Origin: Clostridiales bacterium
Lineage (GTDB): Bacteria > Bacillota > Clostridia > Christensenellales > Aristaeellaceae
DNA length: 59,733 bases
Direction: 5' to 3'
NCBI GenBank assembly: GCA_004552515.1
Contig: SFOF01000002.1
Span: 1 to 59,733, forward strand
Shown: positions 1 to 59,733 of the stretch, piece after piece
How the letters are laid out: every line of letters starts with the position of its first letter
How positions within the stretch are numbered: the stretch's first letter is position 1
Notes under the pieces: generated by a model
Databases searched by the model: none
What the model was told of the DNA's origin: nothing
What the model saw: only the letters and a program-made list of their open reading frames with translations
Translations under genes and position numbers: made by a program

Positions 1-142
1 GAGCCGCGCGTTCCGTGCGAAAAAGCGCCTCTCTATAGGATGTAAAACATTGGTTAAACGGCTTTTTTTGCAGGATTTTTCGCCCGTGTGTAGAAAAAAT
101 ACAAGTAATATTGAAACTGCTATGAGAAGGCTTAGTTGTCTG

Positions 143-2095
143 ATGGACCTGAAAATCGCTTCCCACGCGGGATTTTGCTTCGGCGTTCGCCGCGCCGTCG
201 AAACGACGCAGGCGCTGCTTCGATCCGGCGAGGCTGTCTATACGCTGGGGCCGATTATTCACAATCCGCAGGTGGTCGCCTCCCTCGAGGCGGAGGGCGC
301 GCGCGTCGCGTCGTCTCCCCTGGATGTGCCTTCGGGCGCGACGGCGGTCATCCGCGCGCACGGCGTAGGCCGCGAAACAGTTGAAATATTAAACGGGCGG
401 GGAATTCGCGTTGTGGACGCGGCCTGTCCGTTCGTCAAGCGGATCCATGAGCTGGCCGATCAGGCGGCGGCGTCCGGCAGGGACGTGCTGGTGATCGGCG
501 ACGGCGCTCATCCCGAGGTGCAGGGCATTCTCGGCTGGGCGCGGGGGCGCGGCCGCGCAATCGGCAGCGAGGAGGACGTCAAGGCGCTTGAGCTGGATCG
601 TTCCGCGCTGGTGGTGGCGCAGACCACCATCCCGCAGTCGCTCTTTGAGAGGCTGTGCGCGCTTCTTCGGCAGAAGGGGCAGCCGCTCGAGATCCGCAAC
701 ACCATCTGCCGGGCCACGGCCATCCGCCAGGAGGAGGCGGCGCGCATCGCCGCAGCCGTGGACGTCATGCTGGTGATCGGCGGAAAGAACAGCTCAAACA
801 CGCGCAAGCTGTACGAGCTGTGCCGCAGGCTCTGCCCGCGGACATACCTGGCGGAAACCGCCCGCGAGCTGGAAAATATTCCCCTGAGCGCGGCGGATCA
901 TATCGGTATTACAGCCGGCGCTTCCACGTCGGTTGGTACATTTAAGGAGGTTGTTGCACGAATGAGCGACATCAAGAATCAGGAACAGGCAGAACTTCAG
1001 GAAACCATGACCGACTCCGATTTCATGGCGGACGTCGAAAAGACGATGGTCCAGCTTCACCCGGGTCAGACCGTCACCGGCAAGGTTCTTCAGATCACCG
1101 ATGACGAAGTGTGCGTGAACGTGGGCTACAAGTCTGATGGTCTGGTCAAGAAGTGCGACCTGTCCACCCCCGATGTCAAGGTCGGAGACGAAATCGAAGT
1201 CGAGGTCGTCAAGGTTAACGATGGCGATGGCAATGTGCTTCTGTCCCAGCGCAATATTGTCAACCGCAAGGTTTGGGACGCCATCGTCGCCGCTTATGAC
1301 GCCGGCGAGATCGTCAAGGGCGTTGGCAAGGAATCTGTAAAGGGCGGTCTGATTGCCGATGTCATGGGCATTCGTGCTTTCATTCCCGCCTCTCTGCTGT
1401 CCCTGCGCTATGTCGAGAAGATCGACGAGTTCGTGGGCCAGGAGATGGATCTCAAGATCATCGAGATCGACAAGAGCAAGAAGCGCGTCGTCGCTTCCCG
1501 CAAGGCCGTGCTGCAGGCCGAGGAAGAGAAGAAGAAGGCCGAGGCCTGGGACAAGCTGGTTGAGGGCGAGGTCGTCAAGGGCGTCGTTCGCCGCCTGACC
1601 AACTTCGGCGCGTTCGTCGATATCGGCGGCGTGGACGGTCTGGTTCATGTGTCCGATCTGGCCTGGAAGCGCGTCGGCCATCCCTCCGAGGTTGTTTCCG
1701 TCGGTCAGGAAATCGACGTGAAGATCATCAAGCTGGACAAGGAGCGCGATCGCATCTCCCTGAGCCTGAAGGCCACCCAGCCCAAGCTGTGGGACATCGC
1801 CGGCGAGAAGTACGTTCCCGGCAGCATCGTGACCGGCAAGGTCGTCCGCATCGTGCCCTACGGCGCGTTCGTCGAGCTGGAGCCCGGCCTGGACGGCATG
1901 GTTCACATTTCCCAGTGCGCGCCCACCCGTATCGCGAAGGTTGAGGACGCCGTTAAGGTTGGCGACGAGATCCGCGTCAAGATCCTCAGCGTCGATACCG
2001 AGAACAAGCGCATCAGCCTGAGCATCCGCGAGGCGCTGGCCGACGACGCTCTGGAGAACGTCGAGGGCGACGAGTTCGCGATCCCCGAGGCTTAA
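143..2095 (+). CDS. ispH: 4-hydroxy-3-methylbut-2-enyl diphosphate reductase (IspH/LytB) fused to four S1 RNA-binding repeats
   Basis: In ORF 50..2095 the N-terminal half has IspH hallmarks (HAGFCFGVRRAV, ACPFVKRIH, NTICRAT). The C-terminal half has four S1/OB repeats (e.g. GEVVKGVVRRLTNFGAFVDIGGVDGLVHVSDL). I moved the start to ATG 143 (MDLKIASHAGFCFGV); TTG 50 is the alternative. Confidence 0.9.
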   Translation: MDLKIASHAGFCFGVRRAVETTQALLRSGEAVYTLGPIIHNPQVVASLEAEGARVASSPLDVPSGATAVIRAHGVGRETVEILNGRGIRVVDAACPFVKRIHELADQAAASGRDVLVIGDGAHPEVQGILGWARGRGRAIGSEEDVKALELDRSALVVAQTTIPQSLFERLCALLRQKGQPLEIRNTICRATAIRQEEAARIAAAVDVMLVIGGKNSSNTRKLYELCRRLCPRTYLAETARELENIPLSAADHIGITAGASTSVGTFKEVVARMSDIKNQEQAELQETMTDSDFMADVEKTMVQLHPGQTVTGKVLQITDDEVCVNVGYKSDGLVKKCDLSTPDVKVGDEIEVEVVKVNDGDGNVLLSQRNIVNRKVWDAIVAAYDAGEIVKGVGKESVKGGLIADVMGIRAFIPASLLSLRYVEKIDEFVGQEMDLKIIEIDKSKKRVVASRKAVLQAEEEKKKAEAWDKLVEGEVVKGVVRRLTNFGAFVDIGGVDGLVHVSDLAWKRVGHPSEVVSVGQEIDVKIIKLDKERDRISLSLKATQPKLWDIAGEKYVPGSIVTGKVVRIVPYGAFVELEPGLDGMVHISQCAPTRIAKVEDAVKVGDEIRVKILSVDTENKRISLSIREALADDALENVEGDEFAIPEA

Positions 2096-2110
2096 TCGAA
2101 TCATTTTCTT

Positions 2111-2144
2111 CATCCGGTCGTCATGGCGGCGGCCGGATGTTTTT
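2111..2144 (+). terminator. Rho-independent terminator after ispH-S1
   Basis: The stem is catccgg (2111-2117) paired with ccggatg (2133-2139), followed by TTTTT. Confidence 0.55.
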
Positions 2145-2230
2145 ATGCGTTCGAGAGGACGAGGCACCGCACGATCGCTTCCTTAATATATAATATCAGA
2201 GCCATTTTTATAGAGAGCGCGAAAAACAGC

Positions 2231-2259
2231 TTGCGCGGCGCTGAAAATTCCTATATAAT
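2231..2259 (+). promoter_or_regulatory. Sigma-A type promoter, TTGCGC-N17-TATAAT
   Basis: ttgcgc lies at 2231-2236 and tataat at 2254-2259 with a 17-nt spacer, about 50 nt upstream of ATG 2310. Confidence 0.5.
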
Positions 2260-2309
2260 GAATGAAGCGTGCGGATTAAAGCGCTAAAAATCATTGATTG
2301 GATGATCGT

Positions 2310-3359
2310 ATGCCTAAGAAAGCAAAGCGCGGCGCCATTGACCGGAAAGCCGCTGTATTTATGCGCGTTTATATAGCGGCTCTGCTGCTTTTTTCCATAT
2401 GGATTATACTGGATCAGTTTGTCATTCCCCATGATTATATGGAAATGCAGCAGGCTGTGTTTGTGGAATGGACGGCGACGATCGAGCCGTCTCCCACGCC
2501 GGAGCCGGCGACGCCGACGCCCGAGGCCGCGTCAACCGCGACGGCCTCGCCCACGCCGACGGCTTCCCCCACCCCCACGCCGACGCCCACGCCGGCCCCG
2601 ACGTTCGGCCTGTCGAAAAACTGCTATGTCAACGGCGGCGTGCGGATCGAGATTGAGAAGGAATCGATCGAGGTGGACGGCGGCTGGGTGACCGTGACGA
2701 CGGCCGACGTGAGACTGGACAGCGTTTCAAGGCTAAAGACCGCCTTTGCGCGCGGTGTTTTCTCGACGAGAACGTCAAAGCCCAGCACCATGGCGCGGGA
2801 AAACAACGCGATCTTCGCCGTCAACGGCGACTATTGCGGCGCGCGGGATTACGGCTATGTCGTGCGCAACGGTGTGCTGTATCGCGATAAGGTGGATCGG
2901 GGCGCGCCGCTGGGCTGCATCTGGCCGGACGGCCGCATGACGGTCGTCGAGGATCAGCAGACGGTGGATATTGAAGAGATGGTCGAGCAGGGCGTCTGGC
3001 AGGTCTTTTCCTTCGGGCCGATTCTGATCGACAACGGCGAGATATACCGGGACAAAACCTTCTGGATGAATCACTACGATCATCACAATCCGCGCACGGC
3101 GATCGGCATGATCGAGCCGAATCACTATCTGCTGCTGGTGGCGGACGGCCGCAGCAAATACGGCATCGGCATGACCATCGGCGAAATGGCGGAATATATG
3201 CTGAACAAGGGCGTGACGGTCGCCTACAATCTGGACGGCGGCGGCTCCACGACCATGTATTTTAACGACAGGGTGATCAATCACCCCTGCGCGAATCGAG
3301 ACGTCATTGAGGAGCGCTCCGTGACCGACATACTGTACATCGAGGGAGAAACTGACTGA
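2310..3359 (+). CDS. Phosphodiester glycosidase family (DUF2233/NAGPA-like) protein with N-terminal TM anchor and Pro/Thr-rich linker
   Basis: Family motifs are NAIFAVNGDYCG and AYNLDGGGSTTMYF. The hydrophobic segment is AVFMRVYIAALLLFSIWIILDQF and the PT linker is SPTPEPATPTPE...PTPTPTPAPT. I chose the ATG at 2310 within ORF 2298..3359. Confidence 0.7.
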   Translation: MPKKAKRGAIDRKAAVFMRVYIAALLLFSIWIILDQFVIPHDYMEMQQAVFVEWTATIEPSPTPEPATPTPEAASTATASPTPTASPTPTPTPTPAPTFGLSKNCYVNGGVRIEIEKESIEVDGGWVTVTTADVRLDSVSRLKTAFARGVFSTRTSKPSTMARENNAIFAVNGDYCGARDYGYVVRNGVLYRDKVDRGAPLGCIWPDGRMTVVEDQQTVDIEEMVEQGVWQVFSFGPILIDNGEIYRDKTFWMNHYDHHNPRTAIGMIEPNHYLLLVADGRSKYGIGMTIGEMAEYMLNKGVTVAYNLDGGGSTTMYFNDRVINHPCANRDVIEERSVTDILYIEGETD

Positions 3360-3748
3360 TGAAGAAGAAAGTGCGCCGCGCGAAAGGCCCGGGAATCTGG
3401 CTGATCGTCGGCCTTGCGAGCACGGTCGTCGCCGTCGTTTACGAAATGCTGAGCCACGGCGTTATGGCGGCGGGAATGATTCTCATGCCGGCGTGGCCGC
3501 TGGGCTGCGCCGCGGCGCTCTTTGCGTCCGACAGACTGCGCCTGTATCATCGCGCCGGCGGCTGGCCGAGGATGCTGGGGCAGTGCGCCGCGGCGACCGG
3601 ACAGCTGGGATGCTTCATTTCGGGCGTTAAAAAGATTTACGGCGTGCGTAACGCCTATGGGCCGGTCTTTTTCCTGCTGTTCGCCGCGCTGGCCGCAACG
3701 GCGATCGTCCTCTGGGCGATGGATTCGGAAAAGCCTGTCCGCGCCTGA
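3359..3748 (+). CDS. Small multi-pass membrane protein, unknown function
   Basis: This 129-aa ORF has about four hydrophobic segments. Its start overlaps the upstream stop (TGATG), suggesting co-translation. Confidence 0.5.
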   Translation: MKKKVRRAKGPGIWLIVGLASTVVAVVYEMLSHGVMAAGMILMPAWPLGCAAALFASDRLRLYHRAGGWPRMLGQCAAATGQLGCFISGVKKIYGVRNAYGPVFFLLFAALAATAIVLWAMDSEKPVRA

Positions 3749-3749
3749 G

Positions 3750-3936
3750 TGTGAATAAACCGCGAGTTATCCACATTATCCACAGCCTTCTTGTGAATAA
3801 CTGTGGATAACTCGTGTAAAAGCCGCCTGCAATCGCGCTGAAAGCCCGTTTATACGACGAAAAACGCCGCTTCCGCCGGAGATTATCTCCGAGGGGAGCG
3901 GCGTTTTGCACAGAATTTCGGGGAGGCTGTGGATAA
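3750..3936. promoter_or_regulatory. DnaA-box cluster (4 perfect and 2 one-mismatch 9-mers)
   Basis: TTATCCACA occurs at 3767-3775 and 3776-3784. TGTGGATAA occurs at 3802-3810 and 3928-3936. TGTGAATAA occurs at 3750-3758 and 3792-3800. All lie in the non-coding gap between two convergent genes. Confidence 0.8.
3861..3907. terminator. Bidirectional hairpin terminator between the membrane-protein gene and tsaD
   Basis: aaaacgccgct (3861-3871) pairs with agcggcgtttt (3897-3907). A/T runs on both sides allow it to work on either strand. Confidence 0.55.
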
Positions 3937-3942
3937 CCCGTC

Positions 3943-5007
3943 TCATTCCGCGATCAGCCCGAGCGACGGCACGGCGTTGAGCGTGAGATCGGCCACATGG
4001 CCGCGCATGAGCTGATAAAACGCCGCGCTGCCGATCATGGCGGCGTTGTCGGTGCAGAGTATGGCGGGCGGCATGAATACGGTCAGGCCGGCCTTTTCGC
4101 CGCGGCGCTGCATCTCGCGGCGCAGCAGACGGTTGCTCGCCACGCCGCCGGCCAGCGCGACCTTTTTAAGCCCCGCGTCCCGGCAGGCGCGCACGGTCTT
4201 TTCGGCCAGCGAATCGACCACGGCGCGGCGGAAGGACGCGGCGAAGTTGGCGGCGTTGATTTCCTCGCCCTGCTGGCGGAGCTTATGCGCCTGATTGATG
4301 ACGGCGGTTTTCAGCCCGCTGAACGAGAAATCATACGCGCCGTGGGTCACGACCTTGGGAAACACATAGGCGTGGTCGTCGCCGTCCTCGGCCAGCTTGT
4401 CCAGCAGCGGCCCGCCCGGATAGGGAATATCCAGCACGCGCGCCACCTTGTCGAACGCTTCGCCGGCCGCGTCGTCGGTGGTGCCGCCGAGTATGGTATA
4501 TTCGCCGTAATCGTCCACGCGCACGATGTGGCTGTGCCCGCCGGAGGCCACCAGACACACGAACGGCGGGGTCAGCTCGGGCGAGGCGATGTAGTTGGCG
4601 CTGACGTGTCCCTCAATGTGATTGACGGGGATCAGCGGCAGCTGCCGCGCATAGGCGAACGCCTTCGCCCACGCCACGCCGGTCAGCAGCGCGCCCACCA
4701 GACCCGGCCCGAACGTTACGCCCACCGCGTCGATGTCGTCCATGGTATAGCCGCCCTGCTCGAGCGTCTGATCCAGCAGCGGGTCGAGCGCATCGACGTG
4801 CATCCGCGAGGCGATTTCCGGCACCACGCCGCCATAGAGCGCATGCATGTCGATCTGCGAGGCGATGACGCTCGATTTCAGCACGCGGCCGTCCTCGACG
4901 ACGGCCATGGCGGTTTCGTCGCAGCTGGACTCCACGGCCAGTATGCGGGCGTGTCCGGCCCTTCTGAGTGCTTCGGCCTTTTCGCGGGCCAGTGTTTCAT
5001 AGCTCAT
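3943..5007 (-). CDS. tsaD: tRNA N6-adenosine threonylcarbamoyltransferase TsaD (Gcp/Kae1 family)
   Basis: The 354-aa product carries ILAVESSCDETAMAVV, NHIEGHV, SGGHSHI and a Kae1/TsaD-like C-terminus. Confidence 0.95.
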   Translation of the reverse strand: MSYETLAREKAEALRRAGHARILAVESSCDETAMAVVEDGRVLKSSVIASQIDMHALYGGVVPEIASRMHVDALDPLLDQTLEQGGYTMDDIDAVGVTFGPGLVGALLTGVAWAKAFAYARQLPLIPVNHIEGHVSANYIASPELTPPFVCLVASGGHSHIVRVDDYGEYTILGGTTDDAAGEAFDKVARVLDIPYPGGPLLDKLAEDGDDHAYVFPKVVTHGAYDFSFSGLKTAVINQAHKLRQQGEEINAANFAASFRRAVVDSLAEKTVRACRDAGLKKVALAGGVASNRLLRREMQRRGEKAGLTVFMPPAILCTDNAAMIGSAAFYQLMRGHVADLTLNAVPSLGLIAE

Positions 5008-5094
5008 GTTATCCTCCCGTCCGGCGCGGAAAACGCCGGAATTTCCTGTATGAAGGCCGTCGTCAGGCGGTCAAATGTGTTGGGACGTATTATT

Positions 5095-5546
5095 ATTTCA
5101 ATCCACGCTCCCCCATGATGGGGTGTGACGAATTGAGATTGATGCTTATTTCAATGCCCTCCGTAAAGAGTGTGACGGAGTGGACTGAGATGGACGCTGG
5201 GGTCATTGTGATTTCAATCCACGCTCCGCGCGGGAAGAGGGCGGCTGTCTGGAGCGCTGAAATGCGATTTCAGAGGATTTCAATCCGCGCTCCCCGTGAA
5301 GCGCATAGCCATATACAGCCAGGGCTTTCACAAAAGCGGCGCGCTCATCCGGCGTTTGGCGGATAGGCTTCCCGCGCGAAAGGGTTAGGCGCGTTTCATC
5401 CGTGCTCCATGCATCCCCTCGCCGCGCGGCTTACGCACAGCCGTGCCTTCCCGAACGCCGTATCCGCCCGGCAAATGGGCTTTCAATGCACAAAGCAAGT
5501 AACGCGCAATCCCATCCGCGCTCTCCGTGTCGCAGCCCCTGCATAC
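5095..5546 (-). CRISPR. Degenerate (decaying) orphan CRISPR array of the GTCGC...GTGGATTGAAAT repeat class
   Basis: The best-preserved repeat units start at 5095 (atttcaatccacgctcccccatgatggggtgtgac), 5148, 5211 (atttcaatccacgctccgcgcggg...) and 5277 (atttcaatccgcgctccccgtgaagcgc...). Their spacing is 53, 63 and 66 bp. Weaker copies lie near 5393, 5480 and 5518. The units diverge from each other and no cas genes are in the window. I assigned the strand by analogy to the usual written orientation of this repeat family. Confidence 0.55.
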
Positions 5547-5551
5547 GGCGT

Positions 5552-6244
5552 TTACCGCCTTGCGCGCCGGATTTTCCCCAGCACAGCCAGCGCCGCCGCG
5601 GCCAGCGCGAAAAACAGCAGCGCGAACAGCGCCGCGCTGACCGTGCCCTGAAGCGCCATGCCCGCGAAAAATTCCTCGGGCAGCATCCGAATCATCGCGT
5701 CGGTCGCGGGATCGAGCAGCCACAGATCGTTGCTGAAGGCCAGATGATGAAACGCGATAAACACGCGCGAAAATCCGACGAGCTTTATAGTCAGCGCGCC
5801 CGATGCGGCCATGAGCGCGATCAGACCCGCCGACACAGCCGCGCTTAAACCGGCGCGCCCGCCCGTCAGAGCGGCGGCGATCAGCAGCAGCGCCGTCAGG
5901 GCGATCAGCGCGCGCCGAACGGCAAAGCCGATCTCGAACAGCCGGCGCACATCCTTCATATGCTCAAGCTCGCGCGCGTTGAACGCGCAATCGACTGGCT
6001 CGCCAAGGAGCGTCACGCGGCGCTCGAGCGAATCGATATCCCCGCGCAGATAACCGGCCAGATCCTGATCGATCAGCGCCTGCTCCTCGCGGGAAACGCC
6101 TGCGTCCTCATAGACGTTCAGCTGATCTTGAAGGGCAATATAGCGCGCGGGATCGAGGAACACCCGCTCAAGGCCGGTCAGCGCGCCGATGAAAAACGCG
6201 CCGATCAGCGCCAGCGCGCCCAGCAGAACAGTTAATCGCTTCAC
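5552..6244 (-). CDS. TIGR01906/DUF1461-like integral membrane protein
   Basis: The 230-aa product has an N-terminal TM, a soluble segment (YIALQDQLNVYEDAGVS...AFNARELEHMKDVRRLF) and then three or four TMs. The start is GTG with GGAGA 6 nt upstream. I assigned the family from memory of this architecture. Confidence 0.55.
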   Translation of the reverse strand: MKRLTVLLGALALIGAFFIGALTGLERVFLDPARYIALQDQLNVYEDAGVSREEQALIDQDLAGYLRGDIDSLERRVTLLGEPVDCAFNARELEHMKDVRRLFEIGFAVRRALIALTALLLIAAALTGGRAGLSAAVSAGLIALMAASGALTIKLVGFSRVFIAFHHLAFSNDLWLLDPATDAMIRMLPEEFFAGMALQGTVSAALFALLFFALAAAALAVLGKIRRARR

Positions 6245-6483
6245 AACTCATCTCCATGCCGCGCGACGAAAGGCCGTCCGTCCTCCCGGCAGGCGAACGG
6301 ACGGCGCAGGTCTATTTTTGATGAGAGCGCGGTTCAGCGTCAAAGGCGCTTTCTACAGCTCGGGCGACGCGCATTTCCGGAAAAAACGGCGTCCGGGGAA
6401 CGCTCGTCCGGCAAGGGAATTTTCTCATATTCCGAGCCTTTGAAATATCCTCGGGAAGGCTCGTCTCGCACCGGCTGTTTTTA

Positions 6484-7581
6484 TCAGAGCTTTTGCAGAT
6501 AGGCGGTCACGAAGCCCTCGAGATCGCCGTCCATCACGGCGGAGATGTCGCCGGTTTCGTAGCCGGTGCGGTGATCCTTGACCATGGTGTAGGGCTGGAA
6601 GACGTAGGAGCGGATCTGGCTGCCCCATTCGATTTTCTTCATTTCGCCCTTCACGTCGCTCATCTGCTCCTGCCGCTCCTTCTCGTGCAGCTCGGCCAGC
6701 TTGGCGCGCAGCATCATCATACAGGTTTCGCGGTTCTGGATCTGGCTGCGCTCGTTCTGGCACTGCACGACGATGCCGGTGGGCAGGTGGGTCATGCGCA
6801 CGGCTGAGTCGGTTCGGTTGACGTGCTGTCCGCCCTTGCCGGAGGCGCGATAGGTGTCGATGCGCAGATCCTCGGTGCGGATCTCCATCGCGCCGTTGTC
6901 CTCAATGATGGGCGCGACGTCCAGCGAGGCGAACGACGTGTGGCGGCGGGCGTTCGCGTCAAAGGGCGAAATGCGCACCAGCCGGTGAACGCCGCGCTCG
7001 GATTTCAAAAAGCCGTAGGCATACTCGCCCTTGACCTCGAACGTGACCGACTTGATGCCGGCCTCGTCGCCGTCGAGCAGATCCAGCTCGCGCACGGCAA
7101 AGCCCATGCGCTCGGCGAAGCGGGTGTACATGCGATAGAGCATCTGCGTCCAGTCCTGCGCCTCGGTTCCGCCCGCGCCGGCGTGCAGCGCGAGGATGCA
7201 GTCATTGCTGTCGTATTCGTCGCGCAAAAGCGTGGTCAGGCGCAGCTGCTCCAGCTCCGCTTTAATCGACGCAAACTCCGCGGCGATTTCCTGCGCCATG
7301 CTCTCGTCGTCGGCCTCCTCGGCCAGCTCCATCATGGCTTCAATGTCGTCGGCGCGGCTGTTCAGCGATTTATAGTGCTGAAGGCGCGCCTCCACGCCGT
7401 GCGCCTTCTGGTTGATCTTCTGGGCGTGCTCCATGTCGTCCCAGAAGCCGTTCGAGGCCATGTCCTCCTGATATTCGATGAGCTGCTCCTTGAGACGCTC
7501 GATATCCAGCGCCTGGCCCAGCTCTTCAATAGAAGCGCGCACGGCCGCGAGATCCTGCTTAAATTGTTCCATTTCCAGCAT
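6484..7581 (-). CDS. prfB: Peptide chain release factor 2, encoded in one continuous frame
   Basis: The SPF motif (RISPFDANARRHTSF) and GGQ motif (RASGKGGQHVNRTDSAV) are both present. The start is uncertain (ATG 7581 or 7572, or TTG 7602). Confidence 0.93.
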   Translation of the reverse strand: MLEMEQFKQDLAAVRASIEELGQALDIERLKEQLIEYQEDMASNGFWDDMEHAQKINQKAHGVEARLQHYKSLNSRADDIEAMMELAEEADDESMAQEIAAEFASIKAELEQLRLTTLLRDEYDSNDCILALHAGAGGTEAQDWTQMLYRMYTRFAERMGFAVRELDLLDGDEAGIKSVTFEVKGEYAYGFLKSERGVHRLVRISPFDANARRHTSFASLDVAPIIEDNGAMEIRTEDLRIDTYRASGKGGQHVNRTDSAVRMTHLPTGIVVQCQNERSQIQNRETCMMMLRAKLAELHEKERQEQMSDVKGEMKKIEWGSQIRSYVFQPYTMVKDHRTGYETGDISAVMDGDLEGFVTAYLQKL

Positions 7582-7658
7582 ATGTTCAAACACACCTTTC
7601 AAAGCTGTCGGTTTTATTCTTTACTGTCGCGGGGCATTATGGCCGGAAACGGAGGGGT

Positions 7659-10403
7659 CTAACGGCCCTTGCCGCAGCACTCCTTATACTTTTTGCCGCT
7701 GCCGCAGGGGCAGGGATCGTTGCGGCCGACCTTGGCGTCGGCGTGGACGGGCTGCCTGGCGCTCGACGCGCTCTCGCCGCCGTGAGAAGCGACCAGCTTC
7801 TGCTCCTCTTCCTTAGGCGGCTGCGGGGGCTGCTTGACCAGCGTGGCGAAGCACAGGCGGCGCAGCGTGTCCTCCTGAATGAGGTGCGTCATTTCCTCGA
7901 ACATCGCGTAGCCCTCGTGCTTGTATTCGACGATGGGGTCGCGCTGGCCGTAGGCGCGCAGGCCGATGCCCTCGCGCAGCTGATCCATCGCGTCAATGTG
8001 ATCCATCCAGCGGCGATCGACCGCGCTGAGCAGCACGACGCGCTCAAATTCGCGCATATCGATGCCGACCTCGGCGATCATCTTCTCGCGTTCGGCGTAG
8101 AATTCGTCGGCGGCTCCGATGATCATGCCCTCGAACGCCTTGCGGTTGATGTCCTTGGCCGGGCCGTAGAGCGCCTCGATCGTGCCACTCTTGAGGAAGA
8201 GATGCTCGAGATAGTCGCCCAGACCCTTCACATCCCAGTTGTCGGAATCGTCCTCGCCGGCGCAGAAGCGGGGCAGGGCCTCGTCGAGCAGCGCCTGGCG
8301 CATACTGAGGATGTTGGCGTGCATATCCTCGCCCATGAGCACCTCGCGGCGCTGGGAATAGATAACCTCGCGCTGCTGGTTCATTACGTCGTCGAACTGG
8401 AGCACGGTCTTGCGGATGCCGTAGTTGCGGCTCTCGACGCGCTTCTGGGCGTTCTCGATCTGATTGGACAGAAGCGAGTGCTCGATGGCCTGATCGTCGC
8501 CTACGCCCAGCTTTGCGATGATGGGCTGTATGCGATCCGAGCCGAAGAGACGCATCAGATCGTCGTCCATGGCGATGAAGAACTGGCTGGAGCCGGGGTC
8601 GCCCTGACGGCCCGCGCGACCGCGCAGCTGGTTGTCGATGCGGCGGGACTCATGGCGCTCGGTACCGATGATGTGCAGGCCGCCCAGCTTGACGACCTCC
8701 TCATGCTCCTTATCCGTCTCGGCCTTGAAGGCCTTGTAATATTCGTTGAACACGGCGCGCGCGTCGAGCACATCCTGGGAGACGTGCTCGTTATGCCCCA
8801 GCGCGTCCTCAATGACCTGCTCCTCATAGCCGGCCAGACGCATTTTCTGGCGCGCCATGAATTCGGCGTTGCCGCCCAGCAGGATGTCGGTGCCGCGGCC
8901 GGCCATGTTGGTGGAGATGGTCACCGCGTCCCGGCGGCCGGCCTGCGCGACGATCTCGGCTTCCTTTTCGTGGAACTTGGCGTTCAGAACGACGTGCTTC
9001 ACGCCGCGCAGCTCGAGCATTTTGCTCAGCAGCTCGCTCTTTTCGACCGATACCGTGCCCACGAGGATGGGCTGGCCGGTGGCGTGGCGGCGGATGATTT
9101 CCTCGACGACGGCGTTCCATTTGGCCTTCTGATTGAGGAAGACCAGATCGTTGAGATCCTTGCGGATCATGGGCTTGTTGGTGGGGATGGTCACCACGTC
9201 GAGATGATAGATGCCGCGGAATTCCTCCTCCTCCGTCTTGGCCGTGCCGGTCATGCCGGAGAGCTTTTTGTACATCCGGAAGAAGTTCTGGAAGGTGATC
9301 GTGGCCAGCGTCTTGCTCTCGCGCTCAACCTTGACCTTTTCCTTGGCCTCGATGGCCTGATGCAGGCCGTCCGAATAGCGGCGGCCCACCATCAATCGGC
9401 CGGTGAACTCGTCCACGATGACCACCTGGCCGTCCTTGACGACGTAATCCACGTCGCGCTTCATCATGACGTTGGCCTTGAGCGCCATCAGCACATGGTG
9501 ATAAAGCTCGATGTTGGCCGGATCGGTGAGGTTGTCCACGCCGAAATAGGCCTCGGCCTTGCGCACGCCCTTTTCGGTGAGGGAGGCGCTCTTCTGCTTT
9601 TCGTCGCGGATATAATCGCCCGATTCGGGATCGACCTCGCCGTTTTCGTCCTTCTCCAGCGCCTCGCTCAGGCGGGGGATGAAGCGATCGACGCGGTTGT
9701 ACATCTCGGTGGACTTTTCGCCCTGGCCGGAGATGATCAGCGGCGTGCGCGCCTCGTCGATGAGGATCGAGTCCACCTCATCGACAATGGCGAAGTTGAG
9801 CGGGCGCTGCACCAGCCGCTCCCTGCGGATGACCATGTTGTCGCGCAGATAGTCGAAGCCCAGCTCGTTATTGGTGGCGTAGGTGATGTCGGCGGCATAG
9901 GCCTTCTGGCGCGCCGCCGGATCCATGTCGTGCTCGATCAGGCCGACCGTCATGCCCATGAAGCGGTACACCTTGCCCATCCACTCGCTGTGGAAGCGGG
10001 CGAGGTATTCGTTGACGGTGACGATGTGTACGCCCTGGCCGGGGATGGCGTTCAGATAGGCGGGGAAGGTGGCGGTGAGCGTTTTGCCCTCGCCGGTTCT
10101 CATCTCGGCGATGCGGCCCTGATGCAGCGCGATTGCGCCCAGGAGCTGCGTATCGAACGCGCGCTGACCCAGCACGCGGGAGGCGGCCTCGCGCACGGCG
10201 GCGTAGGCCTCGCTCAGCAGCTGATCGAGCGTCTCGCCCGCCGCATAGCGCTCGCGGAAGACGGCGGTCATGCCGCCCAGCTCCTCGTCGCTCAGCGCGT
10301 GGAATTTAGGCTCAAGCTCGTTGATCTGTTTAACGGTGGCGCTCAGGCGCGCGATTTCCTTTTCATTCGAGCTGCCCAGCCACTTTTTCAAAAATCCGAA
10401 CAT
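7659..10403 (-). CDS. secA: Preprotein translocase ATPase SecA
   Basis: The 914-aa product has DEAD-like motor motifs ([28 protein letters not shown]) and a C-terminal zinc finger ([14 protein letters not shown]). Confidence 0.98.
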
Positions 10404-10427
10404 GACAGACCTCCATATTTGTGCTTC

Positions 10428-10475
10428 AAAAAACCGGATACGCGCGGAAAGGCGATCGCACGCCCCGCGCGCCGG
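10428..10475 (-). terminator. Terminator-like hairpin plus U6 inside the secA leader
   Basis: The minus-strand RNA reads ccggcgcgcgg-(17 nt)-ccgcgcgtatccgg-UUUUUU. It ends 25 nt before the secA ATG and lies downstream of the predicted promoter at 10498-10526. Confidence 0.45.
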
Positions 10476-10497
10476 AGCAGACCTTATGATTCATTTA

Positions 10498-10526
10498 ATT
10501 TTACCATATTATGCGCGGAGACGCAA
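10498..10526 (-). promoter_or_regulatory. Sigma-A type promoter, TTGCGT-N17-TAAAAT (minus strand)
   Basis: The reverse complement of 10521-10526 is ttgcgt and that of 10498-10503 is taaaat, separated by a 17-nt spacer. Confidence 0.45.
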
Positions 10527-10573
10527 GATAAAACGTGTTATATTGGATGCCATTGCGCGCGCTCCTGTGATTA

Positions 10574-11386
10574 TTATACGTCGCCCAGGCGGCGGCGATA
10601 CCGGCCGGGCGTTATGCCCATATGCTTTTTGAACGCGCGGCTGAAGTAGTACAGGCTCGAAAAGCCGCACATTTCCGCCGTCTCGGACACGGAGTAATCG
10701 CCCTCGGCCCGCAGCAGATCGCACGCGCGCTCAAGGCGCAGGCGCATGAGATATTCCGAGGGCGCGCAGCCGTACGCCTCGCGAAAGACGCGGCGGAACT
10801 GCACGGGGCTTAAATACGCCTCCGCCGCCAGCGCCTCCACGCGCAGCGAGGGATCGTCCAGCCGCGCGCGCATGAGCCGCATCGCCGCGGCCAGCCGGTC
10901 GCCCCGCGCGCCGGAGAGCGCCGCCGCCGACTGATCGCGCACCATCATGGCAATCAGGCGCAAAAGCAGCGCCCGGCACACCATGCGGTAGCCCGGCTCC
11001 CTGTCCAGCCAGCAGGCCGCCATGCGCGAGAACAGCTCGAGCGCCGCGGCGGGATCGCGCGCGGGGCAGACGTCGGGCAGGCCCAGCGCCGAAAGATCGC
11101 CGGGATGGGCCGTTTCAAAGTCGGCATAGACGAAGGTATACGTTTCCTCGCCCAACTGCCGCCCCTGATAGCGGCTGCTTTTGTGCAGAAAGAACAGATC
11201 GCCCGGCTTGACATCAAAGCGCCGCCCGTCGGTAAAGCGGTATTCCGCCCGTCCGGATTTGACGTAGATCAGCCCCTGCGAGTGCCGGGGCGGCGTTTCC
11301 AGCTTCAGCCAGCGGGGCGACGCGCCGTGCATGGCCAGCAGCATATCGGTGATCACCAGATCGACGTTGGGATTCATGCGCTTCAC
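10574..11386 (-). CDS. AraC family transcriptional regulator (cupin sensor plus HTH)
   Basis: The 270-aa product has a C-terminal AraC HTH (VEALAAEAYLSPVQFRRVFREAYGCAPSEYLMRLRLERA...CGFSSLYYFSRAFKKHMGITP). Confidence 0.85.
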   Translation of the reverse strand: MKRMNPNVDLVITDMLLAMHGASPRWLKLETPPRHSQGLIYVKSGRAEYRFTDGRRFDVKPGDLFFLHKSSRYQGRQLGEETYTFVYADFETAHPGDLSALGLPDVCPARDPAAALELFSRMAACWLDREPGYRMVCRALLLRLIAMMVRDQSAAALSGARGDRLAAAMRLMRARLDDPSLRVEALAAEAYLSPVQFRRVFREAYGCAPSEYLMRLRLERACDLLRAEGDYSVSETAEMCGFSSLYYFSRAFKKHMGITPGRYRRRLGDV

Positions 11387-11477
11387 CTCTCAGCCAGTAT
11401 AGCACGGGGCGTGCGCGGATTCAATATCTGAGCGCGGTGCATGATCGATTTGTACAAATTTATGGTTGAAAAGCGCA

Positions 11478-11506
11478 TTGCGCGGCGGCGGGGCGCGGGC
11501 TATAAT
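11478..11506 (+). promoter_or_regulatory. Sigma-A type promoter, TTGCGC-N17-TATAAT, upstream of the glycyl-radical enzyme gene
   Basis: ttgcgc lies at 11478-11483 and tataat at 11501-11506. The RBS gggagga precedes ATG 11539. Confidence 0.5.
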
Positions 11507-11538
11507 GGACACAGCTTGAAGCGCCGGGAGGATATTTT

Positions 11539-13749
11539 ATGGACAGGATGTTTGAAGGAGATCGCGCGCTGCTGGATCGTCAGTATGATTGCGTTTGCTA
11601 TGATCCCGAGACGGGGCTTTCGCGGGACGAGCTGCGCGCTGAGGCCGGCGCGCTTGAGGAGCGCCTTTCGGGTGAAGCGCCCATCCGCGTCAAGGCGGCG
11701 CTGTTCAAACTGACGCTGGAAAACGCACGCATCCATGTGGACGAATTCGACTGGATCGCCGATCACATCGACTATGGCGATACCCTCTCCGATCTGCGCG
11801 GCCGGCAGTGGACGGACAGCGGCCTGAAGGCGATTGGCGCGCCGATCGATCCGCTGGCCGAATCGGGCCTTCTGACCGCCGGACTGGATATATCGCACAC
11901 GTCGCCGGACTGGGCGCGGCTGCTGGCGCTGGGCCTTTATGGCCTGCAAAGCGCCGCCGAAACACGCAGGGAACAGCTTGCCGCCGAAAACGCGCTGACC
12001 ACGCGCCGCCGCGATTTTCTGGACAGCGTGATTATGGTCTACGGCGCGATGCGCACGCTCTGCCGCCGGTTGAGCGCGCAGGCCGGAAAGGAGGCCGCGC
12101 GCCATCCCGGGGACGCGGAGCGCCTGCGAGCCGTCTCCGCGGCGCTTGAGCGCATCGCCGATCATCCGCCCCAGACGCTGCACGAGGCCATGCAGCTGGC
12201 CTATATCTATCACGAATGTCAGGAATTCGAGGGCGAGCCGGTGCGCTCGATGGGCGGCTTCGACCGGCTCTACAGCCGCTTTTATGAGGGTGATCTCGCG
12301 GCGGGGCGGCTGACGCGCGATCAGGCGAAGGAGCTGATCAAATACTTCTTCAACAAGTTCTATGCCCGCACGCAGGACAGGGCCAACGGCAAGAATTTCT
12401 ACTTCGGCGGCGAGCTGCCGGACGGGGAGAGCGCCGTGAACGATTTGTCCTATCTTGCGCTCGAGGCGTATCGGGAGATGCGCACGGTCAATCCCAAGCT
12501 GTCTGTGCGCGTATCGGACAATACGCCGCAGGATTTCGTCGCGCTGGCGGCCGACTGCATCCGCGATGGCTGCTCGGGCATTGTGTTCTGCAACGACAGA
12601 TCAATCATCGAGACGATGATGAAATTCGGCAAGACGCGGGAGGACGCGCGGCGCTATGTGCCCATCGGCTGCTACGAACCCGCTGCCGAGGGGCTTGAGA
12701 TGAACCGCTCCGTTTCCGCGACGGTCAATCTGCCCAAGCTGGTCGAGCTGGCGCTGAACGACGGCTTTGATCCGGTATACGGGCGGCAGAGCGGCCCGCG
12801 CACGGGGCTGGATTTCGGCAGCTACGCCGAGTTTGAAGAGGCGTTTTTCCGGCAGGCGGATTATGTCCTCGATCTGGCGATGGATCAGATCCGAAAATCG
12901 GAGGGCTGCTGGCCGCGCTTCAATCCCTCGCCGGTGCTGTCGGGCACAATGGCGCCCTGCCTGGACACGGCGCGCGACGTGAGCCGCGGCGGCGCGAAAT
13001 ACAACAACGCCGGCATCGTCTGCGGCAGCCTGGGCACGGCGGTCGATGCGCTGATCGCCGTCAAAAGACTGGTGTTTGAGGAAAAGCGGCTGACGCTCGC
13101 CGCGCTGCGCGATATTCTCAGGAGCGACTGGGAGGATAACCCGCGCCTGCGCCTGATCGCGCTCAAAAAGCTGCCCAAATGGGGCAACGGCGATCCCGAG
13201 GCCGATGAAATCGCCCGCCGGCTGAACGCGCGCCTTTCCGCCTGCGTCAACGGCCAGCCCAACACGCTGGGCGGCGTTTTCCAGCTGGCGCAGTTCTCCA
13301 TCGACTACACCGTGCGCTTCGGCAGGAGCTGCGGCGCGACCCCCGACGGACGCAGAAGGGGCGAGATGACCAGCAAGAACCTCGCCGCCGTGACGGCCAT
13401 GGACCGGCGCGGCGTGACGGCGATGATCGAATCGGCGGGGCGGCTCGATCAGACGCAGTTCCCGGACGGCGCGGTGCTGGACTGCATCCTCCACCCCTCG
13501 GCGGTGCGCGGGGCGGAGGGACTCAGGGCGTTTGTGCGGCTGATAGAGACATATTTCGAGCTGGGCGGGCTGTGCATACAGTTTAATGTGTTCGACGCGG
13601 CCACGCTGCGGGCGGCGCAGGAGAATCCCGAAAAATACGCGTCGCTTCAGGTGCGCGTGTGCGGCTGGAATGTGTTCTTCAATCATCTGAGCCGCGCCGA
13701 GCAGGACGAATTCATCCGCCAGGCCGAACACGAGGAGGGAATCCGATGA
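11539..13749 (+). CDS. Glycyl radical enzyme, PFL2/glycerol-dehydratase-like (eliminase-type Cys-x-Glu loop), substrate unknown
   Basis: The 736-aa product has the C-terminal glycyl-radical motif LQVRVCGWNVFFNHLS and the catalytic loop VPIGCYEPAAEG. Confidence 0.85.
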   Translation: MDRMFEGDRALLDRQYDCVCYDPETGLSRDELRAEAGALEERLSGEAPIRVKAALFKLTLENARIHVDEFDWIADHIDYGDTLSDLRGRQWTDSGLKAIGAPIDPLAESGLLTAGLDISHTSPDWARLLALGLYGLQSAAETRREQLAAENALTTRRRDFLDSVIMVYGAMRTLCRRLSAQAGKEAARHPGDAERLRAVSAALERIADHPPQTLHEAMQLAYIYHECQEFEGEPVRSMGGFDRLYSRFYEGDLAAGRLTRDQAKELIKYFFNKFYARTQDRANGKNFYFGGELPDGESAVNDLSYLALEAYREMRTVNPKLSVRVSDNTPQDFVALAADCIRDGCSGIVFCNDRSIIETMMKFGKTREDARRYVPIGCYEPAAEGLEMNRSVSATVNLPKLVELALNDGFDPVYGRQSGPRTGLDFGSYAEFEEAFFRQADYVLDLAMDQIRKSEGCWPRFNPSPVLSGTMAPCLDTARDVSRGGAKYNNAGIVCGSLGTAVDALIAVKRLVFEEKRLTLAALRDILRSDWEDNPRLRLIALKKLPKWGNGDPEADEIARRLNARLSACVNGQPNTLGGVFQLAQFSIDYTVRFGRSCGATPDGRRRGEMTSKNLAAVTAMDRRGVTAMIESAGRLDQTQFPDGAVLDCILHPSAVRGAEGLRAFVRLIETYFELGGLCIQFNVFDAATLRAAQENPEKYASLQVRVCGWNVFFNHLSRAEQDEFIRQAEHEEGIR

Positions 13750-14309
13750 CGCTGGAGCAGGAGCTTTTGGCCTATCAGCCCGTTAACGAGCAGGAGGCGC
13801 GCGATCTGCCGAAAATGGTCGCCTTTCTGCGCGAGGGCAAAACGCCCTTCGACCGCGCCAACGAGACGGCGCACTTCACCGCCTCGGCCTGGGTGATTGG
13901 CCGCGAGACGGGGCGGGTGCTGCTCATCTATCACAACATCTATCGGTCGTGGGCGTGGACGGGCGGCCATGCCGACGGCGAAACGGATCTGCGCGCCGTC
14001 GCCCGGCGGGAGGCCATGGAGGAGAGCGGTGTGAGCGGCCTGCGCGATCTGGGGGACGGCCCGCTGTCGATCGAAATTCTGACCGTCAACGGCCATGAAA
14101 AGCGCGGGCGGTACGTCCCGTCGCATCTGCACTACAACGTGACCTATCTCTTCGAGGCGGACGACCGGCAGGCCGTGCATATGAAGCCGGACGAGAACAG
14201 CGGCGCGGGCTGGTTTGCGCCCGAGGACGCGCTCGCCGCCGTCTCGGAGACGTGGATGCGGGAACGCATCTATCCCAAGCTGATCGCCAAAACGGCGCGG
14301 CTGAAATAG
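13746..14309 (+). CDS. NUDIX hydrolase
   Basis: The Nudix box is GGHADGETDLRAVARREAMEESGV. Its ATG overlaps the GRE stop as ATGA (13746-13749). I chose the internal start of ORF 13659..14309 (MTLEQELL). Confidence 0.85.
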   Translation: MTLEQELLAYQPVNEQEARDLPKMVAFLREGKTPFDRANETAHFTASAWVIGRETGRVLLIYHNIYRSWAWTGGHADGETDLRAVARREAMEESGVSGLRDLGDGPLSIEILTVNGHEKRGRYVPSHLHYNVTYLFEADDRQAVHMKPDENSGAGWFAPEDALAAVSETWMRERIYPKLIAKTARLK

Positions 14310-14445
14310 CGCATGAGCCAAAATCACACTCTCCGCTTTGCAAATCCTCTGCTCGGGGATGCGGCTTCATGACCTTTGCTCAAGCGCTTTTTCATAACTC
14401 TCCGGCTGAACGGACGGGTTTATAACGCCTGTTCGGCCGCCATAC

Positions 14446-14484
14446 AAAAAACTCCGGCCGGACGCGAAATCCGGTCGGAGTTTT
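14446..14484. terminator. Bidirectional terminator between the NUDIX and PHP genes
   Basis: An A5 run is followed by actccggccgga (14451-14462) paired with tccggtcggagt (14470-14481) and then TTTT. Confidence 0.65.
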
Positions 14485-14495
14485 CTAAGGCGCGG

Positions 14496-15299
14496 TTATG
14501 CGCGCTCGATATGGAATTTGTCGCTCTCCTGAAGGCCGAGCCGGTCGATGGCGCGCTCGAATATCGCGCGGCAGCCGGCAAAGGCCGCCGGATGATGTGC
14601 GTCGCTGCCGCAGTAGAACTTGCAGCCGCAGCTCTTCGCGATTCGGAACGGACGCAGCACGATATCCTCCTCCGCGTCGGAGAACTTCATGTCGTCGGAA
14701 TTCAGCTCGATGCCCACGCCCAGAGCCGCCGCCTTTGAAAACAGCCGCTCCAGCTCGGCCTCGGGCAGCGCGTTCATCACGGCGAGATACAGATCGCGCT
14801 TCGGGGCGATCAGGCCGCACGCCAGATGCGCGATGCCGATCTTGTGGAAGGGCAGATTCTTATCGAGCAGGCCGTCCAGACGGCTGAGCCAGCATTTTGC
14901 GCGCCCCTCGACCGTCTGCGCGTCCTCGTCGGAGATGGTGAAGCCCACCATGTGCAGGTGCGTCGTGGGGATGATCACAAAGTCGAAGCGATCGAAATGC
15001 TCCCTCGCAACGCCCACCGTCATGAATTTGTCCATGTCCGTCTCGCAGCCGAAGAGAAACTCGGTTTTTTCATCCTGCGGCAGCGGCTTGGCGCGGCTGA
15101 TCCAGGCGTAATTCTGCTTCTGATACCAGTCGGACGCGCCGCTCACCGTCTCGTCCCAGAAATGATCGGTCAGGCAGATCGTGTGAAGGCCGTTTTCCCG
15201 CGCGTAGCTCAGGATGCGCTCGGGGGTCTGCGCGGGGTCGCTCGAGCAGAGGGAAATCCGCGAATGAATATGATAATCGTGATCGAAAGCGAATTTCAT
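14496..15299 (-). CDS. PHP (polymerase/histidinol phosphatase) domain phosphoesterase
   Basis: The N-terminus is MKFAFDHDYHIHSRISLCS...ICLTDHFWD. I chose the ATG at 15299, preceded by GAGGTG. Confidence 0.65.
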   Translation of the reverse strand: MKFAFDHDYHIHSRISLCSSDPAQTPERILSYARENGLHTICLTDHFWDETVSGASDWYQKQNYAWISRAKPLPQDEKTEFLFGCETDMDKFMTVGVAREHFDRFDFVIIPTTHLHMVGFTISDEDAQTVEGRAKCWLSRLDGLLDKNLPFHKIGIAHLACGLIAPKRDLYLAVMNALPEAELERLFSKAAALGVGIELNSDDMKFSDAEEDIVLRPFRIAKSCGCKFYCGSDAHHPAAFAGCRAIFERAIDRLGLQESDKFHIERA

Positions 15300-15321
15300 G
15301 ACATTCACCTCACAAGCGGGT

Positions 15322-16290
15322 TTACAGCGAGATGGGGAACCATTCCGCAGGCATATCGGGATACAGCGCGCGGCTGAGCGGCGAGAACATCAGATCCTGC
15401 GCCTGCATTTTCGTCAGCATCGGCGCGGCGGCGGGATCGCCCGGCTCGACGGTCGCTTTGCCATCCTTGCAGACCATATGCCACGCCTCGCCCTCGACGT
15501 TCAGCGTGGCTTCGCCGTCGGGCAGCAGACCGGCGGCGGCTCTCAGGCCGAGTCCGGCCAGCAGCACGCGGTCGAAATGATAGACGCGATACTGCATGGT
15601 GGTTTGCAGCGTGGTGTTTTCACAGAACGCGCCGACCGCCCTCAGACACGCCGTCTCATAGGGCGCGACGGACAGACGCAGGCTGTCCGCGCCGGTCGCG
15701 TTCAAATACGCGGCGCAGGCGTCGGCGGCGAGCGAATAATCGTCCAGCGTCAGGCGACCGCCGTTCAGCGTGCCATGCTGAACGCCCTCCCCGTCGAGCA
15801 GCCTTCCATCCTGCCAGATCAGGCGCGGCGCGGCTTCGCCCAGCGTGTGGCGGATGTTGGTGGGCGTGACGTCGAGCATATAGCGGACGTTGCCCTGCGT
15901 GTAGCCGAAATACTGATAGCGCTGGCGCAGGCCGTTCAGCTCGGCGTAGTCGTAGCCCGCGGCGGCCATGTCCTCGTCGGCCATGCGCATGAGATGCTTC
16001 ATGTGCCCCTCGCCGCGCTCGTAGGGATGCACCGACACCTGTCCGATGTGGGCGCGCGTGAGGTGAACGCCGGCGCAGTCGCTCTCGCGCTTTGAGACGG
16101 ACAGCGTGGCCTTGATGCGCCCGTCGCGCACGGCGACGTAATGCTCCTTCCAGAAGGGATAATCGCCGCCGTACATGGCGGGATTGAACTTCTTGAAGTC
16201 GTGCGGCCGATGCGCCTGGCTGAACACATAGTTGATGAAATCCAGGATGTCGGCGGCCTCCTCGGCGCGCGCCTTTCGGTATTCGAGCAT
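15322..16290 (-). CDS. GNAT family N-acetyltransferase, Eis-like (GNAT plus C-terminal SCP2-like region)
   Basis: The 322-aa product has an acetyl-CoA pocket-like segment (IGQVSVHPYERGEGHMKHLMRMA). The RBS ggggagga lies upstream. Confidence 0.55.
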   Translation of the reverse strand: MLEYRKARAEEAADILDFINYVFSQAHRPHDFKKFNPAMYGGDYPFWKEHYVAVRDGRIKATLSVSKRESDCAGVHLTRAHIGQVSVHPYERGEGHMKHLMRMADEDMAAAGYDYAELNGLRQRYQYFGYTQGNVRYMLDVTPTNIRHTLGEAAPRLIWQDGRLLDGEGVQHGTLNGGRLTLDDYSLAADACAAYLNATGADSLRLSVAPYETACLRAVGAFCENTTLQTTMQYRVYHFDRVLLAGLGLRAAAGLLPDGEATLNVEGEAWHMVCKDGKATVEPGDPAAAPMLTKMQAQDLMFSPLSRALYPDMPAEWFPISL

Positions 16291-16310
16291 GATTTGTTCC
16301 TCCCCATGAT

Positions 16311-17084
16311 TTATAATTGAGCGGCGTCCCCGTCGTTCAATATTTGTGCGTTTATCCCGTCCAGGTCATTCAGGCGCGCCTGCACGCCCTCGGGGTCGGC
16401 CAGTATCGTGCGGCCGTGATGGATGAAGCCCAGCCTTTTCGGCGCGCGGCCCGATTCGGCCAGACGCCGCGCGGCGGCGAGGGGATCGTGATGCCCCGTC
16501 TCGTGGAGCAGAAGATCGCAATTCTCCAGCAGCGGCGCATAGTCGTCATAGCCGCCGGTATCGCCGGTGTAGACCAGCTTTTTTCCGTCCGCCTCCACTG
16601 AAAAGCCGAACGCGCGCCAGCCGTACTGCGCGTCATGGCCCATGTGGGACGTGTGCAGCGCCGTTACGCGCAGGCCGTCCTCGTCGTAGATCACGCCGTC
16701 AGAAATATCGCGAATATCCAGATTAAATTTGCATTGAAAGCCGCCCTCGCTCAGCGAAAGCAGCGCGGAAATCGCCGGCCAGGCGCGGCGATCGGGCAGA
16801 TACAACCGCACGGTTTTTCCGGCCAGCCGCCCCTGACGGCTGTCCAGCTTGCGCAGCGTCCAGAGCAGATTGGGCAGCCCGCCGATGTGATCCATATGCG
16901 TGTGGCTTATAAAAATCGCGCGCGTAGAGAGCAGATCGAGCCCGGCAAGATGCGCTGTGCGCGAGCAGCCCTCGCCCGCGTCGAACCAGTACAGTGCGTC
17001 CGCCCGCTCGAGCGTGAAGGATGTGTGCCGGCGCTCCGGCATGGGCTCCGTGCCCGAGCAGGAGCCGAGGATGCGGATGTTCAT
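16311..17084 (-). CDS. MBL-fold metallo-hydrolase
   Basis: The HxHxDH motif is SHTHMDHIGG. The start is ATG 17084 (MNIRILGSCSG) with GGAGGGA upstream. Confidence 0.75.
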   Translation of the reverse strand: MNIRILGSCSGTEPMPERRHTSFTLERADALYWFDAGEGCSRTAHLAGLDLLSTRAIFISHTHMDHIGGLPNLLWTLRKLDSRQGRLAGKTVRLYLPDRRAWPAISALLSLSEGGFQCKFNLDIRDISDGVIYDEDGLRVTALHTSHMGHDAQYGWRAFGFSVEADGKKLVYTGDTGGYDDYAPLLENCDLLLHETGHHDPLAAARRLAESGRAPKRLGFIHHGRTILADPEGVQARLNDLDGINAQILNDGDAAQL

Positions 17085-17230
17085 GGCGCTCCCTCCAAAT
17101 GAATTGACGTTTATGACAGCATACACCATCCCGCCGCCGATTGCAAGACGCGGCGCGGCATTTTTTTACCATTGCGGCTTTTTATGGTATTTTCATGCCG
17201 GAAATCGGCGGGCGCGGGGCGTTTTTACTA

Positions 17231-17260
17231 TTGTCCCCGCTCGGCGCGTTATGCTATAAT
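17231..17260 (+). promoter_or_regulatory. Sigma-A type promoter, TTGTCC-N18-(TGc)TATAAT
   Basis: ttgtcc lies at 17231-17236 and an extended -10 (tgctataat) ends at 17260, upstream of the nitroreductase gene. Confidence 0.45.
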
Positions 17261-17307
17261 GAAGGCCGAAAATAACGATCCGTCAGGGCAAAGGAGAATG
17301 AAACGGC

Positions 17308-18027
17308 ATGGATCTGCTCACCGCCATTTCCGTACGGCGCTCCCGCCGCCACTATATCGACGAGCCGATGACCTCGATCCTCTGCGATAAGCTGCGCGCC
17401 GAGGCGGGCCGGCTGAACGCCGAAAGCGGGCTGGATATGCGCCTCGTTACCGACCGGCACGAGCTGTTCAGGGGCGGCTTCGGGCTGTTTCAGGGCGCGC
17501 GCAACGCCTTTCTGCTCGCGGGGCCGTCGGATAATCCTGATCTGGCCGAGCAGTGCGGCTACTGGGGCGAGAGGCTCGTCCTCTTCGCGACGACGATGAA
17601 TCTGGGAACCTGCTGGGTCGCCGCGACGTTCAACCGCGCGCTGGCCGAGACGCTGATTCCCGCGGGCGAGCGGCTGGCGTGCGCGATCGCCGTGGGGCTG
17701 GTCAAAGATGAGATGAGCGTGCGCGAGAGCGTTCAGTACCGCCTGATCCACCGATCCTGCAAGCCAATTGGCGCGCTCTGCCGCTATGACCGTCCCAGCG
17801 AGCGCTTCACAGCGGGCATGGAGGCCGTGCGGCTCGCGCCCTCGGCGATGAACCGCCAGCCGGTGTTCTTTGAATTGAAAAGCGGCGCTGTGACGGCGCG
17901 CGTGTCGCCCTCGGCGTGGGGGCCGGTCGATCTGGGCATCGCCAAGGCGCATTTCGAGCTGGCCGCCGGGCCGGGGCGCTGGGCGTGGGGCAGCGGCGCG
18001 GCGTTTGACAGCGGCGAGCCGTTCTGA
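17308..18027 (+). CDS. Nitroreductase family protein
   Basis: The N-terminus is MDLLTAISVRRSRRHY, followed by APSAMNRQPV. The RBS aaggaga lies upstream. Confidence 0.75.
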   Translation: MDLLTAISVRRSRRHYIDEPMTSILCDKLRAEAGRLNAESGLDMRLVTDRHELFRGGFGLFQGARNAFLLAGPSDNPDLAEQCGYWGERLVLFATTMNLGTCWVAATFNRALAETLIPAGERLACAIAVGLVKDEMSVRESVQYRLIHRSCKPIGALCRYDRPSERFTAGMEAVRLAPSAMNRQPVFFELKSGAVTARVSPSAWGPVDLGIAKAHFELAAGPGRWAWGSGAAFDSGEPF

Positions 18028-18302
18028 CGCTTGCGGGCCGGCTTTTCCGGAGCGTAAGCGGATCGACTTTATCCATAAGAGCGCGGCGCTTGAATTTCAC
18101 GAACCCGGCCGCCGCGATCTTCGGGCGGAGCCTTGGATCCGCACAGGCCTTTTCCCGGTTCCCGAGACGGACGCGGAACGTCCCGACGGGGAAAATCGAG
18201 AGCATTGAAACGCAGACATTCTGAAAATCGCCGCTCTGCGCGCTTCTGAGGCGCGGCGCGGCCGGGACATTTCGGCAAAAGGTATTTCAAGGAGATATGA
18301 AT

Positions 18303-19199
18303 ATGGCGCTGATATTCAACATCCAGCGATTTTCGGTCAACGACGGCCCGGGTATCCGCACGAACGTGTTCTTCAAGGGCTGTCCGCTCAACTGCCTGTG
18401 GTGTCACAATCCCGAATCGAAATCGACAAAGCCCGATCTGGGATTCATCGCCTCAAAGTGCATCGGCTGCGGCCATTGCCTGACGCAGTGTCCCGGACAC
18501 TGCCACACGATGGAAAACGGCGAACACGTCATCGACCGCTCGAAGTGCCTGGCCTGCCGCGCCTGCGAGCGCTTCTGCGCCGGCGCGCTGGAGATCATGG
18601 GGCGCGAAATGACCGTGGACGAGGTGCTGGGCGAGGTCATGAAGGACGAAATCTTCTATAAAACCTCGAACGGCGGCATGACCGTCTCCGGCGGCGAGCC
18701 GATGATCCAGTTTCCGTTTATCACAGAGCTGCTGCGCGCGGCGAAGGAAAAGGGACTGACCTGCTGTATGGAAACCTGCGGCTTTGCGGCCTGGGCGCGC
18801 TTTGAGGAGATCATGCCCTATGTCGATCTGTTCCTCTACGACATAAAGGAAACCGATCCCGCGCGGCACAGGGAATACACCGGCGCGGACAACGCGCTCA
18901 TCCTCGAAAATCTGAGGAAGCTGGACGGCGCGGGCGCGAAAACCGTGCTGCGCTGCCCGATCATTCCGGGGCTGAACGACCGCGCCGATCACTTCGCCGC
19001 CGTCGCGCATCTGGCCGATTCGCTCAAAAACGTGCAGGGGATCGACGTGGAGCCGTATCACCCGCTGGGCAAGACGAAATGCGAAAACCTTGGCCGCGAT
19101 TATCCGCTCGCCGATCTGTCCTTCCCAGACAAGGCGCAGATTCAGGCGTGGATCGGCGAGATCGCCGCGCAGACCCGCGTGCCCGTGCGGCAGGGCTGA
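18303..19199 (+). CDS. Glycyl-radical enzyme activating protein (radical SAM with two auxiliary 4Fe-4S motifs)
   Basis: It carries FSVNDGPGIRTNVFFKGCPLNCLWCHNPE plus CIGCGHCLTQCP and CLACRACERFC. I chose the second ATG (18303) for its RBS spacing. Confidence 0.9.
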   Translation: MALIFNIQRFSVNDGPGIRTNVFFKGCPLNCLWCHNPESKSTKPDLGFIASKCIGCGHCLTQCPGHCHTMENGEHVIDRSKCLACRACERFCAGALEIMGREMTVDEVLGEVMKDEIFYKTSNGGMTVSGGEPMIQFPFITELLRAAKEKGLTCCMETCGFAAWARFEEIMPYVDLFLYDIKETDPARHREYTGADNALILENLRKLDGAGAKTVLRCPIIPGLNDRADHFAAVAHLADSLKNVQGIDVEPYHPLGKTKCENLGRDYPLADLSFPDKAQIQAWIGEIAAQTRVPVRQG

Positions 19200-19347
19200 A
19201 TGTCAGGGGACGTTTTCAAGCGCGAATAGTCCGACGGCAGGCCTGACGAAAGCGGATCGGAGTGCCGAAGAAATGTCCCGCCGCGCCGCGGTGTTTCGTA
19301 AAAATGGGCTGAGCGCGCATTTTCGAGAATACAGGAGGAGGCTCACC

Positions 19348-20535
19348 ATGGATTATCTGTTCATCAACGCGCGCGTTTTGACGCCGTTTGCGTTCAGGGA
19401 CGCGGCGGTGCTGGTGCGCGGCGGCCGCATTGAGGAGATCGCCGGGCACATCGAGCCGGCTGAGAACACGCGCGTGATCGACGCGGGCGGGCGGCTGCTC
19501 GTGCCGGGCTATGTCGATCTGCACGTCCACGGCGGCGGCGGGCGCAGCGTCATGGAGGGCACGAGCGAGGCGATCTGCGCCATGGCGCGCGCCCATGCGC
19601 TGCGCGGCACCACGTCGATCCTGCCCACGACCCTGAGCATGCCCCTGCCCGCCATGATCCGCGCGGGGCGAGCCGTGACCGAGGCCATGGCCGAAGAGCA
19701 TCCCTACACCATACTGGGCGTACATCAGGAGGGGCCGTGTCTTTCCCCGGCGCAGGGCGGCGCGCAGTCCACGGACGCGCTGCTCGTTCCCGCAAGGGCC
19801 GATCTGACCGCGCTCATCGAGGATTGCCCCGCGCTCAGGATGATGGGCGTCGCGCCCGAGCTGGACGGCGCGATGGCGCTGGGACGGCGGCTGAACGAGC
19901 GCGGGATCGTCGCCAGCGCGGCGCACACCGACGCGGACTACGACACCATGGCGCGCGCCGTGATGAACGGCTTTTCCGACGTGACGCATCTCTATTCCGG
20001 CTGCTCGAGCGTCGTGCGGCGCAACGCCTTCCGCGTGGCGGGCGTGGTCGAGGCCGGGCTGGAGATGAGCGCGCTGACCGTGCAGGTGATCGCCGACGGC
20101 TGTCATCTGCCGCTGCCGCTGCTGCGGCTGATCTATCGCTGCAAGGGCGCGGACAGGATGTACGCCGTGACCGACGGCCTTGAGTTTTCCGCCGCTGAAC
20201 AGAAGGAGGGCGCGCTCTATACGCAGTTAAACGGCCAGCCCTGCCTGTACGAGGACGGAGTGATGAAGCTGCCCGACCGCCATGCCTTCGCCGGCAGCGT
20301 CGCCACGATGAGCCGGCTGGTGCGCACGCTGGTTCGCGCGGGGATTCCGCTTGCCGACGCTGTGCGCATGGCCACCGACACGCCGGCGCAGCGCATCGGC
20401 GCAAGGGGCAAGGGGCGCATCGCCGCGGGCAGCGACGCGGATATACTGCTGCTGGACGACAGCCTGCACGTCACGCTGGTCATGGCGGGCGGCGAAATCC
20501 TTACCGAGCAGGCCGAGGAAAAGGACGTGCTGTGA
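19348..20535 (+). CDS. nagA: N-acetylglucosamine-6-phosphate deacetylase
   Basis: Motifs are GYVDLHVHGGGG and HLYSGCS, with a C-terminal GRIAAGSDADILLLD. The start is ATG 19348 with AGGAGGAG upstream. The longer ORF from 19090 overlaps the activase gene. Confidence 0.85.
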   Translation: MDYLFINARVLTPFAFRDAAVLVRGGRIEEIAGHIEPAENTRVIDAGGRLLVPGYVDLHVHGGGGRSVMEGTSEAICAMARAHALRGTTSILPTTLSMPLPAMIRAGRAVTEAMAEEHPYTILGVHQEGPCLSPAQGGAQSTDALLVPARADLTALIEDCPALRMMGVAPELDGAMALGRRLNERGIVASAAHTDADYDTMARAVMNGFSDVTHLYSGCSSVVRRNAFRVAGVVEAGLEMSALTVQVIADGCHLPLPLLRLIYRCKGADRMYAVTDGLEFSAAEQKEGALYTQLNGQPCLYEDGVMKLPDRHAFAGSVATMSRLVRTLVRAGIPLADAVRMATDTPAQRIGARGKGRIAAGSDADILLLDDSLHVTLVMAGGEILTEQAEEKDVL

Positions 20536-20771
20536 GGGAACGGAGCGATGGCGCGAGAGTCCGCAGAGCATGGGTGATTCAGGCGGAGGATTTGGTGGAA
20601 GCGGCGGCTTTTGAGCGGGCCGAGCCTGACAAAATGGCCGATGAGCGATCTTGCGAAGCGCCGGTTCGGCGGGGCGGAATCGGGATTGCGTACTGGAGGC
20701 GCGAACAGGAGCTTTGATTGTTCCTTTTCCGCGCAGAAGGCGCACTTTTCCGTCGAAATCGCTCATATGGC

Positions 20772-20800
20772 TTGACGTTTGCCCTGCGTCTTTTTATACT
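20772..20800 (+). promoter_or_regulatory. Sigma-A type promoter, TTGACG-N17-TATACT, for the cupin-to-GH29 operon
   Basis: ttgacg lies at 20772-20777 and tatact at 20795-20800, 45 nt before ATG 20845. Confidence 0.55.
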
Positions 20801-20844
20801 CTTTCTGTATGCGGCTCAAAGCGCCGCGCCGAAAGGAGAAGATC

Positions 20845-21193
20845 CATGTCCAAGCGCTATGAAATCGCGTCTCTGCCGGAGATTCCGCCGGTGGAATGTC
20901 CCTGCGGCTTTACGCACCGCGCCTTTACCGATCTGCCCGAAAAAACGGCCTCCATCCATCTTGTGGACATCAAAAAGGACTCCCGCGTTCACTATCACGA
21001 GCGTCTGAGCGAAATCTATTTCATCCTCGAGGGCGAGGGCTATATGGAGCTGGACGGCGAGCGCATCCCCGTCAGGCCCATGGACGCGATCTTTATCCGG
21101 CCGCTGTGCCGCCACCGCGCCGTGGGGCGCATGAAGGTGGTCAACGTGCCCATTCCCTCGTTTGATCCGACCGATGAACATTTCGACGACTGA
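20845..21193 (+). CDS. Cupin domain protein
   Basis: The 116-aa product has a cupin core (HYHERLSEIYFILEGEGYMELDGERIPVRPMDAIFIRP). The RBS aaaggaga lies upstream. Confidence 0.6.
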
Positions 21194-21213
21194 TAATCAG
21201 GGGGGTAACGACG

Positions 21214-22647
21214 ATGATACTGACGCTTGTCGGCGGCGGCGCGCACCGCCTGCTGGGCACTGTGAGAAGCGCCCTGAAGGAAAACGTCTTTGCCGGGGGC
21301 GGCGAGATCCGCCTGTACGATCTGGCGAAGCGCCGCGCCCAGGCCATGGCCGCCATGATCAAAAAAAGCCCCGAATATGCCCGCACGCCGGTGACGGTGA
21401 AGTGGGATCTGACGCTCGAGGAGGCGCTGGACGGCGCGGATCTGGTCAGCGTCACGCTGCTGGCCGGCGGCGCGCGTCCGCTGGCGGTCGAGAGCAGCAT
21501 CGCCGCGTCGCACGGCTTTGTCGGCTCGGACAACATCTCCTATCCCGGCGCGTTTTTAGCGCTGCGCGGACTTCCGATCATACTGAACATCGCCCGCGCC
21601 ATGGAAAAATACTGCCCGAACGCCGTGCTGCTCGATTTCGCCAATCCCGTCGCCGTGCTGACCGCCGCCGTGCGCATGACCACGAAGATCCAGTGCTACG
21701 GCATCTGCGCGGGGCACACCAACCACGGCTGGGACTACAACCGCATCCTCACCGGCCGCGACGCGTACGACCCGGACTACGATCTGCTGGTGGCCGGCGT
21801 GAACCACATGAGCTGGGTGGTGAAGGGCACGATCCACGGCACGGACGTGGTCGAGGCGCTTCTCCGCCGCGAAAGGGAATGTCCCGACTGGGCGGACAGG
21901 CTGGCCTATACCGCTGAAAAAACGCCTGAGCAGAAGCGCTACATGACCGCGGGGCTTCACCGCATCATGGATCTCATCCACAATCACGGCGCGCTGCTCT
22001 TCTCCACCGAGGGCGACGGCTTTTCGCATTTCTACTATGAGGAAAAGGCCGCCGCACAGCACGCCTGCCCCAGGGCCGACTGGCCGGAGCTGCTGCCTGC
22101 CGCCGAGCTGGCGCGCCTTGAAAAGAGCCTGGCCGCGCAGGCCGAAGCGCGCCGCGCCGAGGATGCTCAGTTCGATGCATACGCCGCCATGCCCGCCGAT
22201 GAGATTCCCTGGAATGACCCGCTCAACACGCTGTTTTACGTCTTTGACGGCGGCGACGTGACCACGCAGGTACTCAAGGGCCTTGCCGGCGTTCAGGACT
22301 GCACCGTCGCCATCAGCGATCTCAACGAGGGCAGCGTGACCAATCTCGATCCCGCGCTGGTGCTGGAATACTCCCACCGCGTGGATAAGCACGGCGCGCA
22401 CCGCATCGGTGGCCTTCAGGTGCCGATGGGCGTGTACGGCATGACCGCCTCCATCGCCGCGCATCAGACGCTGCTGGCGCGCGCGGGCGCTGAGGAAGAC
22501 CCGCGGCTTTTGTATGAAGCGCTGAGGGCCTATCCCATCGGCGCGGACACGCGGAGCGCGCACGAGATGTGGCGCAAGCTGCTGATTTCCTCGAAGGACT
22601 TTATCGCGCCCGCCTTCCAGTCCATGCCCGATTATTACGAAATCTGA
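21214..22647 (+). CDS. Glycoside hydrolase family 4-like (NAD-dependent) enzyme
   Basis: It has an N-terminal Rossmann segment (MILTLVGGGAHRLLG) and mid-protein YGICAGHTNHG. It looks divergent from textbook GH4. Confidence 0.55.
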   Translation: MILTLVGGGAHRLLGTVRSALKENVFAGGGEIRLYDLAKRRAQAMAAMIKKSPEYARTPVTVKWDLTLEEALDGADLVSVTLLAGGARPLAVESSIAASHGFVGSDNISYPGAFLALRGLPIILNIARAMEKYCPNAVLLDFANPVAVLTAAVRMTTKIQCYGICAGHTNHGWDYNRILTGRDAYDPDYDLLVAGVNHMSWVVKGTIHGTDVVEALLRRERECPDWADRLAYTAEKTPEQKRYMTAGLHRIMDLIHNHGALLFSTEGDGFSHFYYEEKAAAQHACPRADWPELLPAAELARLEKSLAAQAEARRAEDAQFDAYAAMPADEIPWNDPLNTLFYVFDGGDVTTQVLKGLAGVQDCTVAISDLNEGSVTNLDPALVLEYSHRVDKHGAHRIGGLQVPMGVYGMTASIAAHQTLLARAGAEEDPRLLYEALRAYPIGADTRSAHEMWRKLLISSKDFIAPAFQSMPDYYEI

Positions 22648-22665
22648 TCTGCCAGGAGGATTGCC

Positions 22666-25434
22666 ATGAGATATGTTCAGAACGAATCCGAAATTCTGTG
22701 CCTGAACCACGGCTGGCGCTTTATCGAGAAGGACTTCTCCGTCCTGCCGCCGGAGGCGAGCATCAAGCACGACGCGATCTACCGCTACGCCAAGGCGGGC
22801 GCGCAGCTTGGCCCGGCCAGCGCCGACTTTGACGACGGCGACTGGAGCGAAGTCTCCCTGCCGCACGACTGGGTGCCCTTTAAGGACTTTACGCCCGACG
22901 CTTATCCCAACCACGGCTACAAAAGGCGCGGCATCGGCTGGTACCGCGTCAAGTTCCAGCTGCCCGAGAGCGATAAGGAGCGCCAGATTCTTCTCGACTT
23001 TGAGGGCATGAGCTGCGACGCGCAGATCTACTTTAATGGCCAGCTGCTCTACAGAAATTTCAGCGGTTACAAGAGCTTTACCGTCGATCTGACCGACATG
23101 GCCAACTTCGGCGATGTGCCCAACGTGCTGGCCGTGCGCGTGGACGCCTCCGCCTGGGAGGGCTGGTGGTACGAGGGCGCGGGCATCTATCGCAGCGTCT
23201 GGCTGCACAAGAAGGCCGCCGCGCACATCGCGCACAACGGCATCTGGGCCAAGCCGGTCTTTAAGGAAGGCCGCTGGACGGTCGAAGTCGAGACGACCGT
23301 CGAAAACAGCTTTGAATACGACCGTGATTTCACGCTCGAAACCGCGCTCTACGACCCCTCCGGCCGCCTGTGCGGCACGATCGCTCAGGCCGGTTCGGTC
23401 AAGGGCTATGACAGCGCCGTCATGAAGGGCGAAATTCCCGTCGAAAAGCCCGAGCTGTGGTCGATCGATACGCCGAACCTCTACCGCGTCAAGGCGCGCG
23501 TGAGCGGCGATTTCGGCGAGCATTTCCAGTGCGTGGAGACGGGCCTGCGCACGATCCGCTACGACGCGGACGAGGGCTTCTTCCTCAACGGCGAAAACGT
23601 CAAGATGCGCGGCTTCTGCAACCATCAGGATCACGCCGGCGTGGGCGCGGCCGTGCCCTACGCCATCAAGGAATACCGCATCGCGCTGCTCAAAAAGCTG
23701 GGCGCGAACGCCTATCGCTGCGCGCACAACACCGATCCCGAGATTCTCGAGATCTGCGACCGGCAGGGCATGCTGGTGATGGAGGAAAACCGCACGTTCT
23801 CCTCCGCCGAGGAAAATCTTCTGCGCCTGGAGAGCATGATCAAAAACAGCCGCAATCACCCCAGCGTGGTGATGTACTCCATGTTTAACGAGGAGCCGCT
23901 TCAGGGCACGCGCAAGGGCCATCGCATGGCCGGACGGATGCAGGCGCTCGTCCACCGGCTGGACGACAGCCGTCCCTGCACCGGCGCGTTCAACGGCGGC
24001 CAGATGGAGGACGAGGGCGCGGCCACGATCCTCGACATCGTGGGCATCAACTATAACCCCGCCTCCTACGACGCGTTCCACGCCAAATTCCCGAACAAGC
24101 CCGTGTTCGGCTCGGAGACGGCCAGCGCGTTCATGGTGCGCGGCGAGTGGGAAGAGGATCGCGAGAACCGCCACATCATTCCCAACTACGACGAGACCTG
24201 CGCGCCCTGGGGCAACACCATCCACGACACCTGGGAGAGCGTCGATACGCGGCCGTTCAACTTCGGCTCCTTCGTGTGGACGGGCTTCGACTATCGCGGC
24301 GAGCCGACGCCCTTCACCTGGCCGAGCGTGGCCACGTTCTTCGGCACCTACGACAGCTGCGGCTTCGAAAAGGACGGCTGCTTCCTCTACAAGGCGTACT
24401 GGCACAAAGAGCCGGTGCTGCACCTGCTGCCGCACTGGAACCTCGGCCTTGAAAAGGGAACGCCGGTGCGCGTGATGGCCTTCACCAACTGCGACGAGGT
24501 GGAGCTGTTCCTGAACGGCAGGAGCCTGGGCCGCAAGGCGTGCGGCAAATACAGGCCGACCGAATTCACAGTGCCCTATGAAGAGGGCAAACTGAGCGCC
24601 GTGGGCTACAGAGACGGCGCCGAGGTCGTCCGCGACGCGGAAGAGACGGCCGGCGATACGGCGCAGCTGCGCGTCGAGCTGAGCAAGACCGCGCTCAAAA
24701 ACGACGGGCTGGACGCGCTGGCGGTCAATGTGCGCGCCTATGACGAGAAGGGGCGCTTCGTGCCGACGGCGGACGATCTCATTCACTTCGACGTGACCGG
24801 CGGCGCAAAGCTCATCGGCGTGGGCAACGGCGATCCCAACTCGCACGAGGACGACGTCGCGCCCTATCGCCATCTCTACAACGGCTGCGCGCAGGCGATC
24901 CTGCTGAATGACGGCGACGAGGACGTTCACATCACCGTGCATACCGAAAAGGCCGCGCCGGTCGAGCTGACGATTCCCGTCGTGAAGGGCGAGAACGTGC
25001 CCTATGTGAAGGCCGTGCGCGAGAACGCCCTCGAAAACTGGACGATGTTCCACCGCCTGTTCGACGCAATGCCCGATCCCAATCCGGCCGTTGCGGACAA
25101 CGACATGAACTCCTTCGAGCCGGTGGCGATCAACGGCATGGCGCAGCCGCAGTTTAAGGGCCGCTACGATACCTACGGGCTGTACCGCGTATCGGTCAAT
25201 CTGGGCGCGGCGCGCGGCGGACGATCGATCTATTTCGGCAGGATCTGGGGCGAGGCATCCGTCTATCTGGACGGCAAAAAGCTGGCCGAACGGCCGAACG
25301 ACGGGCCGGAATTCCTGAACGCCGCGCTGCCGGACGACGCGGCGGGCGCGCACATACTGACCGTGGTCATCCACAATGTGGACGAGAAATGGTCGAACGC
25401 CGGCATACTGGGCGCGGTGTCGCTCAGGGGCTGA
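22666..25434 (+). CDS. Glycoside hydrolase family 2 (beta-galactosidase/beta-glucuronidase-like)
   Basis: The 922-aa product carries WYRVKF, NAYRCAHN and the acid/base region NHPSVVMYSMFNEE. Confidence 0.85.
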   Translation: MRYVQNESEILCLNHGWRFIEKDFSVLPPEASIKHDAIYRYAKAGAQLGPASADFDDGDWSEVSLPHDWVPFKDFTPDAYPNHGYKRRGIGWYRVKFQLPESDKERQILLDFEGMSCDAQIYFNGQLLYRNFSGYKSFTVDLTDMANFGDVPNVLAVRVDASAWEGWWYEGAGIYRSVWLHKKAAAHIAHNGIWAKPVFKEGRWTVEVETTVENSFEYDRDFTLETALYDPSGRLCGTIAQAGSVKGYDSAVMKGEIPVEKPELWSIDTPNLYRVKARVSGDFGEHFQCVETGLRTIRYDADEGFFLNGENVKMRGFCNHQDHAGVGAAVPYAIKEYRIALLKKLGANAYRCAHNTDPEILEICDRQGMLVMEENRTFSSAEENLLRLESMIKNSRNHPSVVMYSMFNEEPLQGTRKGHRMAGRMQALVHRLDDSRPCTGAFNGGQMEDEGAATILDIVGINYNPASYDAFHAKFPNKPVFGSETASAFMVRGEWEEDRENRHIIPNYDETCAPWGNTIHDTWESVDTRPFNFGSFVWTGFDYRGEPTPFTWPSVATFFGTYDSCGFEKDGCFLYKAYWHKEPVLHLLPHWNLGLEKGTPVRVMAFTNCDEVELFLNGRSLGRKACGKYRPTEFTVPYEEGKLSAVGYRDGAEVVRDAEETAGDTAQLRVELSKTALKNDGLDALAVNVRAYDEKGRFVPTADDLIHFDVTGGAKLIGVGNGDPNSHEDDVAPYRHLYNGCAQAILLNDGDEDVHITVHTEKAAPVELTIPVVKGENVPYVKAVRENALENWTMFHRLFDAMPDPNPAVADNDMNSFEPVAINGMAQPQFKGRYDTYGLYRVSVNLGAARGGRSIYFGRIWGEASVYLDGKKLAERPNDGPEFLNAALPDDAAGAHILTVVIHNVDEKWSNAGILGAVSLRG

Positions 25435-25468
25435 CATAAAGACACAGCGAAGAAGGAGGACTTCCATT

Positions 25469-26338
25469 ATGAAAAATGGACTGGCCATATGGCACTATCC
25501 CCATCGGACGCTGACCGAAAACGTCGTTCACTTTTCCGAGATGCTGGACAGCGTGAGCGTGCTGGGCTTTCACTTTGTGGACGCGTGCCGGCAGGACGGC
25601 GGTGCGGCGCTCTATGAGGCGCTGTGCGAAAAGCATCCCGTGTTTACCGTACACCACAAGCTGCCCTCCACGCACGAGGAAAAGGACGTGGCCGCCTTTA
25701 ACGAGGACATTGCGCTGTGCGCGCGCTGGCAGAAGCGCTACGGCCTGCTCGCCACGCTGTCCTTCGATGTGCCGCAGGCCATTCGCGACGGCATCTATCC
25801 CTATCTCAAGACCGTTCTGGACGCGTTCGCGGGCGAAAAGACGCGTATCGCCGTCGAAGATTTCGGCCTGACTGAGGAGGAGATGCGCCAGCTCGATCCG
25901 CTCAGGGGCAATCCTCAGTTCGGCTTTCTGCTGGACATCGGCCATCTGACAATGCGCCTGCATGACAGCCACTGGAGCCCGAAGAAGCGGCTGTTCAACT
26001 TCTCGCGCTACGAGTGCCCCTCCCGCGAGCTGGGCACGCCGGTCACGCGCGCGGATTATCGCGAGACCATCGTGAACAAGCCCTTCCCCATCGTCGAAAT
26101 CCATATGCACACCAACGACGGCGTGCGCGATATGCACTGGTTTCTGGACAATCCCGAGGGCGTTGTGGACTCTCAGATGATCGCCGACCTGCTCACCGAG
26201 CTTCATTACGACGACGTGCTGACCATCGAGAGCGCGCCCGGCTTCATGTTCCCCTGCGCGGGCAGGGAGGCCGACGAGGGCATCGAGCGCACCATCGCAA
26301 TCTGGAAAAGCTGCCTTGAAAGGGCGCAGCGGCAATAA
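25469..26338 (+). CDS. Sugar phosphate isomerase/epimerase-like (xylose-isomerase-like TIM barrel)
   Basis: It contains LLDIGHLTMRL and IVEIHMHTNDG. The start is ATG 25469 with aaggagga upstream. Confidence 0.55.
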   Translation: MKNGLAIWHYPHRTLTENVVHFSEMLDSVSVLGFHFVDACRQDGGAALYEALCEKHPVFTVHHKLPSTHEEKDVAAFNEDIALCARWQKRYGLLATLSFDVPQAIRDGIYPYLKTVLDAFAGEKTRIAVEDFGLTEEEMRQLDPLRGNPQFGFLLDIGHLTMRLHDSHWSPKKRLFNFSRYECPSRELGTPVTRADYRETIVNKPFPIVEIHMHTNDGVRDMHWFLDNPEGVVDSQMIADLLTELHYDDVLTIESAPGFMFPCAGREADEGIERTIAIWKSCLERAQRQ

Positions 26339-26365
26339 TACGACATTCGCAAGGAGGAAAAAAAC

Positions 26366-27766
26366 ATGAATTTCAATCCCGCTTATCTCAATCTGTCCGC
26401 CATGCACGGCTGGGAAAAGTATTCGGCGAGCCTGCGCGGCGAGCTGCGCCAGTGCCTGGACGAGGGCAAGGACGTTGAGGGCTATCGCGAGCTGAGCGAG
26501 GCCATCGCCAATCTGCCTGACGGCGTGATCCGCGAGGAGCTGGCCAATGTGTTCTTCGAGGCCATGCAGTCTGCGCCCATGCGCGCCGACTATCCCTATG
26601 TCGAGCCGGACGCGCTGGACGCGATTCAGGCCGCCCGCCCCGAAAGCCGCCCCGCCCTGGGCGCGGTCAGCGCCGAGACGCTGAAGGATAAGATCCGCGG
26701 CGCGTGGCTGGGCCGCATCTGCGGCTGCCTGCTGGGCAAGCCGGTCGAGGGCATGCGCACGCCCGATATGCACGAGCTGCTCAAAAACAGCGGCAATTTC
26801 CCGCTGAAGCGCTACATGACCCTCGAGGACGTGAAGAAAACGCCGCGCCTGCTCGAGCGCTGGGAGAAGCGCACCTGGGCGGACTGCCTGGGCAAGGGCA
26901 ACAACTATTCCGGCTATCCGAACCACACGGACACCCCCTGCGCGCCCACCGACGACGACACCAACTACACCGTCATGGCCGCCTATGGCATCGTGGGCCG
27001 CTTTGGCCGCGATTTCACGCCCGATCAGGTGGCGGAGGCCTGGATGGATTGCCAGCCCAAGCGCGCCTATTGCACCGCCGAGCGCCGCGCCTTCCGCAAT
27101 TTCGTGATCGGCATCCGTCCGCCGCAGTCGGCGATGTACAAGAACCCCGACCGCGAGTTCATCGGCGCGCAGATTCGCGCCGACTACTTCGGCTACATCA
27201 ACCCCGGCGATCCGCAGACCGCCGCCGACATGGCCTGGCGCGACGCGTGCATCTCCCATGTGAAGAACGGCATCTACGGCGAGATGTTCGTCGCCGCCAT
27301 GATCGCCGCCGCGGCCGTGACCGGCGACGTGGTTGAGATCGTGAAGGCCGGCCTGGGCGAGATTCCGGCAAAGAGCCGCCTGACCGAGGCCGTCAGCAAC
27401 ATCCTTTCCGAGTATCAGAGCGGCGTGAGCGAGGACGCGTGCTTCGCCGGAATCGCCTCCCGCTGGGACGAGTTCAAGGGCTACGACTGGGTACACACCA
27501 TCTCCAACGCGGAGATCGTCGCCGCCTCGCTGCTCTACGGCCAGGGCGATTACGCCCATTCCATCTGCCGCGCGGTGCAGACCGGCTTCGATACCGATTG
27601 CAACGGCGCGACCGTCGGCTCTATCGTGGGCATGATGCGCGGCTCCTCCGCCGTCGGCGAGGAATGGACGGCTCCGATCCACGGGGCGCTGGCCACCTCG
27701 ATCTTCGGCATCGATCTGGTGACGATCGATCAGCTGGTGGACAAGACCATGGAGCATCTGGCGTAA
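26366..27766 (+). CDS. ADP-ribosylglycohydrolase family protein
   Basis: ARH motifs are IRGAWLGRICGCLLGKPVEG, PTDDDTNYTVMA and GFDTDCNGATVGSIVG. The RBS aaggagga lies upstream. Confidence 0.8.
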   Translation: MNFNPAYLNLSAMHGWEKYSASLRGELRQCLDEGKDVEGYRELSEAIANLPDGVIREELANVFFEAMQSAPMRADYPYVEPDALDAIQAARPESRPALGAVSAETLKDKIRGAWLGRICGCLLGKPVEGMRTPDMHELLKNSGNFPLKRYMTLEDVKKTPRLLERWEKRTWADCLGKGNNYSGYPNHTDTPCAPTDDDTNYTVMAAYGIVGRFGRDFTPDQVAEAWMDCQPKRAYCTAERRAFRNFVIGIRPPQSAMYKNPDREFIGAQIRADYFGYINPGDPQTAADMAWRDACISHVKNGIYGEMFVAAMIAAAAVTGDVVEIVKAGLGEIPAKSRLTEAVSNILSEYQSGVSEDACFAGIASRWDEFKGYDWVHTISNAEIVAASLLYGQGDYAHSICRAVQTGFDTDCNGATVGSIVGMMRGSSAVGEEWTAPIHGALATSIFGIDLVTIDQLVDKTMEHLA

Positions 27767-27842
27767 AACATCTGCTTTTCAGACCCGGCGCGGTTCATCC
27801 CTGCCGGGTCGTTTTTCAGCATTGCAAACGGAGGGTCACGAT

Positions 27843-29168
27843 ATGTATCAGAAGCTCGATCTGCCTGAAAAGTGGCAGTGGTTCCAGCAGGCGCGCTACG
27901 GTATGTTTATACACTGGGGGCCGTACGCCGCCATTGGCCGCGGCGAGCAGGTGCTCTTCCGCGATCACATGGATCCCGTTCAGTATGAAAAGGCCGCCTG
28001 CCTGTGGAATCCCCGCGAGTTCGACGCGAAAAGGCTGGCGCGCATCGCCCGCGAGGCCGGCATGAAATACGCCTGCCTGACCACCCGCCACCACGACGGC
28101 TACTGCCTGTGGGACAGCGATCTGACCGACTACACCAGCATGAAGCAGGCGCCGGGGCGCGATTTCGTGCGCGAATACGTCGATGCGTTCCGCGCCGAGG
28201 GACTGCGTATCGGCTTGTACTACAGCTGGCTGGACTGGCGCGTGCCCGCCTTCTTCGACGGCCCGGAGAAGAACCCCGAGGGCTTCAAGGCCATGAAGGC
28301 CTACATCCACGGCCAGATCGAGGAGCTGCTGACCCGCTACGGCCAGATCGACCATTTCTTTTTCGACGGCTCGTGGCCGCGCACCTATGAGGAGCTGGGC
28401 AGCGCCGAGCTGGTGGCCAAAATGCGCCGCTGGCAGCCGGGCATACTCATCAACAACCGGCTGGGCAAATCCGAGACGAAATCGGTCAACGAGGAGGACG
28501 TGGGCCTGAGCGCTGATCACGGCGATTTCGGCACGCCCGAGCTGAACGTCACCGCCGAAAAGCGGCTGTGGGAGGCCTGCCACGTCAGCACATGGCGGCT
28601 GTGGGGCTATGCGCCGGGCGAGCAGGTCAAGCCCAGCGAGCAGCTGCTCGACCTCTTGTGCGAGTGCGCCGAGAAGGGCGGCAACCTGCTGATGAACGTC
28701 GCGCCCGACGGCGACGGCAACATACCGCCCGCGGTGGAGAAGAATCTCATAGAGGTCGGCAAATGGCTGAATGTGAACGGCGAGGCGGTCTACGGCACGG
28801 ACAACGGCGACATCACCGAGTTCCTGACCCACGGCCGGCAGACGGCGCGCGGCAACACGCTCTATCTCATCATCCGCTTCTGGGAGGGGAAGGAGACGTT
28901 GCGCGTGAACGACCTTTTGAGCCGCGTTCAGCGCGTCACGCTGCTCTCAAACGGCATGGAATTGCCCTTCGAGCAGACCGAGAGCGACCTCGTCATTCAC
29001 GGCCTGCCCGCCGAGAAGCCGAGCCCGCTGTTCCCGGTCATTCGCGTGGAGTGCGCCGAGCCGCTCAAAACGAACGAGTGGGGGCAGTACCGCAACTGGT
29101 GCGGCGATCCCGATCGCATCGCGCGCTGGGCGGCGCAGCGGGGCGAGACGGTCATGGTCGGGCGATAA
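27843..29168 (+). CDS. Alpha-L-fucosidase (GH29)
   Basis: It contains ARYGMFIHWGPYA and TTRHHDGYCLWDS. The start is ATG 27843 with ggaggg upstream. Confidence 0.85.
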   Translation: MYQKLDLPEKWQWFQQARYGMFIHWGPYAAIGRGEQVLFRDHMDPVQYEKAACLWNPREFDAKRLARIAREAGMKYACLTTRHHDGYCLWDSDLTDYTSMKQAPGRDFVREYVDAFRAEGLRIGLYYSWLDWRVPAFFDGPEKNPEGFKAMKAYIHGQIEELLTRYGQIDHFFFDGSWPRTYEELGSAELVAKMRRWQPGILINNRLGKSETKSVNEEDVGLSADHGDFGTPELNVTAEKRLWEACHVSTWRLWGYAPGEQVKPSEQLLDLLCECAEKGGNLLMNVAPDGDGNIPPAVEKNLIEVGKWLNVNGEAVYGTDNGDITEFLTHGRQTARGNTLYLIIRFWEGKETLRVNDLLSRVQRVTLLSNGMELPFEQTESDLVIHGLPAEKPSPLFPVIRVECAEPLKTNEWGQYRNWCGDPDRIARWAAQRGETVMVGR

Positions 29169-29231
29169 AAAATAAACGGGGCGACCCGCGCATAAGGTAT
29201 TCCTATCCATCCATGAGGAGGTTCTTCTGCG

Positions 29232-30641
29232 ATGAGAAAGCGGATGCCGGCGGCGCGGGCCGTCCTTTTTTGCGTTTCGGCGGGGAGGGGTGGAAAACTT
29301 GAACAGCTCTTTTATCAGGCCAGACCCCAAGACCGAGGATTGGGCGCGTCCAAATCAGAAAATCTGACGGCGGAAAGGGCGCTGGCGGGGCGGCCTGAGG
29401 AATTTTTGAAGCGCGCCTTGAAAAGGCTTTATGAGAAGCGGAATCCGGCAAAACGGCACGGACGGGACGCGCGGGGAAAGGGACGCGGGGCGACGCCCGT
29501 TCTGCGCCGGCTCTGCGCGCTGGCGGCGGTCTGTATGATGGCGGCTGTTTCGTTCCGCGCGGCGCGGGCGGAGGAAATCGACATTTCCGCGCGCGCTGCG
29601 ATTCTCATCGATGCGGCGAGCGGCCGCGTGCTCTACGCCAAAAACGCCGATACGCGCTATCCCATGGCCTCGACGACCAAGATCATGACCGCGCTTCTCG
29701 CCCTGGAAAACAGCGCGCCGGACGAAATCGTCACCGCGTCCGAGCGCGCGGCGGGCACGGGCGGCACGTCGATCTATTTGAGCGCGGGCGAGACGCTCAG
29801 CATGGAGGAAATGCTCAAGGGACTCATGCTGCGCTCGGGCAACGACGCGGCCGTGGCCATCGCCGAGCACATCGGCGGCAGCGTGGAGAATTTCGCCGCG
29901 ATGATGAACGCGCGCGCGGAGGAGCTGGGCGCGGACGCGCGTTTCGTCACCCCCAACGGACTGGACGCGGAGGGACACGGCGCGTCGGCGCGGGCCATGG
30001 CGCTCATCGCCCGGGAAGCGCTCCGGCGCGACGATTTCCGCGCGCTGGTGGGCACGCAGCGGGCGGTCATTCCCTGGCGCGACAATCAGTACAACCGCGT
30101 GCTGACCAACAAAAACCGCCTTTTGCGCGACTATGAGGGCGCGACCGGCGTCAAGACCGGCTTTACGAAAAAGGCGGGGCGCTGCCTGGTGTTCTCCGCC
30201 GAACGGGACGGCATGGAGCTGATCGGCGTGGTGCTCGGCTGCGGCGCGTGGTTCGACGAGGCCGAGCGCCTGCTCGACTGGGGCTTTGAGAATTTCTCGC
30301 TCGCCTGCGCCGCGGAACGGGGCGAGGACTGCGGAACCGTCGCTGTGGCGGGCGGCGCCTCGCCCCGCGTGCGCGTGATCGCCGAGAGCGGCGCGGCGGC
30401 GGCTGTGCGCGCGTCCGATCAGTGGTCGATCGAGCTGACGCTGGCGCGGTCGGTCGCCGCGCCGGTTCACGCGGGCGACAGTCTGGGCCGCGCGGCGCTG
30501 AAGGTGAACGGCGAAATCATCGCCGAGACGCGCCTGATCGCCGCAGAATCGAGCGAACGGCTGACATTTTGGGACATATTTGTTAAAGTGCTGGGCGGCT
30601 GGCCGCTGGGCGCGCTCTTTGTCGAACCGATCGCGCGCTGA
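29232..30641 (+). CDS. D-alanyl-D-alanine carboxypeptidase (serine-type, PBP5/DacB-like)
   Basis: All three motifs are present: SxxK (ASTTKIM), SxN (RSGND) and KTG (VKTGFT). The signal/anchor is LCALAAVCMMAAVSFRAARA. ATG 29232 has a strong gaggagg RBS, but it leaves an unusually long (about 90 aa) basic N-terminal tail, so the start is uncertain. Confidence 0.85.
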   Translation: MRKRMPAARAVLFCVSAGRGGKLEQLFYQARPQDRGLGASKSENLTAERALAGRPEEFLKRALKRLYEKRNPAKRHGRDARGKGRGATPVLRRLCALAAVCMMAAVSFRAARAEEIDISARAAILIDAASGRVLYAKNADTRYPMASTTKIMTALLALENSAPDEIVTASERAAGTGGTSIYLSAGETLSMEEMLKGLMLRSGNDAAVAIAEHIGGSVENFAAMMNARAEELGADARFVTPNGLDAEGHGASARAMALIAREALRRDDFRALVGTQRAVIPWRDNQYNRVLTNKNRLLRDYEGATGVKTGFTKKAGRCLVFSAERDGMELIGVVLGCGAWFDEAERLLDWGFENFSLACAAERGEDCGTVAVAGGASPRVRVIAESGAAAAVRASDQWSIELTLARSVAAPVHAGDSLGRAALKVNGEIIAETRLIAAESSERLTFWDIFVKVLGGWPLGALFVEPIAR

Positions 30642-30740
30642 ACGCGTCTGAGAAAATAAGGAAGCGCCGTGCCGGGAGAGAACGGCCGCATTGGGCGCTC
30701 ATCATTTTACGCTTGTCTCGACGTCCCGCCGCCGCGAAGG

Positions 30741-30769
30741 TTGCGCATCGGCAGAGTTTTTGATATAAT
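30741..30769 (+). promoter_or_regulatory. Sigma-A type promoter, TTGCGC-N17-TATAAT, for the ABC/surface-protein operon
   Basis: ttgcgc lies at 30741-30746 and tataat at 30764-30769. Confidence 0.5.
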
Positions 30770-30810
30770 ATAGAGAAAGTCCATCCCAGACGACATTCCC
30801 GAAAGGCGGT

Positions 30811-31572
30811 ATGGCCTTGGAAGAAAACACGCCGCGCGAGGCGGTCATCAGTCTGAACGGCGTCAGCAAGGTCTACGCCATCGGCGATGAAAAGCTCACC
30901 GCGCTCAACAACGTATCGCTGGATATTTATCCGGGCGAGTTCGCCTGCATCATCGGGCGCTCCGGCTCGGGCAAATCGACGCTGCTCAACATGATGGCCG
31001 GTCTGGAAAAGCCCACGCGCGGTTGCATCCGCGTGGCCGGCCGGCAGATCGAGGCCCTGAGCGAGGGCGAGCTGGTGCGCTTCCGGCTGAAGAACGTCGG
31101 GTTCGTGTTCCAGTCGTTCAATCTGTTCGCCATGCACACGGCGCTGGACAACGTGGCCATGCCGCTGATGTACAAGGGCGTGCCTCGCGACATCCGCCAG
31201 CGGCGCGCCCGCAAAATGCTCGAGGCCGTCGGGCTGAAATCGCATATGCGGCACCGCCCCGGCGAGATGTCGGGCGGCCAGCAGCAGCGCGTGGGCATCG
31301 CCCGGGCGCTGGTCGCCTCGCCGCGCATACTCTTTGCCGACGAGCCGACCGGTAACCTCGACTTCAACACCTCGCGCGAAATTCTGCGCCTGATCAGATC
31401 CATCTGCCGGGAGCGCGGCACGACGCTCATCATGGTCACGCACGATCCCGACATGGCGCAATACGCCGATCGCGTCGTCCGCCTGCTGGACGGCCGCATC
31501 ACCGAAAACACCGTCAACGAAGCCCCGGCCGAGGTTCCCGCGCCGGATATGAATAACGAGGAGACGCCATGA
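30811..31572 (+). CDS. ABC transporter ATP-binding protein (MacB/LolD/FtsE-like)
   Basis: It has Walker A (GRSGSGKST), the signature (MSGGQQQRV) and Walker B (ILFADEPT). Its stop overlaps the next ATG (ATGA). Confidence 0.93.
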   Translation: MALEENTPREAVISLNGVSKVYAIGDEKLTALNNVSLDIYPGEFACIIGRSGSGKSTLLNMMAGLEKPTRGCIRVAGRQIEALSEGELVRFRLKNVGFVFQSFNLFAMHTALDNVAMPLMYKGVPRDIRQRRARKMLEAVGLKSHMRHRPGEMSGGQQQRVGIARALVASPRILFADEPTGNLDFNTSREILRLIRSICRERGTTLIMVTHDPDMAQYADRVVRLLDGRITENTVNEAPAEVPAPDMNNEETP

Positions 31573-33890
31573 AAAGACAGAAACTGGCCGCGCTCATACT
31601 GGCGCTGACGCTGGCCGTCATGCCCGCCGTCAGCCGCGCGGAAAACCCCGCCGCGCCCACTGATACCCCTGTGCCGGCGGCGGAAACGTCCGCGCCCACG
31701 GACACCCCTGTGCCCACGGACACCCCCGTGCCGACGGATACGCCCGTCCCCGCGCCGACGGAAACGCCCGTCCCCGCGCCGACGGACACCCCCGTTCCGG
31801 CGACGGAAACGCCCGCGCTCGCGACGGATACCCCCGCGCCGACGGATACGCCGGCTCCCGCGACCGCCACGCCGCGCCCGAGCTATCCCCGGGCGTGGTT
31901 CGAGGCATCCATGGCCATTGTGGACGCGTCGAGCGCGTATCAGAGCGGAACGCTGACCGTCGCGCTGCCCATCGCCATCGAGACGCAGGAGGGCGCGCGC
32001 ATCTACAGCAACGCCGCCGGCTCGCTTTCGGGCTGGACGCCGCGGTCGGACAGCTCGCCGCTATACTTCAGCCAGGACATCATGGCGCTGCCCGTCGGCG
32101 CGGGCTGGGAGCTGGATTCCGTGTCCGGCGCGGCGCTGGAGACGCTCTTCGATCTCTCCGCAGCCTCCGTGCGCGACATGATCGCCTACGCGCCCGAAAA
32201 GAACGACTGGAACATGCCCGCGCGCACGCCCTACAACGCGGGCTACGCCGTGTTCAATCTCGACATCGCCGAGGACGCGCCCATCGGCCGCTATCAGCTC
32301 AGGTTCGTCTATGACGGCGGCGACGAGCTGATGAACGAGCAGAAAATCGAATTTACGCTGGAATTTTCCATCGTCGCCAATCCGAACGTCACCCCCACGC
32401 CGACGGTCGAGCCGTCTGACGAGCCGACCGACGACCCCACCGACGCGCCGACGAACGAGCCGTCCGGCGAGGGCAGCGTGATGATCGGCCAGATGGCGGT
32501 CGAGACGCTCAAGGTGGGTCAGAGCGGCGTGACGCTGGCCATCCCCGTCTCCTACGCCGACGCCGCCGCGCGCGTCTACAGCAACCGGGGCGACGACGGC
32601 AGCGTATTAAAGCCGGGCAGCGATGGCTTCAGCGATGAAATCCTCAATTACATCGAGCGGCTCGACGTTGAAATCACCGCCGAGAGCGCCGCCGATCCGA
32701 CATTCCCCTTCCTGCTGTCCGAGCAGGGCGTATCGCGAACCGTGATTGCGGACGGCGTGAATTACGGCTACGCGGTGTTCTCCAATCTGACCGTCAGGAG
32801 CAGCCTGTCCAACGGCACGGTCGCCGTGCCCTTCACCGCGCGCTATACCGACGCGGTCACCGGCGAAACGCAGACCGTGGAGCTGAGCGCGCTGGTCAAC
32901 ATCACCGGCGCGAGAAGCAGCGGTGGAGGCGGCGGGGGCGGCGGCAGCTACGTCGCGCCCACGACGGCCCCGCAGGCGCGCGTCATCGTGGAGAGCATAT
33001 CGACCGATCCGCAGGCCGTTCAGGCGGGCGATTCGTTCGACCTGGTGCTCAGGCTGCGCAACACGAGCGAGAAGCAGTATGTGCAGAATATGCGCGTGAC
33101 CATAGACACCGAAAACGACGTGCTGATCCCCCGCAGCGGCTCGAACACCGTCTATATCGACAAAATCGACGCGCAGGGGCTATACGAGCTGCGCTATCCC
33201 GTGCGCGCCAATCTGGAGGTGCCCGACCGCCCGCTCAAGGTCGAGGTGTCCATTGAATACGAGGATTCCGCCGTATCGGCGCAGACCGCCGCTCAGCAGC
33301 TGGTGGTGTCCGTCGGGCAGAAGATGCGCCTGAGCGTCAGCGAGCCGGTGATGGACGCGTCCTCGCTCTATGCCGGCGACAGTCTCGACGTGGCGCTGCA
33401 GGTGGTCAACGAGGGCCGCACGACGCTCTACAACGTCTCCGTTGCGCCCGAATCAGCCAGTGAAAACCTCACGCTGCCCACCGCCGCCTATCTGGGCAAT
33501 ATGGAGGGCGGCACGTCCAAGCGGGCCGAGTTGAGCCTCACGCCCACAAAGGAGGGCGACTATAAGGCCGATCTGATCGTCACCTGGGAGGATGCGCTGG
33601 GCGAAAAGTATACCGAAACGCGCTCAATTTCCTTCTCCGCGCAGGCCGACGAAACCATCGACTATTCCGGCTCGACCGGCGGCAATCCCGCCGACTACTA
33701 CAGCAATGATATAAACGGCGGCAATGACGTCGATTCCGCGCCCGAAACCGACGCCTCGGCCATCCTGTCGATGCTGCCCTGGTGGGTGTACGCGGCGGCG
33801 GCGGGGCTGTACTTCGTCATTGTCATTTACGCCGCGATGAGCGTGCGCGCGCGCCGCAGAAAGGCCCTTGAGGACGATGAGATGGACTGA
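31569..33890 (+). CDS. Membrane-anchored surface protein with PT-repeat linker and CARDB/COG1361-like Ig-fold repeats
   Basis: The signal peptide is MKRQKLAALILALTLAVMPAVSRA. It is followed by (PTDTPVP)n, a G9 run, two repeats of the type GDSFDLVLRLRNTSEKQYVQNMRV and GDSLDVALQVVNEGRTTLYNVSV, a C-terminal TM (WWVYAAAAGLYFVIVIYAAMSV) and a basic tail. Confidence 0.7.
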   Translation: MKRQKLAALILALTLAVMPAVSRAENPAAPTDTPVPAAETSAPTDTPVPTDTPVPTDTPVPAPTETPVPAPTDTPVPATETPALATDTPAPTDTPAPATATPRPSYPRAWFEASMAIVDASSAYQSGTLTVALPIAIETQEGARIYSNAAGSLSGWTPRSDSSPLYFSQDIMALPVGAGWELDSVSGAALETLFDLSAASVRDMIAYAPEKNDWNMPARTPYNAGYAVFNLDIAEDAPIGRYQLRFVYDGGDELMNEQKIEFTLEFSIVANPNVTPTPTVEPSDEPTDDPTDAPTNEPSGEGSVMIGQMAVETLKVGQSGVTLAIPVSYADAAARVYSNRGDDGSVLKPGSDGFSDEILNYIERLDVEITAESAADPTFPFLLSEQGVSRTVIADGVNYGYAVFSNLTVRSSLSNGTVAVPFTARYTDAVTGETQTVELSALVNITGARSSGGGGGGGGSYVAPTTAPQARVIVESISTDPQAVQAGDSFDLVLRLRNTSEKQYVQNMRVTIDTENDVLIPRSGSNTVYIDKIDAQGLYELRYPVRANLEVPDRPLKVEVSIEYEDSAVSAQTAAQQLVVSVGQKMRLSVSEPVMDASSLYAGDSLDVALQVVNEGRTTLYNVSVAPESASENLTLPTAAYLGNMEGGTSKRAELSLTPTKEGDYKADLIVTWEDALGEKYTETRSISFSAQADETIDYSGSTGGNPADYYSNDINGGNDVDSAPETDASAILSMLPWWVYAAAAGLYFVIVIYAAMSVRARRRKALEDDEMD
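31657..31878 (+). repeat. Imperfect in-frame tandem repeats encoding a Pro/Thr-rich linker
   Basis: Reiterated units of the form ccgacggaNacgcccgtccccgcg translate to PTDTPVP/APTETPVP. Boundaries are approximate. Confidence 0.6.
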
Positions 33891-35268
33891 CATACTCGAG
33901 CAGAGCCTGCACAATCTCTTCCGCCGCAGGCTGCGCACGCTGCTCACGATGCTGGGCGTGGTGATCGGCACGGCGGCCATCATCGTGACGCTTTCGCTGG
34001 GCGCGGGCGCGGAAAAGGCGCAGATGGACGCGCTGGAATCCACCACAAACCTGAAGCTCATTGAGGTTTCGCCCTATTACGGCTCCAGTCTGGCCGGCGA
34101 TCAGGGCAAGCGCGTCACCCGCATCACCGATTCGGTCATCTCCGACATCCGCGCCATGCAGGGCGTGGACGCGGTGACCCCGATGGTCACGGTTATGCTG
34201 GGCGCGCAGGCGGTGGTCAAGACCGGCGACTATGAAAACTCGACCACGCTTTTGGCCGTGCTGCCCGCCGATTTCGCCAAGATCCAGCCGCTCAAGAGCG
34301 GGGAATACTTCACCGGTCGCACAGACCGCATGGAGTTCATCATGTCCGAGGTGGCGCTGCTCGATTTTGTCAAGCCGGACGAGGATTACGAGTGGATCGA
34401 CGCCTATTCCATCCTGCAATCGGGCGGCCAGCTGCCTCTGCCGCCCATTTCCTGGTATTCCAGCCGCTATTCCATGGCGCTGCGCTGGGAGGACTGGGAC
34501 AACTATATGCAGAACAACTACGAGCCGGAGATCCGCGAAATGGACTTCAAGGCGCAGCTGACCGGCATCATCGAGGCCGATCCCAACGACTGGCGCTTTT
34601 CCTACTATGCCATCGTCAATCTCAGCTGGCTCAAGAAAATCTATCGCGAAAACCGCGATTTTTTCAAGAGCCAGGGCTTCGAGCTGAACGGCTACGACAC
34701 GGTTTATGTGCTCGCCGATACGGTGGACAATGTTGAAAACGTCATAAAGCAGCTCAACGACTACGGCCTGCAATACTCCAGCCCCATGGAGACGGTGGCG
34801 CTGATGAAAAAGCAGATCGCCATGATGCAGGGCTTTCTGGGCTTCATCGGCGCGATCTCCATGCTGGTGGCGGCGCTCTCCATCGCCAACACCATGATGA
34901 TGAGTATCTATGAGCGCACGCGGGAGATCGGCGTGATGAAGGTGCTGGGCTGCACGCTGGGCAATATCCGCGCGCTGTTCCTCACCGAGGCCGCCTATAT
35001 CGGCCTGTTCGGCGGCGGCGCGGGGCTGATTTTGTCGCTGCTTCTGTCCTATGCGCTCAACAACGTCGAGGCGCTTCAAAACGTCGTCTCGAGCGTGCTT
35101 TCCGGCGCGGAGATGTTCACCGCGGGCGGCAAAACATCCATCATATCGCCGCAGCTGGCCTGGGGCACATGGCTGTTCGTCGTCGCCGTGTCGGTGATTT
35201 CCGGACTGTATCCGGCGCGCCGCGCGATGAAGCTGTCCTCGCTGGCGGCCATCCGCAGCGCCGAATAA
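33877..35268 (+). CDS. ABC transporter permease, FtsX/MacB family
   Basis: The N-terminal TM is LRTLLTMLGVVIGTAAII. It is followed by a large extracytoplasmic domain and the C-terminal FtsX module (ISMLVAALSIANTMMMSIYERTREIGVMKVLG). ATG 33877 overlaps the upstream gene end. Confidence 0.9.
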   Translation: MRWTDILEQSLHNLFRRRLRTLLTMLGVVIGTAAIIVTLSLGAGAEKAQMDALESTTNLKLIEVSPYYGSSLAGDQGKRVTRITDSVISDIRAMQGVDAVTPMVTVMLGAQAVVKTGDYENSTTLLAVLPADFAKIQPLKSGEYFTGRTDRMEFIMSEVALLDFVKPDEDYEWIDAYSILQSGGQLPLPPISWYSSRYSMALRWEDWDNYMQNNYEPEIREMDFKAQLTGIIEADPNDWRFSYYAIVNLSWLKKIYRENRDFFKSQGFELNGYDTVYVLADTVDNVENVIKQLNDYGLQYSSPMETVALMKKQIAMMQGFLGFIGAISMLVAALSIANTMMMSIYERTREIGVMKVLGCTLGNIRALFLTEAAYIGLFGGGAGLILSLLLSYALNNVEALQNVVSSVLSGAEMFTAGGKTSIISPQLAWGTWLFVVAVSVISGLYPARRAMKLSSLAAIRSAE

Positions 35269-35307
35269 CAGCGCCCTTTCAACGCTCTTTCGGGGGAAAA
35301 CGATTTG

Positions 35308-36498
35308 ATGAAGCGATCCGCACTCATGCTCGCGCTGGTTCTGCTCCTGCTCTGTCCGGCCGTCTGCGCCGCAGAGACAGAGGAGCCGGCGTTCGGGCGG
35401 GAATTTTCAGGCGAATACGCCGCCTACGGCGATTATGTGACGCTGCGCTACACCGTGCTCAACACACTGGACGAGCGCATAACCGCCGTCACGGTGAGCG
35501 ATCCGCTGGTGGGCGTGGCCGGCTATGCCGAGACGCTCGCGCCGGGCGAGAAACGCGTCTTTACCGCGCGTGTCCGTGTGATTGCCGACTGCCTGAGCAC
35601 GCCGGCACTGAGCTACACGCTGGGCGGTGAAACGCGGACTGTCGCCGCGCCGCAGAGAGGCGTGACGCTCGAAAACGCCGCGCTGTCGGCTGTCCTCGCT
35701 GAAGAGACGACCGAAAGCGGGCGTATGCTCGTCCTCACCGTGACCAATCAGGGCAACGCGCCGATTTACGGCGTGAAGGCCGTCGATCGGGCGCTGGGCG
35801 ATATGGGCGCGGCTGTTTCCGTGCTGAACGCCGGCGAAAGCGCGCGCTTTGAACGGGCGATGCAGGGCGGCGATCATCTGTGCCGCGTCACGGCCAGAAG
35901 CGCGGGCGGGCGGGCGCTTGAGATCGACTCGAACGCGCTCGACGCGCAGAACGACGCGCCGGAGCCGGATGAAGAGGGCGGCGTGACGCTCTCGGCGGCG
36001 CTGGACGGCGGGCGCGTGCTGGTGAGCATCGACAACGATACGAATACGCTCTATGAACGCCTCACGCTGACCGAGCGGACGGGCGGTGAAACGCGGGCCT
36101 TGCGCTTTTTGCCCGCGCGGGGCCGGACGCAGCTCGTCTGGGCGGCGGGCGAGGCGGGAGAGACGCTGGTCTTCGAACTGGCGCTGCCGGACGGGCAGAC
36201 CGTCTCCGCCGAGCCGCTAATGCTCGAGGCCGCGCCGGAGACGCAGGACGATCCGCTGGACGCGATCCCGGACGGCGTGTCCTTCCGCATGGCCGACGAC
36301 CCGCAGACCTATCGGGACATGATGCTCGGGGCGGGACTGATGCTCCTGGCGCTGGGCGCGGGCGCATGGCTCGCCGCCGCGATCCGCCGCCGCCGGGAAC
36401 GCCGCCGCCGGCTCAAAAAGCGGCAGGAGCGCAAAAGGCAGCGGCAGAGCGCACTGAAAAAGACCGACGCACGAATGAACGAGGAGAAAAGAGCATGA
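35308..36498 (+). CDS. Membrane-anchored secreted protein with Ig-like repeats and a highly basic cytoplasmic tail
   Basis: The signal peptide is MKRSALMLALVLLLLCPAVCAAE. Repeated beta-rich modules follow, then a C-terminal TM (MLGAGLMLLALGAGAWLAAAI) and the tail RRRRERRRRLKKRQERKRQRQ. Confidence 0.6.
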   Translation: MKRSALMLALVLLLLCPAVCAAETEEPAFGREFSGEYAAYGDYVTLRYTVLNTLDERITAVTVSDPLVGVAGYAETLAPGEKRVFTARVRVIADCLSTPALSYTLGGETRTVAAPQRGVTLENAALSAVLAEETTESGRMLVLTVTNQGNAPIYGVKAVDRALGDMGAAVSVLNAGESARFERAMQGGDHLCRVTARSAGGRALEIDSNALDAQNDAPEPDEEGGVTLSAALDGGRVLVSIDNDTNTLYERLTLTERTGGETRALRFLPARGRTQLVWAAGEAGETLVFELALPDGQTVSAEPLMLEAAPETQDDPLDAIPDGVSFRMADDPQTYRDMMLGAGLMLLALGAGAWLAAAIRRRRERRRRLKKRQERKRQRQSALKKTDARMNEEKRA

Positions 36499-37454
36499 CT
36501 TACATCGGATTTGACATTGGCGGCACAAAATGCGCGGCCTGCCTGGGCGTAAAGCGCGAGGGCGGCATCGACATCGTCGCAAAGCGCGCCTTTCCCACGC
36601 CGAAGCCATGGCAGGCGGCGGTCGAGGAGCTCTTCCGCGCCGCGGAGGAGCTGCTCAGGGCGCACGGCGAGCCGGTTTCGGCCTGCGGCTTCAGCTGCGG
36701 CGGCCCGCTCGATTCGGCATCGGGCGTCGTGATGTCTCCGCCCAATCTGCCCGGCTGGGACAACGTGCCTCTCGTGCGGCTGGCCGAAGAGCGTTTCCAT
36801 GCGCCCGCCTTCCTCGAGAACGACGCGAACGCCTGCGCGCTGGCCGAATGGCGCTGGGGCGCGGGACAGGGCGCGCACAGCATGGCCTTTCTGACGTTCG
36901 GCACGGGGCTGGGCGCGGGGCTGATACTGGACGACCGGCTGCTGCGCGGCGCAAACGGCAACGCGGGCGAGGTGGGGCACATCCGTCTGGCAGCGTTCGG
37001 CCCGGCGGGCTACGGCAAGGAAGGCTCGTTTGAGGGCTTCTGCTCGGGCGGCGGCATCGCGCAGCTGGCCGTGACGCTGGGGCGGCGCGCCGTGCAGAAC
37101 GGCAGGCGACCCGCCTATCTGGAGGGCGGCTATGAGGGCGTCACGACGAAGGCCGTCGCGCAGGCCGCCTATGCGGGCGACGAAACGGCGATCGAGGTGT
37201 TTGAGCGCTGCGGCGAAAAGCTGGGCGAGGGGCTGTCGGTGCTGGTGGATGTGATCAATCCGGAGGCGATCGTTATCGGCTCGGTGTTCACGCGCTGCGA
37301 GGATCTGCTGCGCCCCGCGATGGAGCGCGTCATGGCGCGCGAGTGCCTGAGCGCGTCGCTTGCCGCCGTGCGCGTGCTGCCGGCGAAGCTGGGCGAGGCC
37401 ATCGGCGATTACGCGTCGCTCTGCGCGGCCGAATACGGGCTGTCCTGCCGGTAA
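36495..37454 (+). CDS. ROK family sugar kinase/regulator-like protein
   Basis: It contains MTYIGFDIGGTKCA, ENDANACALAEW and GEVGHI. Its ATG overlaps the upstream stop (ATGA 36495-36498). The ROK zinc motif looks degenerate. Confidence 0.75.
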   Translation: MTYIGFDIGGTKCAACLGVKREGGIDIVAKRAFPTPKPWQAAVEELFRAAEELLRAHGEPVSACGFSCGGPLDSASGVVMSPPNLPGWDNVPLVRLAEERFHAPAFLENDANACALAEWRWGAGQGAHSMAFLTFGTGLGAGLILDDRLLRGANGNAGEVGHIRLAAFGPAGYGKEGSFEGFCSGGGIAQLAVTLGRRAVQNGRRPAYLEGGYEGVTTKAVAQAAYAGDETAIEVFERCGEKLGEGLSVLVDVINPEAIVIGSVFTRCEDLLRPAMERVMARECLSASLAAVRVLPAKLGEAIGDYASLCAAEYGLSCR

Positions 37455-38172
37455 GGACTTGCGCGGCGATTGCAATCATCGCGGCATTGGCGCGCGATTC
37501 GTCACGCTCGAGGGAGAATCCCGCTGAGTGTGCGGCGTTCAGACGCTCCTGAAAATCGCGGCGGATGAAGCGAAGAGCGCCGCGCCCTTGTGAAAAAACG
37601 CTTGAACTTGCGGCCCTGCTTTTCGGACGCGTTTGGGGCGCGGGTGGTTTGCGCGCACGAAGCGCCGGATTCAGCCGCCGCCGCGGGATTGTTTTCCGGC
37701 TTGCAGAGCTGGACTTGAGCCGCGCGGCGCGGAGATGGCTTTGGGATGCGTTCGGAAAATTCCTGGAGGCTTCTCTTGCACTGTTTCTGCGTTCGGGGGC
37801 CTGATTGAGCGCCGTTAAGTCCTGAAGCTGGCCTCGAAGCCCTCAAAATTCAAGGATTTCCCAGAGAGATTAGGCCGCTGAACCTCAGAGGGCTTCAAAC
37901 GCCGCGCTCTTGCCCAGCGGCCGCGTGGTTTTTCCCTTTGAGGGAGCGTGTGTCAGAGCGTGCTTCGTCCTTCACGTGGGAGTCGCCTTCTGATTTGCTT
38001 CCACTGAACCGGCACCCGCTTCCCCTTTGAAACGCGCACCGCGTCCGTCGCCCTTCAAAACGGCCGGATGGAGCCGCGTAAATCGCTTCCATGAAATATA
38101 TGACATATTATAAAAATACGCAACAATCACAAAGGTGCGAGCGTCGAACCTGACAACGAACCGCATAACGAG

Positions 38173-39226
38173 GTGAACATCCCCTTGAAACGCTTTTTAT
38201 CCTGGCTTCTGATCGCGCTGCTCGTTCCCATGCTTGCATCGGCGCAGAGTGTTCCGGCCAACCCCATGGCGACGCGCGGCGAAAGCGTCTACGTCATCCC
38301 CACGCCGTCCCCGGAGCCGACGGCCACACCCGCGCCGACCGCCACACCCGCGCCGACCGCCACGCCCGCGCCGACGGCCACGCCCACGCCGACGGCCACG
38401 CCCCTACCTGATCGGCACGGGCGAGCTGATGGACTCGGTGGAGGGCGTGCGCAACATACTGCTTGTGGGCGTGGACGCGCGTCCGGGCGAGACGAAATCG
38501 CGCTCGGACACAATCATCATACTGACAATAGACGGCAACAACAACGTCATCAAGCTGACGTCGCTTTTGCGCGATCTCTACGTATCCATTCCCGATCACG
38601 GCAACAACCGCATCAACGTCGCCTGGGTATACGGCGAGTTCGATCTGCTGCGCCAGACCATCCGCGAAAATTTCGGGCTGGACGTGACGGAATATGTCGA
38701 GGTCGATCTGACGCTGCTGGTCGATCTGATCGATCAGATCGGCGGGCTGACGCTGAACGTCGGATCCGAAAAGCAGAGAAAGGCCATCAACGGCGTGATC
38801 GACGCCTACAACTATCAGTTCCACGAGCCGAACAACGATGGGCTGGTCACGTCGCTGGGCGAGCAGGCGATGAACGGCAAGCAGGTCATGGCCTACGCGC
38901 GCTATCGCAAGATCGATTCCGACTTCAAGCGCAGCGAGCGCCAGCGCGAGGTGCTGAGCAAGATCTTTGACAAGATCAAGGGAATGTCCCTGATCGAGCT
39001 GACCCGGCTGGCCGCCTATGCGGTCGATCGCGTTGAAACCAATCTCTCGCTCAACGATATTGTCTCGCTGATTCCGGTCATGTACGGCATGAAGGACGCG
39101 CCCATCGAGCAGCTGACTCTGCCCTATGAGGGTGAATATCAGAGCAGAACCGTCTCCGGCATGGCCGTGCTGGTGCCCAATCTTTCGGCGGCGCAGACCC
39201 GGCTGGAGGCGTTCATTTACGGATGA
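38173..39226 (+). pseudogene. LytR-CpsA-Psr (LCP) family phosphotransferase, apparently frameshifted
   Basis: Frame 1 (from 38173 or TTG 38185) encodes the signal/TM (KRFLSWLLIALLVPMLASAQS) and the PT linker. The LCP domain (ILLVGVDARPGETKSRSDTIIILTID...RINVAWVYG) is in the +1 frame from about 38402. The switch coincides with the CCCC run at 38401-38404. Confidence 0.7.
38317..38404 (+). repeat. 18-bp tandem repeat (about 4.9 copies) encoding PTATPA
   Basis: Units begin at 38317, 38335, 38353, 38371 and 38389 (ccgacggccacacccgcg and variants). The array ends at the frameshift site. Confidence 0.8.
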
Positions 39227-39229
39227 GGC

Positions 39230-39281
39230 GCGGCGCGAACACATCATTTAATGGGAAATGATCTGTTCGCGCCGCTTTTTC
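39230..39281 (+). terminator. Strong rho-independent terminator after the LCP gene
   Basis: A 19-bp stem (one mismatch) pairs gcggcgcgaacacatcatt with aatgatctgttcgcgccgc and is followed by TTTTTCTCTT. Confidence 0.8.
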
Positions 39282-39283
39282 TC

Positions 39284-39313
39284 TTGTACGAGGCGGGCGC
39301 TTCGTGCTATAAT
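39284..39313 (+). promoter_or_regulatory. Sigma-A type promoter, TTGTAC-N18-(TGc)TATAAT
   Basis: ttgtac lies at 39284-39289 and tataat at 39308-39313, with TG at -15/-14. Confidence 0.45.
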
Positions 39314-39369
39314 AGGCTTACTCATGATGGAGAAGTATGTCCACTTAATTTTGAGGAGGATTCACGCAT

Positions 39370-40851
39370 ATGAAAACGCTTCGTCTGATGGGTTTCGATT
39401 TCGGCGCGTCGAGCGGCCGCGCCATGCTGGGCACCTATGACGGCAAAACGCTCCAGCTGGAGGAGCTGCACCGCTTCTCAAACGATCCGGTGATGCTGAA
39501 CGGCCGCTTTGTGTGGGACGTGCAGCGCCTGTTCTTTGAAATGAAGGCCGCGCTGCTCAAGGCGGTCAGGGCCGGCATCAAGCTGGACGGCATCGGCATC
39601 GACACCTGGGGCGTCGATTTTGGCCTGCTGGACAAAAACGGCGCTCTCCTGGGCATCCCGGTCAACTACCGCGACGCGCGCACTGACAACATGATGGAAG
39701 AGGCCTTCAAGATCGTGCCCAAGGAGGAAATCTTTGAGGAAACCGGCCTGGCCTTCATGCAGTTCAACACGCTTTATCAGCTGCTCGCCATGAAGAAGAT
39801 GGGCGATCCCACGCTGGACGTGGCCGACACCATGCTCTTCATGCCCGATCTGCTGGCCTATTTCCTGACCGGCGAGAAGGCGACCGAATACACCATCGCC
39901 TCCACCAGCCAGCTCATCAACCCGCACACCCGCGACTGGGCGTACGGCCTGATTGAAAAGTTCGGCCTGCCCACGAAAATGCTCACGAAGATCCAGCCCG
40001 CCGGCACCGTGCGCGGCCTGCTGCTCAAGCAGATCGCCGACGAGGTGGGCATGGAGCAGGTGCCCGTGATCGCCGTCGGCTCGCACGACACCGCGTCCGC
40101 CGTGGCCGCCGTGCCCGCGCGCGAAGGCTCCTCCTTTGCCTACATCAGCTCCGGCACCTGGTCGCTCCTGGGCGCGGAGATCACCGAGCCGCTCTCCAGC
40201 GTCGAGGTCATGAAGGCCAACTACACCAACGAGGGCGGCATTAACGGCACCACTCGTCTGCTCAAGAACATCATGGGTCTGTGGATCATCCAGGAGTGCA
40301 AGCGCGAGTGGGATCGCCGCGCCGACGCGGTCGATTTCGCCGGGCTGGTCAAGCTGGCCGAAAAGGCGCCCGCGTTCAAGGCGGTCATCGACGTGGACGA
40401 TCCGCGCTTCCTCGCCCCCGGCAATATGCCCGCCCGTATTCAGGATTACTGCCGCGAGACGAATCAGCCCGTGCCCGAGGGCCGCGGCGAGATCTCCCGC
40501 GTGATTTACGAGTCGCTTGCGCTCAAGTATCGCTGGGCGATCGAGCGGCTGGAACAGGATCTGCTGCATAAGCGCATCGACGTGCTGCACATCGTCGGCG
40601 GCGGCAGCAAGAACGTCATGCTCAACCGCATGACCGCGGGCGCGATTCGCCGCCCCGTGATCGCCGGCCCCGGCGAGGGCACCGTCATCGGCAATCTGCT
40701 GGTGCAGGCCATGGCGCTGGGCGAGATCAAGTCCATCCCCGAGCTGCGCCAGGTCGTCGCCGCTTCGTTCGAGAACGTCGAGTATCTGCCCGAGGGCGAT
40801 CCGGCTGCCTGGGACGAGGCCTACGAGCGCCTGCTCAAGCTGGCTCACTGA
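39370..40851 (+). CDS. rhaB: Rhamnulokinase-like FGGY carbohydrate kinase
   Basis: The 493-aa product carries GFDFGASSGRAMLG, GIDTWGVDFGLLD and HIVGGGSKN. Confidence 0.7.
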   Translation: MKTLRLMGFDFGASSGRAMLGTYDGKTLQLEELHRFSNDPVMLNGRFVWDVQRLFFEMKAALLKAVRAGIKLDGIGIDTWGVDFGLLDKNGALLGIPVNYRDARTDNMMEEAFKIVPKEEIFEETGLAFMQFNTLYQLLAMKKMGDPTLDVADTMLFMPDLLAYFLTGEKATEYTIASTSQLINPHTRDWAYGLIEKFGLPTKMLTKIQPAGTVRGLLLKQIADEVGMEQVPVIAVGSHDTASAVAAVPAREGSSFAYISSGTWSLLGAEITEPLSSVEVMKANYTNEGGINGTTRLLKNIMGLWIIQECKREWDRRADAVDFAGLVKLAEKAPAFKAVIDVDDPRFLAPGNMPARIQDYCRETNQPVPEGRGEISRVIYESLALKYRWAIERLEQDLLHKRIDVLHIVGGGSKNVMLNRMTAGAIRRPVIAGPGEGTVIGNLLVQAMALGEIKSIPELRQVVAASFENVEYLPEGDPAAWDEAYERLLKLAH

Positions 40852-40860
40852 TCGACTCAT

Positions 40861-41268
40861 ATGATCGAGAGAAGCTCATTTCCGCAGGGCCAGCTGCCCG
40901 GTTCGCTGGAGCTGGCCTATGTGGGCGATACGCTGTGGGATCTCATGGTGCGCACGCGCCTTGTCCGGCAGGGCGGCACGATGAAAACGCTGCACCGCGC
41001 CGCCGTCGCGCGCGTCTGCGCCCATGCCCAGAGCGACGCGCTGGGGCGCATCGAGCCGCTGCTCACCGAGGATGAGGCGGGCGTCGTGCGCCGCGCGCGC
41101 AACGCCAAACAGTCGCCCACCAAAAACGCCGATCCGCACGACTACCACCGCGCCACCGCGCTGGAGGCGCTCATCGGCTATCTGTATCTCACCGGCCAGA
41201 CGGCGCGCATGGACGAACTGATGCGCGCCGCCCTGCCCGAGGACAGCGCCGCTGCGCCCATCGAATAG
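40861..41268 (+). CDS. mrnC: Mini-ribonuclease III
   Basis: It contains LAYVGDTLWDLMVRT, with HRATALEALIGYLYL near the C-terminus. Confidence 0.8.
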   Translation: MIERSSFPQGQLPGSLELAYVGDTLWDLMVRTRLVRQGGTMKTLHRAAVARVCAHAQSDALGRIEPLLTEDEAGVVRRARNAKQSPTKNADPHDYHRATALEALIGYLYLTGQTARMDELMRAALPEDSAAAPIE

Positions 41269-41301
41269 GCGCGTCGATTCCACACCCGGGAGGATATCGT
41301 C

Positions 41302-42045
41302 TTGCCAGAAGTTACACCCAACGTCAAATTGATCCGCTATACCCCCGCGCCCGAGGAACTGATCGCCATGGCCGGAAAGCTGTGCTATTCCGCAGCCGAT
41401 CTGGACGATCTCGGCGAGGGCGTGGCCGAAAGGGATCAGACGAAATACCTAAGCCGCCTGTCCGAGATGGGTCACTATTCCACATTCGAGCACGCCTCGT
41501 TCACCTTCGGCATAGAGGGCGTGTCCCGCAGCCTGCTGGCGCAGATCACGCGCCACCGCATCGCCAGCTTTTCCGTGCAGTCTCAGCGCTATGTGGCGCT
41601 GGGCGACGATGAAAACGGCTTTGATTACATCGTGCCGCCGCGCATCGCCGCGCTGGGCGAGGAAGCCGAAGCCGAGTATCATGCGCAGATGGCGCAGATG
41701 AACGCCTGGTATCAGACATGGCGCAAGCGGCTGGGCACCGGCGAGGCCAGCAACGAGGACGCGCGCTTCGTGCTGCCCAACGCCGCCGCCACACGGATGC
41801 TCGTGACCATGAACGCCCGCGAGCTGCTGCACTTTTTGAGCCTGCGCTGCTGCAACCGCGCGCAGTGGGAGATTCGCTCTGTTGCCTGGCAGATGCTTGC
41901 GCTGGCCTATGAGGCCGCTCCGGCGCTGTTTGGCAAGGCCGGCCCCGGCTGCCTGCGCGGCGCGTGCCCGGAGGGCAGGAAGTGCTGTGGCCATAGCGAC
42001 GAGGTGCGCGCCCGCTTTGAAGAGATCAAAAACGCGAAGCGCTGA
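41302..42045 (+). CDS. thyX: FAD-dependent thymidylate synthase ThyX
   Basis: The ThyX motif is RHRIASFSVQSQRY. The start is TTG with GGGAGGA 7 nt upstream. Confidence 0.9.
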   Translation: MPEVTPNVKLIRYTPAPEELIAMAGKLCYSAADLDDLGEGVAERDQTKYLSRLSEMGHYSTFEHASFTFGIEGVSRSLLAQITRHRIASFSVQSQRYVALGDDENGFDYIVPPRIAALGEEAEAEYHAQMAQMNAWYQTWRKRLGTGEASNEDARFVLPNAAATRMLVTMNARELLHFLSLRCCNRAQWEIRSVAWQMLALAYEAAPALFGKAGPGCLRGACPEGRKCCGHSDEVRARFEEIKNAKR

Positions 42046-42357
42046 CGCACAGCGCCCCTTTGCTCCGCGGCGCTTAAAGCCCGCAGTTTGACGCGCTCAT
42101 GCCGTGGCAAAGCGCCGTTCTGTCGCATTGTGCCTGAAGAAGCGCACGGCCTTGGCTGTGCGGCGAAGCTCGGCGCATTGTTCCCGTTTCCGAAGAGGGC
42201 TTTGCCGCCGGGGCGTTTACGCGTTGCCCTCTGAGGGACAGACCTTCCGTCAGAACGGGCCACTCAGACCTGAGCGCGGCAAAAAACGCTGAAACGGCAG
42301 CCTGACGACTGTTCAGGCAATTTTCGAGATACACGCGACCATATTGGAGGAATATCC

Positions 42358-43590
42358 ATGCCCTACGATAAAAACAGAGACTCCTTCCGCAACGACCGCA
42401 CGGGCGCGTCCGCCTATCGCGGCCCCCGTACCGGCGCGCCTCGCCGCGATGTGCCGCCCGCCGTGCGCGACGACGGCCCCAGCGGCCGACGTGGAGACGA
42501 TTTCCCTAAAAATCGCGATTTTAACCGCAATTATGAGGGACGCCGCCCTGAAAACAGGTCTTATAACCGCAATTACGAAGGCGATCGCCCTGGAAAGCGC
42601 GATTTCCACCGCGATTTTGAAGGCCGTCGCCCTGAAAAGCGTGATTTCGACCGCGGTTTTGAAGGCCGCCGCCCTGAAAAGCCCGCCTTCGAGCGCAAAT
42701 ACGACAACCGCCGCCCCGCGCCCGCGGATCACCGTCCGCCGCAGCCTGAACGCCGTCCGTATGCCGCGCCGGTGGATCGTCCGCCGCAGCCTGAGCGCCG
42801 TCCGTATGCCGCGCCGGAAGCGCCCGCGTTCCGCCCAGCGCCCATAGCGTCCGCGCCCGAGATGCCCGAAAATCTGCTGGTGGGGCGCAATCCCATCCGC
42901 GAGGCCATCAAGGCGGGGCGTGAAATCGAGAAGCTGCTGGTCGCCAGGGGCGATTTGTCCGGCTCCGCGCGCGAAATTGTGGCCAAGGCGCACGAGGCGC
43001 GCATCGTCGTGCAGGAGGTGGATCGCTCGCGGCTGGACGCGATCTATCCCAACCATCAGGGGCTGATCGCCTATACGGCGGCGGCGCGCTATGCGCAGCT
43101 GGAGGACGTATTTGACCGCGCGGCCGAGCGGCACGAGGATCCGTTCATCGTCATACTGGACGGCGTAACCGATCCGCACAACCTGGGCGCGATCATCCGA
43201 ACCGCCGAGTGTGTCGGCGCGCACGGCGTGATCGTGCCGGAGCGCCGCAGCGCGGGCCTGACTCCCGCGGCGGTCAAGGCGGCGGCGGGCGGCTGCGAAT
43301 ACATGAACGTGGTGCGCGTGGTCAACCTGAACCGCACGATGGAGGAGCTGAAGGAGCGCGGCGTGTGGATCGTCGGCACGACACTCAGCGGCGAGAATGC
43401 TCTGCGCGCCGATCTGACCGGCCCCATCGCGCTGGTGATCGGCTCAGAGGATACCGGTATTGCCGATCTGACGCTCAAAAAGTGTGACCGGCTGCTGTCG
43501 CTGCCCATGGCGGGGCATCTCGATTCGCTCAACGCGTCCGTCGCGGCGGGCGTCATGATGTACGCCGTCATGAACGCGCGAAGGGGCTGA
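42358..43590 (+). CDS. rlmB: 23S rRNA (guanosine-2'-O)-methyltransferase RlmB (TrmH/SpoU family) with a roughly 165-aa repetitive Arg/Pro/Glu-rich N-terminal extension
   Basis: The SpoU core is ILDGVTDPHNLGAIIRTAE...LVIGSEDTGI...SLNASVAAGV. The strong RBS ggagga precedes ATG 42358. Confidence 0.85.
   Translation: MPYDKNRDSFRNDRTGASAYRGPRTGAPRRDVPPAVRDDGPSGRRGDDFPKNRDFNRNYEGRRPENRSYNRNYEGDRPGKRDFHRDFEGRRPEKRDFDRGFEGRRPEKPAFERKYDNRRPAPADHRPPQPERRPYAAPVDRPPQPERRPYAAPEAPAFRPAPIASAPEMPENLLVGRNPIREAIKAGREIEKLLVARGDLSGSAREIVAKAHEARIVVQEVDRSRLDAIYPNHQGLIAYTAAARYAQLEDVFDRAAERHEDPFIVILDGVTDPHNLGAIIRTAECVGAHGVIVPERRSAGLTPAAVKAAAGGCEYMNVVRVVNLNRTMEELKERGVWIVGTTLSGENALRADLTGPIALVIGSEDTGIADLTLKKCDRLLSLPMAGHLDSLNASVAAGVMMYAVMNARRG
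42733..42817 (+). repeat. 45-bp direct duplication inside the rlmB extension
   Basis: cgtccgccgcagcctgaRcgccgtccgtatgccgcgccgg occurs at 42733-42772 and 42778-42817 with one mismatch. It encodes RPPQPERRPYAAP twice. Confidence 0.85.
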
Positions 43591-43593
43591 GCC

Positions 43594-44124
43594 ATGGCCA
43601 GGTCAAGGCTGCTGCTGTTGGACGGCTACAACGTGCTGGGCGCCTGGCCGGAGCTTTCGAAGGGAAAGCCGCTCGCCGACGCGCGCGACGCGCTGATCCA
43701 CCGCCTGCACGACTACGCGGGCTATTCGGGGCAGAGGGTCATACTGGTTTTCGACGCCTGGCAGTCCGACCGGATGCAGCGCTCGATTGAAGAGCGCGGG
43801 CCGCTGACCGTCGTGTTCACGCAAAAGGGCGAGACAGCCGACCACTACATCGAGCGCCGGTGCGACGAGTATGCGCGTGCCGTGGAGCTTGGCCGGCTGG
43901 AAATCCGCGTGGCTACGTCGGACAACACGGAGCAGACGGTGGTATTCGGGCGCGGCGCGATCCGCATCAGCTCGCGGGAGCTGATCTATGAAATGCGTCA
44001 GGCGCGGCAGGACGGGGGACAATACATCCGTCCCGCCGTCAGGTCGGGGCGCAGCACGGTGCTGGAGCACTTGCCTGAGGCGGTGCGCAGCCAGATTGAA
44101 AAACTTCGGCGGGGAGAAACGTAA
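43594..44124 (+). CDS. NYN-domain ribonuclease YacP/Rae1-like
   Basis: The N-terminus is LLLLDGYNVLGAWPEL. It sits between rlmB and sigH as in Bacillus. Confidence 0.8.
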   Translation: MARSRLLLLDGYNVLGAWPELSKGKPLADARDALIHRLHDYAGYSGQRVILVFDAWQSDRMQRSIEERGPLTVVFTQKGETADHYIERRCDEYARAVELGRLEIRVATSDNTEQTVVFGRGAIRISSRELIYEMRQARQDGGQYIRPAVRSGRSTVLEHLPEAVRSQIEKLRRGET

Positions 44125-44754
44125 ATGGACGAAAACGCACGGTTCAAGGACATGACGGACGAGGAGATTGCCGCGCTGGCGCAGGCCTCGGACGGCGAGG
44201 CGCTGGAATATCTGCTCAACAAATACAAGAACTTTGTCCGTTCGCGGGCGCGCAGCTATTTCCTGATCGGCGCGGACCACGAGGACATCGTTCAGGAGGG
44301 CATGATCGGCCTGTACAAGGCGATCCGCGATTACCGCAGCGAGAAGCTGTCCTCCTTCCGGGCATTTGCGGAGCTGTGCGTCACGCGCCAGATCATCACG
44401 GCCATCAAGACCGCCACGCGCCAGAAACACATTCCGCTCAACTCCTACGTTTCCCTCAACAAGCCGATCTACGACGATGAGAACGAGCGCACGCTGATCG
44501 ACGTCATCAGCGAGGAACTGGCGGCCAATCCCGAGGAGCTGCTGATCTCCCGCGAGGACATATCGCTCATCGAGGGCCGCATCGGCGACACGCTCTCGCC
44601 GCTGGAGAAGCAGGTGCTGCTGCGCTATCTGGACGGCAAATCCTATCAGGACATCTCGGCGGAGCTGGGGCGGCACGTCAAATCGATCGACAACGCCCTT
44701 CAGCGCGTCAAGCGCAAGCTGCAAAAGCTGCTGCTCGAGCAGCACCGGGAGTGA
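44125..44754 (+). CDS. sigH: Sporulation/transition-state sigma factor SigH
   Basis: Sigma-70 region 2 is DHEDIVQEGMIGLYKAIRDY and region 4 is SYQDISAELGRHVKSIDNALQRVKRKL. The synteny is conserved. Confidence 0.85.
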   Translation: MDENARFKDMTDEEIAALAQASDGEALEYLLNKYKNFVRSRARSYFLIGADHEDIVQEGMIGLYKAIRDYRSEKLSSFRAFAELCVTRQIITAIKTATRQKHIPLNSYVSLNKPIYDDENERTLIDVISEELAANPEELLISREDISLIEGRIGDTLSPLEKQVLLRYLDGKSYQDISAELGRHVKSIDNALQRVKRKLQKLLLEQHRE

Positions 44755-44759
44755 GAGCC

Positions 44760-45002
44760 ATGCTGAAGCGCCTTTACGACATACTGTCCGTCGCGCTGTG
44801 GTGCGCCGTCGGAGTTTTTGCCGGCACAAGTCTGTACGTCGTTTTCGACTACATTGCGCGTCCCGATCTGTACGCCATGGCATCCGCGCCGTGGTATTCG
44901 GTGATCATCGTCAACGCGCTGCTCTCGGCGGCGGTGATTGGGCTGCTGCTCATCGGACGCCTTTTGATAAAGCGTCGCCTGAAGCGCGAAAAGCGTGGCT
45001 GA
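44760..45002 (+). CDS. Small two-TM membrane protein
   Basis: This 80-aa ORF starts 6 nt after the sigH stop. It has two hydrophobic segments and a basic C-terminus. Confidence 0.4.
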   Translation: MLKRLYDILSVALWCAVGVFAGTSLYVVFDYIARPDLYAMASAPWYSVIIVNALLSAAVIGLLLIGRLLIKRRLKREKRG

Positions 45003-45214
45003 CGGCGCGGCCTTTCCGCATACTTTTTGGCCTGTCGAAGCGCCCTCGGGGTGTTTTGGACAGGCCTTTTTGCACGCTGAACGGGCGTTATAAATCTGCC
45101 GGTTCGGCCGCAGGGGATGAGAAGCGCTTGGCGAGGGGCAGGGCGCGGAAAGGGCATGGACAAATCGGGTGGGGGACGAAGCGTGCGGCCTGGCGTTTTC
45201 GAGATATATTAAAA

Positions 45215-45245
45215 CCGGGTCTGCCGGAAACGGCAGACCCTTTAT
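45215..45245. terminator. Bidirectional terminator
   Basis: gggtctgccg-gaaa-cggcagaccc (45217-45240) is flanked by AAAACC and TTTAT. It lies between convergent genes. Confidence 0.7.
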
Positions 45246-45294
45246 ATGAACGCCCCTGCCGGATCCTATCGGATCGGACAGTGCGGGGCGGGCG

Positions 45295-46275
45295 TCAGGT
45301 GGTACGGGTCATTGCGCAGCCGCAGCGGGGGCACTGCGTCGCCGTTCCCGCGCAGGTGGTGCCGCAGGAGGAGCAGGTGCTGGTGCAGCTCGAGCAGCTG
45401 CCGCACGCGCGGCCCAGGCCGTTCACGCAGGAGCGGTTGCACGAACAGCCGGTGTTCGCGCTCGCGGTCGTCGATTCCTCGCACGCCGACTTCGGGAAGA
45501 GCGGGAGGGAGAAGAATTCATCACATACGTTTTCCGCGAACTCCTCGCAGGGCGGCACAGAGCAGAAGCCGTAGGAGGGCACCATCATCTCCACCTCGGC
45601 CAGCACCTTCAGGATCACGGTTACGCAGATGGTGATCTTGAACTGGAAGTTGCCGATGTAGGTGCCGGTGACGCAGATGCCGCTGACCATGCTCTCCAGC
45701 GTGAAGGGCACGATGGACTCGTCGGGGATGGCCAGCAGGACATCCTTATCGACCGGCAGCTCGGCGCGGCCCATCCATTCCTGGCAGTTCTGGTCGGTAA
45801 ACAGTACGTCGATGGGCAGGCTGACCTTGCACTTGACGCGCGCAAACTGCGGGCGGTCGCACAGGCGATCGATGGTCAGATTGCTGATCGTGCCGCAGGT
45901 CGTCGAGGAGCGGCAGCTTTCAAACGTCCACGCGCCGCACGGCTGGGGCCGGCACGGGCTGTTCTCGGCGTTTTCGACCGCTTCATTGTAAGTAATGGTT
46001 CCGCCGCAGTCCCGGCAGGTGCAGTTGCAGGTGCAGCCGTCGCATTCGCACTTGCAGGGGCGCGTGCCCGTGTCGCGGCAGTTGTTGTCCGGCAGCACCG
46101 GCACGATGCCCGAGACGGTCACGGTCTTGTCGGTCAGCTGCTCCTGCTGAAGGCAGCTGTCATAGACGTTCTTAACCTGGATGCACACGCGTTCGGTCAG
46201 GCCGTCGCAGGGGTTTCCGGTGATGCAGCCGGGGCTCATGGACGCGTTGGCGTTCTTGTAGCTATAAAACGACAT
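45295..46275 (-). CDS. Cysteine-rich protein (about 12 percent Cys), candidate spore coat/exosporium component
   Basis: The 326-aa product starts at ATG 46275 with AAGGAGG 7 nt upstream. Cys blocks are CKCECDGCTCNCTCRDCGG and GCSCNRSCVNGLGRACGSCSSCTSTCSSCGTTCAGTATQCPRCGC. I see no signal peptide or TM segment. The function is inferred only from composition and neighbourhood. Confidence 0.6.
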   Translation of the reverse strand: MSFYSYKNANASMSPGCITGNPCDGLTERVCIQVKNVYDSCLQQEQLTDKTVTVSGIVPVLPDNNCRDTGTRPCKCECDGCTCNCTCRDCGGTITYNEAVENAENSPCRPQPCGAWTFESCRSSTTCGTISNLTIDRLCDRPQFARVKCKVSLPIDVLFTDQNCQEWMGRAELPVDKDVLLAIPDESIVPFTLESMVSGICVTGTYIGNFQFKITICVTVILKVLAEVEMMVPSYGFCSVPPCEEFAENVCDEFFSLPLFPKSACEESTTASANTGCSCNRSCVNGLGRACGSCSSCTSTCSSCGTTCAGTATQCPRCGCAMTRTT

Positions 46276-46889
46276 ATCCATTCCTCCTTGTCGGTCCGTG
46301 GATCGTTCATCCACACTGCATCATATGACCGCCCTCGAAATGCGTGCGCCTAAATTCGCCGCGCGCCGTTTCGACAAGACTCGCGCCCATTTCCGACAGC
46401 CTGTCCCCCGCTTGCACGCCTATAATGGATTGACGAAATAAGACAGGGCGGGGCGATGGCATGATTCGTTTCGGACAGGAGCACATTTCAAAGGGAGAGG
46501 GTCGGGGACTCGAGCCGCTTTTCAGCCGGATCGCGCGCGCTTCTCACGGCCTCCGCGCAAGGCAAACCGCGCTCTTTCCCCCGTCGCGGCCGAAACACGC
46601 CGCCGATCGCTCAAAAGCGCCGCGCGGACAGGCTGCTTCTCACATAGCCGCATCGAAACGCGGCGCCCGGGGGAAGCGGCGTTCACTCGGCGGTATTTCG
46701 ACGAGGCCCGCCGCCCCCAAAGCGCCGTTGCCGCGCCTTGGCGCGCTTCTCAGCCACGCCTTCAGGCTGTGCCGAGCGGCCGCGCGCGATAAAGCCGTCC
46801 GCCTGAAGCGCCGCGCCGCTTCGATTCATCCGCTGGGGGCGCTCAGAAGCCGTCTCGGGCGATTTCCCACGGCTGTCGGGCGGTTTCAG

Positions 46890-49229
46890 ATGATCTGGAT
46901 CGCGCAGGGCGCGCTTCTGGCTGTGCTGTCCTCGTCGCGGCTGATGAGCGCGCTGTCGCCCTTCGCCGTCGCCTGCTTCGCCGCCGCGCTGGACTGCGGC
47001 TGGCCGCCCCTGCCCATGCTGGCCGGGTGCCTGGTGCACGCGCTGGCCGCCGGCTGGAGTCTGCCCGCGCTCACCGTGCCGTTCGGCTGTCTGCTGGTCT
47101 GGGGACTGCGCGCGCTTGAGCGCCGCTTCCTCAAAATCGCGCCGGAGAGCGAATCGGGAAAAGGCCGCCGCGCCCGCCGAAGGGCGATCGTTCAAAAAAA
47201 TGGTCTGCGCGAGGTGTTCGTCGCCGCGCAGGCCGGTCTGGGCGTGCTCGTGCCCGGTCTGGCCGTTTCCGGCGGGCTGACGTTTAACGGCGTTATGGCG
47301 CTGCTTTCCGCCGTTATCGCCGCGCTGCTGGCTCCCGCCGTTCAGCCGGCGCTCGCGCTGCGTCCGTTCTCTCGAAGGCGCTATCTGAGCGAGGAGCGGC
47401 TCTCCGCCGCGCTCATGGCGCTGATGCTGCTGATCGCGCTGGGCAGCTCGCCGTTCTGCGGCCTGTTCCTCGCGCAGTGCGCTGCGGCGCTGTTGACGCT
47501 CGTCTGCGCGTCTCAGGGCGCGGGCGCCGGCACGGCGGGCGGCGTGGCCTGTGCGGCGGCGCTGGCGCTGGGCACGGGACTGGCTCCCGCCGGACAGGCG
47601 CTGGCGCTGGGCGGTCTGCTGGCCGGGTGCGTGATGAATCTGCCGCGTCCTGCCGCTGCGCTGGCGCTCATGCTGGGCAACGCGCTGGCGCTCACGCAGG
47701 GCGTGGGCTTTACGCCCGGCCGCATCGAGCTTGCGCCGCTTCTGCTGGGCTGCGCGCTCTATTGCGTTATTCCCGCCGGGGGGCTCGCCGCCGCCGCGCG
47801 CCTTATCAGGCCGGAGACAGCTGCGCCCGATTCCCTGCCCGCGCGCCGCGCCTGTTCGAGGCGGCTCAATCGCCTTGCCCGCGTGTTCGAGACGCTCTCC
47901 GACGGCTATCGCGCCGAAAGTCCGCTGCCGGACGAGGGCGAGATGATCGCCCGTTTGCGCCAGAGCCTGTGCGAGGGCTGCGCCGACTATCCCCGCTGCT
48001 GGGCCGGCGACTGTCCCGAGGCGGGCCGGCTGATGTGCCGCCTGATCAGCGAGGCGCTGAGCGGCCGCTGCCAGCCGCTTTTTGAAAGACCGCCCGAGCT
48101 GATTCGCCACTGTCGCCGTTCGGCGCAGATTGACCGCCGCTTGGGCGCAACGCTCCTTGAGCTGGCCGAGCGCTGCCGGACGACGCGGGAGCGCGGCAGC
48201 ATGAAGGCCGTCGTCTCCGGACAGCTGCGCCAAGCTGCGGCCTTTCTGGACGAGTTGAGCCGCGCCGTTTCGCGCACGGACGATGTTGATCCCGTCCTGA
48301 GCGAACGCTGCGCCGCCGCGCTCGAGCAGGCGCGCTGTCCCGCGCGGCGCGTGACGGCCACCGGCGACGCGCGGCCCGACGTGCTCGCGACGCTGGAGAA
48401 GGACGGCTGGACGAAGGAACGGGCGCAGACGGCGGCGCAGGCGCTCTCGCGGGCGCTGGGCTGCCGCATGGTTCCGCTCAGGCCCTATGATCAGCCCTCT
48501 CTGCGCTTTCTGGCCGCGCCCCGGCTGCACATCCGCGCCGGACTGAGCGTATCGCCGCTCCAGCCGAATCAGCCCTGCGGCGATACGGCGCACATCGGCC
48601 TGCTCCCGGACGGACGGCTGCTGGCCGTGCTCTCGGACGGCATGGGCAGCGGAGAGCGTGCCGCCGCCGAAAGCCGCCGCACCATTCGGCTGATCCGCAC
48701 GTTCCTCGAGGCCGGGCTGGACAGCGTTCGCTCGCTCGAGGCCATCAACGCGCTGCTTCAGCTGCAAAGCGGCGAGCTGTTCGCCACGGTCGATCTGTGT
48801 CTCATCGATTTGCAGAGCGGCGAGGCCTCCCTGAGCAAGCTGGGCGCGTGCTCGTCGCTGCTGCTCAGCGGCGGCCGGACGCGCGCTCTGCCCGGCGGCC
48901 ATCTGCCCATCGGTATTCTCGAAAAGATTACGCCCGGCGAGCAGCACTTCGTCATGCGTCCGGGCGATACGCTGATCCTCTGCTCCGACGGCGTGGCCGA
49001 CGATCTGCGCGAGGGTCAGGCGGCGTGGCTGGCCGAGCAGGCGCTTGCCCTCAGGGGACAGCCGCCACAGAGCCTGGCGCAATCGCTGCGTCAGGCCGCG
49101 CTCGACCGGCAGGGCGGCGTTCCCGCCGATGACATGAGCGTCATGGTGCTGCATATCGACCGCCGCGGCGAGGCCGCGCAATCCGGCGCTTCTGCGATTC
49201 CCCCCGAAGCGTCCGACGCCGCTTCATAA
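46890..49229 (+). CDS. spoIIE: Stage II sporulation protein E (multi-TM PP2C phosphatase)
   Basis: About 10 TM segments are followed by a PP2C domain (LLAVLSDGMGSGERAAAESRRTIRLIRTFLEAG, LILCSDGVAD, ADDMSVMVLHI). The start is uncertain. ATG 46890 lies just before TM1, and the upstream 143 codons of ORF 46461 look non-coding. Confidence 0.85.
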   Translation: MIWIAQGALLAVLSSSRLMSALSPFAVACFAAALDCGWPPLPMLAGCLVHALAAGWSLPALTVPFGCLLVWGLRALERRFLKIAPESESGKGRRARRRAIVQKNGLREVFVAAQAGLGVLVPGLAVSGGLTFNGVMALLSAVIAALLAPAVQPALALRPFSRRRYLSEERLSAALMALMLLIALGSSPFCGLFLAQCAAALLTLVCASQGAGAGTAGGVACAAALALGTGLAPAGQALALGGLLAGCVMNLPRPAAALALMLGNALALTQGVGFTPGRIELAPLLLGCALYCVIPAGGLAAAARLIRPETAAPDSLPARRACSRRLNRLARVFETLSDGYRAESPLPDEGEMIARLRQSLCEGCADYPRCWAGDCPEAGRLMCRLISEALSGRCQPLFERPPELIRHCRRSAQIDRRLGATLLELAERCRTTRERGSMKAVVSGQLRQAAAFLDELSRAVSRTDDVDPVLSERCAAALEQARCPARRVTATGDARPDVLATLEKDGWTKERAQTAAQALSRALGCRMVPLRPYDQPSLRFLAAPRLHIRAGLSVSPLQPNQPCGDTAHIGLLPDGRLLAVLSDGMGSGERAAAESRRTIRLIRTFLEAGLDSVRSLEAINALLQLQSGELFATVDLCLIDLQSGEASLSKLGACSSLLLSGGRTRALPGGHLPIGILEKITPGEQHFVMRPGDTLILCSDGVADDLREGQAAWLAEQALALRGQPPQSLAQSLRQAALDRQGGVPADDMSVMVLHIDRRGEAAQSGASAIPPEASDAAS

Positions 49230-49245
49230 GTTCATATATAAATAG

Positions 49246-49293
49246 AAACGGGACGAACCGGCGCGCTCAGGCGCTCGATTCATCCCGTTTTTT
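49246..49293. terminator. Bidirectional terminator between spoIIE and GH29
   Basis: A long imperfect hairpin pairs aaacgggacgaaccggcgcg with cgctcgattcatcccgttt and is followed by TTTTTT. Confidence 0.6.
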
Positions 49294-49310
49294 AGTTGCA
49301 TTGGCGAAGG

Positions 49311-51035
49311 TCAGATCAGCCGCCTGAAGAGCACCTCGCTGCTGTGGCAGGGGATGCGCCAGGAGGTGTAAACCCTGGACAGCGCGTGGAAAACCACGTC
49401 GGTTTCGCCGTTGTTGTAGACGATAAATTCGTTCGGCGCGTCGTCGCAGCGCGTGACGTACGCATCGACGCGCTGACCGCCGATCTCCAGCCAGGCCTCC
49501 TCCAGCTCGAGCGGGTCGCCCGTGTCGCCGGTCGAGCTGGCGATGGGCCGGAACGTCAGCCGGTACTGCCCTGCGCCGGTGAGATAAGGCTCCAGCTCAT
49601 AGCGAAAGTGCGCCTGATTGCGCATCTCCATCGTTCCGAATTCGTCCAGCCGGTCGAGATAGTTGACGATGTTCATGTAATGCTCCGTGCCGTATTCGCC
49701 CAGGCGGGCCTCGTCGAAGTTGAGCGTGGAGAAGCGGGGGATTTCGCCGACGTAAAAGGCCGAAAGGCGGCGCAGCAGCGGCTCGCCCTCGCTGCGCAGA
49801 ATTTCGACGCGGATGCGGGAGACAGTCTTTTCGGCAAAGAAATCGATCTTCTTGTGGCCGATGGCGCTTCCGCCGGAGAGCAGATGCCATTCTTTCCCGT
49901 CAAAGCCGCTGACCTTGTAGGCGCGGATGCGCTGTCCGCCGGCGATTTCCTCCATGAGGACGACGTGATCGACCTTTTTGAGGCCGCCCAGCTCCATTTC
50001 GACGCACGCGCCGCGCTGATCGCGGATTTCCGCGAGAGGATGGGAGAAGCGGCGGCGGATCTCGTCGCCAAATTCCTTCATGCGCTTCATATCGGCCTCG
50101 GGAATATCGCCGAAGGGATGCGGCGCGTGGTTGATCAGCAGGTTGGTTCCATGGCCCACCGAGCGATAGTACATCGCCATCAGGTCGTCCAGCGACTTGA
50201 GCGGATTGGCCTCGTCGTCGGGCTGCACGCCGTCCCGGCTGGTATAGTCCCAGTTTTTGCGCAGGCGCGCGTCCACCTCGATGGGCAGCCAGACCTCGCC
50301 GTCCGGGCGGCCGCTGATCTGCGTCGAGACGCCGGAGAGCGCGTCGTAGCGCCCCACGGCGTTCCAGACGGGATCCGAGGCGTAGCCCTCCTCCTGCCCC
50401 ACCCAGCGGATGGTGGCATAGCGGCTGTTGAAAACCATGGCGTCGGGCGCGTATTTGCGCAGCACGTCCTCGATCTTCAGCTCAATGGAGCCGTCGAACC
50501 AGACCTCGGCAATGTCGCCGTAGTTGCCCAGCACCTCGCTGAGCCAGCCCTTGTAGATCTTCGTATAGGCTGCCTGCCGTTCGGGATCATCGATCAGGCC
50601 GCCCTGCCCCGCGCCGTAGGTGGCGGAGCTTGCGCAGATGTAAATGCCCAGCCGGATCCCTGCCCTGCGACATTCCGCGGCCAGCTCGGCCAGCGGATCG
50701 CCGCGGCCGTCCTTATAGGGCGCGTTCTTGAAGTTCATTTCGCCGTATTGGCTCTGCCAGCGGCAGATGCCGCAGCCGTGCTTGGCGACGAACACGATGT
50801 ATTTTGCGCCCAGATCGAGTGCGGACTGCACCCACTGCCGGGCGCTGAAGCGCTCAAGGCGCGCGTGGCTCATCATTTCCCGCTGCACGGCGGGATCGGT
50901 GATGTTGTCGGTTCGCCGATCCATGGGGTCGTCGTGCGTCTGAGGAAACCAGTGTATGAACAGGCCCAGCTCCATGTCGGCCCAGTCGTATTGCGCCCGG
51001 GTCGGGCGGGCGAGGAAGGAAGAGGCTTCGGTCAT
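49311..51035 (-). CDS. Alpha-L-fucosidase-like (GH29) with C-terminal carbohydrate-binding-like region
   Basis: It contains MELGLFIHWFPQ and GAKYIVFVAKHGCGICRWQS, which resemble the GH29 FIHWG and KHHDGF blocks. It is divergent. Confidence 0.6.
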   Translation of the reverse strand: MTEASSFLARPTRAQYDWADMELGLFIHWFPQTHDDPMDRRTDNITDPAVQREMMSHARLERFSARQWVQSALDLGAKYIVFVAKHGCGICRWQSQYGEMNFKNAPYKDGRGDPLAELAAECRRAGIRLGIYICASSATYGAGQGGLIDDPERQAAYTKIYKGWLSEVLGNYGDIAEVWFDGSIELKIEDVLRKYAPDAMVFNSRYATIRWVGQEEGYASDPVWNAVGRYDALSGVSTQISGRPDGEVWLPIEVDARLRKNWDYTSRDGVQPDDEANPLKSLDDLMAMYYRSVGHGTNLLINHAPHPFGDIPEADMKRMKEFGDEIRRRFSHPLAEIRDQRGACVEMELGGLKKVDHVVLMEEIAGGQRIRAYKVSGFDGKEWHLLSGGSAIGHKKIDFFAEKTVSRIRVEILRSEGEPLLRRLSAFYVGEIPRFSTLNFDEARLGEYGTEHYMNIVNYLDRLDEFGTMEMRNQAHFRYELEPYLTGAGQYRLTFRPIASSTGDTGDPLELEEAWLEIGGQRVDAYVTRCDDAPNEFIVYNNGETDVVFHALSRVYTSWRIPCHSSEVLFRRLI

Positions 51036-51072
51036 GGCGGTACGCTCCTTTTTGGGTTTATTGCGGCGCGGT

Positions 51073-52950
51073 TTAAAGGCGGAACAAGAGCGGCAGGGCG
51101 TAGAAGGTCAGCGTGCTGACAAAGTAGCACAGCGGCCAGAAGCGCACATCCGCGCGCTGTCCGTCGTCAAAGACGATCGGGGCGGTGACGGAGACGTTTT
51201 CAAACGACGTTCGGGAATCGGGGCTTTCCTCATAAAAGATCCAGTTGGGCAGGGGCAGGTGGTTGAGGGGATAGAAGCCGCTTTCATCGGCGGCGGGCAG
51301 CTCGACGCGGAAATCCATGCTCGAGAAGCTCGCGCCCTCGTAACCGGCCGGAATGGTGGAACCGGCCAGCGCGTTCCAGAAGATGTGCTCGGCCTTGGCG
51401 TAGGCGCTGTCGGCCGCCTCGCCCGAAAGGAGCAGGCCCGCCCACAGGTTCAGCTGCATCCAGTCGGCGGTCGAGCAGGATTCGTTGCGCGGGGACATGG
51501 GGAAGCCCTCCGGAATGTCTACGGCGACGCTCTCATAGTGCTTTTCGGCGATGCGCCGGCGGAAAAGCTCCGGCTTTTCGTTCCAGCTCATATCGCCGGT
51601 GACATGAGCCATGCGCTGATAGGCGCGCAGCGTGGTCATCGCGCCGTGCGTGTGAGCATACTCGATGCCGCCCAGCCGGGCCAGCAGCAGGAGCATATCG
51701 GAGCAGATGTTTTCGCCGTTGGCCAGCATGATCATTCTGTCCGCGATGGATTCCAGCGTGTTGTAGAGGAAGTGCGGGTTGATCTGGCTTTGCAGGGCGT
51801 TCATCTGGGCGTTTTGCAGCAGTTCGATGTATTCGTCCACCTTTTCGCGCTGGAGATCGTTCTCGTTCTGCATCTGTATGATGTGATCGCGGATCTCGTC
51901 CAGCTCGCTTTTCTGATGGTCGTCCGGGATCGCGTGGGGATAGGCCCGCACGGCGCGCACGATGCCGGAGATCGGCTGATAGATCCAGTTGGCCAGTATG
52001 AGCGCCATGAGCGCGTCGAGCAGGAGCGACATGGCCAGCATGGAGAGGCAGAAGGGCAGCGTGCCGGGCATGATGTGCGAATAGGCGTTGAGCGGCGCGA
52101 CGCAGCAGTAGATCAGCGAATCGTCGGCGGAGGGCTGGCGCGATATGACCATGCGCGCGCCATTTACGTCGTAAAGGCCGGTATCCGCGCCGCCCTCCAG
52201 GGCGATCTGGCGGAACGGCTCCGCTTCCTCCGGGTGGTGCTGATAATAGTATTCATAGGAGTACACCAGCCGCCCGCTCTCCCGCTCATAGCAGATGATG
52301 AACGGCTTGTCGAAGGCCTTGTAGGCCCCCATGTCCAGCAGACGGCCCAGGGCGCGCAGATTGATTTCGACCGCGACCACGCCGCGCTCAATGCTGTCGC
52401 GGATGGGATACATGACCAGCATCGTCGCGGGCCAGGGATTGTCGCTGAGGAAGCGGCGGCTGCGCCGAATCTTTTCCGCCTCGTCGGAGAGCGGCTCGGC
52501 GGCGGGGATTTCCGCGGGCGGGAAGAGAACGCCGCCGTCCAGATCCGCGGCCAGCCGCTCAAAGAGCGCGCGCAGCTGGCTCGGATCGACCGGCTTGAGC
52601 AGATAATTGTAGATCCTGCACTGGATTCCCCGCACGGCGAATTCGAACTCCTGATAGCCGGAGAGCAGGACGACCGCGATCGGCAGCCTGTTGCGCAGGA
52701 TGTATTCGGCCGCGTCCAGGCCGGTCTTGTCATACATCACAACGTCCGTCAGCAGGACGCTGGGGAGCGGCGCGCCGCGCTCGATCAGGGCCTGAATACA
52801 GGCGATGACGTCGCTGCCGTCCTCGAACAGGCCGCGCACCTCATAGCCCATGCCCGGCCAGTCGAAGCGCGTTTTCAGGCTTTCGCGGATCACCTCGTCG
52901 TCATCGGCAATAAACAATCCATACAATGCCTTCATCCTCCGTTTTTTCAA
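51073..52950 (-). CDS. Atypical fusion of a response-regulator receiver, a YesM-type sensor region and a His_kinase (QINPHF) domain, with no recognisable HATPase domain
   Basis: The REC domain is LFIADDDEVIRESL...VLLTDVVMYDKTGL...LLKPV. The TM is LPFCLSMLAMSLLLDALMALILANWIY. The LytS/YesM phosphoacceptor box is ALQSQINPHFLYNTLESI. The last roughly 215 aa lack N, G1 and G2 boxes. The start is uncertain (TTG 52950 or ATG 52935). Confidence 0.65.
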   Translation of the reverse strand: MKKRRMKALYGLFIADDDEVIRESLKTRFDWPGMGYEVRGLFEDGSDVIACIQALIERGAPLPSVLLTDVVMYDKTGLDAAEYILRNRLPIAVVLLSGYQEFEFAVRGIQCRIYNYLLKPVDPSQLRALFERLAADLDGGVLFPPAEIPAAEPLSDEAEKIRRSRRFLSDNPWPATMLVMYPIRDSIERGVVAVEINLRALGRLLDMGAYKAFDKPFIICYERESGRLVYSYEYYYQHHPEEAEPFRQIALEGGADTGLYDVNGARMVISRQPSADDSLIYCCVAPLNAYSHIMPGTLPFCLSMLAMSLLLDALMALILANWIYQPISGIVRAVRAYPHAIPDDHQKSELDEIRDHIIQMQNENDLQREKVDEYIELLQNAQMNALQSQINPHFLYNTLESIADRMIMLANGENICSDMLLLLARLGGIEYAHTHGAMTTLRAYQRMAHVTGDMSWNEKPELFRRRIAEKHYESVAVDIPEGFPMSPRNESCSTADWMQLNLWAGLLLSGEAADSAYAKAEHIFWNALAGSTIPAGYEGASFSSMDFRVELPAADESGFYPLNHLPLPNWIFYEESPDSRTSFENVSVTAPIVFDDGQRADVRFWPLCYFVSTLTFYALPLLFRL

Positions 52951-53169
52951 AAAAATGCCGGACTCGTCCCTGCCCCTGCAAAAAACTCAGGCGTACGCCT
53001 GATTGTTCGTTCCACATTATGCGAATGTTACGTCCTGTTGCCAACGGGAATTATTCAAAGGGCCGGAGGGGCCGCGTCCGGGGAGGGGGCGCGCATGGCG
53101 CTGCCGCGGCGGATAAAAGGCGGCGTTTGCCCGTTCCGAGAAGCGGACAAGCGCCGTCTATATGCCTCT

Positions 53170-54489
53170 TTATGGCTGAACCTCGGCGGCCTCAAAGGCG
53201 CGCAGCCTTTTTTCGATCGCCTTCGTCATGATGAAGAAGCCCATGTCGGATTTGTGCTGGAAATCGGCGGTGCACTCCTCGCCCTGAGAAAACGCGCCGT
53301 CCATAATGTCCTCGTCCGCGCCGGTAAAGTCGCCGCCGTCCCAGAACACGATGCGCCGGTCGCCGGCCGCGCGGAGATCCTCGACGATTTTGCGCTGGCA
53401 GTCCCGTTTGGCCAGGCGCAGCGCGCGATAGTCGGTCTGGAAGCGCTCCCGAGCCTCGCGCATGAAGCTCATGACGGCGATGTTCCATTCGGGACGCGTT
53501 TCCCGAACGATGCGGATGAAGGAGCGCATATGCTCGTCCAGCCAGTCCACGGTGGGGCAGTTGCCCTCCGGCGAGAGGATCAGCCAGCGCACGCCCTCGC
53601 ATTCGCGGAGCGCATAGGCGGTTTCGTCCTCGCACTTGCCGTTGCCGTTGACGGCGAGATTGTAGATTTCGCGTCCCAGCCTGCGCGAGAGCTGGCTGGT
53701 CATGGTCATGCCGGGCCGCGAGGCGCAGAAGCCGTGCAGGATCGAGCCGCCGTAGACGAGGATTTTTCCGCGGTCTTCCTCGGGCAGCGGCAGGGGCGGG
53801 AGAACCTCGCAGCCGCGGTCAACGCCCACGAGCACGCTCTCGACAGTCTCGTTGATGGGAAAGTTTATGATGAAATCCAGCGGCCTGTCGGGCAGAGGGA
53901 TCGAGCAGAGTACGGATTCATAGCTGTCCAGCCTCGGATCGTATTTGGAAACGCCGATCAGCGTATACCTTCCGTCGCCGTCGGAGGCGTAAATGTCAAA
54001 GCCGCCGGAGAGGAGCGGCATGACGTTATAGCTCGGGCTGTAGGGCGCGCGCAGCCGGACGCGCAGCGCGACGGCGGCGGTTCTGGCGCGGAAGCGAATC
54101 TGGCCGCCGCTGGGGGAATTGGCGTAGGCCTCCGTGCCGGCGGGCAGCGGAAGGCGGAGCCGCAGGGGATAGCGGCGGTAAAGTCCGTCCCTTTCAAAAA
54201 AGGGGAAGCCCAGCAGGCGGAAGGGCGCTATCGCGGGATTATACCAGTCGATCGCCGGCCCGTCGGGCTGCGCGGGTTTTTCGGGCCTTTCGTCGGGCTG
54301 CGCGGGGACTTCGGGGAGCGTCGCGCCGCCCCGGACGCGCCTGAGCTGTCCCAGCTGCTCCAGCTGTAAAAAGTCGCGCTTTATGGTCTGCACGGATACG
54401 TTCAGCGCGCGGGCGGCCGATTCGCTGTCACAGAACCCGTCGCGCCGCACAAGAGCCAGCAGGGCTTCCTGCCGCTGTCTGATAATCAT
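53170..54489 (-). CDS. DeoR-type HTH fused to a GxDLY/SGNH (GDSL-like) hydrolase domain
   Basis: The HTH is RQEALLALVRRDGFCDSESAARALNVSVQTIKRDFLQLEQLGQLRRVRGGA. A Pro-rich linker follows. The SGNH block I-like segment is KILVYGGSILHG and the C-terminal D-x-x-H is ADFQH. I chose ATG 54489 for its RBS spacing. Confidence 0.65.
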   Translation of the reverse strand: MIIRQRQEALLALVRRDGFCDSESAARALNVSVQTIKRDFLQLEQLGQLRRVRGGATLPEVPAQPDERPEKPAQPDGPAIDWYNPAIAPFRLLGFPFFERDGLYRRYPLRLRLPLPAGTEAYANSPSGGQIRFRARTAAVALRVRLRAPYSPSYNVMPLLSGGFDIYASDGDGRYTLIGVSKYDPRLDSYESVLCSIPLPDRPLDFIINFPINETVESVLVGVDRGCEVLPPLPLPEEDRGKILVYGGSILHGFCASRPGMTMTSQLSRRLGREIYNLAVNGNGKCEDETAYALRECEGVRWLILSPEGNCPTVDWLDEHMRSFIRIVRETRPEWNIAVMSFMREARERFQTDYRALRLAKRDCQRKIVEDLRAAGDRRIVFWDGGDFTGADEDIMDGAFSQGEECTADFQHKSDMGFFIMTKAIEKRLRAFEAAEVQP

Positions 54490-54683
54490 TTCCATCACCT
54501 CATGATACAATATAGTACAAAATCGAACAAAAATCAACAAAAAGAATAATCGAAAGCCCCTTGGCGGAGACTTGCGCTTTGCCGTTGCTTTTTGCGGCGG
54601 CGCATGATAAGATGTGTAGAGACAGGCGCCGGCCCCGAATGAAGCGCGGGCGGCGCGGATTTATGAATCGAGGGGGCGTCGAT

Positions 54684-56030
54684 ATGACGATGATCTGGGA
54701 GCCGGCCAGGCAGATTCCCGTCTGGGATGAGGCGGATGTGTGCGTTGTCGGCGGGAGCTGCACGGGCGTGTTCGCGGCGATCCGCGCGGCCCGCATGGGG
54801 CTGAAGGTCGCGCTGGTGGAAAATCAGGGGCGGCTGGGCGGCACGGCGACGGCTGGTCTGGTCTATATCTGGCATACGCTGCTGGACGATACGTTTACCG
54901 TGCCGGTGATCGGCGGCCTGACGGACGAGGTGGAAAGACGGCTGTATAAGGCCGGCCGTCTGGAGTATGCCGGACATTCTCACGGCGCGGGCGCGCGGCT
55001 GGATCCGCTCTATCTGGCCTATACGCTGGATCAGATGGCGCGTGAGGAGGGGCTGCGGCTCTACCTGCACACGCGCTATACGGCGCTGCAAATGGATGGG
55101 GCGCGCATCGACGCGGTCATTTTGGAAAACAAGGACGGACGGGGCGCGATCCGCGCGCGCTTTTTCATTGACGCGACGGGCGACGGCGATCTGTGCCGCG
55201 ATATTGGCCTGCCCTGCTATCGAAACGAAAACATTCAGCCGCCCAGCGCCTGCTTTTACATGACCGGCGGCACCGACGACGAGCATCTGGAGCGGATGGT
55301 GCTCGAGCACGGCGCGGAATTCGGCCTGGACAACGACACCGGCTGGAACGGGCCGCTGCCGAATATCGAGAACGTCTATTTCCGTGCGGACAATCACGTT
55401 TTCGGCGTGGATTGCTCGAAGGCCGCCGATCTGACGCGCGCCGAGGTTGAGGGACGCCGCCGCGCCTTCGCGTTCGAGGCGATGACGAACGCCTATGGAA
55501 AGCGCGCGCACCGCATCGTCAATCTGTGCGCGCACATCGGCGTGCGGGACACGCGGCATTACGAGACGGACTATCGCGTGACCGAGATGGATCTGCTGAG
55601 CGGCCGCGATTTTGAGGACGCGATCCTGCACGGCACATACCGGCTGGACGTGCATCATCAGCAGGACAACATGGGCTGGACGTTCAAGTATCTGGACGGC
55701 CGCGTGGAAACCTATCTGGGCAAATCGCCGGTTCCCATTGTGTCCAACTGGCGCGAGGAAATGGGACTGGGGCCGGCGGAGCGACACTATTACTCCCTGC
55801 CCTTCCGGGCGCTGGTGCAGCGCCAATCCGCCAACTTCATCATGGCGGGGCGCATGGTCAACGCCGAGGAATTTGCCTTCGGCGCGCTGCGCGTAATGGT
55901 CAACTGCAATCAGATGGGCGAGGCTGCCGGCGTGGCCGCGGCGCTGTGCCTGAGGAACGATCAGCCCGTCTGGGCGCTGGACGGAAGGGATGTGCGCGCG
56001 GCGCTGAACGCGGGCGGATCGCTGCTGTAG
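54684..56030 (+). CDS. FAD-dependent oxidoreductase (PF12831-like)
   Basis: The dinucleotide-binding segment is DVCVVGGSCTGVFAAIRAARMGLKVALVE. The start is ATG 54684, internal to ORF 54561. Confidence 0.75.
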   Translation: MTMIWEPARQIPVWDEADVCVVGGSCTGVFAAIRAARMGLKVALVENQGRLGGTATAGLVYIWHTLLDDTFTVPVIGGLTDEVERRLYKAGRLEYAGHSHGAGARLDPLYLAYTLDQMAREEGLRLYLHTRYTALQMDGARIDAVILENKDGRGAIRARFFIDATGDGDLCRDIGLPCYRNENIQPPSACFYMTGGTDDEHLERMVLEHGAEFGLDNDTGWNGPLPNIENVYFRADNHVFGVDCSKAADLTRAEVEGRRRAFAFEAMTNAYGKRAHRIVNLCAHIGVRDTRHYETDYRVTEMDLLSGRDFEDAILHGTYRLDVHHQQDNMGWTFKYLDGRVETYLGKSPVPIVSNWREEMGLGPAERHYYSLPFRALVQRQSANFIMAGRMVNAEEFAFGALRVMVNCNQMGEAAGVAAALCLRNDQPVWALDGRDVRAALNAGGSLL

Positions 56031-56107
56031 GGCGCCGCCTGCCGGTAAAGAGAAACGCTCCCGCATCCGGCGGCTGATGGATGACCGCGGGTACGGGGCG
56101 TTTTTTC

Positions 56108-56170
56108 ACAGTATAACATCAACCGCCGGAGCGCTCACGAAGAACGCTCCGGCGGTTGATGTTATACTGT
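56108..56170. terminator. 26-bp perfect inverted repeat between convergent genes
   Basis: acagtataacatcaaccgccggagcg (56108-56133) pairs with cgctccggcggttgatgttatactgt (56145-56170) across an 11-nt loop, and TTTTTT lies at 56101-56106. I cannot tell whether it serves as a terminator or as a protein-binding palindrome. Confidence 0.6.
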
Positions 56171-56171
56171 C

Positions 56172-57716
56172 TTACAGCTGATTCCAGCGGTCGTAGGCGG
56201 ACTGATAGGCGCCCAGCACCTCGTCGATGCCCATGGCCTTGACCTTCTCGCAGTAAGCGTCCCAGCCGGTCTCAATGTCGGTCACGCCGGTGATGAATTC
56301 GGCTTCCATGCGGCTGACGTAGGTCTTGATGTCGGCATAGTAGCTGTCGATGGTCATCTGCTCGTCGTCGTTGAAGGTCAGCGACGGGAAACTCGGGATG
56401 ACGTAGGGGTTCAGGTTGTTGATGTAGCCGATCTGGCGGGAGCGGGTATTACTCTCCTCGCTGTTGACGACGTTCTTGAAGGTGTACAGGAACGGGCCGT
56501 AGTTGAAGATGTCGCGCTTGTAGGTGTAGGTGTTGCCGGGCTCGTTGTCGGGGTTGTCGTCATAGATGAAGGTGAACTCGGTCTTTTCCTCATTGGTGAA
56601 CTTCCAGTGGTGGCCTTCGGGGCCGTAGTGGCCGGCGGCGCAGTACAGGCCGGTGCCGGGCGCGACTTCTTCCTTGGCGTAGAGGATGTCGAAGCACTGC
56701 GCCAGCTCCTTGGCGTACTGGCAGTCCTTGTTGATGGCGAAGCCGCCCACGTAGCCCATCTGGGAGCCGTTGGAGATGTAGGTCTTGGTGTCGTCCCACT
56801 CGGAGGTGAGGGGCGCGAGCTGATCGATGTCGAAATGGCCGGACGGGAAGTCGGCCGCGGTCAGCTGTGTGCCGTCGCCGCCCATGAAGAGCACGCCGTC
56901 GGCACACAGCGCGTTGCGGGCGGTGCTGTCGAGGGTCAGGTATTCCTTGTGCAGCAGGCCCTCGGCGTACATGCGGTGCATATACTCGATATAGCGCTTA
57001 TACTGCTCGCCGCAGCTGTTCCAGACGACCTTGCCCGTGCCGTCGTCGGCGAAGTCCCAGTTGACCTCGGTGCCCAGCGCGGAATAGAAGAAGCCCTTGG
57101 AGATGCTGATCATCGGCGCGGTGCCGGTCTTTTCAAAGGCGGTCTTGCAGGCCTGATAGAATTCCTCGGTGGTGGTCGGCGCTTCCAGACCATACTCGGC
57201 CAGCAGGTCGGTGCGGTAGTGCATGCGGTTGGCGCCGCTGCCGCTGGTGCAGGTCACGTCGATCAGCGGGAGCTGATACATGCCGCCGTCGCTGTAGGTC
57301 ACGGCCTTGCGGGCGTTGGGGAACTCCGCAAGCACTTCCTGCAGATAGGGCATGTACTCGAGCAGCGTGGCGTAATCCACGAACTTGCCGCCCAGCACGC
57401 CGTAGTCGTTCATGTAGGAGGAGTCCATGTCGGTGTTGAAGAAATCCGGCCATGCGCTCGCAGAGAGGTAGACGGGGAACTGATCGTATTCTACGTTAGT
57501 GAATTCAAAGTTGATGCCGCACAGCTTGCCCAGCTCTGTCCAGAGCGAGCGGTCGTGCGTCATGTCCACGCCCTTGACGACGCTGGTGATGGTCACAGGC
57601 TCGTCGAAGAGCGGGTAGGTCGCGCTGCCTTCGGCCAGAGCGCCGGTGCAGAGCAGGGTCAGAGCCAGCGCGAGCGCCAGCAGGGCGGACAATCCCTTGG
57701 TTACAGTCTTGCGCAT
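56172..57716 (-). CDS. Extracellular solute-binding protein of a carbohydrate ABC transporter (large LplA/YtcQ-like type)
   Basis: The 514-aa product has the signal peptide MRKTVTKGLSALLALALALTLLCTGALAEG and sits directly downstream of two sugar permease genes. Confidence 0.8.
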   Translation of the reverse strand: MRKTVTKGLSALLALALALTLLCTGALAEGSATYPLFDEPVTITSVVKGVDMTHDRSLWTELGKLCGINFEFTNVEYDQFPVYLSASAWPDFFNTDMDSSYMNDYGVLGGKFVDYATLLEYMPYLQEVLAEFPNARKAVTYSDGGMYQLPLIDVTCTSGSGANRMHYRTDLLAEYGLEAPTTTEEFYQACKTAFEKTGTAPMISISKGFFYSALGTEVNWDFADDGTGKVVWNSCGEQYKRYIEYMHRMYAEGLLHKEYLTLDSTARNALCADGVLFMGGDGTQLTAADFPSGHFDIDQLAPLTSEWDDTKTYISNGSQMGYVGGFAINKDCQYAKELAQCFDILYAKEEVAPGTGLYCAAGHYGPEGHHWKFTNEEKTEFTFIYDDNPDNEPGNTYTYKRDIFNYGPFLYTFKNVVNSEESNTRSRQIGYINNLNPYVIPSFPSLTFNDDEQMTIDSYYADIKTYVSRMEAEFITGVTDIETGWDAYCEKVKAMGIDEVLGAYQSAYDRWNQL

Positions 57717-57781
57717 TGTAAGGTCCCTCCATTTGTTATTTATTCTCAGCTCCTGCGGAGCCTAGAATCATGAGAAAGCGA

Positions 57782-58675
57782 TCAGCCCTTCACCGAGCCG
57801 ATCATCACGCCCTGATCGAAATACTTCTGCAGGAACGGATAGATCATCAGCATGGGCGCGGCCGAGACGACGATGACTGAATAGCGCAATAGCTGCGCCA
57901 GCTGGCGGCGTTCGTTGGCGTAATCGTCGCCCACTTCGGTCATCATGGCCGCGCTGGTCTGCTCCTCGACGAGGATGTTGCGCAGCACCAGCTGGAGCGG
58001 CTTGTAGTCCTCGTTGTTGATATAGATGAGCGCCGTGAAGTAAGAGTTCCAGTGCCCGACGGCGAAATAGAGCACCATGACGCCCAACAGTGCCTTGGAG
58101 ACCGGCATGACGATCTGGAAAAACGTGCGGTAGACCGAGCTTCCGTCGATTTCCGCCGCTTCCTCCAGCTCCTTGGGGATGTTCAAGAAGAACGTGCGGC
58201 AGATGATGCAGTTGTAGGTGCTGAACGCGCCCAGTATGACCAGTATGGCGCGCGTGTTGTACAGCCGCAGGCTGTTGACCAGCAAAAACGTCGGGATCAT
58301 GCCGCCGGAGAAGTACATGATGAACATGAAGAAGGCCATGAAGACGCCGCGCCCGGGCAGCGTCTTTTTGGAGAGCGCGTAGCCGCAGGGCATCGTGACG
58401 ATCAGATTGATCAGCGTGCCGACGATTGTGTAGCCGATCGTGTTGGCATAGCCGCGCACGATCATGGAATCCTTGAACACGCGCTCATAGCCGATCAGCG
58501 TCAGCCCTTTGGGCAGCAGCCAGACCTTGCCCGAGCCGACCATGGAGGGCGAGCTGAAGGAACAGGAGAGTACATAGACCAGCGGATAGACCACCGTCAG
58601 CACGATCAGCGCGATGATGACATGGACGACGGCGTTGAAGATCCGATCTCCCCGGGAAGCCTTGATTTTGGACAT
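57782..58675 (-). CDS. Carbohydrate ABC transporter permease (MalG/LplC-like)
   Basis: It has six TMs and the EAA-loop region (LEEAAEIDGSSVYRTFFQIVMP). Confidence 0.9.
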   Translation of the reverse strand: MSKIKASRGDRIFNAVVHVIIALIVLTVVYPLVYVLSCSFSSPSMVGSGKVWLLPKGLTLIGYERVFKDSMIVRGYANTIGYTIVGTLINLIVTMPCGYALSKKTLPGRGVFMAFFMFIMYFSGGMIPTFLLVNSLRLYNTRAILVILGAFSTYNCIICRTFFLNIPKELEEAAEIDGSSVYRTFFQIVMPVSKALLGVMVLYFAVGHWNSYFTALIYINNEDYKPLQLVLRNILVEEQTSAAMMTEVGDDYANERRQLAQLLRYSVIVVSAAPMLMIYPFLQKYFDQGVMIGSVKG

Positions 58676-58695
58676 GGTGATTTCCCCTCCCTTCG

Positions 58696-59631
58696 TTAAA
58701 ACAGGCTCGTGTCGCTGACGCGGCGGGTGATGAAGTTGGTAATCAGCAGCAGCGCGATGTTGACGACGTTGTTGAACAGGCCGACGGCCGTCGAGAAGCT
58801 GTAGTTGTTTTGCAGCAGGCCGCGCTTGTAGACGTAGGTGGAGATGACCTCGGACACCTCGACGTTCAGGTCGTTCTGCAGCAGATAGACCTTCTCATAG
58901 CCCACCGACACCAGACTGCCCATGCGCATGATCAGCAGGATGATGATCGTGGGCACGATCGTGGGGATGTTGATGTAGCGGATGCGCTGTATGCGGCTCG
59001 CGCCGTCGATGGTCGCGGCCTCGTGCAGCTCGGGATCCACAGCGGCCAGCGCCGCCAGATAGATGATCGCGCCCCAGCCCATGTCCTGCCAGACGCCCAA
59101 CCAGACGTAGAGGTGCCGGAACGCGCCGGGCATGGTCATAAAATAGATCCGCTCGCCGCCCAGCGCCTCGATGATCGTGTTGACCACGCCGAAGGAGGGC
59201 GAGAGCATGGTGTTGATCATGCCCACGACGACCACCGTGGAGAGGAAATGCGGCGCGTAGAGTATGGTCTGCGAGGCGCGCTTGAAGCGCCCCTTCGTCT
59301 CATTGAGCAGCAGCGCGATGATGATCGGCATGGGGAAGCCCGCGATGAGCGAGTAGAGCGACAAAACGATGGTGTTGCGCATCAGCAGCGTGAAATTGTA
59401 GCTCTTAAAGAAACTCATGAAGTGCTTCATGCCGCACCAGGGGCTGCCCACGATGCCCAGCGCGCCCTTGTAATCCTTGAACGCGATTTGAAGCCCGTAC
59501 ATGGGCGCATAGCAGAATATCAGCACATAGATGATGGCCGGCAGCATCAGCACATAGTAGGCGCGATGCTTCCAGATTCTCAGGCCAAGTCTGCGGGAGG
59601 AGTCTGCGCCGCCGTTCGTCGTCTGAGCCAT
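58696..59631 (-). CDS. Carbohydrate ABC transporter permease (MalF/LplB-like)
   Basis: It has an EAA-loop (LHEAATIDGASRIQRIRYINIP) and multi-TM topology. Confidence 0.9.
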   Translation of the reverse strand: MAQTTNGGADSSRRLGLRIWKHRAYYVLMLPAIIYVLIFCYAPMYGLQIAFKDYKGALGIVGSPWCGMKHFMSFFKSYNFTLLMRNTIVLSLYSLIAGFPMPIIIALLLNETKGRFKRASQTILYAPHFLSTVVVVGMINTMLSPSFGVVNTIIEALGGERIYFMTMPGAFRHLYVWLGVWQDMGWGAIIYLAALAAVDPELHEAATIDGASRIQRIRYINIPTIVPTIIILLIMRMGSLVSVGYEKVYLLQNDLNVEVSEVISTYVYKRGLLQNNYSFSTAVGLFNNVVNIALLLITNFITRRVSDTSLF

Positions 59632-59733
59632 GATTGTTCTCTCCTTTGCCTGTCATACCGGCAACCGCACCGATCGCCGTGTTTGTCACAATCTTAGTGG
59701 ATTTGCCACGCAAATTCAATATTAGATTTTTGC

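Follow-up and report, generated by a model that had tools for sequence, protein, structure and literature searches.

The glycyl-radical enzyme (GRE) gene at 11539..13749 (plus strand, 736 aa) in the window, by which we mean the whole 59.7-kb stretch of DNA that was analysed, is a real and intact gene, and its product belongs to a large and as yet uncharacterised clade of compact PFL-like GREs with a broad phylogenetic spread among sugar-degrading anaerobes. We consider it probable that this protein is a functional member of the clade that acts as a radical C-O eliminase or isomerase on a carbohydrate-derived substrate, and that the NUDIX gene and the other hydrolase genes beside it are bystanders.

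Pfam searches identified a PFL-like domain (PF02901, E 8e-117) and a Gly_radical domain (PF01228, E 1.5e-21) in the window GRE. The glycyl-radical motif R706-V707-C708-G709-W710 (13654..13668, plus strand) lies inside the latter domain; the C-terminal motif reads ...LQVRVCGWNVFF, with G709 as the radical glycine, and R706, G709 and W710 were invariant, and V707 nearly invariant, in 92 family sequences. The Cys loop reads VPIGCYEPAAEG and contains C378 and E380. Its core, G377-C378-Y379-E380-P381 (12667..12681, plus strand), supplies the thiyl-radical Cys and the Glu of the CxE motif, was invariant in the 92 sequences, and aligned in sequence and profile alignments with GCVEP in glycerol dehydratase (GD), propanediol dehydratase (PD) and HypD. 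The CxE class of 1,2-eliminases and isomerases is defined by a Cys-x-Glu on the Cys loop (PMC13450708), and the invariant C378-Y379-E380 places the window GRE in this class by motif. His120 (11896..11898, plus strand) was also invariant in the clade (A1 and A2, 92 family sequences) and aligned with the general acids His164 of GD and His166 of PD, the profile alignment setting ldlgHispgW against NGVGHVSVDY in GD and NGVGHVTVQY in PD; the roles of GD His164 and of the CxE motif are treated in the same 2026 review (PMC13450708). The barrel, the glycine-radical domain with its RVxG and the fold are those of the PFL-like GRE superfamily. An AF2 model of the window GRE (pLDDT 95, pTM 0.93) matched more than 40 GRE chains in Foldseek with a probability of 1.00 and TM values of 0.85-0.91, including HypD, PD, GD, CutC, PflD and YbiW at 22-28% identity.

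The preliminary description of this DNA, whose statements at the level of the sequence were all confirmed, had called the GRE an orphan with a displaced activase. The radical-SAM GRE-activating enzyme at 18297..19199 (plus strand) carries three Fe-S cluster motifs, CPLNCLWC and two CxxCxxCxxxC motifs, and passes TIGR02494 with 335.8 bits (cutoff 174.35). It is indeed the sole activase of the window, 4.5 kb from the GRE, and tblastn across the 59.7 kb detected neither another GRE nor another activase. In the family, the activase was directly downstream of the GRE in 38 of 66 informative loci and absent from the flank in 21 of them; the orphan state and the displacement are thus lineage-specific rearrangements. 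Against an HMM built from 47 activases adjoining family GREs, the window activase scored 373 bits, compared with 337 bits on the HypD-activase model, although the divergences of GRE and activase were uncorrelated (rho 0.16, p 0.23). On this modest score advantage, 18297..19199 is the probable cognate activase; its dN/dS was 0.09. The distance to the activase, beyond a convergent operon, and the lack of any activase within 9 kb in the relative with a 71% identical GRE could be taken to mean that the GRE is decaying or silent. This reading is extremely improbable, as the reading frame is unbroken and retains every catalytic motif, dN/dS was 0.16-0.22 over protein divergences of 9-29%, the protein keeps 162 of 174 family-conserved columns, within the range of ordinary members, and the 21 loci mentioned above likewise have no adjacent activase. 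Two nearly invariant family positions are changed in the window lineage (C390R and R577L), which may therefore use another substrate than the remaining clade members.

Our searches returned 333 full-length relatives at E <= 1e-20 with 41-50% identity, and a survey of species-representative genomes gave at least 588 confirmed hits to the clade, distributed over Clostridia, Victivallales/Lentisphaeria, Armatimonadota, Chloroflexota, Planctomycetota, Verrucomicrobiota and Poribacteria. Its members share the G-C-Y-E-P Cys loop, the R-V-x-G-W glycine loop and a conserved G-H general-acid motif; they carry no functional names in the databases, and a literature search found nothing on them. The median length in the clade is 742 aa, with another mode around 680 aa, which makes 736 aa typical: the protein, described earlier as unusually short, is short only when compared with characterised eliminases (about 785-850 aa) and of normal length within its own clade.

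The earlier identification of a genuine Cys-x-Glu GRE was borne out, and the protein falls outside every characterised family. The window GRE and eight other clade members fell below every NCBIfam cutoff, including that of the broad TIGR01774 (glycerol/propanediol dehydratase), on which the window GRE scored 343.9 bits and the other eight 329-496 against a cutoff of 678.2, and all solved GREs are only 22-28% identical to it. The scores were 272.2 bits on the CutC choline TMA-lyase equivalog TIGR04394 (cutoff 1050), and 317.5 (NF048009) and 291.4 bits (NF048011) on the models of the sulfonate GREs HpfG, HpsG and IslA/IseG (cutoff 1000), with the IseG, HpsG and IslA structures at 23-24% identity. 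The top single-sequence and structural match was the trans-4-hydroxy-L-proline dehydratase HypD (6VXC; 312 bits, TM 0.91, 28% identity), which has the CxE motif in common with the window GRE, and the HypD activase is the top NCBIfam equivalog match of the window activase. However, the window GRE reached only 355.4 bits on the HypD equivalog NF043068 (cutoff 1100) and the activase only 337 bits against a cutoff of 425, Asp278 of HypD appears to correspond to Pro234 in the alignment, and no proline or P5C-reductase context surrounds the gene.

The preliminary description had offered, as an alternative, a compact propanediol dehydratase linked to nearby sugar genes, which in its general form would be a B12-independent propanediol/glycerol dehydratase serving fucose or rhamnose fermentation. 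The sugar genes were recovered, with a GH29 alpha-L-fucosidase at 27822..29168 (plus strand) and an FGGY kinase at 39370..40851 in the window, and the family profile scored highest on GD (554 bits) and PD (538 bits) among solved structures. The GD (C. butyricum, 1R8W/1R9D) and PD (R. inulinivorans, 5I2A/5I2G) enzymes have in common with the window GRE the ten-stranded barrel, the RVxG glycine loop, the GCxEP Cys loop with the catalytic Glu, and the conserved G-H general acid, which is His120 here. Nevertheless, identity to both is only 24-27%, and the TIGR01774 score is about half of the cutoff (344 vs. 678 bits). The window GRE also lacks about 50 residues, mostly at the N terminus, has a 9-residue loop deletion, and carries Tyr where the CxE motif of those enzymes has Val, as well as a Trp after the radical Gly. 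As judged from the alignment, only His164 of the GD substrate-binding set is kept; the glycerol-binding positions appear as P234 for S282, V392 for D447 (M in the family) and F586 for Y640, and the loop with Tyr339 would be deleted. In addition, no microcompartment shell, aldehyde dehydrogenase or phosphotransacylase was detected among the window ORFs scanned or the top families of a Pfam census of 219 ORFs that flank family members, in agreement with what had been noted before on shell and aldehyde dehydrogenase genes. We therefore rejected the propanediol dehydratase proposal and regard a GD/PD function as very unlikely.

The only characterised CxE GREs that act on sugars are YbiW and PflD (1,5-anhydroglucitol/mannitol-6-phosphate; 8ID7, 8ID0, 8YJO), which perform radical C-O cleavage and whose carbohydrate genomic context is comparable to that of the window GRE. 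As a sub-variant of our favoured explanation, the enzyme could be a ring-opening isomerase of this type, acting on an anhydro-sugar or related cyclic ether with no net dehydration. The CxE motif is common to the isomerase class, Foldseek gave TM values of 0.85-0.88 to PflD and YbiW, and genes of the GFO/IDH/MocA, AP_endonuc_2 and MR/MLE families, which occur in anhydro-sugar and keto-sugar pathways, lie beside family members. Against it stand an identity of 24-25%, a score of 256 bits on the PflD/YbiW equivalog NF007437 (cutoff 1109), a His120 that is typical of dehydratases, and the lack of a consistently adjacent sugar kinase or aldolase. At the window GRE, nothing points to phosphorylation of the substrate, and the gene is not flanked by a PTS, kinase or aldolase set. 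We consider this variant possible but unlikely.

The carbohydrate substrate class that we favour is suggested by the gene neighbourhoods. Among the Pfam families flanking family members, AraC was the commonest (17), followed by GFO/IDH/MocA (15) and SDR epimerase/dehydratase (10), while the PF12831 FAD oxidoreductase, AP_endonuc_2, MR/MLE and glycoside hydrolases were also recurrent. A GFO-SDR-GRE-activase operon recurred among the family loci. The flanks were nevertheless heterogeneous; no one neighbour was present in most loci, and GFO/IDH/MocA or SDR occurred in roughly one fifth. In the window, the activase heads a plus-strand glycan operon and travels with glycan-utilisation genes, identified by Pfam and NCBIfam: the co-oriented run at 19345..29168 encodes a NagA-like amidohydrolase, a cupin protein, GH4, GH2, an AP_endonuc_2 TIM barrel, an ADP-ribosylglycohydrolase-family protein and the GH29 fucosidase, and L098/L099, whose activase is 86% identical, as well as L001/L010 preserve the order activase-NagA-GH2-AP_endonuc_2-ADP-ribosylglycohydrolase.

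The main earlier proposal was a single pathway in which the GRE, the translationally coupled NUDIX hydrolase and the PHP and MBL proteins act on a nucleotide-linked or phosphorylated substrate. The NUDIX hydrolase (PF00293, 187 aa; 13746..14309, plus strand) does overlap the GRE as described, with the GRE stop TGA and the NUDIX ATG combined in ATGA at 13746-13749. This 4-bp overlap is kept in relatives whose GREs are 91% and 71% identical, and the NUDIX gene is under purifying selection, which makes co-expression of the two genes likely. The ADP-ribosylglycohydrolase-family gene in the activase operon might also be read in favour of such a pathway. However, its proposed partners were present at none of the 78 family loci surveyed. 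NUDIX was absent from all 78 (GRE identity <= 50%), its pairing with the GRE being present only at >= 71% identity, and PHP, GNAT, MBL, nitroreductase and NagA each accompanied the GRE in 0 of 78 at that level of identity. The neighbourhood survey that had been set as the check on the proposal thus found conserved neither the GRE-NUDIX pairing nor the MBL/GNAT/PHP trio, which leaves the pathway unsupported. Moreover, the 71% relative (L003) retains only AraC-GRE-NUDIX of the window arrangement, and neither the trio nor the nitroreductase was found at its GRE locus. No paper linking GREs with NUDIX enzymes was found in the literature. Given these results, the pathway is highly improbable, and the partnership appears to be a chance product of where the genes lie on the chromosome.

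The convergent genes between GRE and activase encode, according to Pfam and NCBIfam, a PHP protein (14496..15308, minus strand), an Acetyltransf_9 GNAT (15322..16290, minus strand) and an MBL-fold hydrolase (16311..17129, minus strand), and they are followed by a TM1586-type nitroreductase-fold protein (PF14512; 17308..18027, plus strand). GNAT and PHP recurred together in L098/L099 without MBL, GRE or NUDIX; there, no nitroreductase lay between GNAT and activase. GNATs of about 50% identity occurred in unrelated contexts. We judged that PHP, GNAT and MBL are not part of the GRE system and that the nitroreductase is a dispensable insert; all four would be unrelated neighbours.

The NUDIX gene belongs to a very large family with more than 7,400 homologues, many of them 60-74% identical, that is widespread in Clostridia. 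Its orthologues with 60-72% identity occur without a GRE nearby, adjoining adenine deaminase, DUF402 or a GyrI-type regulator. In the one GRE-less genome with a secA-NUDIX arrangement that we looked at (L090, whose contig ends 2 kb past the NUDIX gene), the order is PrfB-SecA-regulator-NUDIX, with a SecA 81% identical to that of the window. Since NUDIX fills the same slot downstream of secA in this relative, the AraC-GRE module probably landed beside a resident, housekeeping-type NUDIX neighbour of secA. The GRE ends in an EEGIR tail that extends three residues beyond the family consensus and is disordered in the model (pLDDT below 50), and the DNA encoding this tail matches the NUDIX ribosome-binding region of L090. 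We propose that the GRE frame came to end within the former ribosome-binding region of NUDIX and that this gave rise to the ATGA overlap. The closest solved structure to the NUDIX protein is the structural-genomics NUDIX 3FCM (full-length alignment, E 2e-43), with which it has the N-terminal extension and the Nudix box in common, but nothing ties the 3FCM family to GRE chemistry outside the narrow lineage of the window. We thus regard NUDIX as a resident gene that is probably co-transcribed with the GRE but is not its partner in a pathway. A lineage-specific functional link between GRE and NUDIX is conceivable; that the window lineage, with its C390R and R577L changes, has shifted its specificity and uses the co-transcribed NUDIX appears quite doubtful.

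By analogy with the characterised CxE enzymes, the activase would install a radical on Gly709, which would generate a thiyl radical on Cys378; the latter would abstract hydrogen from a carbon that carries a hydroxyl or neighbours one that does, with Glu380 deprotonating this hydroxyl and His120 protonating the leaving group. The outcome would be a radical 1,2-elimination or a ring-opening isomerisation, most probably with C-O cleavage, and the most likely substrate is a small molecule of carbohydrate origin such as a sugar, a polyol, or a deoxy- or anhydro-sugar. On balance, we lean towards the view that the GCYEP/RVCGW clade performs a radical transformation that is off the current list of GRE reactions, for example the dehydration or ring-opening of a neutral, deoxy-, anhydro- or amino sugar released by glycoside hydrolases. 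If so, it would represent a new and widespread step by which gut Clostridia, Victivallales, Armatimonadota, Planctomycetota and Chloroflexota break down glycans anaerobically.

The substrate would be sensed by the AraC-family regulator (Pfam HTH_18, HTH_AraC, Cupin_2 and AraC_binding) at 10574..11386 on the minus strand, divergent from the GRE. Its translation probably begins at the ATG at 11377 (267 aa), the start used in relatives, and the starts of AraC and GRE are about 152-161 bp apart. The divergent arrangement around a shared control region of about 150 bp (11387..11538), which had been described before, was reproduced. No Rfam element was found in this region, and a promoter scan gave a weak minus-strand match at 11424-11396, the number of matches not being above shuffle expectation. 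AraC is kept beside the GRE at 91% and 71% identity, and 14 of 59 informative family loci had a divergent AraC-type regulator upstream of the GRE.

The coordinates and motifs claimed for the glycyl-radical enzyme (GRE) region in the preliminary description were reproduced in the sequence. The GRE gene (11539..13749, plus strand) encodes 736 amino acids with Pfam matches to PFL-like (E = 8e-117) and Gly_radical (E = 1.5e-21), a Cys loop of VPIGCYEPAAEG and a C-terminal end of ...LQVRVCGWNVFFNHLSRAEQDEFIRQAEHEEGIR. Its stop overlaps the start of a NUDIX gene (13746..14309, plus strand, PF00293) within the ATGA at 13746-13749, and an AraC regulator gene (10574..11386, minus strand) is divergent from it, with ~150 bp between the two. 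Beyond the NUDIX gene lie a convergent trio on the minus strand, encoding PHP (14496..15308), GNAT (Acetyltransf_9, 15322..16290) and MBL-fold (16311..17129) proteins, a TM1586-type nitroreductase gene identified by Pfam (17308..18027, plus strand) and the GRE activase gene (18297..19199, plus strand), which scored 335.8 bits on TIGR02494 (cutoff 174.35). Searches with tblastn gave no further GRE or activase within the window. The promoter and terminator scan gave match counts not above shuffle expectation and no terminator between NUDIX and PHP, and Rfam revealed no riboswitch or other RNA element in the entire window. Two long antisense ORFs, one of 968 aa opposite secA (7743-10649, plus strand) and one of 1310 aa opposite the GH4/GH2 genes (21556-25488, minus strand), are artefacts of base composition (63% GC, high GC3) and not genes. 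Between genes for an ABC ATPase and an FtsX/MacB-type permease, a 773-aa ORF (31569-33890, plus strand) matches no Pfam family and has a codon bias like that of coding sequence.

The anaerobic reactions catalysed by GREs are chemically difficult, and the new substrate classes found to date (choline, hydroxyproline, isethionate and anhydroglucitol-6-phosphate) have each exposed a new microbial pathway of host or environmental relevance. Our homology search returned near-identical gut-metagenome copies of the window GRE, followed by a 71% relative and by an unbroken family of full-length proteins (703-774 aa, 41-50% identity), none of which bore a functional name. When species-representative genomes were scanned with family patterns, at least 588 matches were confirmed; the best 80 of these came from Clostridia (MAGs of Oscillospiraceae and Lachnospiraceae) and from MAGs of Victivallales/Lentisphaeria, Armatimonadota, Chloroflexota, Planctomycetota, Verrucomicrobiota and Poribacteria. 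The enzyme had been described as unusually short; because its clade has a median length of 742 aa and another mode at ~680 aa, 736 aa is ordinary there and not peculiar to the window gene. Four loci (L047, L059, L062 and L077) carry two clade GREs a few kb apart, and several MAGs (e.g. CAZKUN, JAQWBY and CAZPWP) carry multiple copies on separate contigs, which suggests paralogue diversification as in glycoside hydrolases.

The window GRE fell under every curated NCBIfam cutoff, scoring 355 bits on the trans-4-hydroxy-L-proline dehydratase HypD (NF043068, cutoff 1100), 344 on the GD/PFL2 subfamily (TIGR01774, cutoff 678), 318 on HpfG (NF048009, cutoff 1000), 272 on the choline TMA-lyase CutC (TIGR04394, cutoff 1050) and 256 on the PflD type (NF007437, cutoff 1109). 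Eight more clade members also failed all NCBIfam cutoffs. An AlphaFold2 model built from 92 family sequences (pLDDT 95, pTM 0.93) matched all of the CxE GREs with TM scores of 0.85-0.91 at only 22-28% identity; the predicted structure is thus a complete GRE barrel about equally far from each characterised enzyme, with HypD the marginally closest match. According to a 2026 review (PMC13450708), the characterised CxE enzymes comprise the B12-independent glycerol and propanediol dehydratases (GD and PD), HpfG, HypD, HpyG, HpzG, CutC, IslA/IseG and HpsG, together with the isomerases HplG, YbiW and PflD, and whole GRE clades are still unvalidated. Literature searches that paired GREs with Nudix, with polysaccharide or deoxy sugars, or with Victivallales, Planctomycetota and similar phyla returned nothing about the present clade. 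These results place the enzyme, which is intact, in a large, compact and uncharacterised CxE GRE clade. Because the clade is large, extends over several phyla in which glycan degraders abound, occurs in human gut MAGs, lies outside the curated models and keeps the full catalytic set, it is a reasonable target of moderate interest for functional discovery.

Across the 92 sequences, G377-C378-Y379-E380-P381, H120, R706, G709 and W710 are invariant, and the motif E229-x-E-G232-E-x-V-R236-S shows little or no variation. Pocket residues were mapped by HMMER alignment to GD, PD and HypD. In the profile alignment to solved structures, H120 aligned with GD His164 and PD His166, the proposed general acids. 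The glycerol-binding residues of GD appear not to be conserved in the GRE (S282 to P234, D447 to M/V392 and Y640 to F586), and the Tyr339 loop of GD is apparently deleted in the clade. Neither these residues nor the TIGR01774 score supports a compact propanediol dehydratase, the alternative raised in the preliminary description. Since Gly709, Cys378, Glu380 and His120 are all conserved, a radical scheme of the GD/PD/HypD type (PMC13450708) is expected. A glycyl radical at Gly709 would be followed by a thiyl radical at Cys378 and by hydrogen-atom abstraction from the substrate; Glu380 would then assist deprotonation of a hydroxyl and His120 the departure of a vicinal leaving group. By analogy with YbiW/PflD, ring opening could take the place of this departure.

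To characterise gene neighbourhoods, de novo clustering was combined with a Pfam census of 219 nearest-flank ORFs. AraC regulators (17), GFO/IDH/MocA oxidoreductases (15) and SDR epimerase/dehydratases (10) were commonest, and PF12831 FAD oxidoreductases, AP_endonuc_2 TIM barrels, MR/MLE enzymes and assorted glycoside hydrolases and esterases were also found; NUDIX, BMC shell and aldehyde dehydrogenase genes were outside the top families of both censuses. GFO/IDH/MocA, SDR epimerase/dehydratase, GRE (~680 aa) and activase genes form an operon that recurs in Victivallales, Armatimonadota and Planctomycetota (loci L049, L064, L067, L071, L076 and L085, at ~8000-13000 in each) and is often accompanied by a divergent AraC regulator. 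This operon is the clade's most consistent context and the best handle on its substrate. AraC control and the neighbourhoods of oxidoreductases, TIM barrels and glycoside hydrolases point to a carbohydrate-derived substrate. In a Phycisphaerae MAG (L013, the same as L007, ~3300-12100), the GRE gene is the last of a seven-gene plus-strand operon, after genes for an aminotransferase, Ceramidase_alk, two AP_endonuc_2 proteins, GFO/IDH/MocA and a third AP_endonuc_2 protein, with no adjoining activase. Ceramidase_alk is also near the GRE in L014. A deacylase/amino-sugar theme, drawn from these two loci and the NagA-like gene of the window, was rejected, as it did not recur in the other 47-50% relatives. 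The window carries a PF12831 FAD-dependent oxidoreductase gene (54561-56030, plus strand) 40 kb from the GRE, and such genes lie directly beside family GREs in L008, L018, L019, L020 and L054.

The preliminary description had proposed that the GRE, NUDIX and phosphoesterases may form a pathway acting on a nucleotide-linked or phosphorylated substrate. The entire layout is preserved in relatives at 91% GRE identity. In the 71% relative (L003), only secA-AraC-GRE-NUDIX is preserved, with the identical overlap and a GH10 gene next, and PHP, GNAT, MBL, nitroreductase and activase are all absent within 9 kb. At ≤50% identity, tblastn found NUDIX, PHP, GNAT, MBL, nitroreductase and NagA at 0/78 genome loci. 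Neither the pathway nor a conserved GRE-NUDIX pairing with the trio is supported by this distribution. The NUDIX protein is close to 3FCM (E = 2e-43), a structural-genomics NUDIX with no assigned function, and its family (>7,400 matches, hundreds at 60-74% identity) shows much higher conservation and a wider distribution than the GRE lineage. Its orthologues at 62-72% identity occurred in three contexts, namely by adenine deaminase, by DUF402 and a peptidase, and 3' of PrfB-SecA and a GyrI-type regulator; no GRE was near any orthologue examined. Because a GRE-less locus of the third kind (L090) shares the SecA context of the window (SecA 81% identical), NUDIX holds the same chromosomal slot with or without the GRE. 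The terminal EEGIR of the GRE extends three residues beyond the family consensus and is modelled as disordered (pLDDT <50), and its coding sequence, ...ACGAGGAGGGAATCCGATGAC, matches the ribosome-binding region of the L090 NUDIX gene, ...ACGAGGGGAGCGATGGCATGAC. On the simplest reading, the NUDIX gene was already resident when an AraC-GRE module was placed 5' of it; the GRE frame would now end within the former NUDIX leader. Since insertion beside a resident gene can create a 4-bp overlap, the overlap alone is no proof of a functional link; the two genes are likely co-transcribed, and a shared pathway is not indicated.

Of 66 informative loci, 38 have an activase gene directly 3' of the GRE, 7 have one at another place in the flank and 21 have none there. 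In L098/L099 (GNAT 73% identical), a GDPD-like gene, PHP and GNAT are directly divergent from activase-NagA-GH2-AP_endonuc_2-ADP-ribosylglycohydrolase, the activase being 86% identical to that of the window, and MBL, nitroreductase, GRE and NUDIX are all absent. Thus, the stable unit is the activase and the glycan operon. GNATs at ~50% identity occurred in unrelated contexts, and a metagenome scan with the GNAT returned near-identical copies only. The glycan operon of the window runs onward through cupin, GH4, GH2, AP_endonuc_2, an ADP-ribosylglycohydrolase-family gene and a GH29 fucosidase. The ADP-ribosylglycohydrolase-family gene (26366-27766, plus strand) follows GH2 and AP_endonuc_2 in this glycan-utilisation run, a placement that L098/L099 share, activase included. 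The NagA-like amidohydrolase (19345-20535, plus strand) scored 220.4 bits on TIGR00221, just below the cutoff of 225.65, and on this score could be something other than a genuine GlcNAc-6-phosphate deacetylase. With an HMM built from 47 activases next to family GREs, the window activase scored 373 bits, vs. 337 bits on the HypD-activase model; these scores are compatible with a cognate pairing and do not prove it. GRE and activase divergence, compared as a test of cognacy, did not correlate (Spearman rho 0.16, p = 0.23).

The dN/dS of the window GRE was 0.16-0.22, indicating purifying selection, and 162 of 174 family-conserved columns are retained; a decaying gene or pseudogene was rejected on these grounds. 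Two swaps, C390R and R577L, are fixed in the window lineage and could reflect a relocated Arg or a specificity shift. In its six sequences (≥71% identity), codon 390 (12706-12708) encodes an arginine, whereas it encodes a cysteine in all other members, and codon 577 (13267-13269) encodes a leucine, whereas 98% of sequences elsewhere have an arginine. Both positions flank active-site strands.
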